Assembly (NCBI GenBank): GCA_900617105.1
Contig: UYFQ01000007.1
Location: 1 to 53,221 of the forward strand
Length of the DNA stretch: 53,221 nt
Source: Hydrurus foetidus
Taxonomy: Eukaryota
Direction of reading: 5' to 3'
Shown here: piece by piece, positions 1 to 53,221 of the stretch
Numbering within the stretch: the first letter of the stretch is position 1
Layout of the letters: each line of letters begins with the position of its first letter
The notes under the pieces: model-generated
Databases searched by the model: none
Told to the model about the DNA's origin: nothing
Seen by the model: the letters and a program-made list of their open reading frames with translations, nothing else
Position numbers and translations under genes: made by a program

Positions 1-2
1 AA

Positions 3-1340
3 GTGAACTGGGCAAAAAGGGAGTTTGAGACGATGGATTTGGGCGACAAGAGGCGCAACAAACGTGCAATCAAGATGATGGAAGGCTTCAGCGCGATGCC
101 CACCGGTAGCATCCCCCAAGCCTGCGGGGACTGGGCCGACACCTTGGGGGCGTACCGCTTCTTCGACAACGATGCCTTCGAATGGACTGACATCTTGGAG
201 CCCCACGTCCAAAGCAGCATGACCCGTATGGCGGCGCACCCCGTCGTGCTGTGCATCCAAGACACCACCGAACTCGACTTCAACGGCCAACAAGCTGCGG
301 GACTGGGACCCCTGAGCTACGCCCCACAGCGCGGCATGTACCTGCACCCCACCTACGCCATTTCTACCACCCGCGAACCGCTGGGCGTGCTGGACGCATG
401 GATGTGGGCACGCAAGGCAAAAAATGCTGACGGCACACGCCCCGGAGTCAGCGAGAGTTTGCGCTGGACAGAAGGCTACGAACGCCTGGCCGAGATAGCC
501 CCGCTGCTGCCCCTTACCCGACTGGTGTACTTGGCAGACCGCGAGGCCGACATCATGGAGTTAATGGTGCGTGCCCGCGAACTCCAAACCCCGGTGGACT
601 GGCTGGTGCGCTCCAAACACAACCGCGCACTGGGGGCGGGAGCCAAACTGTGGCCCCAAGTAACGGCCACCCAAGCCCTGGGCACGATCCGTTTCACCAT
701 GCCTGCGCGACAGGGCAAAGCCACCCGCGAGGTAGAGCAACAGGTGTGGGCTAAAACCGTGCAACTGCGCGACGGCAAAGGCGGCTTTGTCACAGCCAGC
801 TGCATCGTGGCACGCGAGATGACACCACCAGCGGGACAGACGGCCATCGAATGGCGACTGCTGACCAACCGGGACGTGGCCACACTGGCACAGGCCACCG
901 AGATGATCGACTGGTACCGCGCCCGCTGGGAGATAGAGATGTTCTTCCATGTCCTCAAGAACGGTTGCCACGTGGAGGCATTGCAGCTGGGCGACATTGA
1001 CAGGATCGAGCGTGCGGTGGTGATGTACATGATCGTCGCGTGGCGTATTGCGCGGCTGATGCGACTGGGGCGCAGTTGCCCGGAAATGGATGCGGCACTC
1101 ATGTTTGAGGCGGATGAATGGAAGGCCGCCTACATCCTGAACAAAGAAAAGATACCGGACAAGCCGCCCACCCTGAATGAAGTGGTTCGACTGGTCGCTC
1201 GTCTGGGTGGTTTCTTGGCACGCAAAGGGGATGGGGAGCCGGGTGTCAAAACCATCTGGCTGGGTATGCAGCGCATCATTGACTTCGCTGCTGGGATCAG
1301 GTTCTCACGGGAGCTTCTGGCTCAGGGGATTTGTGTATAA
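3..1340 (+). CDS. IS4 family transposase (IS50/Tn5-like); true start may lie just upstream
   Basis: WAKREF/LGDKR N-terminus, QDTTELDF, ADREAD, YRARWEIE (YREK-type) and LGGFLARKGDGEPG motifs typical of Tn5-like transposases. Confidence 0.93.
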   Translation: MNWAKREFETMDLGDKRRNKRAIKMMEGFSAMPTGSIPQACGDWADTLGAYRFFDNDAFEWTDILEPHVQSSMTRMAAHPVVLCIQDTTELDFNGQQAAGLGPLSYAPQRGMYLHPTYAISTTREPLGVLDAWMWARKAKNADGTRPGVSESLRWTEGYERLAEIAPLLPLTRLVYLADREADIMELMVRARELQTPVDWLVRSKHNRALGAGAKLWPQVTATQALGTIRFTMPARQGKATREVEQQVWAKTVQLRDGKGGFVTASCIVAREMTPPAGQTAIEWRLLTNRDVATLAQATEMIDWYRARWEIEMFFHVLKNGCHVEALQLGDIDRIERAVVMYMIVAWRIARLMRLGRSCPEMDAALMFEADEWKAAYILNKEKIPDKPPTLNEVVRLVARLGGFLARKGDGEPGVKTIWLGMQRIIDFAAGIRFSRELLAQGICV

Positions 1341-1347
1341 CGAGATG
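1329..1347. repeat. Right terminal inverted repeat of the IS
   Basis: ATTTGTGTATAACGAGATG resembles the IS50 end ACTTGTGTATAAGAGTCAG and contains the transposase stop codon. Confidence 0.8.
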
Positions 1348-1580
1348 CCCTTAAAGTCTTTACGGGTTATCCTTACGCGGTAGGCAGTTCCAACGGTTTG
1401 ATCTTTCCGTTTCCATTGGATTTCTTGTATGCCTCGGACTGGTGAACTTGCCACTTTTGGCCTCTAAAAATTGGTTGTTTGATAGGTGAATTTTACACGG
1501 ATCAACCAATGATTGCCATAGGGTGTTTTTGTGTTGAAAAGGCTGTAAACCCTTGTAAAACAAGGACTTAGGAGAGAAAA

Positions 1581-2114
1581 ATGACAGAAATTATTACTTT
1601 AGGATCAGGCTGTTTTTGGTGTACTGAAGCTGTTTTTGTCGATGTGAACGGCATCACAGATGTGGAATCCGGCTACTGCAACGGCCAAGCCCGGCGCCCC
1701 AGCTACGAAGACGTGTGTACCGGGCGCACGGGCTGCAACGAAGTCGTCAAACTCGAATTCGACCCCGCCCAGATCAGCCTGCGTCAGATTTTGGAAATTT
1801 TCTACGTCATCCACGACCCCACCACGCTGAACGCCCAAGGCAACGACCGGGGCACGCAGTACCGCAGCGGGATTTACGTCAGCAGCGCCGCGCAGCAAAC
1901 CATTGCTGAGGACATGATGCGCGAGATGACCCAAGACCAGCTGTTTGACCGCCCCATCGTGACCGAAGTACAGCCCCTGGCGAACTACTGGGCAGCGGAG
2001 GATTACCACCAAGACTACTTCGCCAACAACCCCTACCAGGGCTACTGCATGGCGGTGGCCGCGCCCAAGGTGGCGAAGTTTCGCAAGACGTTTGCGGGTT
2101 TGGTGAAGCGCTAA
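1581..2114 (+). CDS. msrA: Peptide-methionine (S)-S-oxide reductase
   Basis: GCFWC, HDPT, QGNDRGTQYRS, AEDYHQDY motifs; AGGAG RBS. Confidence 0.96.
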   Translation: MTEIITLGSGCFWCTEAVFVDVNGITDVESGYCNGQARRPSYEDVCTGRTGCNEVVKLEFDPAQISLRQILEIFYVIHDPTTLNAQGNDRGTQYRSGIYVSSAAQQTIAEDMMREMTQDQLFDRPIVTEVQPLANYWAAEDYHQDYFANNPYQGYCMAVAAPKVAKFRKTFAGLVKR

Positions 2115-2148
2115 GGCGCGTTAGCATCGCGGGGGCTGAGTTTGCCCC

Positions 2149-3006
2149 TCAGCGCAGCGCACTCGACATGGCTGACAGGGCGTTGAGGCTGCGCACGGCG
2201 CTTTGGATGCCGTCGCACATGATCTGAACGGTATCGGCATCCGTGCGCTGCACGGTGGGCCACAGTGCAAACAAATCCGCGAATGCCGGTGTTTGGCACT
2301 GCACGCGCAGTGTCAGCGGCCCAGGCATGCGAAAGGGTACGGGGACTTGTGTTGGGGGTAATCCGGCTTGCTGCTGCGCCAAGTGTTGCACGCTGCTGCA
2401 GGCGGTGGTGGCGATCAACGAACGGGCGTTTTCAGGTGAGAGCGAGCGGCCACTGCGGGCACCGTCAGACCACTTGACCACTGCGCAGTCCGTATGTGGC
2501 ATCAAGGCATGAAGCTCTTCGGCCATCACGTTGCAGCCGCTGGCCATCAGCACAGGCACGTTGAATTCACCTGCCAGGGCGGCATAGATGCCCACTTCGC
2601 CCAGCTCGGCCTGGTTCAGCCATACCCGCGCAAAGGCGAAGCTGCTGGTGGTGTGGGCCAGTACGCCCTGGGTCTTGGAGCGGGAATGCCAGCCGATCAT
2701 CAGCACGCCGTCCACGTCTTGGTCTACGCCGGTCATCATGCCCAGCAGGCGCGGCTTGCCTTGGATGGATTGGGCACGGGGATCCAACTCGTCCGCCAGC
2801 AGGTTGCCGAAATGGCCATGAGAATCGTTGACCAGTACCTCGCCCGCGCCACCGTCGAAAGCGCCTCGGATGGCGGCATTGGCTTCTTGCGTCATCCAGC
2901 GGCGGGCACGTTCGTATTCCGATTGACCAGCCTGGGTTTGCTCAGGCCGCCACACGCCAGCAATGCCTTCAATGTCGACAGCGATCAGGATTTTGGGAGG
3001 TTTCAT
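2149..3006 (-). CDS. M55 family D-aminopeptidase (DppA-like)
   Basis: DIEG, VNDSHG and LAHT zinc-ligand motifs; start placed at MKPPKILI. Confidence 0.88.
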   Translation of the reverse strand: MKPPKILIAVDIEGIAGVWRPEQTQAGQSEYERARRWMTQEANAAIRGAFDGGAGEVLVNDSHGHFGNLLADELDPRAQSIQGKPRLLGMMTGVDQDVDGVLMIGWHSRSKTQGVLAHTTSSFAFARVWLNQAELGEVGIYAALAGEFNVPVLMASGCNVMAEELHALMPHTDCAVVKWSDGARSGRSLSPENARSLIATTACSSVQHLAQQQAGLPPTQVPVPFRMPGPLTLRVQCQTPAFADLFALWPTVQRTDADTVQIMCDGIQSAVRSLNALSAMSSALR

Positions 3007-3066
3007 GGTTTCTGGAGAAGTTTCTGGCTCAGGAACAGGCGCACGAGCAGGGCAGGGCAACACGAA

Positions 3067-4167
3067 TCAGGTGGCGGAACGCTGGGGAACCAGCGCCTGC
3101 CAATCGGGTGCGATGTCGGTCAGGGCTTGGCGGCAATGGCCATCACGGCCTGTGACGGTGGTGGCTGCGAACAGCGCGTGGACGATGGCCTGCTCGGTGG
3201 CTTCGGCTGCGGCCTGGAACAGCAAGTCCAGCGCACTTTCATGCAGCAGGCGTACCGCTGGCATGGTGGCTGTGGCGGCGAGTTGCGGGATGCGGTAGGC
3301 CGTGGAAAACGCCAACGCGATGTCGCCACTGCCGTGGCCGTAGTCTGACCCCGTTCGGGCCAGCCCTGCGGAGGCGCGGCGGGCTAGGCGTTGCAGTTGG
3401 CGGGCATCCAGTGGCGCGTCAGTCGCCAGCAGCATGATGATGGAGCCGCGCTCAGGCCCGGTGAGTTCGTTGGAGGGCTGGGTGGACTGCGCCAAGCGGG
3501 CTTGCAAGGCTGGCCCGATGCACTGACCGGCCAGCGTGAGCGCGGCGGGCCGCCCCTGGTTGGCCAGCACCAGCGCCCCCAGCGTGTAGCGCTGGCCGCC
3601 CCAGACCACGCAACGCGAGGCGCTGCCAATGCCGCCCTTCAGGCCATAGCAGGACATGCCGCGCCCAGCACCGACGCTGCCCTGTGCGAAGCTTGGCTGC
3701 GCCACCCTGGCTTCAGCCAGCGCTTGCTGCACATGGGCCTCTCGCAAGGTCATGGCGCGGGCATTGTTGAGCCAGCCATCGTTGCATTCGAACACCAACG
3801 GGTTCAGGGTCGGCAGGCTGCGGGCCAGTTCGGGGTTATCGGCCAGGGCATCGCGTATCAGTGCCGTGCTGGCCGTGCCCACGGCGAAGGTGCTGACCAG
3901 CGCGATGGGTGACTCCAGCACGCCGAGCTCTTGCACCTGCATCAAGCCCGCGCTTTTGCCAAAACCGTTAACGATATCGATACCCGCAGGGATCTTCTGG
4001 AGGAACAGGTTGCCGGGCTGCGGCAGCACGATGGTGGCGCCGGTTTGGATGGCATCTTCGGCCAACGTACAGTGGCCCACAGCGACACCCGGCACATCGG
4101 TGATGGTGTCCAGCGGGCCTGCGTCCAGCACGCCGATACGCGGAGCACCCAGGGCTGTGCGCAGCAT
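3067..4167 (-). CDS. P1/S58 family aminopeptidase (DmpA-like)
   Basis: ITDVPGV, NGFGK, ECNDG, GLKGGIGSAS, GS autoprocessing site (ERGSII), GSGD. Confidence 0.9.
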   Translation of the reverse strand: MLRTALGAPRIGVLDAGPLDTITDVPGVAVGHCTLAEDAIQTGATIVLPQPGNLFLQKIPAGIDIVNGFGKSAGLMQVQELGVLESPIALVSTFAVGTASTALIRDALADNPELARSLPTLNPLVFECNDGWLNNARAMTLREAHVQQALAEARVAQPSFAQGSVGAGRGMSCYGLKGGIGSASRCVVWGGQRYTLGALVLANQGRPAALTLAGQCIGPALQARLAQSTQPSNELTGPERGSIIMLLATDAPLDARQLQRLARRASAGLARTGSDYGHGSGDIALAFSTAYRIPQLAATATMPAVRLLHESALDLLFQAAAEATEQAIVHALFAATTVTGRDGHCRQALTDIAPDWQALVPQRSAT

Positions 4168-4175
4168 GGGTGGCT

Positions 4176-5057
4176 TCAGTTGTCCAACTTGGGATCAAGC
4201 GCGTCCCGCAGGCCGTCACCCAGCAGGTTGAAGGCCAATACGGTCACGAAGATGGCCAGACTGGGGAACAACCCAATGTGAGGCGAGTTGAGCATGTCAG
4301 CCCGTGCCTCGTTGAGCATCGCCCCCCATTCAGGGGTAGGCGGCTGCGCACCCAGGCCCAGAAAGGACAGGCTGGCCGCTGTGATGATTGAGGTGCCGAT
4401 ACGCATCGTCAGGTACACCACCACCGATGAGACAGTGCCGGGCAGCAGGTGGCGCAGCATGATGACCGAGTCTGGCGCACCGATGGAGCGCACTGCCTCG
4501 ATGTAGGTCTGGTGCTTTAGCGACAGCACGTTGCCACGCACCAGGCGGGCAAAGGCGGGCACACTGAACACGGCCACGGCGAAGATCACGTTGACCATTC
4601 CGTTGCCCAGGATTGCCACGATACCGATGGCCAGCAGGATGCCGGGGAAGGCAAACAGCACGTCCGACATGCGCATCACGATGCGGTCCCACCAGCCTTC
4701 GTAGTAACCCGCGAACAGGCCGAGCAGCGTGCCGATGACGGCCCCCACGGCAACCGAGGAAAAGCCCGCTGCCAAAGAGATGCGGGCACCGAGCAGGATG
4801 CGGCTGAAGATATCGCGCCCCAGTGCGTCCACGCCGAACCAGTGCTGGGCCGATGGCGGCGCGTTGAGTGCGTCGTAGTCAAAGTAGTTTTCTGCGTCAT
4901 AAGGTGCCAGCCACGGCGCGAACACCGCTGTCAGCACCAGCAGCAGCACAAAGCTACCAGCGAAAAGCGCTACGCGCTGGCGTTTGAATTTGCGCCAAAA
5001 CTCACTGGCGGGAGTACGCACGGCATCGGTATCAGGATTCACGGGGGCAGATTTCAT
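4176..5057 (-). CDS. gsiD: Glutathione/peptide ABC transporter permease
   Basis: [14 protein letters not shown]-type loop, [21 protein letters not shown]; operon context. Confidence 0.88.
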
Positions 5058-5974
5058 TTGAAGCGGATGGTGGGGTTGATGATGGCGTAGAGCAGGTCAA
5101 CTACCAAGTTAATCAGGATGAACTCCAGCGAGAACAGCAGAACCAGTGCCTGGATGATCGGGTAGTCACGCATCTCTACTGCGTCCACCAGCAGGCGGCC
5201 CATGCCTGGCCAGTTGAAGACCATCTCCACCACAATGGAGCCACCCAACAGGAAGCCGAATTGCAGGCCCATCATCGTGACGACCGGTATCAGCGCGTTG
5301 CGCAGGCCATGCTTGATCACCACCACCGTTTCAGAAAGGCCCTTGGCGCGGGCGGTGCGCACATAGTCTTCCTTCAGGATGTCGATAAACGAGCTGCGTG
5401 TGAAGCGTGCCATCACCGCCGCCACCCCTGCACCCAGCGTGAGCGAAGGCAGGATGTAATGCCGCCAGGAGTCCGCCCCCACCGTCGGCAACCAGCCCAA
5501 CTTCACCGAAAACACCTGCATCAGCAGCATGCCCAGCGCGAAGGAGGGGAAAGAGATGCCTGAGATGGCCAGCGTCATGCCCAGCCTGTCCGGCCAGCGG
5601 TTGCGCCACACGGCGGACACCATGCCCAACACCAAGCCCAGCAGCACAGACCACACCATCGCGGTCACAGTGAGCCAAAAGGTGGGCGCAAAGCGCTCGC
5701 TGATTTCTGTGGACACGGGCCGCTTGCTGCGGATGGATGTGCCGAAGTCGCCTTGCAGCGCATGCCCGAAAAAGCGCACGAACTGCTGTGTCAGCGGCAA
5801 GTCCAGCCCCAGGTCGTGGCGCACCAGTTCCACCGTTTCAGGGCCAGCTTCCGGCCCTGCTGCCAGACGCGCCGGGTCGCCCGGTAGCATGTGCACGAAC
5901 AGGAAGACCAGCACGGCCACAATCAGCAGCGTGGGCAGCAGGCCCAGCAGGCGTTTGAGCAGATAGTGGGTCAT
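5054..5974 (-). CDS. gsiC: Glutathione/peptide ABC transporter permease
   Basis: [29 protein letters not shown]. Confidence 0.88.
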
Positions 5975-5985
5975 GGCTTCAGCGG

Positions 5986-7530
5986 TTACTTCAATTCGAC
6001 ATCATCAAAGCTGAAGCTGCCGTCTGGAATGACATAGAAGCCGGTCAGGTTGCGTGCGCGCACTGACAGCAACTGCTCCGTCACCAAGAAGGCCCAGGGT
6101 GCGTCTTTCCAGATTTGGCGTTGTGCATCGCCGTACAGTTTTGCCTTTTCTGTGCTGCTGGTGGTGATCAGCGCCTTGGCAATCGCACCATCAACCTCGG
6201 GGCTTTTGTAATAGGCCGTGTTGAACAGCTTGGGCGGGAAGGATTCGGATGCCAGCAGTGGGCGCAAAGCCCAGTCAGCCTCGCCCGTCGATGAAGACCA
6301 GCCCACGTAGTACATGCGCACAGGGGCTGTGAGGGGGTCTTGCGCACTTTCGACACGCTCGACACGTTGCCCGGCTTCCAGCGCCAGCACCTGCACCTTG
6401 ACACCGACTTGTGCCAGCTGCTGCTGCACGAACTGGATCACCTTTTGCGCGGTGGTGTAGTTGTAGGCAGACCAGAGGGTGGTTTCAAAGCCATTGGGGT
6501 AGCCGGCTTCTTTCAGCAGCTCTTTGGCCTTGGCCGGGTTGTACGGCCAAGGGCCGAGCTTGACGTTGTATTCCACACCCTTGGGCAACACACCTTCGGC
6601 AGGGATGGCATAGCCGGAGAAGGCCACTTTGACCAGCGCTTCTTTGTTGATCGCGTAGTTGATGGCTTCACGCACCTTGGGGTTGTCGAACGGTTTTTGC
6701 TGCGTGTTCATCGACAAGTAGCGCTGGATGATGGATGGCGCACTGGTCACTTCCAGGCTGGGTTTTTTGGAAAGGGTTTCTACCGCTTCTGGGGGCATCG
6801 GGAAGGCGAAGTGCGCTTCGTTGGTCTGCATCATGGCAGAGCGGGTGTTGTTGTCCACCACCGGGCGCCATGTGATGCTGTCGATCTTCGGGTAGCCCTT
6901 TTTCCAGTAGCCATCGAACTTAGCGACCTTCAGGTAGTCGGTGGATTTCCATTCGACAAACTTGAACGGGCCGGTGCCCACCGGGTTTTGCGCAATGCCT
7001 TTGCTGCCATATTTGGCCAACGCTGCGGGCGAGATGATCACGGCTGAAGGATGGGCCAGCGTGTTGATGAAGGGCGAGAACGGATCCTTGAGCGTGAAGC
7101 GCACGGTGGTCGCGTCCACGGCTTCGGTCTTGCTGATGTTTTTGTAGAGGTTGTAGCGCTTGAGCTTGTTTTCTGGGTTGGTCACGCGGTCAAAGGTGAC
7201 TTTCACCGCCTCGGCATTGAAGTCGGTGCCGTCATGGAACTTGATGCCCTTTTTGAGCTTGAGCGTGTAGACCAGCCCGTCCTTGCTGACGGTGTGGCCG
7301 TCGGCCAGCACGGGGACCATCTTCATGTCCTTGTCGAAACCGTACAGACCCTGGTAGAACGATTTGGCCATCGCCTGGGACAAGGTGTCGTTGGCATCGT
7401 AAGGGTCTGTCGTGGTGAAGTTGGACTGGACGGCGACGACGATGTCCTTCGATGCGTGGGCCGAGGCGGCAAAGCCCGCTAGGCCAACCAGCGTCAACGC
7501 AGAGACGAGAGAGGAAAGGCGCTTGTTCAT
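5986..7530 (-). CDS. gsiB: Glutathione ABC transporter substrate-binding protein
   Basis: Signal peptide, [30 protein letters not shown]; family 5 SBP. Confidence 0.88.
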
Positions 7531-7626
7531 GCAATAACTCCTAAAAGACGAGGGAAGAAAGGGAGAAGAAAGAGGAAAAGGGAAGCGAGAGTTTAAAAAG
7601 AATGCGCTGTAGCCCTACAGCCGCTG

Positions 7627-9516
7627 CTAATACGGCCCCCCAACGGAATGCCGCGCCACAAAATGCCCCGGCCCCACTTCAATCAGCGGTGCCACCTGGG
7701 GTGCGTCTCCGATGTCGCGGATGGGGCTGGGGATATCGCCCGCCATCAGCTCGCGTGCCGTGTTGCGGCGGGTCGGGTCAGCTACTGGCACGGCGGCCAT
7801 CAAGCGGCGTGTGTAGGCGTGCTGCGGGTTCTCAAACACAGCGCGGCGTGGCCCGATTTCAACGATCTGGCCCAGGTACATCACCGCGACACGGTGGCTG
7901 ATGCGCTCCACCACCGCCATGTCGTGGGAAATGAAGAGAAAGGCAATGCCGAATTCGCGCTGCAAGTCGAGCATCAGGTTGATGATCTGCGCCCGTATCG
8001 ACACGTCCAGCGCGGACACGGCTTCGTCGGCAATCACCACCTTGGGGTTCAATGCCAGGGCGCGGGCAATGGCGATGCGCTGGCGTTGGCCACCAGAGAA
8101 TTCATGCGGATAGCGGTTGGCGGCCTCGGGTGGCAGACCGACTTTATTGAGCAGCCAGCGCACGCGCTCTTGCGCTTCGCGTTCGGAAGCCAGGCGGTGT
8201 ATCAGTATCGGCTCCATGATCGAAAAGCCTACCGTCAGGCGCGGGTCGAGTGACGCGAACGGGTCTTGAAAGACGAATTGGATGTCGCGGCGCAGGGCCT
8301 GCAAGGGCTTGCCCTTGAGCCCGGCGATGTCCCTACCCACCACTTCCACGCGGCCCGCTTGGAAATCCAGCAAGCGTGCGAGCGAACGGCCTGTGGTCGA
8401 TTTTCCGCAGCCGGACTCGCCGACCAGCGAGAGGGTTTCACCGGCCTTGAGTTCAAAGTTAAGCTGCTCCACTGCATGCACTTGACGGCGCACGCGCCCC
8501 ATCAAGCCACTGCGCAAAGGAAAGCGGGTGACCAGACCCTTTACCTTGAGCACCGGTGGTTGGTCGTGGCGAACGGTATCGGGCTGGCCTGTCATGCCCA
8601 ATGCCTCACTCATTTTTTCGCCGGGCACGGTAAAGCGGGTGGGCAAATCCAGCCCCTGCATGGCACCCAGCCGGGGCACCGCCGCCAGCAGCGCCTGCGT
8701 GTAGGCTTGCTGCGGGCTGGCAAACAGGGCTTGGCACTCGCCTTCTTCAACTTTGTCGCCACGGAACATCACCAGCACGCGGTCGGCAATCTCGGCCACC
8801 ACGCCCATGTCGTGGGTGATGAAGATCACGCCCATCGCCATGTCGCGTTGCAGTTGCTGAACCAGCGCGAGAATCTGCGCCTGGATGGTCACGTCCAGCG
8901 CCGTGGTGGGTTCATCGGCGATCAGCAGCGCAGGCTTGCAGGCCAGTGCCATCGCAATCATCACGCGCTGGCGCATGCCACCGGAGAGCTGGTGCGGGTG
9001 GCGGCCAAGCACGTTCTTGGCCTCGGGGATGCGTACCAAGTCCAGCATGCGCAAAGCTTCGGCCAGTGCCGCCGCACGCGACAATCCCTGGTGCAGGCGG
9101 ATGGTTTCGGCAATCTGCTCGCCCACGGTGAACACCGGGTTCAGCGAAGTCATCGGCTCTTGGAACACCATCGCCATGTCCGCACCGCGCACGCTGCGCA
9201 TCTGCGCCTGCGTGGCCTGGGCCAGATCAACGCGCTCTTGGTTGCGGCGGGTGAGCCACATGCTGCCGCTGTCGATGCTGCCACCGCCTTGCTCTACCAA
9301 GCGCATCAGCGCGAGTGACGAAACAGATTTCCCCGAGCCAGATTCACCCACGATGGCCAGTGTTTCACCGGTATTGACGTGGAAGCTCAGTTTGCGTACG
9401 GCCTGCACGGCGCGCTGCTCGCTGCGAAAGCTCACGCTCAGGTCTTGCACGTCCAGCACCCGTGCGTTCGGTGTGCTTGTTTTTGTCGAGGTATTGGCGC
9501 CCATGCCAAGTGTCAT
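7627..9516 (-). CDS. gsiA: Dual-ATPase ABC subunit
   Basis: Two Walker A motifs ([16 protein letters not shown]) and two SGG signatures. Confidence 0.88.
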
Positions 9517-10541
9517 GCCCTGCTCCCGTCTTGTTCATCCGCATAAATGGCGCAGACCGGCACCTCGCCCACACGGGCCCAGCCTCGGTACATGCCTTCG
9601 GTGTTGAAGGGCAGGGCAACATGGCCCTGCGCGTCCACGGCGATCAGGCCACCACGGCCACCGAGCGGCGGCAGCTTGTCCATCACCACACGGCTGGCGG
9701 CATCGGCCAGTGGCAGGCCAGCGTATTCCATCAGTGCTGACACATCATAGGCTGCCATGCCCCGTATAAAGGCTTCGCCCATGCCGGTACAAGAGACCGC
9801 CACCGTCTTGTCGTTGGCATAGCAGCCCGCACCCACCAGCGGCGAATCGCCCACCCGGCCGGGCAATTTGTTGGTGATACCCCCAGTCGAGGTGGCAGCG
9901 GCCAGATGGCCTTGGGCGTCCAAGGCCACGGCACCGACAGTGCCGAACTTGGCACGCTCGTCCAGCGGGGCGGCGGCGAGCATGCTCTGGCCGTCATGGT
10001 CTAGTGCAGCCTCTTGTCCGCCCCGGTGGGCGTTAGCCTGTACGGTTCGCAGTTGGGCTAGGCGTTCGGGTGTGCCAAACCATTCGGGGTCAACGGTTTC
10101 GCAGCCGCGCCCAACAGCGAAGCGTTCTGCGCCCTCGCCAATCATCAACACCGGGCCATTGGCTTCCAGCAGGGCGCGTGCAGCCAAGATGGGGTTGCGA
10201 AGGCGGTTGACACCGGCCACCGCGCCAGCAGCCAAATCACTGCCGCGCATCACGCAAGCATCCAACTCATGGCGGGCATTTGCGGTGTAGACGGCACCAT
10301 GGCCCGCATTGAACAGCGGGCATTCTTCAAGCAGGCGCACGGCTTCGGTGACGGCTTCCAGCGCCGATGCGCCGCCCTCCAGCAGGGCTTGCGCCGCCAG
10401 CAAGATGTCCAACAAGGCTGTGCGGTAACGCGCTTGCTGCTCGCCCGTGATGGCGGTGCGGGTAAGGGTGCCTGCGCCGCCGTGTATGGCGATGACGGGG
10501 CGAACGGCTTGGCCGTCAGAGTGTGGGGTGTTGGGGCGCAT
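9513..10541 (-). CDS. iaaA: Isoaspartyl peptidase/L-asparaginase (Ntn hydrolase)
   Basis: IHGGAG, GTVGAVA, ATSTGG, GRVGDSP; upstream of gsiA as in E. coli. Confidence 0.9.
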
Positions 10542-10563
10542 GGCAGTGTTTTCAGGGGCGAGT

Positions 10564-11499
10564 TCAGGGGCGAGGCAAGGTGTGAAGTTCGCGGGCGGAA
10601 TCGAGGTGAAGCCAGGGCAGTACGCCACGGGCGAGCACCTGTGCACGTTCGACTGCAGCTTCTGTCTGGCGGGCTACAGCGGCGACCAGTGCCTCCAGCA
10701 GCGCCAGCACCGTGGCATTAGAGGTGGCCGCCACCTGTCGGTTGACCTGGGCATAGAGTGTCACATCGGCCAGTGGCACCAGAGGTGACAGGGGGCGGTC
10801 GGTCAGCGCCAGCACCTTCACGCCGCGCTCGCGGGCCAAGCGCACCAGGGCGATGGTGTCGTCCACATAGCGGGGGAAGGCCAGCGCGATCACCAGATCC
10901 TGCGGGCCGCGCTTGACCAATTGCCGTGCTGCGTGCGAAGGGCCACCCGATTGGGCCAGGCTGCTGACCTGTGAGCAGTAGGGTTCCAGTTCGTGTTGCA
11001 GCAGGCCGGCGAGGTAGGCGCTGCTGCCCCAGCCCAGGGTCAGCACCTGGGTGGACTGTACGATCAGATCCACCGCGTGCTGGTACGGCTGGCTGGGCAG
11101 GGATTGCAGGGTGCGTTCCATGTTTGTGCTGGTTTCCCGCAGCGACGCGGCCAGTGTTTCCAGTGTGCTGGCGGGCTGTCGCAAGTTGCTACGCAGGCTT
11201 TCCACCGGGGCCAGAATGGACTCAAAGCTTTTGGCTACCTCGGCGCGGAATTGCGGGTAACCCGCAAAACCCAGCGCTCTTGCAAAGCGGTTGGCGGTGG
11301 CCACCGACACGGCCACCTCGCGTGAGAATTCCTCAATGCTGAGCGTTGCTGCTTTGAATGGGTGTGTGAGCACCGTTTCGGCCATGCGCCGAAGTGCTGC
11401 AGGCAATTTCGGTGCATGGCAGGCCACGAGCTGGAGCACGGGCAGGCTGGCGCTATGGCTGGCTTTGCTGTCTGACTGCGCTGTCGTGGGCATATTCAT
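10564..11499 (-). CDS. MurR/RpiR family transcriptional regulator
   Basis: N-terminal HTH (VSVATANRFARALGFAGY) plus SIS domain (FPRY, LTD..SPL). Confidence 0.9.
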   Translation of the reverse strand: MNMPTTAQSDSKASHSASLPVLQLVACHAPKLPAALRRMAETVLTHPFKAATLSIEEFSREVAVSVATANRFARALGFAGYPQFRAEVAKSFESILAPVESLRSNLRQPASTLETLAASLRETSTNMERTLQSLPSQPYQHAVDLIVQSTQVLTLGWGSSAYLAGLLQHELEPYCSQVSSLAQSGGPSHAARQLVKRGPQDLVIALAFPRYVDDTIALVRLARERGVKVLALTDRPLSPLVPLADVTLYAQVNRQVAATSNATVLALLEALVAAVARQTEAAVERAQVLARGVLPWLHLDSARELHTLPRP

Positions 11500-11502
11500 G
11501 GA

Positions 11503-11549
11503 TGTAAATTATTTTCCTGAATGTTTTAATAAATGTAAAGCAATTTACA
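11503..11549. promoter_or_regulatory. Putative RpiR-family operator(s)
   Basis: Palindrome TGTAAA-GCAA-TTTACA (11534-11549) and a related site TGTAAATTATTTTCC (11503-11517) in an AT-rich patch just upstream of the regulator. Confidence 0.5.
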
Positions 11550-11753
11550 GGCCCATTCTCACATAGGGGTTGGGGTTGCAGCGGATTTAGGGGTTCATGC
11601 TGAGCTTTAACGGCGGTTGACTGGTGCTTTGCACCAATGATCCTTCAAATCCTTTGAATGTTCGCAACGAACGGCGTGCAAACGTATGTGCTGATTCGTT
11701 TCTAAAATCGGCTCATCAATTCACTGCTCACTTAGCCCATCTACGGAAACACG

Positions 11754-12335
11754 ATGAATATGCTCAAAAATACAGCTTTAGGGATGGTTTTTTTCGCCAA
11801 TGTGGGAGCCGCGATGGCCCAAGCGCCCAGCTACACCATTGATCCCACGCACACCTTTGTGATGTACGAAATCGGCCACTACGGCACCACCACCAACCGG
11901 GGGCGTTTCAGCACCGCTGAGGGCACGGTGGCCTTTGACCGGGCGGGCAAAACGGGCAGGGTAGACATCACGATGGACATCACCTCGGTGAACACGGGGG
12001 TGGATGCGCTGAACAAGCACATCCAGAGCAAAGACTTTTTCAATGCCGCTAAATTCCCGACGGGCAGGTTCGTGGCTGATAAGTTCAGCTTCGAGGGCGA
12101 TAAGGTCAGTGAAATCAGCGGTAATTTGACGCTCTTAGGCCAAACCCACCCCTTGAAACTCAAGGCCAACCGCTTTAACTGCTACATGAACACCATGGTG
12201 AAGCGTGAAACCTGCGGCGGGGATTTTGAAGGCACGATTGCGCGCAGCGACTGGGGTATCAGTTGGGGGCTGAATTTTGGCTTTGAAGACGCGGTGCGCC
12301 TGCTGGTGCAGGTTGAAGCAATCAAGACAAACTAA
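11754..12335 (+). CDS. YceI family periplasmic lipid/polyisoprenoid-binding protein
   Basis: Signal peptide, YTIDPTHT, DFFNAAKFP, RSDWG, VEA. Confidence 0.9.
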   Translation: MNMLKNTALGMVFFANVGAAMAQAPSYTIDPTHTFVMYEIGHYGTTTNRGRFSTAEGTVAFDRAGKTGRVDITMDITSVNTGVDALNKHIQSKDFFNAAKFPTGRFVADKFSFEGDKVSEISGNLTLLGQTHPLKLKANRFNCYMNTMVKRETCGGDFEGTIARSDWGISWGLNFGFEDAVRLLVQVEAIKTN

Positions 12336-13927
12336 AGCATGGATTCAGGTACCAGCGGTGCCATCAGCTCCAGTAAAAACCGCTGCCACATGGAAGTGTC
12401 GGGTTCTTCGGTCAACGGGGCTTCGTTGGCCGCACCCATCCACTCGATGCGCTTGCCATCCTCAGTGAGGCGCAGCCGGTAAGCGCCTTGGCGCTTGATG
12501 GTGTCCATCAGTTTGAGCACCTGCTGGGCCAACTCAGGGCTGTCGATGAAGAGACCGAGTTCGGTGTTGAGCAGCTCAGAGCGAGGGTCGAAATTCATGG
12601 AGCCGATGAACAGCACCTTGTCGTCAATCACCGCTGATTTGGCGTGCAGTCGCCCGATGGTGGGGCCAAAAATACCCATGCGCAAACTGCGTGAGACGCG
12701 CATCGGGCTCAGCTCGTACAGGTCAACGCCCAGGCGCAGCAGCTCGGGGCGGTAGCGGCGGTAGCCGGTGTGAACCACGCTTTCGTCTGTGGCGGCGAGC
12801 GAGTTTGTAATCAGGGTAAAGGGCAAGTTGCGCTCGCGCACTTCGCGAATGGCTTCCATGCCTGATGCCCCCGGTATCAGGTACGGGGAAATTACCACCA
12901 CGCTTTGGCGCGCGCGGCGGATGCGCTCCATCACGTTGTAGCGCACGCTCTCTACATCCTCCAGCGGCACGCTGCCGTACGTGGTTTTTTTACCAATCAC
13001 CCGGTCTGGGGAATCGGCGTAAGCCTCGGCAGTGGACCAAATCAGGCCCAGTTTGCCGGTGTTCAACTCTTCCACAATGGGGCCGTAGCCCAGCATGTCG
13101 TTGGGCGGTGGTTTGTCTGGTTCGGGGGTGGTGTCGGGGCCGCTGGCTTGTTCGAAAGAGGCTTGCAGGGCTGCGTTGGTTTGGTTGGCGGGGCTGGCGA
13201 TGGTGGTGATGGGGTAGCTGTAATCGCTGTTCCAGTACTGGTCAAACAAGGCCGATAACCGGGGTACGACGGCGCCGGTGACGAAGGTGTCGAGGTCAAT
13301 GAAATTTTCAACCGTGTTGCGCATGAAGTACGCATCCGCCAAATTACGTCCGCCAGCTACCGCCATAGCCCCATCGGCGATGAACAGTTTGTTATGCATC
13401 CGGCGGCTGACCCTGTTGAAGTCTGTCGCGGAGCGGGCAAACCGCAGCAAAAAGTGACTGCGCCCAGCGGGGAAGGGGTTGAACAGGCGAACTTCAACGT
13501 TGGGTGTGGCGGCCAGCCCCAGCAGCAGCGTGTCTTCACCAGCGGTGTAGAGGTCGTCCAGCAGCAGGCGAACCCGCACCCCGCGCAGGCCAGCATCTCG
13601 CAGCATTCGCATGATGTAGCGGCCCGTGTCATCGTTTTGGATGTGGTAATACTGCACGTCCAAGGTTGTTTGGGCGCGTTTGGCCAGTTCGATGCGGGCG
13701 TTGAGCGCGTAGGCGGCAATTGGCATCAACCGAAAGCCACTGAGGTCAGGGTCAGGGGATGCTGCTTGGGCGATGTTGACCAGTGCTGAATCGGGGGAGG
13801 GCGGGCGGGCGCGGGAGGCTGTGCGTACGGCATCTGTGGGCAGCATGGCGCAACCGGGGAGTGCGAGCAGTATGGCCAGCAGCATGCCCCATGAGGCCAT
13901 CCATTTTGAAATTCTCATGTTCAGCAT
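12332..13927 (-). CDS. Phospholipase D family lipoprotein (ClsC/YmdC-like)
   Basis: Two HKD motifs (RMHNKLFIAD, LHAKSAVID), GSMNFDPRS, lipobox-like LPGC. Confidence 0.88.
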   Translation of the reverse strand: MLNMRISKWMASWGMLLAILLALPGCAMLPTDAVRTASRARPPSPDSALVNIAQAASPDPDLSGFRLMPIAAYALNARIELAKRAQTTLDVQYYHIQNDDTGRYIMRMLRDAGLRGVRVRLLLDDLYTAGEDTLLLGLAATPNVEVRLFNPFPAGRSHFLLRFARSATDFNRVSRRMHNKLFIADGAMAVAGGRNLADAYFMRNTVENFIDLDTFVTGAVVPRLSALFDQYWNSDYSYPITTIASPANQTNAALQASFEQASGPDTTPEPDKPPPNDMLGYGPIVEELNTGKLGLIWSTAEAYADSPDRVIGKKTTYGSVPLEDVESVRYNVMERIRRARQSVVVISPYLIPGASGMEAIREVRERNLPFTLITNSLAATDESVVHTGYRRYRPELLRLGVDLYELSPMRVSRSLRMGIFGPTIGRLHAKSAVIDDKVLFIGSMNFDPRSELLNTELGLFIDSPELAQQVLKLMDTIKRQGAYRLRLTEDGKRIEWMGAANEAPLTEEPDTSMWQRFLLELMAPLVPESML

Positions 13928-13939
13928 CTCACCGTCACT

Positions 13940-14575
13940 TTACAAGCCCAACGCCGCCAAACTTCCCCGCCCTTCGCGCACCACGATGGGGTCGCCGCCG
14001 TTGCCCATGGCGGTAAGGTCAATCACTGTGGTGGACTCGAGCGGACAGGCACCTGCGTCAATCACGGCGGCGAGTTGGTGTTCGAAGCGTTCGCGGATCT
14101 CATCAGCGTCGTTCAGCGCATCGGTTTCACCAGGGGGGATCAGCGTGGTGGCGAGCAGGGGGCCGTCGTGCAGGGCGAGCAGTTCTTGCAGCACGCGGTG
14201 CTCAGGCACGCGCAAGCCTATGGTTTTGCGTTGGGGGTGGCTGACGCGGCGGGGCACTTCTTTGGTGGCTTCCAAAATGAAGGTGTAGGCACCGGGCGTG
14301 GCGGATTTGAGGAGGCGAAACTGCCGGTTGTCCACCACCGCGTAGCTGGCGAGTTCGCTCAAATCGCGGCACAGCAGCGTCAGGTGGTGCTTGTCGTCCA
14401 CGCCTCGGATGCGGCGCAGGGTGTCGGCTGCGGCTTTGTCGTCCAAATGGCAGGCCAGGGCGTAGCTGGAATCGGTGGGCACGGCCACGATGCCGCCTTT
14501 GCCCAATAGCTGTACGGCTTGTTTGAGCAGGCGGAGCTGAGGGTTTTCAGGGTGAATGAGCAGGTGCTGGGCCAT
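13940..14575 (-). CDS. Sua5/YrdC/YciO family protein (YciO-like)
   Basis: IHPENPQ, PTDSSY, TIGLRVP, TTVIDL. Confidence 0.88.
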   Translation of the reverse strand: MAQHLLIHPENPQLRLLKQAVQLLGKGGIVAVPTDSSYALACHLDDKAAADTLRRIRGVDDKHHLTLLCRDLSELASYAVVDNRQFRLLKSATPGAYTFILEATKEVPRRVSHPQRKTIGLRVPEHRVLQELLALHDGPLLATTLIPPGETDALNDADEIRERFEHQLAAVIDAGACPLESTTVIDLTAMGNGGDPIVVREGRGSLAALGL

Positions 14576-14617
14576 AGAGATTTCGGAGCAGTGTTTCGTT
14601 CAGTGGGGGTAAGTGGC

Positions 14618-15538
14618 TTAAGCGTTTGCTGATGAGCGTTGTTCACGCACACTCAGCAAGGCGCTGGCACCACCGCACAGGGCGATGAGGGCCATCCCTG
14701 CCATGCCCCATGCGTCGGGCACGTGGTGCAACACCAGCCAGCCGAGCAGCATGGCCGAGCCAATTTGGCCGTAAAAGTAGGGCGTGAGGGTGGCCGCCGG
14801 TGCGCGGGTGTAGGCGATGGTCAGGCAGTAGTGGCCGATGGCCCCTGCACAGCCCATCAGCAACATGCGCCACCACAGGGTGGCGTCGTCTATGCTGATC
14901 CAGGCAAAGGGCAGCGTGAGGGTGGCTAGGCCGGTGCCCACCCAGCCGGTGTAAAAGTGCGTGGTGGAGGGATTTTCAGTGCGGGCCAGCGCGCTGGTCA
15001 GCAGTTGAAACCAGGTGTTGGCTGCCACCACCAGCAGCGGCAACAACCAACTCCAGTGAAAGTTTTCGCCGCCGGGGCGAATGATAAGCATGGCCCCGAC
15101 AAAACCCCCTGAGACAAACACCCAGCGCAGCGCTGACACGGTTTCTTTCAGCCAGAAGCGGGCAATCAGCGTGATGACCAGGGGGGTAATCATCACAATG
15201 GCAGTGAACTCTCCCACGGGTATGAAGCGCAGGCTGGTGAACGCAAACAGGCTGCTGCACAAAAGCAGCGCACCGCGCAAAAGTTGCAGTTTGGTGTTCT
15301 GGGTGCGCCACAGTGCGCGGCCTTGGGCAGGGAGCAGCAGCAGGGTGCTGAGCGCTGCTTGAATCGCGTAACGCACCCAAATTGCCATCATCAGCGGCAC
15401 CGCCGAGATCACGGTTTTGGTGGTGGTGTCGAGCACGCCAAAGCAACACACCGCGAACAGCACCAGTCCTATCGCTGACAGCGGACGGTCGGTACGGCGG
15501 TCCAGGTGAGGTTGCTGTGTGGGGGCCGGTTCCGTCAC
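14618..15538 (-). CDS. DMT/EamA family transporter
   Basis: About 10 hydrophobic segments, IIRPG; GTG start overlaps the PHP stop (GTGA). Confidence 0.85.
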   Translation of the reverse strand: MTEPAPTQQPHLDRRTDRPLSAIGLVLFAVCCFGVLDTTTKTVISAVPLMMAIWVRYAIQAALSTLLLLPAQGRALWRTQNTKLQLLRGALLLCSSLFAFTSLRFIPVGEFTAIVMITPLVITLIARFWLKETVSALRWVFVSGGFVGAMLIIRPGGENFHWSWLLPLLVVAANTWFQLLTSALARTENPSTTHFYTGWVGTGLATLTLPFAWISIDDATLWWRMLLMGCAGAIGHYCLTIAYTRAPAATLTPYFYGQIGSAMLLGWLVLHHVPDAWGMAGMALIALCGGASALLSVREQRSSANA

Positions 15539-16389
15539 TGGATCCGGCTCTCCAGCACTTCCCACACCGGTGTCAGTTGACCGGGGAGGAAAGGCAGTTG
15601 GCCCAAATCAATGCGCGACTCAGTGGGGCTGTGGAAATCGCTGCCGCGTGAGGCGCACAGGCCCAGTTCTTGGGCCAAACCGGCATATTCAATGTATTCG
15701 GCAGGGGTGTGGCTGCCTGTGACCACCTCCACGCCTTGGCCGCCGTGGGTTTTGAATTCGGTGAACAGGGCGTATTCCGCTGTGCTGCTGAATTTATAGC
15801 GTCCAGGGTGTGCCACCACAGCGATGCCGCCTGCTTCGGTGATCCAACGCACCGCGTCCCCCAAACCGGCCCAGCGGTGTTCAACGTAGCCGGGTTTGCC
15901 TTCGGTGAGGTACTTGCGGAAGACCTCGGGGGTGTCGCTACAGACACCGGTTTCCACCAAAAAACGGGCGAAATGGGTGCGTGAGATCAGCTCGGGGTTG
16001 CCCACGTACTGCAAGGCACCTTCGTACGCGCCGGGGATGCCCACTTTGGCGAGTTGCTCCGCCATGTCTTGTGCCCGTACATCGCGCCCGCCACGGGTTT
16101 GACGCAAACCTGCGGCGAGTTGTGCGTTGTCAGCGTCAAAACCCAGGCCCACGATGTGGACGGTTTGGCCTGCAAACGTGACCGATATTTCAACGCCAGT
16201 GAGGTAGTGCATGCCCAGGGCTTGAGCGGCAGCAAGGGCGCGTTGCTGACCACCAATTTCGTCGTGGTCGGTCAGGGCCCAGAGTTCTACGCCGTTGGCG
16301 TGCGCCCTGGTCGCGAGTTCTTCGGGGGTCAAGGTACCGTCGGAGACGACGGAATGGCAATGGAGATCGGCGTTGAGGATGTTTGGCAC
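15535..16389 (-). CDS. PHP-domain phosphoesterase (YciV/TrpH-like)
   Basis: DLHCHS..SDG, LTDHD, AHPGRY, GSDFH. Confidence 0.9.
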   Translation of the reverse strand: MPNILNADLHCHSVVSDGTLTPEELATRAHANGVELWALTDHDEIGGQQRALAAAQALGMHYLTGVEISVTFAGQTVHIVGLGFDADNAQLAAGLRQTRGGRDVRAQDMAEQLAKVGIPGAYEGALQYVGNPELISRTHFARFLVETGVCSDTPEVFRKYLTEGKPGYVEHRWAGLGDAVRWITEAGGIAVVAHPGRYKFSSTAEYALFTEFKTHGGQGVEVVTGSHTPAEYIEYAGLAQELGLCASRGSDFHSPTESRIDLGQLPFLPGQLTPVWEVLESRIQ

Positions 16390-16464
16390 GGTTTGATTTT
16401 AGTCCCTTGACCTTGTGGGTGCTGGTGTTTTCCCTTTGTTGCGCTTTTTACGTTAATTTCTGTG

Positions 16465-17208
16465 TCAGTTTCTGGCGTGCGAAAGATGGAATTTGGCAAC
16501 GCCTTCAAACTGGCTCAAATCTGCGCTGAGTTGGGTCAGCGTGGCCCCGGTGCGGCGGCCTTTGGCAACGGCCACAAAGCGCCACTCAATGATGCCGCCA
16601 TCGCCCTGGACGGAGAACGAGCCACCGGCCACGTCATAGCCGCGTTCACTGGCCTCGCGCCGCAGGGATTTTTCTTGGGGCATGTAGTCTTTGACAAACG
16701 TCAGTACCACCGCGATGGCGGGGCGTGAGGGCAGCTGGCCTTCCAGGTGGGATACCCACATCATGCAAAACAGCGACAGCAGCGTGACCATCACCGCACT
16801 CACGTACATGCCAATGCCCATCATCACGCCTATCGACGCGGCTGACCACAGCGAGGCCGAAGTCGTCAACCCGCTGATGTTCAAGCCATCTTTCATGATG
16901 ACACCGGCACACAAGAAGCCGACACCGGTAATCACGCCCTGGATGACCCGCGTGGGGTCGGGTACAGCCGCGCCAACAGAGGTCATCCAAAACTCGGGGT
17001 GGCCTGCGATGACCGTCAGTGCGGCGGAGGCCATGCACACCAGCCCATAGGTGCGCATACCGGCAGCTCGACCGTGGTACGAGCGCTCGTAGCCGACCAC
17101 AAACCCCAGCAACATAGCCCCCAGCAGGCTGGCCAGCACGGTAAGGTTAGCTTGCCAGTGAAGCGCGGCGAGCAGATCGACAAGGAGGGATGGCGAGGTG
17201 GTGTCCAT
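16465..17208 (-). CDS. MgtC/SapB family membrane protein
   Basis: GYER, AGMRTY, DPTRVIQGVITGVGFLCAG, GLTTSA; AGGAG RBS before MDTT. Confidence 0.88.
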   Translation of the reverse strand: MDTTSPSLLVDLLAALHWQANLTVLASLLGAMLLGFVVGYERSYHGRAAGMRTYGLVCMASAALTVIAGHPEFWMTSVGAAVPDPTRVIQGVITGVGFLCAGVIMKDGLNISGLTTSASLWSAASIGVMMGIGMYVSAVMVTLLSLFCMMWVSHLEGQLPSRPAIAVVLTFVKDYMPQEKSLRREASERGYDVAGGSFSVQGDGGIIEWRFVAVAKGRRTGATLTQLSADLSQFEGVAKFHLSHARN

Positions 17209-17255
17209 GATGTGCTCCTGTGACGTTGTGGTTTTTGGGCGGGGTTGTGGTGCTT

Positions 17256-18236
17256 TTAATCGACTTTCGCGCCCGAGGCTTTCACCACTTTTTCGTACTT
17301 GCCTAACTGGGCTTTCATGAAGCTGCCAAAGGCTTCTGGCGTGGTGGGCACGGGTTCTGCCATCAGGGCAGCAAAGCGGGTGCGAGTTTCGGGTGAATTC
17401 AGCGCGGCGGTAAAGGCTTCGTTCAAGCGGCGAACGGTGTCGGTGGGGGTGCCCGCTGGGGCTACCAGCCCCCACCAGGTGTCCACCTCGAAGCCTTTGA
17501 GCGTTTGCGCCATTGTGGGCACCTCGGGCAGCGCGCTGCTGCGTTGTGCGGACGTGACGGCCAGCGCCAAGAGCTTGCCAGAGCGGATGTTGGGTGCTGC
17601 AGTGGCGAGGTTGTCGATATTGAAATCCACTTGTCCGGACAGCAGCGCCAATTGCGCAGGGTTGCCTCCGTTGTAGGGGATGTGGACGACGAACACACCT
17701 GCTTGTGCTTTGAACATTTCACCCGCCAAATGCCCGGCGCTGCCATTGCCGCCGCTGCCGTAGTTCAGCCGCCCTGGGTTGGTGCGGGCGTAGGCGATCA
17801 GGTCTGGCAGAGTGCGGATGTTGAGGCGTTGGGCGCGCTCGGCGTTCATCACCAGCACATTGGGCACCCGCAGAATTTGGGTGATGGGTGCGAAATCGGT
17901 GGCGGCGTTGTACGGCATCTTGCTGTAGAGCCAAGGGTTGAGGGCGTGGGTGGCGGTGGCAGCGATGCCAATGGTCATGCCATCGGGCGTGGCTTTGGCG
18001 ATAGCGTCCGCGCCGATGTTGCCGCCCGCACCGGCGCGGTTGTCAATGATGACGGGCCCCAGGCTGTCTTTGACGCGCTCTGCCAGCAAACGCGCCGTCA
18101 CGTCAATCGGCCCGCCGGGCGCGTAGGGGACGATCAAGCGGATGGGGCGGGGCTGCGCGATGGCGGGCAGCGTTGCCGACAACGCGAGGAGGGGAAGGGC
18201 GAGTTGGAGGGTTTGGAGTAGGTGTCTGCGTTTCAT
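17256..18236 (-). CDS. Bug/TctC tripartite tricarboxylate transporter substrate-binding protein
   Basis: PYAPGGPID, NRAGAGGNIG, HIPYNG. Confidence 0.92.
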   Translation of the reverse strand: MKRRHLLQTLQLALPLLALSATLPAIAQPRPIRLIVPYAPGGPIDVTARLLAERVKDSLGPVIIDNRAGAGGNIGADAIAKATPDGMTIGIAATATHALNPWLYSKMPYNAATDFAPITQILRVPNVLVMNAERAQRLNIRTLPDLIAYARTNPGRLNYGSGGNGSAGHLAGEMFKAQAGVFVVHIPYNGGNPAQLALLSGQVDFNIDNLATAAPNIRSGKLLALAVTSAQRSSALPEVPTMAQTLKGFEVDTWWGLVAPAGTPTDTVRRLNEAFTAALNSPETRTRFAALMAEPVPTTPEAFGSFMKAQLGKYEKVVKASGAKVD

Positions 18237-18257
18237 TCACCTATTGTGCGGCAGCCG

Positions 18258-19298
18258 TCAAACTTTGGCTTTATCCGCTTCGGTCGTAAAGGAATCGGCA
18301 TAGAACTCATCCACCGGCAACCCGCCCACGGTGGTGTAGTCGTGGCGGGCCGAGTCGATCACGATGGGCGCACCGCAGGCGTAGACCTGATGGCCCGATA
18401 AATCGGGGCAGTCTTGCAGCACGGCTTGGTGGACGAAGCCGGTGCGGCCCGTCCAGTGGTCTTCGGGCAGGGCGTTGGAGATCACCGGCACGTAGCGCAG
18501 GTTCGGCAGCTCAGTCAATTTTTGCGTGACCCAATCGTTCAGATACAGGTCTTCAGGGCGGCGGCCACCCCAGTAAAGCGTTGTCGGGCGGGTGATGGCC
18601 TTGTGCTGCATGTGCTCAATCACGGCCTTGATGGGCGCAAAACCGGTGCCGGAGGCCAGCAGCACGATGGGTTTGTCGGAGTCTTCGCGCAAGAAGAAGC
18701 TGCCAAAGGGGCCTTCGATGCGTAAAATTTCTTTTTCTTTCATCGCACCAAACACATGGTCGGTGAACTTGCCGCCTGGCATGTGGCGGATGTGCAGCTC
18801 CAGGCTGGCGGGGGCTGTGGCCAGGGTGTGCGGGGCGTTGGCCATCGAGTAGCTGCGACGAGCACCATCGCGCAAAATGAACTCCACGTACTGCCCGGCG
18901 TGGAACGCGAAGCCGTCGTTGGCTGGCAGTTGCAGGCGCAACAGGGCCACATCGTGCGATTTGCGTTCCAGCGAGATCAGGCGCGAGGGCATTTTCTTGA
19001 TGGGGAAAGCGCCTGCATCGGTGACTTGGCGTGATTCGAGCACCACATCGCTGTGTGGTACGGCGCAGCAGGTCAGCACGTAGCCATTGGCTTCTTCTTC
19101 GTCTGACAGGGCTTTGCTCTGGTGTGCGCCGTGGACGACGGTGCCTTCGAGCTTTTTGCATTTGCACGAGCCGCAGGCACCGTCTTTGCAGCCGTAGGGC
19201 AGGCCTATGCCTTGGCGAATGCCTGCGCTCAGGATGGCTTCGCCCGCGTCGGTCTGGAAGCTGCGCCCGCTGGGGTTAACGGTAATGTGAAAGCTCAT
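18258..19298 (-). CDS. 2Fe-2S/FAD/NAD oxidoreductase (CDP-6-deoxy-delta-3,4-glucoseen reductase family)
   Basis: CKDGACGSC ferredoxin, RSYS, SGTGFAP, YACG. Confidence 0.88.
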   Translation of the reverse strand: MSFHITVNPSGRSFQTDAGEAILSAGIRQGIGLPYGCKDGACGSCKCKKLEGTVVHGAHQSKALSDEEEANGYVLTCCAVPHSDVVLESRQVTDAGAFPIKKMPSRLISLERKSHDVALLRLQLPANDGFAFHAGQYVEFILRDGARRSYSMANAPHTLATAPASLELHIRHMPGGKFTDHVFGAMKEKEILRIEGPFGSFFLREDSDKPIVLLASGTGFAPIKAVIEHMQHKAITRPTTLYWGGRRPEDLYLNDWVTQKLTELPNLRYVPVISNALPEDHWTGRTGFVHQAVLQDCPDLSGHQVYACGAPIVIDSARHDYTTVGGLPVDEFYADSFTTEADKAKV

Positions 19299-19353
19299 GT
19301 TGTGGGTATCCTTGGGCGAGTTTCGGGTTCGTTTTTTTAGAAAGTTCGTAATT

Positions 19354-20331
19354 TTGCCTTCAAACTTGAATTCCATCGGCGCACGTCCCTCTCGCTTTCG
19401 CCGCGAGAGGGTGTTGATCGTCGGCTGTGGTGATGTGGGGCAGCGTACTTTGAGCGCGTTGGTGGGTCGTGTTCATGTACTGGCACTGACCTCTACAACC
19501 GCGAGGGTGGCCGATTTAAGGACGCTTGGCGTCACGCCGCTGCTGGGCAATTTAGACCAGCCCCAGACCTTGGCACGACTGGCGGGCATCGCCCACCGGG
19601 TGCTGCATTTGGCACCACCAGCATCAGCATCCTCGGCGGGGTCGCAGGGCGTGGATTCGCGCACGGCATCCTTGTTGCGGGTATTACGCCAACGCGCTGT
19701 GCCTTCGATGGTGGTGTACGGCTCCACCAGCGGTGTATATGGCGATTGCGGTGGTGAAATCGTGTCAGAAATAAGAGCACCTAACGCCCATACAGCAAGG
19801 GCAGAGAGGCGAATGGATGCTGAAAGCCGGTTGCGCCAGTTTGGCCGGGCCACGTCAGCGCGTGTCAGCATCCTGCGCATCCCTGGCATCTACGCTCCGA
19901 ACCGCGCTGAGGGGATGCCTTTGGGCCGTTTACGACTGTGTACCCCTGTGCTCGACGCTGCCGATGACGTGTATACCAACCACATCCACGCCGACGACTT
20001 GGCCCGTGCTTGCGTGGCGGCGCTGTGGCGTGGCAAGCCGCAGCGGGTGGTCAATATCAACGATGACACGCAGCTTAAGATGGGGGATTATTTTGATGTG
20101 GCAGCGGACATGTACGGCTTAGCACGTCCCCCTCGGGTATCGAGAGCTGAGGCGACTGTGCAATTGTCACCCTTGCGCCTGAGCTTCATGAGCGAATCAC
20201 GTCGCATGGACAACAACCGCATGAAGCGCGAATTGCGTTTGCAGTTGCACTACCCTACAGTGCATACAGGGCTGTTGGTAAAAACCTTACCTCAGAGTTT
20301 GTCTTATACAACTCGGCTAAACTCAAGTTAG
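19354..20331 (+). CDS. NAD-dependent epimerase/dehydratase (SDR)
   Basis: GCGDVG, STSGVYGD, NHIHADDLA, SFMSESRR; TTG start inferred. Confidence 0.85.
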   Translation: MPSNLNSIGARPSRFRRERVLIVGCGDVGQRTLSALVGRVHVLALTSTTARVADLRTLGVTPLLGNLDQPQTLARLAGIAHRVLHLAPPASASSAGSQGVDSRTASLLRVLRQRAVPSMVVYGSTSGVYGDCGGEIVSEIRAPNAHTARAERRMDAESRLRQFGRATSARVSILRIPGIYAPNRAEGMPLGRLRLCTPVLDAADDVYTNHIHADDLARACVAALWRGKPQRVVNINDDTQLKMGDYFDVAADMYGLARPPRVSRAEATVQLSPLRLSFMSESRRMDNNRMKRELRLQLHYPTVHTGLLVKTLPQSLSYTTRLNSS

Positions 20332-20347
20332 CTTACTTATCTTTACT

Positions 20348-21115
20348 GTGGACTCATCAACACTAAACCCCACCGTTGACACGCGCATGTTGCGTCTTGA
20401 CCATGCTCGTATGTTGCTGGAGCAGTCTGGTAACAAGCACTTGGTCAAGCCGGGTGCCAATGCCGAGATGCTGCAAGCCTTGATTGATGGCCTGTGCGAT
20501 CTGTCTCAACGCGATGCCCTCACCGGATTGGCCAACCGCCGTTACTTTGCCAGCGTGCTCGACCGCGAGATTGACCGCGTGGCCCGCTCTGGTGAGTCTG
20601 CCTTGCTGCTGATGGTGGACATTGATTTTTTCAAACGTGTTAACGACACCCACGGCCACCCGGCTGGAGATGCCGTTATCAAAGTGGTTGCTCAGCGCCT
20701 GCTGCAATGCGTGCGGCCTATGGACACCGTAGCCCGCTACGGTGGTGAAGAGTTCGCTGTGGTGCTGCCCGATTGCCCTGCGTTTTTTGCGAGTATTGTC
20801 ACTGAGCGTATTCGTGTGGCTGTAGAGCGCGAGCCTATCCTTGCGGGGCCGGGTTTAGAGATTTCGACCACCATCAGCATTGGTGGTGCTTTTGCACCAG
20901 GTTGGATTCGGTCATCGGCGGCTTTGTGGGTAGAACGGGCTGATTTGCAGCTCTACAGCGCGAAAAGCCAAGGCCGTAATCGGGCTAATTTGGAACAAAC
21001 GCCGGTCAGTACCGTATCGGCGGAAGAAAAAACACTGTTATTTGGCAATTTAGGCGACGAGTTCGCAGAGTCTTTCGACTCCGAGCCGTCACATCTTGGT
21101 CTGGCCAAAGGATAA
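20348..21115 (+). CDS. GGDEF diguanylate cyclase
   Basis: DALTGLANRR, DIDFFKRVND, RPMD I-site, GGEEF. Confidence 0.9.
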   Translation: MDSSTLNPTVDTRMLRLDHARMLLEQSGNKHLVKPGANAEMLQALIDGLCDLSQRDALTGLANRRYFASVLDREIDRVARSGESALLLMVDIDFFKRVNDTHGHPAGDAVIKVVAQRLLQCVRPMDTVARYGGEEFAVVLPDCPAFFASIVTERIRVAVEREPILAGPGLEISTTISIGGAFAPGWIRSSAALWVERADLQLYSAKSQGRNRANLEQTPVSTVSAEEKTLLFGNLGDEFAESFDSEPSHLGLAKG

Positions 21116-21118
21116 GCA

Positions 21119-21949
21119 ATGAACCAGACTACCTCAACGACACCGACAACGACCTCCACCTTGAGACAGGTATCCCAACGCGCAGCCCGCGTGATCGCTG
21201 TAACCAGCGGCAAGGGCGGCGTGGGTAAAACTTTTGTATCGGCCAACATGGCCGCAGCCCTGGCCAAGCGCAATTTGCGTGTGCTGGTGTTGGACGCTGA
21301 TTTGGGTCTCGCGAACTTGGACGTGGTGCTCAACCTCTACCCCAAGATCACCCTGCACGATGTATTCACGGGCAAAGCCAAGTTGGAAGAAGCGATTCTG
21401 CCAGCACCCGGCGGCTTTCATGTACTTCTGGCCGGTTCGGGCATGGTGGAGTATTCCCGCCTGACGGCAGAAGTTCGCGACCAGTTCCAAAAAGTGCTGA
21501 CCAGCATCACGCCGAACTACGACGTGATCATTTTGGACACTGGTGCCGGTATCTCTGACGTGGTGCTGTACGCGGTATCGCTGGCTGATGAAGTGCTGGT
21601 GGTCGCCACCCCTGAACCCACATCGCTGACCGATGCTTACGCCACCATCAAGGTGCTGGCGGCACAGCAAAAGCGCTATTTGATCCGCATCGTCATCAAC
21701 CAAACCCTCAAGCTGGGCGATGGCCGCATGATCGTGGCTCAACTGCAACGGGTGCTTGACCGCTTCATTGGCGGTGCCGCAGGCATGAACGTGAAGCTGA
21801 TGCATGTGGGCGACATTCCGCATGATTTGGCTGTGCGCGAAGCCGTGCAAAAGCGCCAGTTGCTGTACACCACGCTCCCTGGCTCTCCCGCTGCACTGTC
21901 CATGTCTGCCATGGCAACGCGGCTGGAAGAGTTTTTGGTTCGGCAGTAG
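21119..21949 (+). CDS. MinD/ParA-family ATPase, FlhG/FleN-like
   Basis: SGKGGVGKT, DADLGLAN, DTGAG, PEPTSLTDAYA. Confidence 0.88.
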   Translation: MNQTTSTTPTTTSTLRQVSQRAARVIAVTSGKGGVGKTFVSANMAAALAKRNLRVLVLDADLGLANLDVVLNLYPKITLHDVFTGKAKLEEAILPAPGGFHVLLAGSGMVEYSRLTAEVRDQFQKVLTSITPNYDVIILDTGAGISDVVLYAVSLADEVLVVATPEPTSLTDAYATIKVLAAQQKRYLIRIVINQTLKLGDGRMIVAQLQRVLDRFIGGAAGMNVKLMHVGDIPHDLAVREAVQKRQLLYTTLPGSPAALSMSAMATRLEEFLVRQ

Positions 21950-22092
21950 CAGCATCACTGTTGCGGCCAACTGCCCCGTGTTAGTCTATATATTGGACTG
22001 AGTCTGCCTTTGTCTGACGTACCGCTGAGTCGTACCATTCTGCGGCCTTCAATGGATGTCCAGCGTCTAGCTTTTGTTAAGCTGGGCGGTTT

Positions 22093-22117
22093 CAAGCCCC
22101 AAGCCCCAAGCCCCAAG
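22093..22117. repeat. Tandem 7-mer (CAAGCCC)x3.5
   Basis: Read directly from the sequence. Confidence 0.8.
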
Positions 22118-22310
22118 AGGCAACAGGGCGAAGAATAGAGCTGCAGTCGGCCTTGAAATCAAAAGCGCCTTCGCTAAAGAAGAACTCAGCAGGGCATTTT
22201 TAGCGTCACGGTGCATTCGCAGCCTCAAAAGATGTGCCTCCGGATTGCAATGAACGGCAATGGACTTGCATGGACTGCACGCCACAGTGAAAAGGGTATT
22301 TTGAGAGGGG

Positions 22311-22350
22311 AAAACAAAAAACCCAGAAGCTAATGGAAGCTTACGGGCTT
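22311..22350 (-). terminator. Probable intrinsic terminator after tRNA-Leu
   Basis: Imperfect hairpin AGCCCGTAAGCT..AGCTTCTGGGTT followed by a T-run on the minus strand. Confidence 0.55.
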
Positions 22351-22355
22351 GAATT

Positions 22356-22442
22356 TGGTGCCGGAGGCCGGAATCGAACCGGCACGGGTCTTACCCCGCG
22401 GGATTTTGAGTCCCGTGCGTCTACCTATTTCACCACTCCGGC
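22356..22442 (-). tRNA. tRNA-Leu (anticodon CAA)
   Basis: 87-nt cloverleaf: GCCGGAG/CTCCGGC acceptor, CGGGA-CTCAAAA-TCCCG anticodon arm, long variable arm, GGTTCGATTCC, encoded CCA. Confidence 0.96.
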
Positions 22443-22480
22443 TGGAGTATTGAGTCTCGAATTATGGCACATTTAAGGCC

Positions 22481-23383
22481 ATGAATTATTTAAATCTTGA
22501 AGACACCATCGGTCGCACACCGTTGGTCGCTTTGCAACGTATCGGTGCGCAGGCCAACCGCGAGCGCGGTAATGTGATTTTGGGCAAGCTGGAGGGCAAT
22601 AATCCTGCCGGTTCTGTCAAAGACCGGCCGGCCTTGTCGATGATTCGGCGTGCTCAAGAGCGTGGCGACATCCAACCCGGTGATACCTTGATTGAGGCCA
22701 CCTCCGGTAACACAGGCATAGCGCTGGCGATGGCTGCAGCCATCAAAGGCTACCGCATGGTGCTCATCATGCCGGAGGACTTGTCGATTGAGCGCGCCCA
22801 GACCATGAAAGCCTTTGGCGCTGAGTTGATTTTGACCCCCAAAAGTGGTGGCATGGAATACGCCCGCGATTTGGCTGAACAAATGCAGCGCGATGGCAAA
22901 GGCCGTGTGCTTGACCAATTTGCCAACAGCGACAACCCACGCATCCACTACGAGACCACTGGCCCTGAGATTTGGGACGACACGAAAGGCAGCATCACCC
23001 ACTTCGTCAGTGCGATGGGCACCACGGGCACCATAACGGGCGTGGCGCGCTATTTGAAGGAAAAGAACCCCGCAGTACGCATCATCGGTGCGCAGCCCTC
23101 AGAGGGCTCGCGTATCCCCGGGATCCGCAAATGGCAGCAAGAGTACCTGCCCAAAATTTATGACCCTGCCAATGTGGATGAGTTGGTGTATGTGGCGCAA
23201 GACGCTGCCGAAGACATGTGCCGCCGCTTAGCGCGTGAAGAGGGTATCTTTGGGGGTATCTCGGCCGCTGGGGCCTGCTGGGTGGCGCAAGAGATTGCCA
23301 AAACGGTAGAGAACGCCACCGTCGTGTTCATCGTCTGTGACAGGGGTGACCGCTACTTGTCTACGGGTGTGTTCCCAGCTTGA
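22481..23383 (+). CDS. cysM: Cysteine synthase B
   Basis: NPAGSVKDR, ATSGNTG, MGTTGT, IPGIRKW, CDRGDRYLS. Confidence 0.95.
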   Translation: MNYLNLEDTIGRTPLVALQRIGAQANRERGNVILGKLEGNNPAGSVKDRPALSMIRRAQERGDIQPGDTLIEATSGNTGIALAMAAAIKGYRMVLIMPEDLSIERAQTMKAFGAELILTPKSGGMEYARDLAEQMQRDGKGRVLDQFANSDNPRIHYETTGPEIWDDTKGSITHFVSAMGTTGTITGVARYLKEKNPAVRIIGAQPSEGSRIPGIRKWQQEYLPKIYDPANVDELVYVAQDAAEDMCRRLAREEGIFGGISAAGACWVAQEIAKTVENATVVFIVCDRGDRYLSTGVFPA

Positions 23384-23424
23384 ATTCGCCAACTAAAATA
23401 GCTTCAACCCAAGGAACGCTCTGC

Positions 23425-23652
23425 ATGAACATCGACAAAGAACTTGACACCCGTGGCCTCAATTGCCCACTGCCTATTTTGAAAGCCAAAAAAGCTTTGG
23501 CCGAATTGACCAGTGGCCAAGTGCTGCGGGTGGTGTCGACCGACACCGGGTCAACGCGCGACTTTCAAGCTTTTGCCAAACAAACTGGCAATACGCTGGT
23601 GGAACAAAGCACATCAGGTGCTGACTTTATCCACATCATCAAGCGGCGTTGA
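23425..23652 (+). CDS. TusA/SirA family sulfur carrier
   Basis: LDTRGLNCPLP motif. Confidence 0.9.
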   Translation: MNIDKELDTRGLNCPLPILKAKKALAELTSGQVLRVVSTDTGSTRDFQAFAKQTGNTLVEQSTSGADFIHIIKRR

Positions 23653-23659
23653 CCGGTTC

Positions 23660-24538
23660 TCAGAGGGGCAGCGTTTTGAGGTATTCCCTGAACGATGGCC
23701 CTACCTCAGCATGCTCCAGTGCCAGCTCTACCGTTGCTTGCAAGAAGCCTTCTTTGCTACCGCAATCGTAGCGCTTGCCTTTGTACTGGAAGGCGTAAAC
23801 GGCTTCTTCCTTCAGTAAATTAGAAATCCCGTCTGTCAACTGAATTTCGCCGCCCGCGCCTTTGGGTTGATTGCGAATTTTGTCGAAAATACCAGGCGTC
23901 AAAATGTAACGGCCCGCCACCGCCATGCGTGACGGTGCCGCTTCAGGGGCTGGCTTTTCAACAATTTCTGTCACTTGCATGATGCCTGAGCTGCTCATTT
24001 CTCCCGCCACAATGCCGTAGCGCTTGGTGTGCTCCAAGGGGACTTCTTGTACCGCCAAGATAGAGCGTCCCAGGCGTTCAAACTGCTCTGCCATTTGTGC
24101 CATGATGGGGGGGGTGCCCACCATCAAATCGTCTGCCAAGAGCACCGCAAACGGCTCATTGCCCACCAAATGCTCGGCGCACAAGACGGCGTGACCCAAG
24201 CCCAGCATCTTGGGCTGACGCACAAACGCACAGTTCATCCCTTTGGGCATCACCGAGCGCACCACCTCAATCAGAGCCGTTTTGTTGGCGTTGACCAGCT
24301 CATGCTCTAGCTCGAAAGCCACGTCAAAATGGTCTTCAATCGTGCGCTTGCTGCGCCCTGTCACGAAAATCATCTGCTGAATGCCCGCTTCCCAGGCTTC
24401 TTCCACGGCGTATTGAATCAACGGCTTGTCCACCACCGACAGCATCTCTTTTGGGCTGGCTTTGGTGGCTGGCAAAAACCGTGTGCCCAAACCGGCTACG
24501 GGAAAAACAGCTTTGTTGACGCGCTTAACTTGTTTCAT
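23660..24538 (-). CDS. galU: UTP--glucose-1-phosphate uridylyltransferase
   Basis: [35 protein letters not shown]. Confidence 0.95.
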
Positions 24539-24654
24539 AAAGACCCTGAGAACTCAAAAATGGTGGAAAAAATGATGGGAAAAAGGGAATGTCCAAGATG
24601 ATTGTGCCGGAAGATATTGACGCAACAAGTGGCATTTCAACCGCCCATCCCGCC

Positions 24655-27612
24655 TTACGCCAAACGTGTGAACTGTTCCTTGATTTTTTCCAGCGTGGCT
24701 GAAAAATCAGCCATCCGTTTGCGCTCCAAATCAATCACCGCAGGGGGCGCTTTGGCGACGAAAGCCTCATTTGACAGCTTGCCCGTGGTCTTGGCGATTT
24801 CGCCCTCTAAGCGGGCCATCTCTTTGGAGAGGCGTGCTTTTTCGGCGGCCACATCGATTTCCATGTGCAGGCAAATACGCAGCGCAGCGTCGCCAGAACC
24901 CACCACAGCTACCGGTGCGGCCTGGGCTGCGGCCTGCCATTCAGCCACGTCGGCAAACACCTTGACTTCATTCAGCTTGGCCAAGGACTTCAGCACGGCG
25001 GCGGATGCGGTCAAAAACTCGGCCTCAGCCGCATTGCCAGCCACCGCGTACAACGGTAAACGGGTAGCGGGCGACACGTTCATTTCGCCGCGCAGGTTGC
25101 GGCACACGTCCACCAGTTGCTTGAGCTTGCCCACATGGGCGATAGCCGCTTCGTCGATTTTGTTGGGCTGGCTTTGAGGGTAAGGAGCGATGCTGACCGA
25201 TTCCCCTGCAATGCCCGCCACCGGTGCCACTTTTTGCCAGAGTTCTTCCGTGATGAATGGGATCACGGGATGCGCCAAGCGCAAAATTGCCTCCAACGTG
25301 CGGATCAGTGTGCGGCGGGTGGCCCGCTGTTGGGCTGCGTCTCCGGTCTGGATTTGCACTTTGGCGATTTCCAGATACCAGTCGCAGAACTCGTTCCACA
25401 CAAAGTCGTACAGCGTGTTCGCCACGTTGTCCAAGCGGTAATCGGCAAAGCCTTTTGCCACATCTGCTTCCACTTTTTGTAGCACCGAGCTGATCCAGCG
25501 GTCAGCTTGGCTGAAATTCATGTAGCCATGCGCCACTCCACCCGGCTGGCATTCGGCTTTGGTGTGCGCCATCAGCCCGCAGTCTTGCCCCTCACAGTTC
25601 ATCAGCACAAAGCGCGTGGCGTTCCAAAGCTTGTTGCAAAAATTGCGATAGCCCTCGCAACGCTTGCTATCAAAATTGATGCTGCGACCCAGGCTGGCCA
25701 AGGCCGCGAAGGTGAAGCGCAGAGCGTCCGCACCGTAGGCAGGGATGCCCTCGGGGAATTCTTTCTCGGTGGCTTTGCGCACCTGGGGCGCGGTCTCGGG
25801 TTTGCGCAGACCTGTGGTGCGCTTGTCCAGCAAGGGGCTAAGGGTGATGCCGTCGATCAAATCCACCGGGTCGAGCACATTGCCCTCCGATTTGCTCATC
25901 TTTTTGCCCTGTGCATCGCGCACCAGACCGTGGATGTAAACATGCTTGAACGGCACGCGCCCCGTGAAATGCGTGGTCAGCATGATCATCCGGGCCACCC
26001 AGAAGAAAATGATGTCGTAGCCCGTCACCAACACGCTGCTGGGCAGGTACAGGTCGTAATCCTCAGTTTTCTCGGGCCAGCCCATTGTTGAGAAGGGAAC
26101 CAACGCAGACGAATACCAGGTATCCAGCACATCATCATCGCGCCGCAAAGGCCCGGTATATCCAGCTTTTAGCGCTTTCTCGCTTGCCTCATCAGCGTTG
26201 CGTGCTACAAAAACTGAACCATCTTCACCGTACCAAGCCGGGATTTGATGCCCCCACCACAGTTGGCGGCTGATGCACCAGTCTTGGATGTTGTTCATCC
26301 ACTGGTCATAGGTGTTCACCCAGTTTTCGGGCACAAAGCGCACTTCGCCGGACTTCACCGCGTCAATCGCTTTTTGCGCGATGCTCTTTCCCGTGGGGTC
26401 AGACTCGCTCACCTTGTTCACTGCCATGAACCACTGGTCGGTCAACATCGGTTCCACGACCTGACCCGTGCGCGTACACACCGGCACCATGTTTTTATGC
26501 GGCACCGCCTTTTGCAGGAAACCCTGTGCCTCCAGGTCTTTCAACACCGCTTTGCGGCAGTCGTAGCGGTCAAGACCCCGGTAGTTTGCGGGGCCGTTCT
26601 CGTTGATCTTCGCGTCCAGCGTGAAGATGGTGATGAGCGGCAGACCGTGGCGCTGCGAGCAGGCGTAGTCGTTGAAGTCATGCGCGCCGGTGATCTTCAC
26701 GCAGCCCGAGCCGAACGCGATGTCCACAAAATCATCCGCAATGATGGGGATGCTGCGCCCGCACAGCGGCAAATCGACCCTTTTGCCCAGCAGATGCTTG
26801 TAGCGCTCATCCTCCGGGTGAACGCACAGCGCACCGTCCGCCAGCATCGTTTCAGGCCGGGTCGTTGCGATGTGCATGCCGCGCATCGGCGTGCCGTCAG
26901 CGGCGGTTTGCGGGCCATCGGTGAACGGGTACTCGATGTGCCACATGAAGCTGTTGCGCTCTTCGTTTTCCACCTCCAGATCGCTCACCGCGCTTTGCAG
27001 CACAGGGTCCCAGTTCACCAGCCGCTTGCCCCGGTAAATCAGACCTTGGTCAAACAGTTGAACAAAAGTCTCGGTCACGGTGTTGGACAGCTTGTCGTCC
27101 ATCGTGAAATACTCGCGGCTCCAGTCCACGCTGGCCCCCACGCGGCGCATCTGGTTAGAAATCGTGTTGCCCGACTTCTCTTTCCATTCCCACACCTTGG
27201 ACACGAAATTCTTGCGCGACACGTCCGGCGTAGGCCCCATGTCATGGCGGCTGATGCCTTGCTCTTGCAACTGGCGCTCCACCACAATCTGCGTGGCAAT
27301 CCCCGCATGGTCCATCCCCGGAATCCACGCCGTGTTGAAGCCACTCATGCGGTGGTAGCGCGTCAAGCTGTCCATGATGGTCTGGTTGAACGCATGGCCC
27401 ATGTGCAGCGTGCCCGTCACATTGGGGGGCGGCAGCTGAATGCTGAACGCAGGCGCATCCGCCTGTGGCACCTTCGTTCCCCGAAACCCCGCCTCGGCAT
27501 ACCCGCGCTTTTCCCACTCCGGCCCCCACTGGGCTTCGAGCGCGGCGGGCTCGAAGGATTTAGAGAGGCTGTTCAGGCCGGGTTGTGCGGGCGTTGTAGG
27601 GGTTTCGGACAT
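24655..27612 (-). CDS. valS: Valine--tRNA ligase
   Basis: [31 protein letters not shown]-terminal coiled coil. Confidence 0.97.
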
Positions 27613-27868
27613 GGTGGTTTGTGTTTTGTTGAGTGAGGCACGGTGGGGAAATCTTTGCAGCTTCCCTGTGTGCCATGAATAGCATTCGATTTTACGAGGT
27701 GGCTTGCGTTGCACTTTCTTTGGGCACCGCTGAAAATCAAGCCTACATCATCAGATGTCTCCACCATGTGGCAGTGCAAGACTTGACCTCGCCTCCCTTA
27801 ACCCTGAGCAAGCGTTTAAACATTTCCGCTTAACCAAGCCAGTCCCGTAATTTTTTGGAGCATCCACC

Positions 27869-28114
27869 ATGAGTGCCTACGCTTTACGCTTACCCGAATC
27901 CCTCAAGCTTGCTGCCAAACGCATTGCAGCTCAAGACGACACCACCATGAACCAATTTTTCGTGGTTGCCATCGCCGAAAAAATCAGCGCTATGGAAACG
28001 GCCAAGTTTTTTGAAAACCGTGGGGCACTTGCGAATCCTCAAGCCGCCGATGCCGCCTGGGCCAAGGTCGCCCGCAGCACCGCACCTGTTGCAGGTGATG
28101 CGTGGCTGGGGTGA
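27869..28114 (+). CDS. Ribbon-helix-helix antitoxin-like protein (HicB-like annotation class)
   Basis: YALRLPESLK..MNQFFVVAIAEKIS RHH pattern; GGAG RBS. Confidence 0.72.
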   Translation: MSAYALRLPESLKLAAKRIAAQDDTTMNQFFVVAIAEKISAMETAKFFENRGALANPQAADAAWAKVARSTAPVAGDAWLG

Positions 28115-28137
28115 GTGCTCTTGAATCTATAGCTTCT
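28115..28137 (+). repeat. Truncated copy of the ~65-bp palindromic repeat
   Basis: GTGCTCTTGAATCTATAGCTTCT matches the first arm of the other copies. Confidence 0.55.
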
Positions 28138-28139
28138 GA

Positions 28140-28844
28140 CTACTGGGAGCGAAACACAAAAGTTCGATGAAAGTCCATAAACGGTTTATGTTGACTCGTA
28201 AGAGTAACCTGCATGCCAATCTCGATACCCAGTTGCTGCGGGTCTGATAGTAGTGGTGCCAGCGAAATCAGACCGTCTTCGCGAAAGGTGATTAATCCTG
28301 CATCGAACGCTTTATCGAGGTTTGGTGTCAGAAGTAGTCCGTTAAATGGATTCAGTCGCTCCGCATTGGTGCATGCCCGCCAAGGCTTGATATGTGAGGC
28401 AACAAGAAGGCCCATGTCGTTGTAGCCTGTAACTGCGCAAGCCTTCCAATAGGCTATGAGCTTCTGACGGAACGTGCCTTGACCGATGCGGCATTTGACG
28501 AGGTCGCGTCGCTCGGTTGGGCTGACGACTGAGTCGTCAAGGATCGCATCTATATCTGTCTCAACATCACCCGCATAGCCTTCAGCAAGGTACTCGGCGA
28601 ACTTGACGAGTGCGCTGCTGTACATGTTATGACCGCGTTCATTGCGCTCCTGAAAAATGGTGAGTAGTCGAATCTTCGATACAACATCGTTGTACGTTGT
28701 GATGCTTGTTAGAGCCGTGAGTGGCCCAGCCATGATGTTGCTCTCAATGGCCCACTGTGAAAGTGGCCCTTGAATGGCACCGGCGTATTTTTCTGCTGAG
28801 GATGAACTTAGTCCTCGGTGCAGCATCCATTCTTTAAAGATCAT
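28140..28844 (-). CDS. HNH endonuclease (putative restriction/defence nuclease)
   Basis: RIGQGTFR, CAVTG, ASHIKPW, NGLLL..NLDKAFD; visibly more AT-rich than neighbours. Confidence 0.85.
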   Translation of the reverse strand: MIFKEWMLHRGLSSSSAEKYAGAIQGPLSQWAIESNIMAGPLTALTSITTYNDVVSKIRLLTIFQERNERGHNMYSSALVKFAEYLAEGYAGDVETDIDAILDDSVVSPTERRDLVKCRIGQGTFRQKLIAYWKACAVTGYNDMGLLVASHIKPWRACTNAERLNPFNGLLLTPNLDKAFDAGLITFREDGLISLAPLLSDPQQLGIEIGMQVTLTSQHKPFMDFHRTFVFRSQ

Positions 28845-28910
28845 ATTTCGTCATTCCTGGAGTCGTGGGGTTGGATAAATGCACATTGACAAGGATCAGA
28901 TCTTGCATTT

Positions 28911-28976
28911 ATTCTCAGCTGAATCAGCCGCTACCGCATACGTAGAAAGCACTACAAGCTATCACTTAGATAGCAC
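28911..28976 (-). repeat. Full intergenic copy of the ~65-bp palindromic repeat
   Basis: GCTATC-TAAGT-GATAGC hairpin followed by a second imperfect hairpin; aligns with copies at 34.5, 35.7 and 38.5 kb. Confidence 0.7.
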
Positions 28977-30299
28977 TCACCCCCGCAGCGCCTTCTTTCT
29001 CACCAGCCCGATATTCCCCAGCAAGGAATATTGCTCATCCGTGTACGACAGCGGCACGTTGATTTTGCTGACCACTTGGGCCAAGTCGTCCAGCTCTTTC
29101 ACCAGTGCCGTTTGCTCGCTCGGCATCTCGTACAGGCGGCGTTCGATGTCGCGCAGTTGGGCGTACCAGCGGAACACGCGGGAGCGGATGCGGAATTGGT
29201 AGAGCGGGGGGACAATTTTGCTCAAGGGCAGCACCACGGCGACGATGATGCCCAAAGCGAGCCACATGCGTTCAATCAAATTGGCCAGCCAAAACGGCAG
29301 GTAATGCTGTAGCAGAGGCGAGCCGTTGCGGATAAATCGGTCGGCCTCGGGGGCCAGGGGGAATTCACCCAGCGTGGCTTTGGGGAAGTCACGAGCGCGG
29401 TTGAACCAGCCGGGGCCGCCGTGCAGTTTTTTAGCGGCTTGCGAGAACAGTTGCAGCAAAGCGGGGTGTGTGCCGTCCCGCGCCAACAAGGCCGTGGTGG
29501 AGGCGACTAAGCGCACATCCTGAGGCGGCGTGTTGCCTGCCAAGTCCACCACGCCACGCGGTAACACCACGGGGGTTAAAAACTCAAAGCGGCGCGAATA
29601 GGCTTCGCTCTGCGGAAAGTCCATCAGTTTGATGCCGGGGGTTTGCAGCAGCATTTGCACCATCAGCGCTTCAGGAGCCGAGGCGAAGACGATCACGTCA
29701 ATCTCGCCATTCAAAAAAGCCACCGTGGCCGGGGTTTGCGCCAGCTGGCTTAGTGTGATGGTTTTGGTGTCGATGCGGTTCACGTCGAACAAACGCGCCA
29801 TCAAATTCGGCACCCCGCTGCCCACCGTGCCCACGTTCACGCGCAAGCCTTGCAGTTGCGACAGCATGCCCAGCGTGGCCTCGGGGTTCAGCTTTTTGGC
29901 GGCGGCCTCTTGGTAAAACAACCAGACGGGTTCGACGAACAGGCTGCCCAGGGATTCCAGCGCGTAGTCGTCTGCCACGCTGGCCTCCAGGCTGCCGCCT
30001 TGCACAAAGGCAATGTCGGCTTTGCCGTCGCGCAGCAGTTCCAGGTTGGCCGATGAACCTTCGCTGGGCAGCAGCGTGACCTCAATGCCGTTGGCTTTGA
30101 GTGCTTTGGCGTAGCGCTTGCCAAACTCGTCATACGCACTCTGCGCGGGGCCGGTGGCAAGCGTGACGTGTTTCGGTGGCGTGGGGTCTAGCCACCAGTA
30201 GGCCAGGGCCAGCAGGGCTATGGCGAGCAGGGCGAGGGGCCCGGCGGAAACCAGCAGGTCTCGGACGGAGACGACGGTGTAGCGGATGGCTTGGGTCAT
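28977..30299 (-). CDS. TAXI-family solute-binding-like protein with N- and C-terminal membrane segments
   Basis: LATG, SEGSSANL, AFVQGG, EPVWLF, GSG motifs; hydrophobic segments at both ends. Confidence 0.78.
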   Translation of the reverse strand: MTQAIRYTVVSVRDLLVSAGPLALLAIALLALAYWWLDPTPPKHVTLATGPAQSAYDEFGKRYAKALKANGIEVTLLPSEGSSANLELLRDGKADIAFVQGGSLEASVADDYALESLGSLFVEPVWLFYQEAAAKKLNPEATLGMLSQLQGLRVNVGTVGSGVPNLMARLFDVNRIDTKTITLSQLAQTPATVAFLNGEIDVIVFASAPEALMVQMLLQTPGIKLMDFPQSEAYSRRFEFLTPVVLPRGVVDLAGNTPPQDVRLVASTTALLARDGTHPALLQLFSQAAKKLHGGPGWFNRARDFPKATLGEFPLAPEADRFIRNGSPLLQHYLPFWLANLIERMWLALGIIVAVVLPLSKIVPPLYQFRIRSRVFRWYAQLRDIERRLYEMPSEQTALVKELDDLAQVVSKINVPLSYTDEQYSLLGNIGLVRKKALRG

Positions 30300-30409
30300 G
30301 TTGTGCAGCATGGGGTTGTGACCTTTGCGTTTTACACGGTTTTAAAGAAAAGGCGGTTTCAAGCCTCACGCCCCGCACCGCTTGCACGGGGAGGCGACCT
30401 TGTGCTGTT

Positions 30410-32719
30410 TTAGACGCTCAGCCGTTGATCCGTCCAGTGCGCGTGGATGAACTGCTCAAAATCGGCTGCGGGCAGTGGGCGGCCAAACAAATAGCCCTGG
30501 TAGGCATCGCAGCCTTGTGCAGCCAAAAATTCACGTTGCGCTTGTGTTTCCACGCCCTCGGCAATCACCGTTAGCCCCAGGCTGTGGCCCAGGGTGATGA
30601 CGGTACGGGCGATGGCCGCGTCGTTCGGGTCGAACGTCAGATCGCGCACAAAGGATTGGTCAATTTTGAGCTGGTCAAGTGGCAAGCGCTTCAGGTAGCT
30701 GAGCGACGAGTAGCCGGTGCCGAAATCATCCAGCGAAAACCCCACGCCGCTGGCTTTGAGTGCCGTCATTTTGGCGATAGTTTCCTCCACATCGTTGACC
30801 AACATGCTTTCGGTCAGCTCCAGTTTCAGGCGGTGCGGATTGGCCCCGCTGCGTGTCAGTACGCCCAGCACAAAGGCCACAAAATCAGGTTGACGAAACT
30901 GCCGCGCACTCACATTGACGGCCAGCGTGAGGTGACGGGCTGCGGGGTCGCTGGCCCACATCACCAAACGGGCGCACGCCGTTTCCAGTACCCACTCGCC
31001 TAATGGGATGATGAGGCCAGTATCCTCCGCCAAGGGGATGAAGTCGGCTGGCGAGACCATGCCGCGCTGCGGCTGTTTCCAGCGCAGCAGCACTTCCGCG
31101 CCGATGGTGTGCCCCTCGCGGTTGATTTGCCCTTGGTAGTGCAGCACAAACTCGTCTTTTTGGATGCCCAGCCGAAGGTCGTTTTCCAGCCCCACCCGTG
31201 CGCTGACCACGGCTTGCATCGCCGGGTCAAAAAAGCGCAGCGTGTTGCGCCCAGCTGTTTTGGACTGGTACATGGCCAAGTCGGCTTGCTTCAGCAAATC
31301 TTCCATCGTGTCTTGGTGCCCGCTGTACAGCGTCACGCCGATGCTGGGGGTGATGTTCACATCGTGTTCCAGCAAGCGGTAGGGCTGGTTGATGGCCGCC
31401 AGCACCTTTTCGCCCACCATGCGGGCCTGAGCCAAGGCCTCGGGGGTGTCTTTGCTGAGAGATTCCAGCATCACCACAAATTCATCGCCACCGAGCCGGG
31501 CCACTGTGTCGCCTTCACGCATGCAGGCGCTTAAGCGCCGGCCAACTTGCTCTAGCAACAGATCCCCTACGCCGTGGCCCAAGGTGTCGTTCAAAGTTTT
31601 GAAGTTGTCCAAATCAATGAACTGCAACGCCCCGTGCTGGCCGCTGCGCGCGCTCAACGCCAGCGCTTGTTGCAGGCGGTCTTGTAGCAAGCGGCGGTTG
31701 GGCAGTTTTGTCAGGGGGTCGTAAAAGGCCAGTTGCTTGACCTCGGTCAGCGTGGCTTGCAGCTCATTTTGTGTGCTGACCATCTCGTGTGTACGGCGGT
31801 CTACCAACAATTCCAAGCTGACTTTATGTTGCTTGAGTGTGAGCAGCAAGTGGGTGGCGTAGGTTAATACCAAGCTGAAAATCAAGCCCAGTGCCCCTTC
31901 TTGTAGCAGGTCGGCCAGGTTGCGCCAACCCGTGGTGGGCGTGACTTCCAACGTCCAGGTGCTGTTGGGCACGATCAGTTGCTGGCTCACGGGGGATGTG
32001 CCTAACGGAGCCACCGATTCAGCTATCACCTGTTTACGACGGGTAACAGGGTCAGTGCGCCACAGCTGGTAACTCAGACCTTGTTCTTCGAGTTGCGCCA
32101 AGCGAACGCCTTCAATCGCTTCAGGAAAATACAAAACAGCAGAGACAAATCCCCAAAAAACGTGTTGACTCTCAGGGGGGGCGTTGTGTAAAAAAATCGG
32201 CAAACGTGCTACCAACCCCATCCGTCCTTGCACCAATTTCAGCGGCCCTGCCAGCGTCAGTTGCTCAGTGTCCTTGGCTAAAAAGGCTTCGCGGCTTTGC
32301 AAGGGGTCTTTCAGTTGGTCGAATCCAACTACACGCTCATTGCCTTGCAAAGGAAAAACCTTCTCGGCCACGCCACCCGGCGAGAGGCTCATCATTTTGA
32401 TGCTGGGGTACAGGGGCAAAATTTGCTCCATCACGCCCTCAAAGTCTGGCATCTTGCCCTTGCTTTGGCGCACCATAGCCCCTACCGCGTGGGTGACCGA
32501 CAGCGCGTTCGCGATGGTGGTTTGAATCGCGTAGGTTTTATCGCTTGCTAAGGCTCCCAAACGAATGCGCTCAGCTTGCATTTGCTGTTGCTCTAGCCGC
32601 CAAATGAAGGTGCTGACCATCAGCATCGAGGTGATAAACACCAGCAGTACGATGGTTATTTCCCGCCGAGCGAGGGTGAATATAAAGTCTGTTCGGATTT
32701 TTTGAAACATCATGGCCAC
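30410..32719 (-). CDS. CHASE-like sensor / GGDEF / EAL c-di-GMP enzyme
   Basis: TM-periplasmic (LAGPLKLVQG)-TM, GGDEF, EVL, DDFGTGYSSL, AEGVE. Confidence 0.9.
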   Translation of the reverse strand: MAMMFQKIRTDFIFTLARREITIVLLVFITSMLMVSTFIWRLEQQQMQAERIRLGALASDKTYAIQTTIANALSVTHAVGAMVRQSKGKMPDFEGVMEQILPLYPSIKMMSLSPGGVAEKVFPLQGNERVVGFDQLKDPLQSREAFLAKDTEQLTLAGPLKLVQGRMGLVARLPIFLHNAPPESQHVFWGFVSAVLYFPEAIEGVRLAQLEEQGLSYQLWRTDPVTRRKQVIAESVAPLGTSPVSQQLIVPNSTWTLEVTPTTGWRNLADLLQEGALGLIFSLVLTYATHLLLTLKQHKVSLELLVDRRTHEMVSTQNELQATLTEVKQLAFYDPLTKLPNRRLLQDRLQQALALSARSGQHGALQFIDLDNFKTLNDTLGHGVGDLLLEQVGRRLSACMREGDTVARLGGDEFVVMLESLSKDTPEALAQARMVGEKVLAAINQPYRLLEHDVNITPSIGVTLYSGHQDTMEDLLKQADLAMYQSKTAGRNTLRFFDPAMQAVVSARVGLENDLRLGIQKDEFVLHYQGQINREGHTIGAEVLLRWKQPQRGMVSPADFIPLAEDTGLIIPLGEWVLETACARLVMWASDPAARHLTLAVNVSARQFRQPDFVAFVLGVLTRSGANPHRLKLELTESMLVNDVEETIAKMTALKASGVGFSLDDFGTGYSSLSYLKRLPLDQLKIDQSFVRDLTFDPNDAAIARTVITLGHSLGLTVIAEGVETQAQREFLAAQGCDAYQGYLFGRPLPAADFEQFIHAHWTDQRLSV

Positions 32720-32728
32720 TCTTATGGG

Positions 32729-33787
32729 CTAAACGCCGGAGCGTGGTGTCTTGTCCGTATTGACCCTGTTGCAGATATCGGCAGCCGCAGGCCAGCTGTG
32801 TTCGCCGTAGCTGACGCACCGTGCCGCCCACACCGCCTGCACCACGGCCCGTGCGGTGACTTCAGCGGCCAGCGTACTCAGCACCATCATGCCCATGGTC
32901 TTGCCCGATTGGCCTGTGCCCAGCGCAAACAACGTATCGCCATCCGACATCGTATGCACAGGGTTGATGCTGCGTGCCAAGCCATCATGGGCGACTTGCG
33001 CCAACCGGTGCGCCTGCGCCTTGGTCAGTATTGCATCGGTAGCGATCACGCCCAGCGTGGTGTTGGTGCCTGCCAGCAAGGGCTTGGGCGCATCGCCCGC
33101 CAAAATGGCATCGCGGATGTTCAGCAGAGACAAGCCATCCACGGTGCGAGCCCCCGCAATCACGTCGCCGGTGCGCGGGTCAACCACATCACCGAGCGCA
33201 TTCACGGCGACGATGGCCCCCACCGTCACACCGTCCAGCGTGACAGACGCACTGCCGATACCGCCTTTCATAGCCCGCCCAATGCCAAACAGTTTGCCCA
33301 CCAGCGCACCCGCACCCGCGCCCACATTGCCCTGCGCGGGTACAGCGCGGCTGGCCGCCATGCAGGCTTGGTAGCCCGCTTGCGCGTCAGGCCGAATGCG
33401 GTAATCGCCCACAGGCAGATCGAACAATACCGCCGCAGGCACGATGGGCACCAGCCCATAGTTCACCGACAGGCCGACGCCCTGTTCCTCCAGCCACCGC
33501 ATCACCCCGCCTGCAGCGTCCAAGCCCCAAGCGCTGCCACCGGCGAGCGTGATGGCGTGAACGCGCTCCACCAGATTGCTGGGGTGCAGTAAATCTGTTT
33601 CTCGCGTACCGGGCGCCGCGCCACGCACGTCCACGCCTGCCACCGCGCCTTCGCGGGCGATGATGACGGTGCAGCCCGTCGGGCGGCGTGGGTCGGTGAA
33701 GTGGCCGACTTCGATGCCCAGCACTTGGGTGATCGCCCCAGGGTCTGGGGTGATGAGGGGGGTGTGTGAGGCTTGGTTTGTATTCAC
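32729..33787 (-). CDS. P1/S58 family peptidase (Asn-Thr cleavage type)
   Basis: DVRGAAPGTRET, GGSAWGL, KGGIGSAS, NTT, HTMSDGD. Confidence 0.87.
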   Translation of the reverse strand: MNTNQASHTPLITPDPGAITQVLGIEVGHFTDPRRPTGCTVIIAREGAVAGVDVRGAAPGTRETDLLHPSNLVERVHAITLAGGSAWGLDAAGGVMRWLEEQGVGLSVNYGLVPIVPAAVLFDLPVGDYRIRPDAQAGYQACMAASRAVPAQGNVGAGAGALVGKLFGIGRAMKGGIGSASVTLDGVTVGAIVAVNALGDVVDPRTGDVIAGARTVDGLSLLNIRDAILAGDAPKPLLAGTNTTLGVIATDAILTKAQAHRLAQVAHDGLARSINPVHTMSDGDTLFALGTGQSGKTMGMMVLSTLAAEVTARAVVQAVWAARCVSYGEHSWPAAADICNRVNTDKTPRSGV

Positions 33788-33847
33788 AGCCCGATTATGG
33801 GATATGGGTTGAATGAAACTAGGGTAAGGGTATTTATACCCGGCCCT

Positions 33848-34255
33848 TCAACTGCTGAGCCAAGGCTGCACAAACGCGAACCAGCCTCCCACCAGGTACA
33901 CCAGCACACTGAAACCGTACACCGCTGCCGACACTTTGCGGGTGCGCAGGCAGGCGTGGCGCAACGCGGGGTCTGTCGGGCAGGGTGCGCTGCGGCCCGA
34001 CCATTGCAGGGTGCCTGCTGCTGCCAGCATCAGGCCCGCAAAGCCAAAGAGGCCTTCTTTGTGCTCGCTCAGCCAGACCAGTTGCGGCACTGCAGCCACC
34101 AGAGACGACAGAGCCGCCCCAGCACCCAGGGCCACCAGCAGGGCGGGCAGGGCGCAGCAGACCAAGGTGCTGCTGCTGGCGAACAGGCTGGCAACGGACG
34201 ACCACAGGTTGCTACGGCCGAGCGAGCTGCCGTCGCCCATGTCACCGGGTTTCAT
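33848..34255 (-). CDS. MerT-like three-TM metal transporter
   Basis: CC pair in TM1 (LVCCALP), CP..C in loop, three hydrophobic segments. Confidence 0.65.
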   Translation of the reverse strand: MKPGDMGDGSSLGRSNLWSSVASLFASSSTLVCCALPALLVALGAGAALSSLVAAVPQLVWLSEHKEGLFGFAGLMLAAAGTLQWSGRSAPCPTDPALRHACLRTRKVSAAVYGFSVLVYLVGGWFAFVQPWLSS

Positions 34256-34596
34256 CGTTTGGCCTTGGTATCGGCTTTGATTTCAGCCACCGAGCGCGGC
34301 ACGTTTTCTAGCTTTACCACGTCATAACCGGCTTCGGTGATCTCGGTGCTGATCGTTTGGGTGTCCAGCTTTTGACCGTCTTTGGGTTCCACCGCAACGA
34401 CTTTGTTCTTCAAATCGACAAACACCGCTTTGGTGGCAGGCAGGGCGGACAGGCGTTTTTCGATGCCTTGGGCGCAGAAGGCGCAAACCATGCCGTTCAC
34501 GGTGACGCGCACCGATTCAGCCGCATATGCAGAAGAAAAAAGACCATTGTTGCATGCCAGTAGGGCTGTAACAGCTATGAATTTGATAGTTTTCAT
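34252..34596 (-). CDS. Exported heavy-metal-associated (HMA, MerP-like) protein
   Basis: Signal peptide ending AYA, GMVCAFC, AGY. Confidence 0.85.
   Translation of the reverse strand: MKTIKFIAVTALLACNNGLFSSAYAAESVRVTVNGMVCAFCAQGIEKRLSALPATKAVFVDLKNKVVAVEPKDGQKLDTQTISTEITEAGYDVVKLENVPRSVAEIKADTKAKR
34531..34592 (-). repeat. In-frame copy of the ~65-bp repeat encoding the signal peptide
   Basis: CTATCAAATTCATAGCTGTTACAGC..ATGC aligns in register with the intergenic copy. Confidence 0.6.
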
Positions 34597-34639
34597 GAGG
34601 TTATCCAAAAGAGAGAAAAGAAAGAAAAAAGGAATGGGG

Positions 34640-35332
34640 CTAAAAGATGTACATCAGGTTGAAGCGCACTTGGGCTGATCGGCTGATGCCCAGCTCGATA
34701 AAGTAGCGCTGGTGAATCAAGCGCAGCATGGGGGTGATTTCGGTTTTGCCCGACAAACCCCGCATGCGCCTGAGTTCGACGATCACCCAGGGCTGGGTTT
34801 CGTCGTAGTCCGCCTCAAAGAGCGAGAAACCAGCCCGCACCGAGGAGTAGTCGTGATTTACTTCTTTGGCGCGGTAAAGCCGAGCGTTGGCCGAAAAGTA
34901 GACCCGGGTGGTTTCATAGTCAAGCTGCATGCCTGGCGTAAGCAAAAGCCGGCTGCTTGTCAGGTTATTGCCTGTGAGCGTGCCCATGCCACCCGTTAGC
35001 CACAGGTTGGCTTGGGCCTCGGGCATGTTCCAGCGTGAGAGCAGTCGGGTAACGTTCACCTCCACGGCTTCGCGGGTGAGGCGTTTGTCGTCTGAGCGCA
35101 TGGTGACACCGCCCACGCCGATGGCATCGCGGGCGGTGAGGGCGTAGTTCACCCAGGTTTCTTGCCAGTTTGGGCTGAAGTCGCCCATCACCATCGTGCT
35201 GCCTTTGAAGCCCATAGGCCCGGCAATCGCTTGGGTGCTGAAGGCAAAGCAGGTGCTGAGGCCGATAGCCCAAGCTGTAGCCCAGGCAGCCCGAATGGGG
35301 TGCGGGCGCTGTGAGGCAATGTGGTTTTTCAT
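34640..35332 (-). CDS. Hypothetical exported protein, probable outer-membrane beta-barrel
   Basis: Signal peptide (AIA), alternating amphipathic strands, C-terminal FNLMYIF. Confidence 0.6.
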   Translation of the reverse strand: MKNHIASQRPHPIRAAWATAWAIGLSTCFAFSTQAIAGPMGFKGSTMVMGDFSPNWQETWVNYALTARDAIGVGGVTMRSDDKRLTREAVEVNVTRLLSRWNMPEAQANLWLTGGMGTLTGNNLTSSRLLLTPGMQLDYETTRVYFSANARLYRAKEVNHDYSSVRAGFSLFEADYDETQPWVIVELRRMRGLSGKTEITPMLRLIHQRYFIELGISRSAQVRFNLMYIF

Positions 35333-35421
35333 GACCATCTTTCCGTGCGAACCCGTGCCGATGACGGGGAACTGACCAACCTGTCCAGCGGGTGTGCTGG
35401 ACGCTTTTTAAAGGGGATTGG

Positions 35422-35844
35422 TTACGCGTTCGGGGGCTTCAAGCCAGCTTGTATGTCGGCACTGGCAAAAGCCACTTGGGTGTGAGGAGCCGCAGGGGGA
35501 TGCGGGGCCAGGGTGCGCTGTACAAGCGTTGAGGCTGGCAATGCCGCTGACACACACAGCTCGCAAGTGTCACAGCCGGTACACGGTGCGCTTTCGGGCG
35601 TATCCGACATTGGCATGGTGCAGCCCGGTGGCATGGCAGGGGTGGATGTGGATGAAGATATGGATGAAAAATAGGCTTCAGTGCTTGCTGTATGGGCGGT
35701 AGAAGCTATCAATTTTGATGGTGAACTGACCGATGCCATCATCCTGCCCCCCATCCCTACCGCCATGGCATCGCCCACCCATGCGCGCAGGGGCAGCAGG
35801 GCGACCAAGGCAATCAGCAAAAGGGGGCGTAAGAAGCGCAGCAT
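35422..35844 (-). CDS. Cys-rich leader-type protein (DUF2946/CutF/CruR-like)
   Basis: Signal-like LLPLRAWVGDAMA, CxxCxxCxxC, FASA..GLKPP C-terminus; paralog of 41838-42194. Confidence 0.72.
   Translation of the reverse strand: MLRFLRPLLLIALVALLPLRAWVGDAMAVGMGGRMMASVSSPSKLIASTAHTASTEAYFSSISSSTSTPAMPPGCTMPMSDTPESAPCTGCDTCELCVSAALPASTLVQRTLAPHPPAAPHTQVAFASADIQAGLKPPNA
35661..35722 (-). repeat. In-frame internal copy of the ~65-bp repeat
   Basis: CCATCAAAATTGATAGCTTCTACCGC..AAGC aligns with the other copies. Confidence 0.65.
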
Positions 35845-35935
35845 GGTCGTGAGAGTACGAATGCGCCCCCAGAGTTCCCGTCCATGAGAGCGTGGTGTCC
35901 GATAATTGAAAATCCATTCTCCGTGCCCATCCTTT

Positions 35936-37069
35936 ATGCCTTTGACCCCCTCTCTCAAGCCGCTGCGCATCGTCCCCCAGTCGAGTGCGCAGCCCACGCT
36001 CTCCAAAGCCCAGCAGGCGTTCAACACCCTGGTCAAAAAGATAGAAATCCGCCGCCATGAGCTGGCGCAGTGGCAGGCCACGGTAGACCAGTACCAGCAA
36101 AAGCTGGCCAGCAGTTACCGTCCCTTGATGACCCGCTTTAACCAGCAAAAGACCGCGTTCGTGTTGGCCTTAGATCAAGCTTTGGGCCACATGGAACAGC
36201 GCAAGGGGCTGACCCGCACCGAGCGCACGGTGGTGGAAGACATCATTTGCAATCTCGCGGAGCAATTGCTGTCGGGGCCAGAGACGCAAGACGATGCCGT
36301 CAAAGAACTCTACAACCGCTACCACGAGGTGGACTTCGACACCCAAGAGGCGCAGGCGGTCAGCGCCTTCAAAGCGGGCCTGGAGCGCGATCTGGGTGTT
36401 GAGCTGGACGACTGGCCCGAAGACGCAACCCCCGCCGAGGTGTTGGCGCAATTGCAAGCCAAAATGACCGGGCTAGAGGACGAGCAGCGCCCCCCACCCA
36501 AAAAGAAAACCGCCAAGCAGCTCGCCCGCGAAGCCAATCAAAAAGCCGAAGAAGACCAGACCAGCCTTTCCATCCGCGAGGTCTACCGCAAACTGGCCAG
36601 CGCCCTGCACCCTGACCGTGAACCTGACGAGGCTGAGCGCGAGCGCAAAACCGGGTTGATGCAGCGTGTCAACCAAGCCTACGCCAAGAAAGATTTGCTC
36701 AAACTGCTGGAGTTGCAACTGGAGCTGGAGCACATCGACGAACACACCATCGCGGGCCTGTCGGAAGACCGCCTCAAGCATTACAGCAAGGTATTGAAAG
36801 AGCAAGTGAAAGAGCTGGAGCAAGAAATCGCCCAGCTGGAGCATCCGCTGAAAGCCCAGTTTCATGTCCACCCGTACCAAACGCTGTCGTACAAGAGCGT
36901 GATGCCCCTGATGATGCGCGACATGGCCGATTTACAGCGCCACATCAACCAAATTAAGCAGGATATGCGGGTGTTGGGCGACCCCCCCGCCTTCAAGGTG
37001 TGGATCAAGGCCTACAAGCGCGAGCTGAAGGCCCACCAAGCAGAGCGCGATGAGTTTGATTTTTTCTGA
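35936..37069 (+). CDS. Coiled-coil protein with internal J-domain
   Basis: IREVYRKLASALHPDR..MQRVNQAY. Confidence 0.82.
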   Translation: MPLTPSLKPLRIVPQSSAQPTLSKAQQAFNTLVKKIEIRRHELAQWQATVDQYQQKLASSYRPLMTRFNQQKTAFVLALDQALGHMEQRKGLTRTERTVVEDIICNLAEQLLSGPETQDDAVKELYNRYHEVDFDTQEAQAVSAFKAGLERDLGVELDDWPEDATPAEVLAQLQAKMTGLEDEQRPPPKKKTAKQLAREANQKAEEDQTSLSIREVYRKLASALHPDREPDEAERERKTGLMQRVNQAYAKKDLLKLLELQLELEHIDEHTIAGLSEDRLKHYSKVLKEQVKELEQEIAQLEHPLKAQFHVHPYQTLSYKSVMPLMMRDMADLQRHINQIKQDMRVLGDPPAFKVWIKAYKRELKAHQAERDEFDFF

Positions 37070-37088
37070 AGCGGCTTGGAGAACCAAG

Positions 37089-37379
37089 CTACTTCGTTGG
37101 AGTTGCTTGCAACGTCAGGATGGTGATGGCTCCATCTACGTTTTCTGCGGTGAACGCCACGCTGTCCCCGGCTTTTAAACCTTCAAGCAGCTTGGTTTCT
37201 TTTACACGGAACACCATCGTCATGCCTGGCATGTCCAGGTTTTTGATGGGGCTGTGTTTGAGGGTTATTTTGCCGTTTTCGGTGTCAATTTTGCGCACTA
37301 CACCGGTAGTCATGTCTGCAGTTTGAGCCATCGCAGCGCTGCTCAGCAGCAGGGTAAGACTTGCAATCCAGAGTTTCAT
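37089..37379 (-). CDS. CusF-like periplasmic copper-binding protein
   Basis: Signal peptide, ITLKH..NLDMPGMTMVF. Confidence 0.88.
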   Translation of the reverse strand: MKLWIASLTLLLSSAAMAQTADMTTGVVRKIDTENGKITLKHSPIKNLDMPGMTMVFRVKETKLLEGLKAGDSVAFTAENVDGAITILTLQATPTK

Positions 37380-37415
37380 GGTGTTTCCTTGGGTGGGTTG
37401 GGGGACGAACAGCGC

Positions 37416-37910
37416 TTATTTGGCAGAAACGGTGATCGTTCCGCGCATGCCGGCTTGGTAGTGCCCGGCGATCAGGCACGCAAAGTCGAACTGGCCGGGT
37501 TTGTTGAACGTCCAGATAATTTCGCCTGATTTAGCGGGGGCGACATGGGCCATATAGGGTTCTTCATGTTCCATCGTGGGGAACTTGACCATCAAAGCGG
37601 CGTGCTCTTCGTTTTCTTTGGTGGTGCCAATCACGAACTCATGCATCACCGCGCCGTCGTTTTTGACGGTAAATTTCACCGTTTCGCCCAGCTTTACCTT
37701 GATTTGGTTCGGTGTGAAGCGCATGGCATCGCTCATGCTGATGGCGACGGTGCGTTTGACGGCTTTGGCATCACCTGCAATCCCCCAGTCTTTTTGCTCT
37801 TTTTTGACAGGGCCAGTTTTGGCGGCATGGGTTTCGTCGCCGTGAGGAAAAGCGAATGTGCTGACACTGCTTATGACGATAGCGAGAAGGGTTGTGCTGA
37901 GGTTATTCAT
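37416..37910 (-). CDS. Periplasmic cupredoxin (CopI/plastocyanin-like)
   Basis: MRFTP, HEFVIG, ACLIAGHYQAGM type-1 Cu ligands. Confidence 0.88.
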   Translation of the reverse strand: MNNLSTTLLAIVISSVSTFAFPHGDETHAAKTGPVKKEQKDWGIAGDAKAVKRTVAISMSDAMRFTPNQIKVKLGETVKFTVKNDGAVMHEFVIGTTKENEEHAALMVKFPTMEHEEPYMAHVAPAKSGEIIWTFNKPGQFDFACLIAGHYQAGMRGTITVSAK

Positions 37911-37939
37911 GTCGATTCCTTAAAAAATGGCTGCTATGG

Positions 37940-38524
37940 TTACTGAGACGATGTTGGGGTGTCGCTGTAGCCACGTAAGACGCTGTACTGCGTAATCTGC
38001 TGTTGGGTGAGCAATTGGGCTTGTTTTAAATGGGTTTCTAAGTGCGCGTTGCGTACTTTCGCCTGTATTTCACCTGTGTGTTGCGTCAGCAAGGTCAATC
38101 GGGTCGTATCAATATGGTGATGGGCAAAAGCTTGATCCAGTTGTCGCTCTGCTTCAACCCATTGCTTGCCGAGTGCGCGAACTTCTGCTTTGTGCTGTGC
38201 CAGAAGCTGCGCGGTGGCTTCGCGCTGTGCTGGTGAGAGGTGCAAGGCATCAGCCAGTTCCAGGGTGTGCATGGGGCCAGGGTAGCCATTGAGTTCAGCT
38301 GCTTTGGCCAGTTCCATACCTTTGCCCGCCAGCATGTCGTTGACTTGGGTGTCTGATAAGGCTTTGATGACGCGCGTTTGTTGTCCTGCATAAGCGTTCG
38401 TTGTCTTCGCTGTATGTTCAAGATCATGCCGATGTTCAAGGGGCACCGATTTTTGGCTGAATGCACTTGCACCGCTTACCAACAGGGCGGTAGCAGCTAT
38501 AAATTTAAGAGTGATTGAACGCAT
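37940..38524 (-). CDS. Spy/CpxP-like periplasmic heavy-metal-associated protein
   Basis: Signal peptide, GMELAKAAELNGYPGP, LTQQQ, helical. Confidence 0.68.
   Translation of the reverse strand: MRSITLKFIAATALLVSGASAFSQKSVPLEHRHDLEHTAKTTNAYAGQQTRVIKALSDTQVNDMLAGKGMELAKAAELNGYPGPMHTLELADALHLSPAQREATAQLLAQHKAEVRALGKQWVEAERQLDQAFAHHHIDTTRLTLLTQHTGEIQAKVRNAHLETHLKQAQLLTQQQITQYSVLRGYSDTPTSSQ
38451..38514 (-). repeat. In-frame copy of the ~65-bp repeat encoding the signal peptide
   Basis: CTCTTAAATTTATAGCTGCTACCGC-N11-GCGGT. Confidence 0.65.
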
Positions 38525-38550
38525 GATTTTCCTTTGAGAGTTGAGTCAAA

Positions 38551-39981
38551 TTAATGGCCGCTGTGGCCCTGGGGTTTGCGAACCTGTACTTCGATGGGGT
38601 TAAGTTTTTTCGCTGTGCTGGCGACGGCTGGCGTGCTGTCGGCTTTGAAGCGTGCTGGCTCGGCCAGTGGCCCTGTATGTTCAAAAGCCACCGTGCCCGC
38701 TGGGTGCTTGAACCAGCCGGGGTTGCTGTAATCGCCCGCTTTTTGGTCTTTGCGCACTTTCAGCACGCTGAACATGCCGCCCATCTCGATTCCGCCAAAT
38801 GGCCCTTGGCCGGTCATCATGGGCACGGTGTTGTCGGGCAGGGGCATTTCCATTTCGCCCATGTCGGCCATGCCGCGCTCGCCCATCACCATGTAATCGG
38901 GGATGAGGCGGGTGATTTTTTTGGCCACATCCCGGTGGTCTACGCCGATCATGGTGGGCACGTTGTGGCCCATCGCGTTCATGGTGTGGTGGCTTTTGTG
39001 GCAATGAAAGGCCCAGTCGCCTTCTTCGTCTGCCAAGAAGTCAATTTGCCGCATTTGCCCCACCGCCACATCGGTGGTGACTTCGGGCCAGCGGGCGGAT
39101 TTGGGCACGGGCCCGCCGTCGGTGCCGGTGACGGTGAATTCGTGGCCGTGCAGGTGGATGGGGTGGTTGGTCATGGTCAGGTTGCCGATGCGGATGCGAA
39201 CCTTGTCGTTTTGGCGCACGCACAGCGGGTCAATGCCAGGGAAGATGCGGCTGTTCCATGTCCATAAATTCTGGTCAAGCATGGTCATGATCTTGGGCGT
39301 GTAGCTGCCAGGGTCAATGTCGTAGGCGTTGAGCAGGAAGCAAAAATCGCGCTGAACCTCGTCGATATGTGCATTTTTTGCTTTGGGGTGCGTCACCCAA
39401 AACCCCATCATCCCCATCGCCATTTGCGTCATCTCATCCGCGTGGGGGTGGTACATGAAGGTGCCAGGGCGGCGGGCGACAAATTCATAAACATAGGTTT
39501 TGCCGGGTTGGATGGATTTTTGTGTCAGGCCGGACACGCCGTCCATGCCGTTGGGCAAGCGCTGGCCGTGCCAATGCACGCTGGTGTGTTCGGGCAGGCG
39601 GTTGGTGACGAAGCAGCGCACGCGGTCACCTTCCACCACCTCAATCGTCGGGCCGGGCGACTGGCCGTTGTAGCCCCAAAGATGGGCCTTCATGCCAGGG
39701 GCCATCTCGCGCACCACGGGTTCGGCCACGAGGTGAAACTCTTTCACGCCGTTGTTCATGCGCCAGGGCAGCGTCCAGCCGTTCAGCGTGACCACCGGGT
39801 TGTAAGGCTGGCCGTTGGGTGGAACCAGTGGCGGCATGGTGTTGGGCTTGGTTTGTGTGACCAGCTCGGGCAGGGCTGCCAGGGCGACTTGGCTGATGGC
39901 TGTGGCGGCGACAGCACCGCCCGCGAGACTGGCCATGCCGGAGATTCCGGCTGTTTTAAAAAATTGGCGTCTGGAGTTCAT
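38551..39981 (-). CDS. Tat-exported multicopper oxidase
   Basis: SRRQFFK Tat motif, HWHG, MYHPH, HPIHLHG, HCHKSHH. Confidence 0.92.
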   Translation of the reverse strand: MNSRRQFFKTAGISGMASLAGGAVAATAISQVALAALPELVTQTKPNTMPPLVPPNGQPYNPVVTLNGWTLPWRMNNGVKEFHLVAEPVVREMAPGMKAHLWGYNGQSPGPTIEVVEGDRVRCFVTNRLPEHTSVHWHGQRLPNGMDGVSGLTQKSIQPGKTYVYEFVARRPGTFMYHPHADEMTQMAMGMMGFWVTHPKAKNAHIDEVQRDFCFLLNAYDIDPGSYTPKIMTMLDQNLWTWNSRIFPGIDPLCVRQNDKVRIRIGNLTMTNHPIHLHGHEFTVTGTDGGPVPKSARWPEVTTDVAVGQMRQIDFLADEEGDWAFHCHKSHHTMNAMGHNVPTMIGVDHRDVAKKITRLIPDYMVMGERGMADMGEMEMPLPDNTVPMMTGQGPFGGIEMGGMFSVLKVRKDQKAGDYSNPGWFKHPAGTVAFEHTGPLAEPARFKADSTPAVASTAKKLNPIEVQVRKPQGHSGH

Positions 39982-40022
39982 GGTGAATTCTTTACGTTGT
40001 GAGGTGGCGTGGCTGTAGGTGT

Positions 40023-41429
40023 TCAATGCGCTGCACCGCCAGCGACGTTGGGGGTTGACATCGCAGTCATCGGAGCCGCCGTGGGCTGGCCTATCAGTGC
40101 GGTTTGCAGGGCCGCGTCGGCCAGCCAAAACTGCTGCTCAGCGGCAATCGCGGCGATCACGCTGCCCACTTGGTCGCGGGTGTCGGCCAGCAGCTCGAAC
40201 ACGCCAATCAGCATGCCGTTGTAGCGCAGCACGTTTTCTTCGGCGATGGTTTGGCGCAGCGGCACCACCTCGTCGCGGTAGTGGCGGGCCACGTCAAAGG
40301 CGGTGCGGTAGGCGGAATAGCTTTCGCGCAGGTGCGAGCCAGCAGCGCGGGCAGTAGCTTCCAGCCGGTTTGCCGAAGCCAGGGTGCGGGCATTCATGGC
40401 ATCGCGTTGCAGGCCACCGCTGTCGAAAACGGGCAAACGCACGCTGACCTCGAAGCCACGCTGGGTGTTGGTGTGGCCTGCACCGTTGTCAAAAACGCTG
40501 TCACGCCGCACACCCAGTTCGATGTCGGTCAGGCTGGTGATGCGGTTCAAGCCTTGGGCCGTGGCCGCGCTCTCGAATTCCGCCTGGGCCAGTTGCAGGT
40601 CAAGCCGTCCGGTGCTGGCCGCACGGCTTGTGGCTTCGGGTGTGCGCGGGGCTTGGGGCAAATCAGGCAGTCGCTTAGGCAGCGCCAGCGTTGGGGCTTG
40701 GCTGTCGGTTAAGCCCAGCAGGCGAACCAAGGCTTCGCGGGTGGCGTTGGCCGTGTGCTGCGCGGTGGCCCATTGCGTGGCAGCATCGGCATAAAACGCC
40801 TGCTGGCGGGCGCGCTGTAGCTTGCTGAAGTTGCCCGCAGACTGCATGCGCCGCGCCAATTCGGCGCTGGCCTGCGCAGCGTCGTTCACCTGCTCTGCAT
40901 AAACCAGGCTTTGCTGCGCCGCCACCGCCTTGACCCAGGCCATGCGTACTTGGGTGATGTGCGCGACCACGTTGCTGGTTAAGCGCAACTGGGCTTGAAC
41001 TGTTTGGCGTTGCGCGAGGTTGTGGCGCTGGGGCAGCATCAGCAGGTCTAACAGGCCGAAGGAGAGCAATCGGCCAATCTCAAGCTCGTCCACCAACCGC
41101 AGGCGCTCCAGTGTGAAGGCGGGGTTGGCGATGCGCCCGCTTTGGGCGGCGCTTGCCGCATCGGCCCAGTTTTGCGCCAGCAGGGCTTGTACTGCGGGGC
41201 TGCCCGCCAGTGCCAGCCGTACCGCATCGCTTTGGGTGACGGGTTGCTGCAACAACGTCGCTGCTACCTGCTTTTGCGCATCGCGCTGCTCTGGGGTCAG
41301 TGCCAAGGCTAATTCGCCTTGGGTGAAATCGGCGGCGACTTGGTTGGTGCGGGCCACAGACTGCTCGAAGTTGACGCTGGCACAGCCAGACAGCACAGCG
41401 AGGGTGATGGCGCTGACAACGGCTTTCAT
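40023..41429 (-). CDS. TolC/CusC-family outer membrane lipoprotein
   Basis: Lipobox LSGC, LPVFD, YNGMLIGVFELL. Confidence 0.88.
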   Translation of the reverse strand: MKAVVSAITLAVLSGCASVNFEQSVARTNQVAADFTQGELALALTPEQRDAQKQVAATLLQQPVTQSDAVRLALAGSPAVQALLAQNWADAASAAQSGRIANPAFTLERLRLVDELEIGRLLSFGLLDLLMLPQRHNLAQRQTVQAQLRLTSNVVAHITQVRMAWVKAVAAQQSLVYAEQVNDAAQASAELARRMQSAGNFSKLQRARQQAFYADAATQWATAQHTANATREALVRLLGLTDSQAPTLALPKRLPDLPQAPRTPEATSRAASTGRLDLQLAQAEFESAATAQGLNRITSLTDIELGVRRDSVFDNGAGHTNTQRGFEVSVRLPVFDSGGLQRDAMNARTLASANRLEATARAAGSHLRESYSAYRTAFDVARHYRDEVVPLRQTIAEENVLRYNGMLIGVFELLADTRDQVGSVIAAIAAEQQFWLADAALQTALIGQPTAAPMTAMSTPNVAGGAAH

Positions 41430-41740
41430 GGCTTGGCACCGTGGTTGGCGTGAGGGTTGGCATGAGGATTGGAGGGGGTGGATGCACCCACAGGCGCATC
41501 AGGCTGCGCCGCCTCTTTCGCATAGGCCCGCCAGCCACCGATTTTTTCAACGGTGTCGTTGGTGGCCCGCCAAGGGGCCACGGGCTGGTCGTTAAAGGCT
41601 TGGTAGCCGGTGAAAACAGAGCGGTAATTCAGCGGTGTCAACGCAGGGCGTTGCGGTGCAGCATCAGGTGGTGCTTGGGCGAAAGCGGCGGCGCAAAGCC
41701 ACGCGGATGAGGCTACGGCCAGGACTTGAAAGGTTTTCAA
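41426..41740 (-). CDS. Small exported hypothetical protein of the copper cluster
   Basis: TTG start with GGAG RBS, signal peptide, WRATNDTVEKIGGWRAYAKEA, His-containing tail; overlaps the TolC start. Confidence 0.75.
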   Translation of the reverse strand: MKTFQVLAVASSAWLCAAAFAQAPPDAAPQRPALTPLNYRSVFTGYQAFNDQPVAPWRATNDTVEKIGGWRAYAKEAAQPDAPVGASTPSNPHANPHANHGAKP

Positions 41741-41744
41741 AGCA

Positions 41745-41838
41745 ATCTCCAGAAGGAAAGAACAGCAGCGAGGGCTGCGGAGCTGGTGCTGGTAGCTTGA
41801 TTGCCGTCAAATTACAGACGGAATCAGAGCCTGGAGAT
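41745..41838 (-). promoter_or_regulatory. SD-sequestering multibranch RNA structure
   Basis: ATCTCCAG at the leader stop pairs with CTGGAGAT (the RBS); two internal hairpins. Confidence 0.6.
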
Positions 41839-42194
41839 CACAGAAGCGGTGGTTTGAAGCCTTGGGCAGGCTCTGCGCTGGCAAAGTGCGTGGGCACCGG
41901 GGTGATGCGTGCCGCAGGCAGCGCGGGCAGCAGGGGGGTAAATTCAGTCACAGCCAAACCCAGCAGATGGCAGAGTTGGCACTGGGTGCAGCTTACGGTG
42001 GTGTCGGTTGCTTTGTTGGCATCGTCCGTGTTGGCTGCGTCAACGCCGGCCATCATCTCGGCGCAATGGGCTGAAGCGGCAGCGGCGGTGGATGCCACAC
42101 CGGCGGTAGCGCTTACAGGCATCGCCATCGAGTCACCCACCCAAGCACGCAGGGGCAGCAGGGCGATCAGCAGGATGAGGAAGAAACGGCGCAT
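41838..42194 (-). CDS. Cys-rich leader-type protein (DUF2946/CutF/CruR-like)
   Basis: LLPLRAWVGDSMA, CTQCQLCH, FASA..GFKPP. Confidence 0.75.
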   Translation of the reverse strand: MRRFFLILLIALLPLRAWVGDSMAMPVSATAGVASTAAAASAHCAEMMAGVDAANTDDANKATDTTVSCTQCQLCHLLGLAVTEFTPLLPALPAARITPVPTHFASAEPAQGFKPPLL

Positions 42195-42224
42195 GAGGTA
42201 ATGATAGCTGGCGGCTGAAAAAGT

Positions 42225-42644
42225 TCAATTGAAATACAAGGCGATACGGTCAGTCGTCCACGTCGCAACACCCGTCCCGAAGAAGTCGGCATCCTCTGTC
42301 CAGACGGGGCAGTCCAAGGTCAGGGCGCAAGCCAGTACAGGCCAATCGTCGGCATCTCGCACAGCGATGCGTTGCAGCGCCTGTTGCTGCACGCCCTCAT
42401 ACAACTCGGCATCTATGGGCTGAACCACCGTTTCAAGGTGATCCAGCACCAGCATGGCCGCACTGGCGTCAACCCCGCGTTTCTTTAGCAGTGCAGGCAG
42501 GTACTTGCGTGCATCGGCATAGGCCACGTCAGGTGCAAAAAATTGCACCATTGCAGCGTTTTCAAAAATCAGTTCACGTACCCGCTTGCCCAGCACGGCG
42601 CGAATCAAGATGTTGGCATCAAGAATGATTGCCTTGCTGCTCAT
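42225..42644 (-). CDS. PIN-domain toxin
   Basis: ILDANILI, RDADDWP, WTEDADF acidic residues. Confidence 0.9.
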   Translation of the reverse strand: MSSKAIILDANILIRAVLGKRVRELIFENAAMVQFFAPDVAYADARKYLPALLKKRGVDASAAMLVLDHLETVVQPIDAELYEGVQQQALQRIAVRDADDWPVLACALTLDCPVWTEDADFFGTGVATWTTDRIALYFN

Positions 42645-42928
42645 GCTGCCTTGGCTTTCTGCATTTTGACCGGAGCGACAGCCTTCCTGCGCACCGCTTT
42701 GAAGTCGGCCACCACGTCCTCCACGTTAACGCTGTGCGTCTCAAGCAGCTTGTCCAAGGCTTTGCTGGCTTTTTTCAATGCCGCGAGATCGGCCTCAACC
42801 TGTCCCTGTGTAGGAATGAAGTAGCCTACGGTCTGGCCATGCCGTGTGACTGCCACAGGCGTGCTTGACGCGATGTATTCAGCCAAGCCTGTGCGGAACT
42901 CTCGAATGCCAACCCGTGCGGTTTCCAT
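42641..42928 (-). CDS. Phd/YefM-family antitoxin
   Basis: VGIREFR..PVAVTRHG; ATGA overlap with the toxin. Confidence 0.87.
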   Translation of the reverse strand: METARVGIREFRTGLAEYIASSTPVAVTRHGQTVGYFIPTQGQVEADLAALKKASKALDKLLETHSVNVEDVVADFKAVRRKAVAPVKMQKAKAA

Positions 42929-42952
42929 AGTGTGTGCCTTTTTGTGAATCTG

Positions 42953-42967
42953 TGTGTACACATTTTA
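42953..42967 (-). promoter_or_regulatory. TA operator palindrome next to -10 box
   Basis: TGTGTACACA palindrome abutting TAAAAT; the core GTGTACAC matches the P1 Phd box. Confidence 0.6.
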
Positions 42968-42997
42968 GAGCGTTTTAACGCCCGTACTCCGCATCCT

Positions 42998-44614
42998 TCA
43001 GGGCACAAGCCTTGTCGCGCTGGCCACCTCATCCGTCTGCGGCCAGTCGCGGCTGAAATGCAGGCCTCGGCTTTCATGGCGGCTTTGCGCACTGCGCACG
43101 ATCAACTCTGCCACTTGCACCAAATTGCGCAGTTCCAGCAGGTCGCGGCTGACGTGGAAGTATGCGTAAAACTCGGTGATCTCGGCTTGCAGCAAGGCAA
43201 TGCGGTGGGCGGCGCGTTCCAGGCGTTTGGTGGTGCGCACGATGCCCACGTAGTCCCACATGAAGCGGCGCAGTTCGTCCCAGTTGTGCGAGATCACGAC
43301 GCACTCGTCGGCATCGGTGACGCGGCTGTCGTCCCACAAGGGCAATGTGGCGGGTGGCGGCGGGGCTGGCTCGATTGCCATCGCGTCGGTAGCCGCCCGT
43401 GCAAATACCATGCACTCCAAGAGCGAATTGCTGGCCAGCCGGTTCGCGCCGTGCAGGCCGGTACACGCGGTTTCGCCTACCGCGTACAGCCCGGCCACGT
43501 CGGTGCGCCCGTGCAGGTCGGTTTGCACGCCGCCGCAGGTGTAGTGCGCGGCGGGCACCACGGGGATGGGGTGGCGGGTGATGTCGATGCCGAGTTCGAG
43601 GCAGCGGGCCAGGATGTTGGGGAAGTGGTGCTGCAAAAACGCGGGGCTTTGGTGCGAGATGTCGAGGTAAACGCAGTCGAGGCCGTGTTTTTTCATTTCA
43701 AAGTCGATGGCGCGGGCCACCACGTCGCGCGGGGCCAGTTCCAGGCGGTCGTCGTGTGCGGCCATGAAGCGCGTGCCGTCCGGCAGCACCAAGCGCCCAC
43801 CTTCGCCGCGCACCGCTTCCGAAATCAAAAACGATTTGGCGTGCGGGTGGTAGAGGCAGGTGGGGTGGAACTGGATGAATTCCATGTTGCTGACGGCGCA
43901 CCCCGCACGCCACGCGGCAGCGATGCCGTCGCCTGTGGCGGTGTCCGGGTTGGTGGTGTACAGGTAGACCTTGCCCGCGCCGCCGGTGGCCAGCACGGTG
44001 TGGGTGGCGCTGAGGGTGATGACGGTATCGTGCCGTTCGTCAAAGGCGTAGAGGCCCAGGCAACGGTTGGGTGCAGAGGTGACGGCGGTGTCTGCGGGGC
44101 TCAGTTTGTGCGAGGTGATCAAGTCCACCAAATTGTGGTGCTCGAACAGTTCCACATTGGGCCGCTGGCGCACCTGTGCCATCAAGGTGTGCTGTACCGC
44201 CGCCCCGGTGGCATCGGTGATGTGGACGATGCGGCGCTGGCTGTGGCCGCCTTCGCGTGTCAGGTGCAATTGGTCAGAGTCTTCTTCCAGCGTGAACGCC
44301 ACGCCCAGCTCGCGCAGCCACGCAATGGCGGCCGGGGCGTTCTCGACGACGAAGCGGGTGGCCGCTTCGTCGCACAGCCCGGCACCGGCCACCCGCGTGT
44401 CGTCCACATGCGCGTCAAACGAATCGCCCTCGGCCAGCACAGCGGCAATACCGCCCTGTGCCCAAGCGCTGGCACCGTCGTTCAATTGGCGTTTGGTCAA
44501 CACCGCCACGCGCTGGTGCGGTGGGGCCAACAGCGCGGCGGAAAGCCCAGCCAAACCGCTGCCGACGATGAGCAAATCGAACTGTAAAACCTGACTGTTT
44601 GGACAAGAATTCAT
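42998..44614 (-). CDS. nadB: L-aspartate oxidase
   Basis: GSGLAG, WAQGGIA, REGGHS, QFHPT, HGANRLASNSLLE. Confidence 0.95.
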   Translation of the reverse strand: MNSCPNSQVLQFDLLIVGSGLAGLSAALLAPPHQRVAVLTKRQLNDGASAWAQGGIAAVLAEGDSFDAHVDDTRVAGAGLCDEAATRFVVENAPAAIAWLRELGVAFTLEEDSDQLHLTREGGHSQRRIVHITDATGAAVQHTLMAQVRQRPNVELFEHHNLVDLITSHKLSPADTAVTSAPNRCLGLYAFDERHDTVITLSATHTVLATGGAGKVYLYTTNPDTATGDGIAAAWRAGCAVSNMEFIQFHPTCLYHPHAKSFLISEAVRGEGGRLVLPDGTRFMAAHDDRLELAPRDVVARAIDFEMKKHGLDCVYLDISHQSPAFLQHHFPNILARCLELGIDITRHPIPVVPAAHYTCGGVQTDLHGRTDVAGLYAVGETACTGLHGANRLASNSLLECMVFARAATDAMAIEPAPPPPATLPLWDDSRVTDADECVVISHNWDELRRFMWDYVGIVRTTKRLERAAHRIALLQAEITEFYAYFHVSRDLLELRNLVQVAELIVRSAQSRHESRGLHFSRDWPQTDEVASATRLVP

Positions 44615-44694
44615 AGCGTAGTGAGGTGACAAAATGGGGGGAGTCTATCCAATACCTCCACAGTCCCTCAGCCTTGCAAGGCCAACTTTTCACC

Positions 44695-45570
44695 ATGAAC
44701 CCTGTGATTGATTTTTCTCCTGTTGGCATAGCCGCCATCGCCCAAGCGGATGTGGCGCGTGCCCTCTCTGAAGACCTCGGGGCAGGCGACCTGACGGCCT
44801 CTCTGGTCGATGCCACCCGCCGCGCCCGTGCCCGCGTGCTGGCCCGCGAAAGCGCCGTGCTGTGTGGCGCACCCTGGGTAGAGGCCGCCGTGTACGCCCT
44901 CGACCCACAAGCCCACATCGTGTGGCATGTGGCTGAAGGCCAGCGGTGCAGCGCCGATCAGGTGGTGCTGGAGATTGAGGCCAGCGCCCCGGCGTTGCTC
45001 AGTGCCGAGCGCACAGCCTTGAATTTCTTGCAGTTGCTGAGTGCAGTCGCCACCAAAACCGCGTTGTACGTCACCGCCGTTCAGGGCACCCGCGCCCACA
45101 TCGTGGACACCCGCAAAACCCTGCCGGGCTTGCGCCTCGCGCAAAAGTACGCGGTACGCACCGGCGGTGGCGTGAACCATCGCATTGGCTTGTTTGACGC
45201 TGTGCTCATCAAAGAAAACCACATCGCCGCTGCGGGCGGCATTGTTCCCGTGCTGGCCCGTGCCGCGTTGGTGGCAGCCCAGGCCAGCTTTGTCGAAATC
45301 GAAGTCGAAACGCTGGTGCAGCTGCATGAAGCCCTGGACGCTGGGGCCAAGATGGTGCTGCTCGACAACATGGATTTGTCCACGCTGAACGAGGCCGTGC
45401 GCATCAACAACGCGACTGGCCAACCCCGCGCTGTGCTGGAAATTTCAGGCAACGTCAACCTGGACACGGTGCGTGCGTTGGCACAAACCGGCGTTGACCG
45501 CATCTCCATTGGGGCGTTGACCAAAGATGTGAAAGCGGTTGATTTTTCCATGCGTTTTGAGGGTTTGTGA
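44695..45570 (+). CDS. nadC: Quinolinate phosphoribosyltransferase
   Basis: [24 protein letters not shown]. Confidence 0.95.
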
Positions 45571-46685
45571 TGAATGCCAGAGTTGAAATTGCCTACGAAC
45601 AGCCTGCCTGCGCTACCCGTAGCGCCTGGGCGCGCATCCCCGTAGAGCCGACCCAGGCTGAGCGTGCGGCGCTGAAAGACAAAATCCGCGACCTCCTCAA
45701 AGCCCGCAATGCGGTGATGGTGTCGCACTACTACGTCCACCCCGATTTGCAGGATTTGGCCGAAGAAACAGGTGGCTTGGTCAGCGATTCGCTGGAAATG
45801 GCCCGCTTTGGCCGCGATCATGCAGCGCAGACATTGGTGGTTTCTGGCGTGCGCTTCATGGGTGAGACGGCCAAAATCCTCTCCCCCGAAAAGCGCGTGC
45901 TGATGCCCGATCTGGACGCGACCTGCTCACTCGATCTGGGCTGCCCGCTGGACGAATTCACCGCCTTTTGCGATGCCCACCCTGACCGCACCGTGGTGGT
46001 CTACGCCAACACCAGCGCGGCCGTCAAAGCGCGGGCCGATTGGCTGGTGACTTCCGGCTGTGCGCTTGACGTGGTGCGGGCTCTGAAAGACCAGGGCCAC
46101 AAAATCCTCTGGGCACCTGATAAACACCTGGGCGGCTACATTCAGCGCGAAACCGGCGCGGACATGCTGATGTGGCAAGGCAGCTGCATCGTGCATGACG
46201 AGTTCAAAGCCTTTGAACTGGAGATGCTCAAAAAAGACCACCCCGGTGCCAAGGTGCTGGTACACCCCGAGTCGCCTGCCGATGTGGTGGCGCTGGCCGA
46301 TGCTGTAGGGTCAACATCGGCCATTCTGCATGCCGCGCGAGCGATGGATGCTACAACTTTCATAGTCGCCACCGACAGCGGCATGATGCACAAGCTGCGC
46401 CATCAGAACCCCGGCAAGCTGTTCATTGAAGCCCCCACCGCAGGCACCAGCGCCACCTGCAAGAGCTGCGCCCAATGCCCCTGGATGGCGATGAACGGGC
46501 TGGCAGGCGTGGCGCAGGTGCTTGAAATGGCCCCGGCATCAGGGCCGGGTTTGAACGAGGTTCACGTTGACCCCGGCCTGGGCTTGCGGGCACGGGTGCC
46601 GATTGACCGGATGCTGGCTTTTACAGCGGCTTTGAAAGCCGGACAGTTGGTGAGCGGGCTGGTGCCCCGGATTGGGGTGGCGTAG
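45567..46685 (+). CDS. nadA: Quinolinate synthase
   Basis: SHYY, RFMGET, TCSL, YANT, CIVH, HPE, CPWM. Confidence 0.95.
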
Positions 46686-46719
46686 TTGACAGTGCTGGCC
46701 TGTCTGTAGACTGGGATCC

Positions 46720-47619
46720 ATGCAACTCAAATGGCTAGAAGACTTTATTGCACTGGCGCAAACGCGCAGCTTCACCCGTGCGGCAGAGCTGCGTCACGTC
46801 ACACACCCGGCCTTTGGGCGGCGTATTCGTGCGCTGGAGGCTTGGGCCGGTACCCCGCTGGTTGAGCGCGAAGGCAGCCCCGTCACGCTGACCGCTGCAG
46901 GCGATTCCTTTCTGGATACCGCCACCCAAATGGTGCGCAGCCTGGACGGTTCGCGCGAGGAACTTCACAGCGTGGCAGGGCGGCAGGCCCGTACTTTGAC
47001 ACTGGCAACGGGCCGCACTTTGGCCCGGACAGTGGTGGCCGACTGGCTGGTGCGCTTGGAGCCCGTACTGCGGGACAGCGAGGTTCGCATCCTTACCCGC
47101 TCACTGGCGGATACCGTTCAGATGCTGGAGCGCAGCGAGGTTGATTTCACCCTTGTTTACCACCATCCCGCGCTGACCTTTCGGCTTGATGCCCGGCAGT
47201 TTTCCCATGTCACACTGGCCTCTGATAAATTGGTGCCGGTGTCCCGGGCCGATGCCCACGGGCTGCCTTCTTATGCTTTGGGGGATAGCCATGCCAAGGC
47301 GACCCCTTATCTCGCTTACGCCCACACCCTGGCGCTTGGCCGTCTGGTGGAAGACTATCTGGCCAATAACGCACTGGCACCGCGTCTGGCGCGCTGCGTG
47401 GAATGTGACTCTGCCGATGCGCTGTACGAATATGCGCTCAAAGGTTTGGGGGTTGCGTGGCTGCCTTGGTCTATGGTGCAGGGTGACTGCATGTCGGGTC
47501 GGTTGGCGCTGGCCGGAGACAAGCGCATGGACGTGCGTTTTGACGTGCGGCTGTACCGACCTAAACGGCGCTTAAGCCTGCTGGCTGAGGCCGTGTGGAA
47601 AGCCTTGCTACCGCGTTAA
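46720..47619 (+). CDS. LysR family transcriptional regulator
   Basis: N-terminal HTH SFTRAAELRHVTHPAFGRRIRALE. Confidence 0.92.
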   Translation: MQLKWLEDFIALAQTRSFTRAAELRHVTHPAFGRRIRALEAWAGTPLVEREGSPVTLTAAGDSFLDTATQMVRSLDGSREELHSVAGRQARTLTLATGRTLARTVVADWLVRLEPVLRDSEVRILTRSLADTVQMLERSEVDFTLVYHHPALTFRLDARQFSHVTLASDKLVPVSRADAHGLPSYALGDSHAKATPYLAYAHTLALGRLVEDYLANNALAPRLARCVECDSADALYEYALKGLGVAWLPWSMVQGDCMSGRLALAGDKRMDVRFDVRLYRPKRRLSLLAEAVWKALLPR

Positions 47620-47702
47620 CGTTGTGCAGCGGTGCGTTGATGGGGTATTGGCGGTTGTATACGGCCGCACAGGGTTACTTTCACCTGAATTAGCACGCTT
47701 TC

Positions 47703-47717
47703 GTGCTGTTATGGCAC
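47703..47717. promoter_or_regulatory. Possible LysR box
   Basis: GTGC-TGTTATG-GCAC palindrome containing T-N11-A upstream of the Bug gene. Confidence 0.35.
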
Positions 47718-47809
47718 CACAGAGGCGTGGCAATCTCTTCAAAATACCTGCCAGGACTTGATCTTCCTTCACGTCCTTCTGCCTTCTGTCTTCCTTGAAA
47801 GTTCACGCC

Positions 47810-48802
47810 ATGAAGCTGTTCCGTGCTCTTCCTCTGCATTTCCCTCTTGCTGTCACCTTGTGTGGACTGGCCTGTGCGCTTGCTGGTTCCGCCTTCGCTC
47901 AAAGCAGTGCTTACCCCAGCAAGCCCATCACCATCGTGGTTGCTTACCCGCCTGGCGGCTCTACCGACTTGACGGGGCGCACGCTCGCCACAGAGCTGTC
48001 AGCACGCCTTGGCGTGCCGGTTGTGATTGACAACGTCGGTGGTGCGGGCGGGGCGATTGGTGCGCAGAAAGTAGCCCATGCCGCGCCCGATGGCTACACG
48101 CTGTTGGTGGGGGCCAGTAACGAGTTGGCCATCAACAAATTGGTCACCAGCACGGTCAAATACGAACAGAAAGACTTCACCCCCATCGGCTTGATTGCCT
48201 CTCAACCGCTGGTGCTGGTGGCTTCGCTCAAAGCCGGTGTGAAAAACACGGAAGAGTTCATTAACGCGGTGCAAAAGAACCCCGGCAAGTTCAGCTACGG
48301 CAGCTCAGGCGTGGGCACTTCGTTGCACTTGGCTGGCGAGATGGTGAAGCAACAGGCCGGGCTGTTCATGACGCATATTCCCTACCGTGGCGTGGCGCCC
48401 TTGACCAACGACTTGGTGGGCAACAACTTGGATTTTGGCGTGTTTGTGCTTTCCAGTGGCCTGTCGCATATCCGCAGTGGCCGTGTGATTGCCTTGGGCA
48501 CGACCGAGGCTAAACGCTCTGCGGCGATGCCTGATATTCCTGCGCTGGCAGAAAACCCCAAGCTCAAGGGGCTGGACATTGGGGTTTGGTTTGCGTTGAT
48601 GGGGCCTGCCAAATTGCCCGAGCCCGTGATCGCCAAGCTCAAACAGGCGTTGGGCGATGCGCTGCAGTCACCCGATTTCCGTAAAAAAATGGAAGCCAGC
48701 AGCTCGACTGTGGCAGCCCCTGGTGTCGATCTGGCCAAGTTCCTGGTCACGGAAACAGTCAAATACAAGCGGATTGTTGATTTTGCCCATATCAAGGAGT
48801 AA
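47810..48802 (+). CDS. Bug/TctC substrate-binding protein
   Basis: YPPGGSTD, GAGGAIG, HIPYRG. Confidence 0.92.
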   Translation: MKLFRALPLHFPLAVTLCGLACALAGSAFAQSSAYPSKPITIVVAYPPGGSTDLTGRTLATELSARLGVPVVIDNVGGAGGAIGAQKVAHAAPDGYTLLVGASNELAINKLVTSTVKYEQKDFTPIGLIASQPLVLVASLKAGVKNTEEFINAVQKNPGKFSYGSSGVGTSLHLAGEMVKQQAGLFMTHIPYRGVAPLTNDLVGNNLDFGVFVLSSGLSHIRSGRVIALGTTEAKRSAAMPDIPALAENPKLKGLDIGVWFALMGPAKLPEPVIAKLKQALGDALQSPDFRKKMEASSSTVAAPGVDLAKFLVTETVKYKRIVDFAHIKE

Positions 48803-48804
48803 CC

Positions 48805-49785
48805 ATGGCGCTGTCTTTTGAACTGCTTGCCCCCGATATTTCTGCCTGGCGTGCAGGCAACACCGGGGTGGAAGGTGTATGGACATTCGACTCTGGTTTG
48901 CCGGGTCTGCACGTGATGCTCAGCGCGCTGGTTCATGGCAATGAGTTGTGCGGCGCGTGGGCGCTCAAAGGCTTGCTAGAGGCACACGTGCGCCCGCAGC
49001 GTGGCCAATTGACGTTGGCTTTTTGTAACCTTGCCGCGTTCGACCGGTTTGACCCCCACAACCACGACGCTGCACGGTATGTGGATGAAGACCTCAACCG
49101 CCAATGGTTACCTGAACGTATCGCCGAAGGTTGCACGCTGGAGCGCCGCCGTGCTGCGGCCCTGCAAGCTTTCGTGGCCCAGGCGGACTGGCTGCTTGAC
49201 CTGCATTCCATGCACGAGCGCGCTGCGCCGCTGTTGCTGACAGGCATTCAACCCCGTAATCTGGCCTTGGCCCGTGTGCTGCGCAGCCCGGAGCATATCG
49301 TCGTTGATGCCGGTCACAAGGATGGCGTCCGAATGCGGGACTTTGGCCGCTTTGGCATGCCCGATGCAGACCCCGATACGGGGCACAGCAACCACACCCG
49401 TTCGCTGCTAGTTGAATGTGGCTTCCATGGGGATCTCTCCAGCCGCACCGTAGCGCAAGACCAGTGTGTGCGATTTATGCAAGCTGCGGGCACCTTGGAT
49501 GTCTCAGCTGCGGCGAGCCTGCTGCCCGGTTGGCAACAGCCCGATGCTCCATGCCAGTGGGCGTTGGAAGTGACCGGGCCTGTGGTGGCACGCAGTGAGA
49601 AGTTTCGCTTTGCCGAGCCTTACACCGGCCTTGAAGTGATCGCCCAGGCTGGCACGGTGATTGGTTGGAACGATGGTGAGCCTGTGCTGACGCCCTACGA
49701 TGACTGCGTGCTCGTCATGCCTTCCATCCGCCAAGCGAAGGCAGGAGTGACTGTGGTTCGTTACGCGCGCAGGCGTTTGTTGTAG
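48805..49785 (+). CDS. Succinylglutamate desuccinylase/aspartoacylase (M14) family
   Basis: HGNE, DLNR, LDLHS, ECG. Confidence 0.87.
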   Translation: MALSFELLAPDISAWRAGNTGVEGVWTFDSGLPGLHVMLSALVHGNELCGAWALKGLLEAHVRPQRGQLTLAFCNLAAFDRFDPHNHDAARYVDEDLNRQWLPERIAEGCTLERRRAAALQAFVAQADWLLDLHSMHERAAPLLLTGIQPRNLALARVLRSPEHIVVDAGHKDGVRMRDFGRFGMPDADPDTGHSNHTRSLLVECGFHGDLSSRTVAQDQCVRFMQAAGTLDVSAAASLLPGWQQPDAPCQWALEVTGPVVARSEKFRFAEPYTGLEVIAQAGTVIGWNDGEPVLTPYDDCVLVMPSIRQAKAGVTVVRYARRRLL

Positions 49786-49810
49786 CCCGTCCTGCGCTGT
49801 GCCCGTGCTG

Positions 49811-50236
49811 TCAGGCGGGGATGTCCAGCGAGCAGCTGTCACCCAGCGCCTCACGCCACACCCGAACCCGTGAAACAGCCGGTTGCACAGGCTGCATACC
49901 ACCCAAAGCTTCGGCGATAAAAATACACAAATTCTCAAGCGTGGGTTTGCCCAAGCCTGCCACCTCGTCCAGCAAATGGTGGTCGAGTTGCTCGCGCACG
50001 GTGGCCAAGCGCAGCCGCAGTAGCCCTAAATCCATCACCATTCCCGTCAGCGGGTCAAGTGGCCCGCTGACAGACACCTCGGCGTGGTAGGTGTGGCCGT
50101 GGATGCGGCGGCTACCCTCGGCTTCGATGTCGCGTTGCAGGGTATGGGCCGCGTCGAAGAAGAAGCGTTGGCTGATCGTGAACAAGGGGGATAACAAGGG
50201 CGTAACCAAGGGATTCAAAAGCGCAGAGGAGGGCAT
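49811..50236 (-). CDS. queD: 6-carboxytetrahydropterin synthase-like; start uncertain (ATG 50236 or TTG 50185)
   Basis: FDAAH, IHGHTY, GMVMD, LDH, PTLEN; adjacent to queE. Confidence 0.8.
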   Translation of the reverse strand: MPSSALLNPLVTPLLSPLFTISQRFFFDAAHTLQRDIEAEGSRRIHGHTYHAEVSVSGPLDPLTGMVMDLGLLRLRLATVREQLDHHLLDEVAGLGKPTLENLCIFIAEALGGMQPVQPAVSRVRVWREALGDSCSLDIPA

Positions 50237-50259
50237 AGGGGACGAGATTATCGGATGTC

Positions 50260-50898
50260 TTACCTGATTCCCGTCAATTTGTGCGTTTGCAGGCTCAGTC
50301 GCCACTGGGGGCGTTCCATGCAGGTGGCGATGCAGTGGGCGATGTTGGCGTGCTGGTTGGGGCCGTCCATCGCTTGCAAGAACCGGTGGGGGAAGCGGGT
50401 TTGGGCTTCCAGTACGTCCAAATCCAGGCCCGGCTGCGGCCACACCACCTTCAGTTCTTGCCCTTCGCGCTGCACCCAGGGGGCACCGGCTTTAGGGCTG
50501 ATGCACAGCCAGTCAATGCCAGCCGGGGCGGGGAGGGTGCCGTTGCTTTCCACCGCAATACGAAAACCCTGGGCGTGCAGGGCATCAATGAGCGCCGTAT
50601 CGACTTGCAGCAGTGGCTCGCCACCGGTCAGTACCGTGAGGCGGTTGGCGGTGTTGCCTACAGGCCACTGTGCGGCGATGCGGTCTGCCAAGCTTTGCGC
50701 ATCCGTGAATTTGCCACCCAGCGTGCCGTCGGTGCCCACGAAATCGGTGTCGCAAAACTGGCATACCGCTGTGGCACGGTCGCTTTCGCGCCCTGTCCAC
50801 AGGTTGCAGCCTGCAAAGCGGCAAAACACCGCAGGCATACCGGCTTGTGCGCCTTCGCCTTGCAGGGTGTAAAAGATTTCTTTGATGCTGTAGGTCAT
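50260..50898 (-). CDS. queE: 7-carboxy-7-deazaguanine synthase
   Basis: EIFYTLQGEG, CX14CX2C, TGGEP, SPK, SLQTHK. Confidence 0.93.
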   Translation of the reverse strand: MTYSIKEIFYTLQGEGAQAGMPAVFCRFAGCNLWTGRESDRATAVCQFCDTDFVGTDGTLGGKFTDAQSLADRIAAQWPVGNTANRLTVLTGGEPLLQVDTALIDALHAQGFRIAVESNGTLPAPAGIDWLCISPKAGAPWVQREGQELKVVWPQPGLDLDVLEAQTRFPHRFLQAMDGPNQHANIAHCIATCMERPQWRLSLQTHKLTGIR

Positions 50899-50938
50899 AG
50901 GAGGTTTGGGGATGGGTGCTATGGAGAGCTATCTGCGA

Positions 50939-51784
50939 TCAGGGGTTTATCTCCAGATTGTCGATCAAGCGCGTGCTGCCCAGTTTGGCAGCGGCCAGCA
51001 AGACCAGTGGTTCCAGGGGCGCACCGGGTTGCAGCGTGGGGGGAAGCAAGTCGACTTGGCGGCGAACCGTCATGTAATCAGGTTGCCAGCCGCGTGCACT
51101 CAAGGTGTGCAGGGCTTGGTCTTCAATGGCGGCGATGTCATGGCTGCCCGCCTTGAGCGCGGCGGCCATCGTTCTGAGCGCGAGGGACAACTGCATCGCC
51201 TCGGTGCGTTCATCCGCACTCAGGTAGCCGTTGCGCGAACTCAGCGCCAAACCGCTTTCAGCGCGGTAGGTCTCGCTGCCCACAATCTCGGTGTTGATGG
51301 CGAATTGCTTGACCATGCCGCGAATCACCATCAGCTGCTGGTAGTCTTTTTTACCAAACACTGCAAAGCGCGGCTGCACGCAGGCGAGCAGCTTCATGAC
51401 CACCGTCGCCACACCCACGAAGAAACCGGGGCGGAAGTGGCCTTCCAGAATGTCAGCCAGCGCAGCGGGCGGGTGAACTTTGTAGGTTTGCGGCTCAGGG
51501 TAGAGCGCTTTTTCGTTCGGCGCGAACAGCACATCGCAACCGGCGGCTTCCAGCTGAGCGCAATCGGCATCCCAGGTGCGGGGGTAGGTGTCAAAATCTT
51601 CGTGCGGCAAAAATTGCAGGCGGTTGACGAAGATGCTGGCGACAGTCACGTCGCCCAGCGGTTTGGCTTGGCGGATCAGGTCGATATGGCCTGCGTGCAG
51701 GTTGCCCATCGTGGGCACGAAAGCAGGGCTTTTGAACGCGCTCATATGGCGGCGCAGGTCGTCAATGGTGTGGGCGATGTACAT
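50939..51784 (-). CDS. panC: Pantoate--beta-alanine ligase
   Basis: [30 protein letters not shown]. Confidence 0.95.
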
Positions 51785-51816
51785 GAGACTGAGGGTTTGA
51801 GTTCAATACGTCGAGT

Positions 51817-52626
51817 TCAATAGGTGTGCGTGTTTTCAACGGGGAAGCGGCTGGCCTTCACGTCGTCCACATAGCTTAGCGCGGCGGCTTGCACCGAGGT
51901 GCTGCCCGCCATGAAGTTGCGCACAAAGCGCGGTAGCTTGCCACCATTCAGACCCAGCATGTCATGCAACACCAGCACCTGACCGCTGCACGCCACCCCG
52001 GCACCGATACCGATGACAGGGATATTCAGCGCTTGCGTGATGGCGGCAGCCACGGCGGAGGGCACCAGTTCCAGCACCAGCATCGCTGCCCCGGTATCGG
52101 CCAGGGCCAGCGCGTGGGCTTGGAGCGTGGCGGCGGCTTCTTCGGTGCGCCCTTGGATGCGGTAGCCACCCAGGGCGTGGACGGATTGCGGTGTCAGTCC
52201 CAAATGCGCACAAACCGGGATGCCGCGTTCCGTCAAAAAGCGCACCGTCTCGGTCGTCCAGCCGCCGCCCTCCAACTTCACCATGTGGGCACCTGCCTGC
52301 ATCAGCGCCGTGGCGCTGTGCAGGGCTTGTTCGGGGGAGGCTTGGTAACTGCCAAAAGGTAAATCACCGATGACCCAGGCGCTGCGGTTGCCCCGTGCAA
52401 CGCATTGGGTGTGGTAGACCATCTGCTCCAGCGTGACGGGCACCGTGCTGGGCTGGCCTTGCAGCACCATGCCCAGCGAGTCACCGACCAGCAGGCAGTC
52501 CACGCCAGCGCCGTCCAGCACGGCGGCAAAGGTCGCGTCGTAGCAGGTCAGCATGGTGATCTTTTCGCCAGCGGCGTGCATCTCGCGCAGGCGGTGCAGT
52601 GTGATGGGTTTGCGGGTGTCGTTCAT
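51817..52626 (-). CDS. panB: 3-methyl-2-oxobutanoate hydroxymethyltransferase
   Basis: [27 protein letters not shown]. Confidence 0.95.
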
Positions 52627-52633
52627 GGATGTG

Positions 52634-53221
52634 TTAGCCAGTGAGGGCGTCGAACAAAGGAAGGGTGAATTCAACGTGGGGCAGGGCACCTGCGGCCAGG
52701 GCCGCGCCTTGCCAAGGAATCTGTGCCCAGCAGGGAGCGTTCAGGCGCAGGTTCAGGGCGGCGGTATTTTCGGCCAAGGCGGGCATGCCGGGGTCTATGT
52801 GGTTGGCGACCCAGCCTGCCAGGGTCAAACCGGCTTGGCGAATCGCCTGTGCTGTCAGCAGCGCGTGGTTTAAGCAACCCAGACGCATGCCCACCACCAG
52901 AACCACAGGCAGCGCGAGGGTTTGGGCCAAATCCGCCAAGGTTTCGGTGTCGTTCAGCGGGACGATGAACCCGCCTGCGCCTTCGACCACCACGCTGTCT
53001 GCCACCGATTGCAGTTGTGCAAAACAGGTTTGCAGGTGGTCAAGCCGCAGGGTGATGTTTTCATGCGCTGCGGCGATGTGCGGAGCCACAGCTTCGCGCA
53101 GCAGGTAGGGGCATACCCAATCGGCGGGGGCGTGTACGTTGCTGGCTGCATTCAGCGCCTCCACATCGTCGTTGCACCAGCGGCCATTCACCCAATCGGT
53201 GCCTGCTGCCACGGGCAGCGC
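52634..53221 (-). CDS. bioD: Dethiobiotin synthase, 5'-truncated by window edge
   Basis: [28 protein letters not shown]. Confidence 0.9.

Follow-up and report, generated by a model that had tools for sequence, protein, structure and literature searches.

The window (the whole stretch of DNA analysed, 53,221 nucleotides) harbors seven full copies and one half copy of a 66-bp motif, located between and within genes (Table 1). A sequence-only reading had described five copies of a palindromic repeat. All five (A to D and the half copy E) were recovered at the positions and strands claimed, with an alignment that is gap-free from the ATAGCT core; the total, however, is larger, as the full copies F, G and H and one borderline site were added. 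The repeat is thereby confirmed as real and more extensive than first described. As had also been stated, ATA GCT forms Ile-Ala codons in B, C and D, and copy A carries TAA and TGA stops in this frame. Half copy E reaches 19.9-21.7 bits over the first 24 columns, and the reversed window has no equally high site. A site at 25670 within valS that looked like a match was rejected as ordinary conserved sequence (3.8 bits). The site of copy A is also occupied in G104, the closest relative (34.5 bits), where the 81-aa and HNH genes are not found at this place; of the 27 ortholog loci that could be scored (30 taken), 3 have the motif at most 160 nt from the stop of the NMT1/TAXI-type gene.

Table 1. 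Copies of the 66-bp motif and related features of the window.
Feature	Position	Strand	Context	Remarks
Copy F	19760..19825	+	within NAD-dependent epimerase-like gene 19297-20331	sense frame; no added codons
Possible worn copy	23754..23819	+	in galU-like gene	antisense; borderline, 13.9 bits vs null maximum 12.7
Copy G	26157..26222	-	within valS	sense frame; 25.8 bits
81-aa gene and HNH nuclease gene	27869..28844		between valS and copy A	
Half copy E	28115..28138	+	after stop of 81-aa gene	core only; faces copy A across HNH gene
Copy A	28911..28976	-	begins at stop codon of NMT1/TAXI-type gene 28977-30311	non-coding
Copy B	34527..34592	-	codons 2-23 of HMA-domain protein gene 34252-34596	predicted signal peptide
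Copy C	35658..35723	-	small DUF2946/CopL-like protein gene 35422-35844	low-complexity linker
CusF gene	37089..37379	-		PF11604; ordinary leader
Copy D	38449..38514	-	codons 4-25 of Spy/CpxP-like metal-resistance gene 37940-38524	predicted signal peptide
Paralog of C gene	41838..42194	-		motif-free; 118 aa vs 140 aa
Copy H	46303..46368	-	within nadA 45567-46685 (+)	antisense frame; 21.7 bits

In leave-one-out matrices, each held-out copy (A-D) ranked directly after its three training copies among ~106,000 window positions. Further comparisons were made with the genomes of relatives. A matrix built independently on Polaromonas aquatica, using 66 of its copies that were called intergenic, gave 32.9 bits for A, 32.4 for D, 25.8 for C, and 16.2 for B, against a maximum of 4.1 in the reversed window used as control. 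With a second matrix from G104, from which orthologous stretches were left out, D scored 40.8, B 37.4, A 36.4, and C 34.1 bits (reversed-window maximum 12.7). Copy F obtained 17.9 and 32.8 bits, and its counterpart in G104 31.8 bits. None of 5000 synonymous shuffles with window codon use reached the real score of B, C, or D; under uniform codon use, 25, 1, and 0 of 5000 did so, respectively. The score of copy F was likewise reached by 0/5000, and synonymous shuffles were beaten by 36/36 coding copies. Since the synonymous and codon tests used copies picked by score, these results are inflated. The coding copies match the motif at the DNA level, beyond the needs of their peptides.

The motif belongs to a family with a patchy distribution over the Comamonadaceae, in which a single genome may have as many as 465 strict matches. 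Its unit has a fixed length of 66 bp and rigid spacing, and consists of a core (GCTAY-N7-RTAGC) and a one-sided arm. The core forms a dyad, and A/T tracts recur ~10-11 bp apart (positions 9-11, 21-22, 30-33, 52-54, and 62-64). The further intergenic copies expected of a dispersed repeat were found in relatives by the hundreds, compared with 0-2 in reversed-pattern controls. The Polaromonas genome G001 contains 111 copies (64 and 47 on the two strands), 66 of them called non-coding and 37 fully within called genes. A strong reading-frame bias was detected, as 30 of these 37 use two of the six frames. Non-coding copies lie near gene ends; convergent spacers hold 21/66 of them (60/447 of all spacers), divergent ones few (4/66 vs 91/447). 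Species show dialects, with four positions differing between G001 and G004, and the strict pattern undercounts dialect genomes; G104, for example, has 24 strict matches, whereas the matrix gives 53 hits in 263 kb. Under either matrix G003 remains motif-poor, with 4-5 hits over 480 kb. Loci of 4 kb yielded no hit in 15 poor genomes and 14 hits in 15 rich ones. Among 2.9 million viral contigs, 38 loci with a longer pattern were found, two N-terminal copies among them.

The proposed recruitment into exported proteins holds in part: the leaders of B and D, two metal-resistance proteins, are made of the motif, whereas copy C lies beyond the N-terminal hydrophobic segment. Inspected by eye, B, D, and their orthologs display a Lys, a hydrophobic core, and A-x-A, and are predicted Sec signal peptides. 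The B gene (PF00403) carries the motif in 15/24 Polaromonas ortholog loci, namely in 15/21 from genomes with at least 19 strict matches and in 0/3 from poor genomes. For the C gene, it is present in 4/7 homolog loci that a regex search had found. The C protein has no Pfam match, its family name resting on the paralog (PF11162, below cut-off); 'CopL' is a label that we assume for it. For the D gene, PF13801 and PF07813 fall just below cut-off, and 30 of 80 ortholog loci have the motif (plus one borderline). In 28/31 D leaders the Ile codon is ATA, as opposed to 13/140 Ile codons of the mature parts. Outgroups of D already possess leaders, and the D leader of P. aquatica scores -17.5 although this species is motif-rich. 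A metagenome scan for D retrieved no closer relative (best 60%). In G104, the D-type motif leader heads the CusF ortholog instead (35.1 bits). Apart from this CusF, motif leaders were observed in six exported-protein families of the samples studied, among them Spy-like and HMA proteins; the remaining ones are presumably cupredoxin fusions, YcnI-like proteins, an MltB-like protein, and an ABC binding protein.

Sites of the motif were compared with motif-free genomes and distant homologs. Between G001 and G003, 15/24 coding sites align without gaps; sites at least 30 nt shorter in G003 amount to 4/24 coding and 13/21 non-coding ones, several of the latter by 85-91 nt. KynB, CoaBC, GcvP, NadA, ValS, and the epimerase differ from distant PDB homologs by gaps of 0-2 residues over the motif. 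Copy F is gap-free against PDB 3ius and 3gpi, the span of copy G shows gaps of only 1-2 residues against Thermus ValRS 1gax, and that of copy H a 2-residue difference from archaeal NadA. All 29 scorable Polaromonas epimerase orthologs (30 taken) have the same length as the copy F gene and score -29 to -62. Copy F retains, by eye, ~15/21 family-typical residues, which argues against wholesale pasting. Since most coding copies add no length and D outgroups already have leaders, replacement is favored over the 'seeding' of protein sequence first suggested. The latter applies at most to the C linker, an apparent exception ~20 residues (~one unit) longer than in two motif-free homologs; elsewhere the motif sits in pre-existing sequence of the same length. 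Copies C and F share an exact 15-nt run, possibly a trace of conversion, and such runs are rare among the copies of relatives (5/6105 pairs reach 15 in G001).

The family appears to be kept or lost by whole lineages. Of the coding sites of G001, G004 kept 9/11 but G003 0/24, though G003 is nearer to G001; orthologous sites are thus retained between distant motif-rich species and empty in a nearer motif-poor one. Motif-poor genomes are nested among rich ones, which amounts to 3-5 changes. Within Polaromonas, losses concern G002, G003, and G286 beside G001 and G314, G259 beside G282, and G335 beside G281. In lineages that lost the family, former coding copies and leaders are written in ordinary codons.

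The two hairpins described as shared by the copies did not stand: A alone has the first in full, and D alone has the second. Better folding than in shuffled sequence was limited to A (z -2.2; others -0.8 to +1.2). No covariation in support of a hairpin function was detected in 196 non-redundant copies, mostly from Polaromonas, in two registers, and Watson-Crick pairing was at expectation in all registers tested. In other genera a hairpin may occur, given the self-complementary Acidovorax ebreus pair GCTTAT(N5)AAGCG in the available part of one report (PMC5217627). Signs of MITE-like copying were equally missing. The 66 copies of G001 average 53% identity, with a best pair of 79% and 0/2145 pairs above 85%; the highest pair identity in three Polaromonas samples is 79-85%. 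Information ends at ~-1 and +64 without matching termini. In 17 shorter orthologous sites inspected by eye, neither target duplications nor common ends were seen, and the gaps end anywhere between -54 and +115. Spacer, middle, and tail show no linkage (Mantel p 0.29-0.99), and identical variable loops are not in excess over a Markov null. Covariance models of Rfam 15 matched only a tRNA in the window and nothing in 60 kb of G001 with strong copies.

The search for a cognate protein covered seven candidate families and the neighboring HNH gene and yielded none. The suggested RAYT partner is not borne out: a Y1 gene is present in 20/20 motif-rich and 20/20 motif-poor genomes, and the motif lies within ~1.5 kb in 1/30 Y1 loci. 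In G005, two motif copies lie near a broken Y1. ComP_DUS-family pilins (19/20 rich and 20/20 poor genomes), DprA (40/40), and ComEC (5/5) are found whether a genome is rich or poor and therefore do not tie the motif to competence; specificity changes within a pilin would escape such a presence/absence comparison. Across five genomes covered, GIY-YIG proteins gave one match each in G001 and G274, in frames of 680-770 aa and none Ssn-sized; tyrosine recombinases did not separate rich from poor (only three in G001); reverse transcriptase was not found in G001 or G274, nor the H-NS family in G001. Homologs of the HNH gene occur in 14/251 genomes, 13 of which have 0-1 strict matches. No DNA-binding candidate emerged when the content of 728 genes from G001 was checked against 480 kb from G003 and 320 kb from G004, a comparison covering ~10% of the genomes. 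The motif may also resemble sites of IHF, Fis, and FNR, relaxase nick sites, and the T-N11-A boxes of LysR.

Our tentatively preferred explanation, whose probability we put somewhat below even, is that the 66-bp motif is read as duplex DNA by a putative host protein and has spread mostly by substitution under a DNA-level bias, ending up in leaders and enzymes. What we infer here is that a protein does the reading, that it recognises the duplex, and that molecular drive is the force. In favor of this explanation are the unchanged length at most coding sites, the native residues kept by copy F, the DNA-level match of coding copies, the lack of hairpin and copying signatures, the apparent loss by whole lineages, and the dialects. 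Biased uptake or recombination would favor better matches, with a drive as in DNA uptake sequences, and base substitutions rather than jumping would likely bring most copies into genes. The main open frame reads approximately T/A-I/L-K-x-I-A-A-C-A-x-x-x-x-A-x-G-x-F; as small hydrophobic residues come after a Lys in it, near-perfect matches probably cost little in a signal peptide. Proteins exported beforehand would have their existing leader taken over by the motif, and such a leader could later serve as a module that is transferred to a different gene, as may have happened with CusF in G104. Once the system is lost, leaders and enzyme codons would likely drift back and non-coding copies would likely be deleted. 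The size (66 bp) and density (~0.14 per kb) speak against this explanation, known uptake cores having 9-10 bp and ~0.8 per kb. The negative search for a reader, the sites shorter in G003, the longer C linker, the run shared by C and F, and the D leader of P. aquatica count against it as well.

Among the alternatives, convergence at the protein level has a negligible probability. It would hold that K-x-I-A signal peptides simply look alike and that A is coincidental, and it could point to the 16.2 bits of B with the P. aquatica matrix and the 25/5000 uniform shuffles reaching B. The hundreds of non-coding copies in relatives, the rare codons ATA, GCT, and AAA, and the 37.4 bits of B with the G104 matrix oppose it, and the matrix scores and synonymous shuffles refute it. 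The REP/MITE-like element originally proposed survives as a dispersed, mostly non-coding family, yet without its hairpin, recent copying, ends, and RAYT. Less probable than the preferred explanation is an old element of this type whose enzyme has since been lost or gone unrecognised, followed by short-patch gene conversion, tolerated in-frame copies being kept. The positions near gene ends, enriched in convergent and few in divergent spacers, fit such an origin, as do the shorter non-coding sites of G003, the C linker longer by about one unit, and the 15-nt run common to C and F; shorter sites and longer linker are explained by insertion equally well as by deletion. Against it stand the missing common ends, target duplications, and linkage structure, the limited pair identity, a Y1/RAYT that does not track the motif, the results for GIY-YIG, reverse transcriptase, and tyrosine recombinases, and the native residues retained within coding copies.

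A further alternative, in which each site is useful to a chromosome-organising or topology protein that binds it, and matches are selected directly and hence fixed even in genes, appears rather unlikely. The dyad core and the spacing of the A/T tracts suggest DNA bent on a protein, and avoidance of divergent promoters, preference for convergent gene ends, use of both strands, and long retention at orthologous sites agree with this. However, no protein qualifies as a candidate (no H-NS family member was found in motif-rich G001), whole lineages lack the family, and residue changes in ValS or NadA for the sake of one of several hundred sites would be hard to picture. As for the preferred reader-and-substitution explanation, its boldest form is rather improbable: a Comamonadaceae uptake or recombination signal of 66 bp, several times longer than known ones, that rewrites housekeeping enzymes in place and supplies portable signal peptides, with loss in sister species revealing the reader.

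If the preferred explanation is true, protein sequences throughout a family common in soil and fresh water are shaped by a non-coding signal in the DNA, and this extends to the leaders of exported proteins that are unrelated to one another; codon choice would be set by a DNA motif, and a concrete route for signal-peptide turnover would be given. As Polaromonas lost the family repeatedly, the missing protein should be findable by plain proteome comparison.

Parts of the motif have been described before. In the available text of PMC5217627, the motif pairs ATAGCT(N22)CAAAAG (Polaromonas naphthalenivorans) and GCTTAT(N5)AAGCG (A. ebreus) have 114-125 copies near gene ends, far more in convergent than in divergent spacers and 4-14% in genes. 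Both probably correspond by position to parts of the 66-bp profile; in that text they are given as unrelated fragments, with neither the complete unit nor a mechanism, and with nothing on the range of the family, its frame bias, the coding of leaders, or loss in lineages. According to the portion available of PMC3110155, the Betaproteobacterial repeat element BRE also occurs in Comamonadaceae and partly within genes, but it has ~90 bp and 69% GC, a sequence unrelated by eye, and is abundant in JS666, where the genome examined has only three strict matches to the motif. REP/REPIN-RAYT and NTS/SRM-Ssn systems, as far as covered in extracts of PMC11893778, share the high, patchy copy number; like REP/REPINs, the motif is mostly extragenic and behind genes (66/111 non-coding, convergent-enriched). 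In PMC3733652, six names of genera or orders were all absent. The motif differs from these systems in showing no covarying hairpin, no near-identical master copy, no RAYT or Ssn gene flanked by it, and far more coding copies. The analogy to Rickettsia palindromic elements (Ogata et al. 2000, via passages of PMC10969869) was apt in that both occur intergenically and in frame in unrelated genes (six in the window) with a recurring peptide. Those elements are ~150-bp insertions, whereas the motif adds no unit-length peptide at most sites, uses two opposite frames, and has no conserved fold found. The DNA uptake sequences of Pasteurellaceae (USS) and Neisseria (DUS) are described, in the sections available of PMC2817400, as arising by mutation and recombination and not by insertion, and as carrying a frame bias. 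Compared with their non-palindromic 9-10-bp cores, the motif has 66 bp with a dyad core and is ~six times sparser; competence genes do not track it, and any uptake role is putative. Like these sequences, it is dispersed in hundreds of copies on both strands with about a third in genes, builds up in coding DNA without insertion and with strong frame bias, and reshapes proteins.

The four full copies and one half copy of a repeat that the sequence-only reading had reported in the window lie where it had placed them. Copies A-D are identical to one another at 27-35 of 60 positions in gap-free alignments, and with leave-one-out weight matrices each held-out copy scores above all other window positions. 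A matrix built from G104, the closest relative of the window (96% identity in one protein, 79-89% in DNA), detects seven full copies, namely D, B, A and C together with three additional ones in the epimerase-like gene, valS and nadA, as well as a borderline match in galU and the half copy. The genes harboring B, C and D belong to one copper-resistance cluster together with CusF, a cupredoxin, a multicopper oxidase and an outer-membrane efflux protein. The nearest relatives of D are found in Polaromonas; the window itself falls outside this genus (65% nucleotide identity, one marker).

Motif copies and accompanying features in the window and in fetched loci (L-numbers)
Feature	Position (strand)	Remark
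Copy A	28911-28976 (-)	
Copy B	34527-34592 (-)	HMA-domain protein
Copy C	35658-35723 (-)	small protein
Paralog of C gene	41838-42194	weak DUF2946 match
Copy D	38449-38514 (-)	Spy/CpxP-like heavy-metal-resistance protein
Half copy E	28115-28138 (+)	
Copy F	19760-19825 (+)	epimerase-like gene
Copy G	26157-26222 (-)	valS
Copy H	46303-46368 (-)	nadA
Borderline copy	23754-23819 (+)	galU
15-nt run common to C and F	35686-35700; 19783-19797 (approx.)	exact
Region of 81-aa and HNH nuclease genes, E and A	27869-28976	both genes additional vs G104
DnaJ-domain gene	35906-37069	opposite strand; also in G104
PIN_2 toxin and Phd/YefM-like antitoxin gene	42225-42961	adjoins copper cluster
Region passed over by G104 alignment	42232-42998	PIN_2 / Phd/YefM-like region
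CusF with D-type motif leader	L440:13697-14044	G104, contig C11
Cupredoxin-like proteins with motif leader	L044:9476; L047:9476; L015:1223	302-346 aa
comEC-like gene	L089:4625-7156	P. aquatica
20-nt inverted repeat	L101:1411-1430; 2251-2270	JS666
Broken Y1 transposase fragment	L106:1430-2100	G005:C32
Self-complementary stretch, ~600 bp	L097:19223-19843	P. aquatica, ~339.2-339.8 kb
Pseudouridine-synthase-like gene	G001:C1:354054-354647	P. aquatica

Several features of the window accompany these copies. The copper cluster is split by the DnaJ-domain gene, which separates CusF from the C gene. Across the HNH gene, which has PADLOC HNH/type II restriction matches, half copy E and copy A oppose each other; the two also resemble one another over ~15-20 nt just upstream of the motif, and each begins at a TGA stop. 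The two additional genes lie between valS and copy A. The run common to C and F spans the normally variable loop, possibly reflecting short-patch conversion or a local dialect.

The expectation of further copies in related Comamonadaceae was borne out by a dispersed family, many of whose members are non-coding. A strict 26-letter pattern is present in 85 of 251 genomes of this family (0 to 465 copies) and in 80 of 91 Polaromonas genomes (a tally including unpublished G276 with 1 match), mostly at 0-6 or >80 per genome. Polaromonas aquatica (239) and P. eurypsychrophila (133) are motif-rich, JS666 (3) and LjRoot131 (4) motif-poor; reversed-pattern controls in these genomes gave 0 matches. Matrix scanning of 800 kb of P. 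aquatica revealed 111 copies, 66 of them non-coding (null maximum 4.4 bits); the matrix was trained on copies scored non-coding by our hexamer gene finder, which overlooks some leaders and thereby let a few coding copies into the training set. The unit spans 66 bp without gaps and has GCTAY-N7-RTAGC, a GCGC-like box at 23-26, a GGGC-like one at 38-41 and A/T tracts at intervals of ~10-11 bp. Since P. aquatica copies have a mean identity of 53% and 0 of 2145 pairs exceed 85%, they are old or of independent origin. The motifs of P. aquatica and P. eurypsychrophila differ significantly at four positions, and G104 (53 matrix matches in 263 kb) has its own dialect.

A bias in reading frame was found among the 37 P. 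aquatica copies wholly within called genes, with 14 in the sense Ile-Ala frame, 16 in its antisense mirror and 7 in the other four frames. Among the 66 non-coding copies, stops close two of the frames almost without exception, but the other four are open in 20-40; stops therefore account for only part of the bias. Coding copies also exceed shuffled signal: B, C, D and F beat synonymous shuffles, as do 36 of 36 testable P. aquatica copies under genome codon use and 35 under uniform use. The comEC-like gene of P. aquatica holds a 55-bit copy in frame within a linker of ComEC, where JS666 is 21 nt shorter and without the motif.

Among the best 80 of 198 D ortholog loci, 30 carry an N-terminal motif (19-49 bits), and every one of these uses the Ile-Ala frame; of the remaining loci, 49 score -9 or less and 1 is borderline. 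By eye, the N-termini of relatives from other families that lack the motif resemble ordinary leaders. When the mature part was placed on a quick tree, one 40-row Comamonadaceae group (support 89) took in every motif row along with 8 motif-free ones, and the tree entails 6 changes, at least 2 of them forced; the Polaromonas leaders without the motif (those of JS666, LjRoot131 and P. aquatica) resemble eroded copies of unchanged length. In 31 motif leaders, with rows picked by score, ATA encodes Ile in 28, AAA Lys in 30 and GCT Ala in 25; the mature parts of these proteins use ATA for 13/140 Ile, AAA for 56/198 Lys and GCT for 79/812 Ala. The B motif occurs in 15 of 24 ortholog loci and in 0 of 3 from motif-poor genomes, counts that are not independent as the genomes are related. 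Among the fetched loci, motif leaders also precede further unrelated proteins; the cupredoxin-like ones at L044 and L047 are fused to a Spy-like domain. G104 bears a D-type motif leader on CusF and lacks the D mature part and the cupredoxin gene, and the window CusF, unlike that of G104, has an ordinary leader. Judged by leader features and domain type, motif-leader proteins are predicted to be exported.

Orthologous sites, after a flank-identity filter, were located for 51 of the 111 P. aquatica copies in 480 kb of JS666 and for 22 in 320 kb of P. eurypsychrophila. JS666 (flanks ~84% identical) has the motif at 0/24 coding, 2/6 gene-edge and 0/21 non-coding sites, and 15 of the 24 coding sites align gap-free to P. 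aquatica with 67% identity within the unit. P. eurypsychrophila (flanks ~78% identical) retains it at 9/11 coding and 3/7 non-coding sites. In a one-gene tree, LjRoot131, JS666 and G286 are nested beside P. aquatica and G314 (3-5 rich/poor label changes). This retention, the absence from JS666 and the nesting of motif-poor genomes show that the sites are old and were lost along with the family in some lineages. Across the motif, alignments to distant solved homologs have gaps of 0-2 residues in KynB, CoaBC and GcvP, and likewise in the epimerase, NadA and ValS of the window. The epimerase site is motif-free in 29 of 29 scorable Polaromonas orthologs, all of equal length, and G104 has the motif there; copy F is a lineage-specific in-place gain with most family residues retained.

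Old insertion combined with conversion is a rather unlikely origin of the family. Exceptions pointing to added length are the C linker (40-45 residues in motif-type homologs versus 21-24 in two motif-free ones) and sites at least 30 nt shorter in JS666 (4/24 coding, 13/21 non-coding). Long exact runs exceed the column-shuffle null (52 versus 8 in P. aquatica), an excess that uneven copy quality could also produce; identical variable loops show no excess over a first-order null. The proposed MITE-like mechanism is not supported: besides the low mean identity, shorter orthologous sites have no ends in common, and spacer, middle and tail similarity are uncorrelated among the 66 non-coding copies. 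The two-hairpin unit fared no better, as pairing in 196 non-redundant copies equals the independent-column expectation at every tested position (both stems, two registers), copy A alone folds better than shuffles, and Rfam gave no match. Nor was the suggested cognate RAYT/Y1 transposase flanked by the repeat: a single Y1/RAYT-like gene is present in 40/40 genomes, and of 30 such loci 1 has a motif copy close by. In JS666 the conserved Y1/RAYT-like gene lies between the arms of a 20-nt inverted repeat that differs from the motif and is a candidate cognate sequence of this gene. Two motif copies lie within ~300 nt downstream of the broken Y1 fragment. The self-complementary stretch of P. aquatica has dozens of 73-84% identical matches in LjRoot131 and JS666 and fewer in P. 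eurypsychrophila and G005; it represents a second, distinct repeat family that is common in genomes where the 66-bp motif is scarce.

Fixed spacing, dialects, lineage-wide loss, gains in place and degenerate columns that lack covariation and linkage together fit a site in duplex DNA that a protein would read and that would be favoured at the DNA level. A drive of the uptake-sequence kind is tentatively placed above both rivals, the other being direct selection for sites of a chromosome-organising protein, which appears improbable. No reader candidate (ComP_DUS, DprA, GIY-YIG, tyrosine recombinases, the HNH gene of the window, Y1, reverse transcriptase, H-NS, ComEC) separates rich from poor genomes, GIY-YIG, tyrosine recombinases, reverse transcriptase, H-NS and ComEC having been compared in 5 genomes, and comparison of gene content found no reader in the tenth of the genomes covered. 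The sole gene there present in P. aquatica and P. eurypsychrophila and missing from the syntenic stretch of JS666, the pseudouridine-synthase-like one, is probably unrelated to the motif. The mechanism is directly testable.

The family is real and unnamed in the literature searched, which included few subscription papers and held no description of the full 66-bp unit or its coding role; the portions consulted of PMC11893778 and of preprint 10.64898/2026.09.22.753630 contain no mention of it. Signal-peptide gain and loss are the subject of PMC5952966. The unit is a DNA motif written over protein sequence and supplying leaders. Systems for comparison are the Rickettsia palindromic elements (summarised in PMC10969869 and PMC3184786) and uptake-sequence signatures (PMC2817400); BRE (PMC3110155) is a distinct repeat, and two anonymous motif pairs of PMC5217627 would match parts of the 66-bp unit.

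Follow-up and report, generated by a model that had tools for sequence, protein, structure and literature searches.

A shared N-terminus in two copper-cluster proteins

Why should two predicted periplasmic metal proteins with unrelated mature domains begin with nearly the same residues? The question is raised by an HMA-domain protein and a Spy/CpxP-like protein encoded in the window, by which we mean the whole 53,221-nucleotide stretch analysed (contig UYFQ01000007.1 of the Hydrurus foetidus assembly GCA_900617105.1). An ORF and Pfam survey places both genes in a copper-resistance cluster:

33848..41429, minus strand: copper-resistance cluster, host of element copies B, C and D, encoding an outer-membrane efflux protein, multicopper oxidase, Spy-like protein, cupredoxin, CusF, a small ORF, a 231-aa ORF, the HMA protein and a small membrane protein, with a DnaJ-domain gene on the plus strand inside it
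34252..34596, minus strand: HMA-domain (CopZ/MerP-like; Pfam PF00403) predicted periplasmic protein, 114 aa
37089..37379, minus strand: CusF, with an ordinary signal-like N-terminus in the window
37416..37910, minus strand: CopI-like cupredoxin, whose N-terminus in the window is an ordinary signal-like one
37940..38524, minus strand: Spy/CpxP-like heavy-metal-resistance protein, 194 aa, named from PF13801 and its homologues
34529..34594, minus strand: copy B, a 66-bp element forming the n/h region of the predicted Sec signal peptide of the HMA protein
35660..35725, minus strand: copy C, in the same frame, in an internal polar linker of a 140-aa small secreted-type ORF (35422-35844)
38451..38516, minus strand: copy D, encoding nearly all of the signal peptide predicted for the Spy/CpxP-like protein
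28913..28978, minus strand: non-coding copy (33.3 bits) where an NMT1-like gene reaches its stop codon
19758..19823, plus strand: weaker in-frame copy within an NAD-dependent epimerase gene (19.8 bits with the general matrix, 25.7 with the G001 matrix)

The likeness is confined to 19 N-terminal residues, with BLASTP aligning only residues 3-21 of the HMA protein and 5-23 of the Spy/CpxP-like protein (11/19 identical), in line with the original observation that the N-termini are alike and the mature domains unrelated. The same N-termini occur in near-identical proteins of independent assemblies (P0001, 99%; P0121, 96%). Both have the layout of a Sec signal peptide by simple sequence heuristics and are so predicted: each has two K/R among the first eight residues, the top 8-mer hydropathies are 2.75 and 2.62, and small-x-small sites fall at 23-28 and 18-23. 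The Spy/CpxP-like protein matched PF13801 (Metal_resist) with E=1.9e-6, slightly under the cut-off, and its homologues are labelled Spy/CpxP family. The HMA gene is the second of three in an operon kept across the 80 loci, and no plasmid homologue of its product was found at E<=1e-15.

The shared residues correspond to a shared DNA element. A general position weight matrix, trained solely on intergenic copies (95, taken from two further genomes), scored copy B at 28.7 bits and copy D at 38.3 bits, against a top score of 2.9 bits over 1.6 million positions of a reversed-genome control. The closest relative, G001, is syntenic to the window at 79-91% nucleotide identity; its matrix gave copies B and D 44.1 and 39.8 bits, and this version suits the window copies (for B, 44.1 versus 12.9 and 6.6). 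Element position 0 lies two codons past the ATG in B and four in D. When the peptide was held fixed and synonymous codons were resampled 20,000 times under four codon-usage models, silent-site p values ranged from <5e-5 to 0.007 for copy B and from <5e-5 to 0.0014 for copy D. With p<=0.007 throughout, the likeness exists at the DNA level, and the further observation that copies near the ATG encode both n/h regions is borne out.

Copy C scored 29.3 bits with the general matrix; both it and the copy at the NMT1-like stop codon are found at the same sites in G001. A weak paralogue of the copy-C ORF lies at 41838-42194. A candidate copy in ValS, at 25670, was discarded as a chance word match. A generic repeat finder run on the window did not report the family, and Rfam gave a single match there, a tRNA.

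The element across genomes

Genome-wide counts come from relatives. The element is ungapped, about 66 bp long and present in hundreds of copies in genomes of the Polaromonas/Rhodoferax type. G001 has 119 copies in 0.75 Mb, G002 has 105 in 0.8 Mb and G004 has 57 in 0.4 Mb, or 131-159 copies/Mb in these three related genomes. Across an order-wide sample a strict pattern was present in 4 of 301 genomes, at high copy number in G002 only. Among 85 coding copies, 32 are in sense frame 0 and 30 in antisense frame 1. Convergent gaps are strongly preferred (50 copies versus 92 such gaps), compared with 14 intergenic copies versus 231 divergent gaps. The strongest column couplings join the A-tract to the T-tract. 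No Rfam match to the element was found in 60 kb of G002, and a literature search of open-access main texts returned no account of either the complete element or the signal peptides that it encodes.

The reading that best accounts for our analyses is a maintained, genome-wide DNA recognition signal that would behave like an uptake sequence. Copies B and D are instances of a fixed-length element of some Comamonadaceae, which is likely a protein-recognised genomic signal and likely enters genes mostly by overwriting codons already there, so that predicted signal peptides converge on it. A trans-acting protein would read the palindromic core GCTAY-N7-RTAGC together with phased A/T tracts. Its sites would be selected or driven, either because DNA uptake is biased or because they help to organise the chromosome, and copies would be built and refreshed where they are tolerated. 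Signal peptides, with their loose constraints, would suit the element's reading frame and so converge on one sequence.

The uptake signals USS (Pasteurellaceae) and DUS (Neisseriaceae) occur in hundreds of copies on both strands and arise by mutation and recombination, not insertion (Findlay & Redfield 2009, PMC2817400); they prefer certain reading frames and weakly conserved protein positions, and have reshaped proteomes (PMC2817400). The element resembles them in its many copies on both strands and in an in-place origin in coding DNA with preferred frames. It differs in length (about 66 bp, against cores of 9-10 bp in USS/DUS), in having a palindromic core where theirs are non-palindromic, and in density (0.13-0.3 against 0.8-0.9 per kb). 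It also lacks their excess of near matches and their even spacing: copies are spaced near randomly (CV 0.87-0.96), no more evenly than chance, which counts against the uptake-like reading. So do the coding-site scores in G002 and G004, which are bimodal and all-or-none (27 sites above 0 bits, 25 of them above 20), not the cloud of near matches expected of gradual drive. Signal-peptide convergence, as proposed for the element, is not mentioned for USS/DUS in the available text of PMC2817400.

The search for a recognising protein covered two classes of candidate, neither of which supplied one, a further point against the preferred explanation. ComP-like pilins (PF16732) occur in 36 of 41 genomes, element-rich and element-poor alike, so that by presence, judged by PF16732 matches, a ComP-like receptor shows no correlation with the element. 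Y1_Tnp genes are similarly distributed over rich and poor genomes (45/50).

Overwriting or insertion in coding DNA

Sister genomes with and without the element make the origin of coding repeats testable, as insertion or as in-place overwriting. In element-rich genomes the sites scored +33, +33 and +36 bits in IleS, +33, +36 and +14 in YggS, and +43 and +39 in SDR, whereas the same sites, in register, scored -41 to -99 bits in element-poor genomes; silent-site p was <=0.0024 in 8/8 rich rows and >=0.075 in 8/8 poor rows. No element-length, in-frame insertion of the MITE/RPE kind was found relative to element-poor orthologues at IleS, YggS, SDR or residue 387 of the CCA enzyme, and at the first three the element lies over native codons with the native residues kept. 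In HpnE it is spelled by silent codon choice alone on a conserved N-terminal motif in 3 of 4 orthologues (p<=1e-4). Relative to G005, the CCA enzyme has 10-12 extra aa at residue 97, and such gains in length, also seen in HMA signals, argue against overwriting. No clean pair of filled and empty sites was found.

Intergenic copies also lack the near-identity of recent transposition. Best identities between them are 0.71-0.80, inside the range of column shuffles, and no pair is >=90% identical among the 54, 75 and 26 intergenic copies sampled in G001, G002 and G004. Together with the coding copies that lack full-length insertions, this speaks against the element being portable in the sense of general mobility by insertion. 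Two observations run the other way: mean nearest-neighbour identity is slightly over that of shuffles, and the version found in G315 is very uniform and includes one pair of 98% identity, 590 bp apart. In three genomes with 281 copies, one inverted tail-to-tail pair lies within 400 bp; G315 has six inverted doublets in 124 kb, at 210 or 220 bp spacing.

These data bear on a rival that we regard as less likely, in which an old mobile repeat of the REP/MITE type was inserted or pasted over partly similar sites and, where copies fell directly after a start codon, replaced the former signal peptide, the copies then being tuned by selection and homogenised by gene conversion; it corresponds to the 'replace' form of the model first proposed for this locus. 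It would accommodate the all-or-none coding matches, the gains in length, the inverted doublets of G315 and the preference for convergent gaps, which REPs share (PMC3733652), and one G001 gene stands at the cut-off of the RAYT model NF047646 (80.2 versus 80). It fits poorly with the retained residues of IleS, YggS and SDR, the purely silent changes of HpnE, the dearth of near-identical intergenic copies and the absence of a conserved hairpin. RAYT-like genes also occur in element-poor genomes and lack flanking arrays (0/4 and 0/7 loci in two surveys), with only single copies at least 0.9 kb off or within neighbouring genes; a RAYT was rejected as the mobiliser since it is neither flanked by the element nor correlated with it.

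GTAG-family REPs and REPINs with RAYT prefer convergent gaps (Di Nocera et al. 2013, PMC3733652), and the element shares with them an RTAG word beside an imperfect palindrome, convergent and co-directional gaps and some intragenic copies, but is longer, ungapped, mostly single and not flanked by RAYT; the available text of PMC3733652 does not mention Polaromonas, Rhodoferax, Acidovorax or Comamonas. Rickettsia palindromic elements are stem-loop insertions of about 150 bp that add a peptide (PMC10969869, PMC2229807). Like them, the element is a dispersed repeat translated in frame in many unrelated proteins; unlike them, it often lengthens the coding sequence little or not at all, and a conserved stem was not found. 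The 168-bp MITE RU-2/YPAL in Yersinia YPO1552 is described as fused in one or two putative proteins (Delihas 2007, PMC2759123; Delihas 2008, PMC2229807), whereas the element reaches at least 12 Pfam families in many species; its copies show signs of selection and track the version of their genome, and the evidence speaks against simple insertion. Finally, ATAGCT(N)22CAAAAG of P. naphthalenivorans and GCTTAT(N)5AAGCG of A. ebreus, reported as potential novel motifs (Tong et al. 2017, PMC5217627), appear to fit the element's register at positions 12-45 and 24-39 and have a similar intergenic and convergent bias; section 13 of that paper gives no full-length element, function or protein-level effect.

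Probable convergence of signal peptides on the element

The frame used by copies B and D opens predicted exported proteins of at least 12 Pfam families, which are not confined to metal functions. The cupredoxin N-terminus is ordinary in the window; of 14 orthologues in element-rich genomes, 5 have one that the element forms. Signal copies differ from intergenic ones in having Lys at codon 3 (39/43 versus 57/155) and codons 5-14 free of charged residues (43/43 versus 38/140), so that they appear, from sequence, to be under selection for Lys and an uncharged core; the 43 comprise 32 HMA, 6 cupredoxin and 5 Spy orthologues and are not independent. In G001 the ribosome-binding site and signal peptide of copy D precede CusF, not Spy, with homology stopping at the element's 3' end; ordinary deletion may reshuffle signal modules in this way. 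The notion of a portable export signal thus holds in part, in that the element encodes n/h regions in many families and one swap is seen. No Pfam or NCBIfam model covers the signal region, and nearly all matches to a 40-aa profile belonged to its training families. With a strict peptide regex, 86/120 HMA homologues and 71/120 Spy homologues gave a match while obvious variants were missed, so these are not counts of the signal.

All 30 HMA orthologues from outside the element-bearing clade, six of them from genomes with 15-252 pattern matches, have plain, signal-like N-termini of 21-25 aa. This does not support the proposal that the element installed export; more likely it reshaped signals already present than came in as a mobile cassette. 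HMA signals that bear the element mostly exceed those of the outgroup by several residues. The signal has a DNA match at 32 of 40 loci in element-rich and 0 of 10 in element-poor genomes, leaving eight rich-genome loci without one. Base 38 is G in 24/26 signals of G-majority genomes and C in 4/5 of C-majority genomes. Signal copies thus seem to follow their own genome's version and to lose the match where the genome lacks the element, on few independent contrasts: only three lie on well-supported branches, averaging two in the same direction and none opposite, which is not significant. These contrasts, the eight loci and the non-independence of the signal copies all weigh against the preferred explanation.

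A single clade of just the 33 DNA-matching HMA rows was rejected (AU test, p=0.0006); matching and decayed rows therefore interleave, and gain and loss fit alike. The element probably came into HMA a single time, in the ancestor of a 51-row clade, and would have decayed where the genome-wide element was lost. A similar N-terminus in genomes lacking the repeat had been named as grounds for an older or convergent origin. That is seen in part: L042, L043 and L063 have such peptides, spelled in GC-rich codons, and their genomes have 3-11 matches, yet these loci nest within the element-bearing clade, as would suit an old origin followed by decay at the DNA level.

It is very improbable, and already largely refuted, that these are ordinary signal peptides alike only through Ala/Ile/Leu composition and AT-rich 5' codons. 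The three element-poor loci just described would suit that idea, as would a G333 binding protein scoring -0.4 and the score to be expected of peptide B, which the G001 matrix puts as high as +27 bits when 75% AT3 is assumed. Against it, silent-site p stays at <=0.007 even under the 75% AT3 model, outgroup HMA signals score -21 or lower in 30/30, neighbouring signals lack matches at >=18 bits with the general matrix (231-aa ORF 0/75, oxidase 0/20, CusF 0/30), and base 38 follows the genome's version.

Proposed start-codon hairpins

Equally remote is the idea that copies are kept at gene starts as RNA hairpins tuning translation initiation, as suggested earlier for the first hairpin, or as copper-regulation operators: copper clusters do hold 2-4 copies each, several at gene starts, and the core is palindromic, but B and D give no stable fold (z-scores +1.05 and +0.61), divergent gaps hold few copies and the affected genes are not metal-specific. 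The first hairpin is weakened in B and D and its arm is broken in 35/43 signal copies; position 0 is G in 8/43 of these versus 134/155 intergenic copies. Pair 4:12 is a C:A mismatch in 47/155, second-arm pairing varies between genomes, and neither covariation nor a conserved second stem was found in element copies. The start-codon hairpin was rejected on its unstable fold and broken first arm.

Implications

A more specific form of the recognition-signal reading is possible, if short of an even chance: in Polaromonas/Rhodoferax-type bacteria an undescribed signal of about 66 bp would serve either as a long uptake signal or as a nucleoid-protein site phased with the helix; its genome-wide drive would keep rewriting coding DNA, and the signal peptides of unrelated exported proteins would converge on the species' version and co-evolve with it. 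If so, a non-coding DNA signal would dictate export-signal sequences across a bacterial family, protein-level convergence would arise by a route other than protein function, and a DNA-binding or uptake system would be indicated in abundant freshwater and glacier bacteria. Start sites of genes with element copies may also be mis-annotated: a codon-based gene caller clipped the signal peptides of both the HMA and Spy/CpxP-like genes because copies B and D use rare codons.

Predicted signal peptides begun by the element in many protein families

Two element copies encode the N-termini of unrelated proteins in the copper-resistance cluster of the window:

34252-34596, minus strand: HMA protein (copy B)
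37940-38524, minus strand: Spy/CpxP-like protein (copy D)

Alignment of the two is restricted to 19 N-terminal residues. Relatives of the HMA protein belong to Comamonadaceae and further Burkholderiales; the closest, genome G001, shares synteny with the window over 31 kb. A DnaJ-domain coiled-coil gene (35906-37069, plus strand) runs on the opposite strand within the cluster, and a PIN_2/Phd-like toxin–antitoxin pair (42225-42961, minus strand), missing in the aligned G001 stretch, lies upstream. Parts of the cluster lie between two small CopL/CzcI-like ORFs, at 35422-35844 and 41838-42194. Of these, just the inner ORF carries the element (copy C), and it is 22 aa longer, in an alignment too weak for an insertion call.

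Across 80 HMA loci and the window, the N-termini of 32 HMA, 6 cupredoxin and 5 Spy proteins come from the element. Sampled stretches of genomes add starts of LolA, an SCO lipoprotein, UrtB, CusF, a Peripla_BP_6 binding protein, a BPD_transp_2 permease and an SLT_2 transglycosylase. Searching G001, G004 (Rhodoferax) and G002 (Polaromonas) with a pattern tuned to signal-type copies placed 8 of 22, 2 of 19 and 1 of 8 matches, respectively, at exported-type ORF starts, and added DUF1775, DctP (twice), SBP_bac_6, peptidase M16 and a 58-aa peptide in G001. Together, at least 12 Pfam families therefore have element starts at the DNA level. A 30-column profile run against 1.84 billion representatives gave 49 matches, mostly in the first 45 residues and many in fragments; two of the 49 are unrelated repeats, and SIMPL, DsbC, DUF4124 and an Ig-domain protein were added at the protein level only. 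Of 493 genes with a hydrophobic N-terminus, 8 have an N-terminal copy, versus 2 of 1,126 others (P = 0.002), a partly circular test that includes one contig selected for its HMA locus. By these counts the element reaches just one to two per cent of exported proteins.

The element also encodes the N-terminus of two natural cupredoxin–CusF fusions (L007:11316-12140 and L025:2033-2884). An element-type signal is present in a family of 58–79-aa peptides (L240:1495-1668; P0345, P0350, P0362 and P0372) that have a His-rich HWH motif and a C-terminal hydrophobic stretch, and no match in a Pfam search.

Copy number and versions of the element

A 16-letter palindromic pattern matched 190 times in G001, 405 times in G002 and 238 times in G004, versus 8 times in G003, never in G005 (Rhizobacter) and 0–4 times in controls. 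An ungapped 66-column matrix derived from intergenic copies located 145 instances of the element in 1.17 Mb, and per-genome matrices gave 131–159 copies per Mb. By the gene calls of a purpose-made hexamer caller, 95 of the 145 are intergenic, 26 antisense, 13 internal in frame, 5 off frame, 4 N-terminal, 1 C-terminal and 1 upstream-open. Convergent gaps of 70 bp or more held 50 copies per 92 gaps, whereas divergent gaps held only 14 per 231. The core, GCTAY-N7-RTAGC, is followed by GC at 24–25, G at 37 and A/T tracts; versions differ by genome: at base 38, 86% of G001 copies have C, and 95–96% of those in G002 and G004 have G.

Within the window, D scored 38.3 bits, the copy at 28974 33.3, C 29.3, B 28.7 and the copy at 19762 19.8, against a control maximum of 2.9. 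With silent sites resampled under each of four codon models, B, C and D all gave P ≤ 0.007. Weaker element-like sites under the G001 matrix lie in valS (26155-26224, minus strand; 18.9 bits) and antisense in a nadA-like gene (46305-46370, minus strand; 17.9 bits). The interval between valS and an NMT1-like gene (27620-28900) contains a gene for an HNH nuclease (28140-28844) along with a small ORF (27869-28114). G001 lacks both; they lie between the copy at 28974 and an inverted sequence resembling the element start (28100-28135).

Another genome, G315, carries a very uniform version at about 300 copies per Mb, with tail-to-tail inverted doublets (L260, L262, L263, L264, L266 and L270) whose start-to-start distance is 220 bp in five and 210 bp in one (a second 210-bp pair was also seen), a difference of one helical turn.

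Probable remodelling of existing signals

We built a tree from three operon proteins, excluding the HMA signal region and dropping none of the 81 rows. Every DNA-matching row lies in one 51-row clade (SH-aLRT 96). The 30 rows outside all have plain signal-like N-termini scoring −21 or less, and so export was not installed by the element, contrary to part of the original prediction; six of them come from genomes with 15–252 matches, and thus the element's presence does not force it into the HMA gene. Inside the clade, the HMA signal matched at the DNA level in 32 of 40 loci from element-rich genomes versus 0 of 10 from element-poor ones; the corresponding counts were 5 of 6 versus 0 of 4 for Spy and 5 of 14 versus 0 of 10 for cupredoxin. 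In several element-poor rows a similar peptide survives in ordinary codons, a pattern we take as probable decay of the match at the DNA level.

Base 38 of the HMA signal agrees with the genome majority in 24 of 26 G-type and 4 of 5 C-type rows (31 of 32 matching rows scored), and the difference from the G-type Gly codons is silent at loci L014 and L060. That signal copies track their genome's element, in presence as in version, is suggested but not significant, because only three independent pairs fall on starred branches. The record labels Asaia, Rhizobium and Bordetella (L015, L028 and L078) clash with this tree, which groups them with Polaromonas or Polynucleobacter rows; the labels of these bins look unreliable.

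The idea of a portable signal does hold for one genuine transfer to another domain. In G001, the ribosome-binding site and signal found before Spy in the window run into CusF instead, and Spy and cupredoxin are absent. Other relatives have the order oxidase–Spy–cupredoxin–CusF, from which we infer a deletion in G001.

Selection apparently acts on the encoded peptide. Signal copies encode Lys at codon 3 in 39 of 43 cases (intergenic copies, 57 of 155), and codons 5–14 are free of charged residues in 43 of 43 (intergenic, 38 of 140). Mean hydropathy is 2.03 in signal copies, 0.64 in intergenic copies and 0.38 in the polar internal in-frame copies; no signal copy has a stop codon, whereas 40 of 155 intergenic copies do. 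The 43 signal copies are orthologues from three families and hence non-independent. A hairpin near the start codon had been proposed to tune initiation, and this found no support: B and D form no more stable folds than shuffled sequences do, the first arm is disrupted in 35 of 43 signal copies, pair 4:12 is frequently C:A, and the second palindrome is not conserved from genome to genome. The strongest column couplings join adjacent A-tract or T-tract columns, which may reflect recognition of DNA shape.

Insertion or overwriting

The phenomenon is real and broader than first described: existing signal peptides are probably remodelled by a genome-wide DNA motif, a mechanism other than the one originally proposed. 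We compared seven sites in six genes with orthologues from two to five genomes per site. In IleS, YggS, an SDR (NF006597) and at residue 387 of the CCA enzyme, the element occupies the orthologous site without full-length insertion, and in LolA and the binding protein it lies over a pre-existing signal. At residue 97 the CCA enzyme is 10–12 aa longer than in G005, with G003 and G333 intermediate in length. In HpnE, the element is spelled over a conserved N-terminal motif in three of four orthologues. Silent-site tests were significant in 8 of 8 rows from element-rich genomes and 0 of 8 from element-poor ones, and coding sites above 20 bits fell from 54, 25 and 21 to 3, 1.3 and 0.3 after within-gene synonymous shuffles.

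We consider a protein-recognised DNA signal, built and maintained wherever tolerated, the probable mechanism. Such a signal would accumulate in convergent gaps, in loops and helices of enzymes and in signal peptides, whose Lys-Ala-Ile-Leu composition resembles that of the element's sense frame. In-place accumulation that reshapes proteins is already known for uptake sequences (PMC2817400). Less probably, the source is a mobile repeat copied onto sites resembling it, with homogenisation afterwards; no intergenic pair reached 90% identity in G001, G002 or G004. Bimodal scores, the gains in length and G315's uniform, doublet-bearing version speak against point mutation alone.

Two element fragments are apparently among the unexplained motifs listed by Tong et al. 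2017 (PMC5217627), and the searched text of PMC3733652, PMC10969869 and PMC2755013 does not mention the element. Within the main text of open-access papers, our literature search returned no account of the complete element or of the signal peptides it encodes.

At five Comamonadaceae loci (L083:1462-2160, L081, L082, L084 and L286), a single-copy RAYT-like gene is conserved beside a glutamate synthase gene, with no element copies around it. In five Polaromonas genomes (L280–L284), a second Y1_Tnp gene, of about 290–300 aa, lies upstream of the genes for a squalene synthase-like protein and HpnE, and HpnE carries one or two element copies in frame.

Follow-up and report, generated by a model that had tools for sequence, protein, structure and literature searches.

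We found that a 118-residue open reading frame on the minus strand of the window, by which we mean the whole stretch of 53,221 nucleotides that was analysed, is probably a CutF-type cis-acting copper sensor: copper would prolong a ribosomal pause at its C-terminal KPP motif, the predicted helix over the next ribosome-binding site would open and the predicted copper-detoxification genes would be switched on. By analogy with CutF, we infer that the leader senses copper and stalls. As far as comparative sequence analysis goes, the support for the RNA switch is conserved, position-specific complementarity between the leader stop and the downstream Shine-Dalgarno (SD) sequence, together with register switching among homologs, and not textbook covariation. 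The leader and its parts are as follows.

42201..42228, minus strand: predicted promoter, TTGAAC (overlapping GAACTT), 16 nt and TATCAT, from a promoter-pattern match
41838..42194, minus strand: leader ORF, 118 aa, CutF/CopL/CzcI/DUF2946-related by ORF calling and profile matches
42123..42194, minus strand: residues 1-24, a Sec signal peptide by prediction from the sequence (RR, hydrophobic core, S-M-A)
41970..41990, minus strand: C69-x-x-C72-x-x-C75, putative metal or redox sensor, from CxxCxxC in homologs
41874..41885, minus strand: conserved F-A-S-A, residues 104-107, candidate exit-tunnel element, from homologs
41838..41855, minus strand: K114-P115-P116-L-L-stop, candidate pause site, from homologs

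Judged by its profile matches, the leader is a distant relative of DUF2946, CopL and CzcI that lies under all three curated cut-offs: it scores 20.8 bits against DUF2946 (PF11162; E 6.7e-4, gathering cut-off 23.7), 25.9 bits against NCBIfam CopL (NF033807; cut-off 40) and 31 bits against NCBIfam CzcI (NF045614; cut-off 100), the last being its best NCBIfam match and spanning residues 1-83. DUF2946 was matched at E<=0.1 by 11 of 20 aligned homologs (best E 2e-5), and the ESM Atlas neighbours of the leader, at 0.96-0.97, were unnamed or partly DUF2946/CzcI clusters. These matches and neighbours back the kinship with CutF-, CruR- and CopL-type leaders that had been proposed in a sequence-only reading of this DNA. 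That reading also named CutF and CruR as exported CxxC leaders; the Cys motif here is CxxCxxC instead of a single CxxC, and it recurs in 107 of the 119 non-redundant homologs. At the N-terminus, charge, hydropathy and the S-M-A site (D-A-M-A in the leader family) would fit either a signal peptide or an uncleaved anchor, and the AlphaFold model has a helix at residues 2-23 and is mostly low-confidence and unstructured (pLDDT 61, pTM 0.23).

The C-terminal end of the ORF (42194-41838) reads GFKPPLL-stop as had been stated, and the description of a KPP rather than a RAPP end holds across the family, with K before PP in 91% of 101 homologs. KPP followed by two residues and the stop was found in 92/119 homologs; PP is invariant among the 101 leaders with a two-residue tail, and the residue at -2 before PP is variable. 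The distance from the last Cys to the first Pro is 39 residues in 99/119 homologs and 39-40 in 108/119, and FASA lies 8-11 residues before PP (S 90%, A 85%, F 65% in the 101 leaders). Aside from these, a divergent branch (L078, L151, L162, L168, L172, L184, L186 and L187) ends in (L/D/E)RPPR plus 2-5 residues, and several of its members likewise show predicted pairing of their final codons with the SD of the next gene.

Homologous loci were pooled from several searches, one of which supplied the best 80 of 181 matches to one N-terminal pattern and another 2 loci, and one protein search supplied 17 homologous proteins. Genome sampling used 114 of 130 match rows, excluding 2 duplicates and 14 weak rows, and gave leader matches in 110 of 251 sampled genomes from the family of Rhodoferax. 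An HMM returned 198 hits comprising 178 unique leaders. Of these, 2 lacked PP, 6 had no downstream ORF and 16 had a weak SD, among them the second leader of the window; removal of these 24 left 154 leaders, or 119 at <80% identity. Downstream starts were picked by SD strength and distance, not by pairing, and a few are wrong. A tblastn search with the leader against plasmids gave no match; with homolog P0010 as the query, one Polaromonas plasmid was matched. This plasmid of Polaromonas naphthalenivorans CJ2 (L197, 6209-13796) carries a leader-small protein-TolC-oxidase-cupredoxin operon with a register-1 helix (registers are defined below), and a heavy-metal two-component system and copK stand in front. 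One genome, G181 (L119, L135, L155), has five leader matches, two as duplicated pairs.

The leader stop is separated by a 97-nt spacer from a TTG-initiated ORF of 104 aa, which starts at 41740 on the minus strand as had been read, and the following RNA elements are predicted around this junction.

41831..41841, minus strand: anti-SD strand of an outer helix of 11 bp in register 2, lying for the most part behind the stop, from folding
41742..41752, minus strand: SD-side strand of the outer helix, with GGAG at 41750-41747, from sequence and folding
41798..41826, minus strand: inner hairpin 1, its 5' arm holding CGTCTG, the motif shared by the family, at 41820-41815 (+18..+23 from the stop)
41765..41778, minus strand: inner hairpin 2, then a U-rich run, from folding
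41746..41759, minus strand: local fallback hairpin TTTCC/GGAGA, which by prediction masks the SD again after the outer helix has opened

The strings on which the idea of an anti-SD switch was originally built all lie on the minus strand where they had been placed: ATCTCCAG begins at 41838, the final base of the leader TGA stop, CTGGAGAT begins at 41752, the inner-hairpin strings TGATTCCGTC and GACGGCAATCA begin at 41826 and 41808, and the GCAGC/GCTGC hairpin starts at 41778. The 8-mer ATCTCCAG occurs 6 times in the window, counting both strands, and about 0.0008 occurrences would be expected at <=15 positions from the stop. The segment 41880-41725 folds with an MFE of -52.6 kcal/mol (z -4.46; 0/200 shuffles folded as well), and this same MFE fold holds both inner hairpins and the 11-bp outer helix, in which 41841-41831 pairs with 41752-41742 through two G-U pairs among others. 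In a relative that is 82% identical (L001), the 11-bp helix is entirely Watson-Crick, and for one DNA contig of a relative no outer-helix change was listed (filtered list, depth <5). As a terminator, inner hairpin 2 is a weak match at chance level (14 terminator-like structures vs 13.0 in shuffles), and a tRNA was the sole Rfam match in the window and in relatives L001 and L002.

Sequestration of the SD at the leader stop proved to be conserved by prediction across homologs. The SD core was predicted to pair with positions -9..+12 of the leader stop in 87 of the 119 non-redundant loci, as against 13 of 273 control junctions, a crude control in which many junctions are not true gene pairs; in the remaining 32 loci the predicted pairing is absent, in some via mis-called starts. 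Two registers are used: the last codons of the leader (ATY-TCC-TGA; register 1) in 50 loci, and the bases directly after the stop, as in the window (register 2), in 35, with 2 loci split between them. Matched partners form duplexes with a mean energy of -11.1 kcal/mol vs -9.1 for swapped partners (sd 0.2; 0/10000 permutations). Furthermore, when partners were swapped between nearest neighbours in 50 disjoint pairs, 31 pairs favoured the own partner, 11 favoured the swapped one and 8 were ties (p=0.003), and three control windows reached no significance in this test. The final Ser codon is TCC in 59/60 KPPIS leaders vs 16% in downstream genes.

The covariation check across orthologs that had been suggested thus gave a divided answer: the complementarity is conserved and passes the swap test, but column-level covariation is weak. 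Column-wise mutual information (MI-APC) did not single out the predicted helix pairs, and RNAalifold found no consensus structure among 31 register-2 sequences. In the pre-selected register-2 set, the named helix is paired in only 62% of cells, with some rows misregistered by MAFFT, and double changes occur in 12 cells vs 5.7 in shuffles of that pre-selected set. A quick tree, poorly resolved with 12/98 branches starred, implies at least 7 changes for register 1 and at least 4 for register 2, and gives no order for these changes.

Another conserved element lies in the spacer, where the motif (C/G)G(T/C)C(C/T)G was found in 79/101 leaders, starting at +18/+19 in 74 of them and preceded by CC at +10/+11 (92% and 87%). 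It is predicted to be paired (P 0.72-0.94) as the 5' arm of the inner hairpin, and its partner strand varies more than the motif itself. Against the leader coding region the motif showed no clear pairing peak beyond G-rich stretches; an RNA-polymerase pause or a protein site would be our guesses at its role.

The geometry of the helix bears on which stall could open it. We modelled the ribosome by deleting the sequence up to a chosen edge. Here the bases that pair with the SD occupy +2 to +5 past the stop, and the predicted helix persists with P 0.93 when coverage extends to +1, falling to P 0.09 at +2. Among register-2 loci, 29/35 are still paired at edge 0 and 2/35 at +3, and 10/42 register-1 loci resort to register 2 as far as +2. 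Counted from the first base of the P site, the 3' edge of a ribosome is 12-15 nt away. Coverage would consequently reach -3 to 0 in a RAP/P-type stall, where Pro115 occupies the P site, 0 to +3 in a KPP/Z stall, where Pro116 does, and +6 to +9 in a stall at termination. Since the anti-SD here lies mostly after the stop, a RAP/P-type stall would not free the SD; and because the helix opens at +2/+3 only, the RNA predicts a KPP/Z or later stall. The proposal that a ribosome paused at KPP covers the anti-SD therefore fails as it was worded, the SD-pairing bases lying beyond the reach of a Pro115 stall; what the model predicts is release by a stall at Pro116 or at termination, not at Pro115. In RAPP peptides and CruR, it is the first Pro that occupies the P site during the stall (PMC12992588). 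Every ribosome that terminates at the leader stop would likewise open the helix for a short time.

Release is predicted to lower the cost of opening the SD from 10.9 to about 5.7 kcal/mol in the window, and from about 8 to 3.5 kcal/mol in the family medians. The window SD still costs ~5.7 kcal/mol because the local TTTCC/GGAGA hairpin can form, by which it is predicted to be mostly paired (unpaired 2-5%) even after release. In the model, then, a weak local hairpin may cover the SD once the outer helix has opened.

Upstream of the leader, the predicted -10 element ends 6 nt before the ATG, and therefore a leaderless transcript is predicted. This is the sole promoter-like match in 33000-43200, weak alone as shuffles give 2.6, and two oligo-dT RNA runs mapped 0 reads. 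Of 164 non-redundant upstream regions, 115 have TAnnnT at -14..-11, where shuffles average 7 and reach at most 18, and 84 have GAAC at -36..-30 (3.6 on average in shuffles); 3 have an SD before the leader. Before the downstream starts TAnnnT at -14..-11 was found in 0/119. Twelve leaders combine GAACY with a TCnnA -10, promoters which resemble the sigma-E consensus, and GAAC(TT) is similar to the -35 of envelope-stress sigma-E. As to the surroundings, a Phd/YefM-like antitoxin and PIN-domain toxin pair (42225-42961, minus strand) sits between nadB and the leader promoter, the stop codon of the PIN gene overlapping the leader -35 element; the pair is absent in L001, where nadB abuts the promoter.

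Behind the leader, the genes for TolC, multicopper oxidase, cupredoxin and CusF bear out the copper-operon context that had been assigned to it.

41426..41740, minus strand: small predicted exported protein, 104 aa, TTG start, first regulated gene
40023..41429, minus strand: TolC/OEP-family outer-membrane protein (PF02321)
38551..39981, minus strand: multicopper oxidase with a TAT-like N-terminus (PF07732/PF07731)
37940..38524, minus strand: Metal_resist/LTXXQ-like periplasmic protein, below cut-offs
37416..37910, minus strand: CopI-like cupredoxin, from profile matches
37089..37379, minus strand: CusF (PF11604)
35422..35844, minus strand: second, paralogous leader with CxxCxxC, ending GLKPPNA-stop

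Homologs of these metal genes were found in 66 of the 69 loci with >=2.4 kb of downstream DNA. The 104-aa protein matched no Pfam/NCBIfam family, and a related domain occurs in the first downstream gene of 74/119 loci; in 19 loci this family forms the N-terminal part of a 315-560-aa protein, with a weak OEP match in 2 of 5 scanned. The second leader has a sigma-E-like promoter and heads a unit (33848-35844, minus strand) with an HMA protein, a small membrane protein carrying Cys-Cys and, first in order, a conserved 232-aa protein that matched no family. In about 10 homologous loci, such a unit stands behind a leader. The SD downstream of the second leader is weak, and no stop-proximal anti-SD helix was predicted for it in the window or in L001. 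Between cusF and the second leader, the copper cluster is split by the gene for a coiled-coil protein of 387 aa (35906-37069, plus strand) in which a DnaJ domain was weakly matched. Elsewhere the window carries genes for a Tn5-type transposase (3-1340), a tRNA (22359-22442) and an HNH endonuclease (28140-28844).

The earlier remark that the window holds no CueR or CopRS is borne out for the ORFs scanned (39 further long ones plus 14), with no MerR, response-regulator or histidine-kinase family among these 53. This absence is no argument, because the Polaromonas plasmid homolog sits beside a heavy-metal two-component system. CueR and CopS/CusS gave no match over cut-off in relatives G001 and G002. 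A MerR-family gene 17 kb from the leader in G001 was considered as CueR and rejected, being below the CueR cut-off; it adjoins a cation-transporter-like gene.

Comparison with published systems places the leader closest to the CutF mechanism. The rules for CutF-like proteins (PMC9973294) call for <150 aa, PP in the last 15 residues, an N-terminal Sec signal peptide, a Cys/His metal motif located in the mature portion and a same-strand downstream gene within 1000 nt in a metal context; the leader has 118 aa, P115-P116, C69/C72/C75 and a gene 97 nt downstream in such a context, and by these sequence rules it is CutF-like, its signal peptide being a prediction. An SD-sequestering helix reachable by a paused ribosome, the mark of the CutF mechanism, is indicated by prediction and conservation from Pro116 onward. 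CutF itself (Rhodobacter capsulatus, cutFOG, DUF2946-like; PMC8456105, PMC9973294) also has 118 aa with a signal peptide (here predicted), ends PPP-R-L-stop, so that in both leaders two residues and the stop follow the last Pro, and shares an anti-SD helix over the next RBS (here predicted) and a multicopper oxidase operon; from the last Cys to Pro115 it counts 41 residues (derived from 10.1101/2025.02.05.636593), as against 39 here. CutF depends on its signal peptide, on the Cys motif, on PPP and on the stem-loop, it shows stalling in an efp mutant (PMC9973294; 10.1101/2025.02.05.636593), and its tail alone is not a strong staller (PMC9973294). On the other hand, CutF has CxxxC, GPPP and a 40-nt stem-loop where the present leader has CxxCxxC, KPP and a 97-nt multi-hairpin spacer. 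Unlike in CutF, the anti-SD here lies in or just after the stop, with two registers across the family, the first target is a small exported protein or TolC, and the leader mRNA is predicted to be leaderless; CutF-like proteins are mostly upstream of OEP genes (PMC9973294).

The resemblance to CruR (Bp2923, Bordetella pertussis; PMC9426467) is more partial. It too is an upstream ORF of the DUF2946 type from a betaproteobacterium, the distance from Cys to ProPro is fixed, the spacer is long and the 3' region is rich in C, but its arrest was shown with a RAPP motif (PMC12992588), in which the Arg is irreplaceable, where the present leader has G-F-K-P-P and no such Arg. Membership in the RAPP/CruR group was ruled out by the missing R-A/G-P-P and by the 39-residue spacing from Cys to first Pro, compared with 47 in CruR and ~45 under the RAPP rule. 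Furthermore, CruR targets uptake through Rho termination from an mRNA with a 45-nt 5' UTR; the present operon is for detoxification, with predicted SD masking and a predicted leaderless mRNA. CopL, CzcI and CusD/SilD of Cupriavidus metallidurans (CusD by description only) are likewise small Cys/His leaders heading metal-resistance operons. In that species cusD is constitutive and cusCBAF copper-induced, with no adjacent regulator (PMC9045368, PMC7563307, PMC10304878), and czcI2 mRNA is leaderless (PMC7563307); unlike the present leader, CzcI has no C-terminal Pro motif (PMC9973294). A search covering few subscription papers turned up no publication that deals with a Comamonadaceae leader of the KPP type or with its RNA switch, and 'KPP' is absent from the available text of PMC12992588, PMC8456105 and the CutF supplement. 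The CutF survey (PMC9973294) holds thousands of look-alikes and, in its accessible portion, reports spacer lengths, not conserved RNA switches; one of its 29 clusters may already be a Comamonadaceae cluster of the KPP type.

Several of these features would also suit transcriptional polarity of the CruR kind, in which the paused ribosome governs either Rho termination or pausing of RNA polymerase within the spacer, while masking of the SD plays a secondary part or lets Rho catch untranslated mRNA. Over the 3' half of the leader and over the spacer there is more C than G (per 78 nt, 25-34 C and 15-21 G), the spacer motif is fixed at +18/+19 with a conserved 5' strand and a variable partner, CruR acts through Rho (PMC9426467), and copper raises cusCBAF transcripts, not cusD (PMC7563307). 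However, the anti-SD signal is tied to position and stands up in the swap test, and the CruR direction, in which copper switches off, is unsuited to detoxification genes. The C bias is also explicable by Pro/Ala codons and the motif is a poor fit to the elemental pause consensus, and we regard polarity as unlikely. A metal-independent coupling, or a secretion/redox monitor whose output tracks leader translation, export or disulfide status, strikes us as quite unlikely: a terminating ribosome would cover both registers, and the GAAC(TT) before 84/164 leaders, 12 with a TCnnA -10, is like a sigma-E -35, but such a device has no need for a Cys triad 39 residues from PP (99/119) or an invariant PP, and the context is almost always one of metal genes.

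That the product is simply a working periplasmic or membrane-anchored metal-binding protein of the CzcI 'quencher' type, with the helix only tuning expression, appears very improbable. CzcI is the best NCBIfam match over residues 1-83 and is described as a quencher of Czc activity (PMC9045368), but CzcI lacks the C-terminal Pro motif (PMC9973294) that is invariant in the 101 two-residue-tail leaders; moreover, there is nucleotide-level constraint at the stop, and the model is mostly low-confidence and unstructured (pLDDT 61, pTM 0.23). Finally, a two-component system adjoins one homolog, as it would if the complementarity arose by chance and an ordinary transcription factor encoded elsewhere controlled the operon; given pairing in 87/119 loci vs 13/273, the outcome of the swap tests and no CueR or CopS/CusS over cut-off in G001 and G002, we find this scarcely credible.

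Under the favoured reading, that of a CutF-type copper sensor, the predicted leaderless mRNA would begin at the leader ATG and the signal peptide would engage SecYEG co-translationally. Without a ribosome, the SD would pair with bases around the stop, as sequence and folding across homologs suggest. With Pro116 in the P site, CxxCxxC would have emerged to ~41-47 residues from the peptidyl-transferase centre; given tunnel and translocon lengths, it is doubtful that a Cys at this distance reaches the periplasm. Copper on the Cys triad, or blocked disulfide formation, would lengthen an EF-P-sensitive pause, as in CutF, and by our computation release would require a ribosome edge at +2/+3, hence a KPP/Z or termination stall and not a RAP/P one. 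The SD-opening cost would then drop by ~5 kcal/mol and the 104-aa gene would be translated, and coupling or mRNA protection would extend expression to TolC, oxidase, cupredoxin and CusF. A more ambitious proposal, which we consider possible but rather doubtful, is a distinct Comamonadaceae metal-sensing class, combining a leaderless mRNA from a hybrid sigma-70/sigma-E-like promoter, three Cys exactly 39 residues from a FASA...KPP/Z or termination stall, an anti-SD in the last codons or behind the stop and a +10..+23 spacer element pausing RNA polymerase. If this were true, one stalled ribosome would set both translation and transcription of the operon.

The mechanism class, that of CutF, is already published, and the gain here is in breadth and detail. 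To our knowledge, CutF and CruR, which act in opposite directions, are the only copper-responsive leaders that have been worked out. The leader family described here gives comparative evidence for an SD switch, and its stall codon is sharply predicted from RNA geometry alone. Overall, such a switch would explain how copper detoxification could be induced without a neighbouring transcription factor in many environmental betaproteobacteria.
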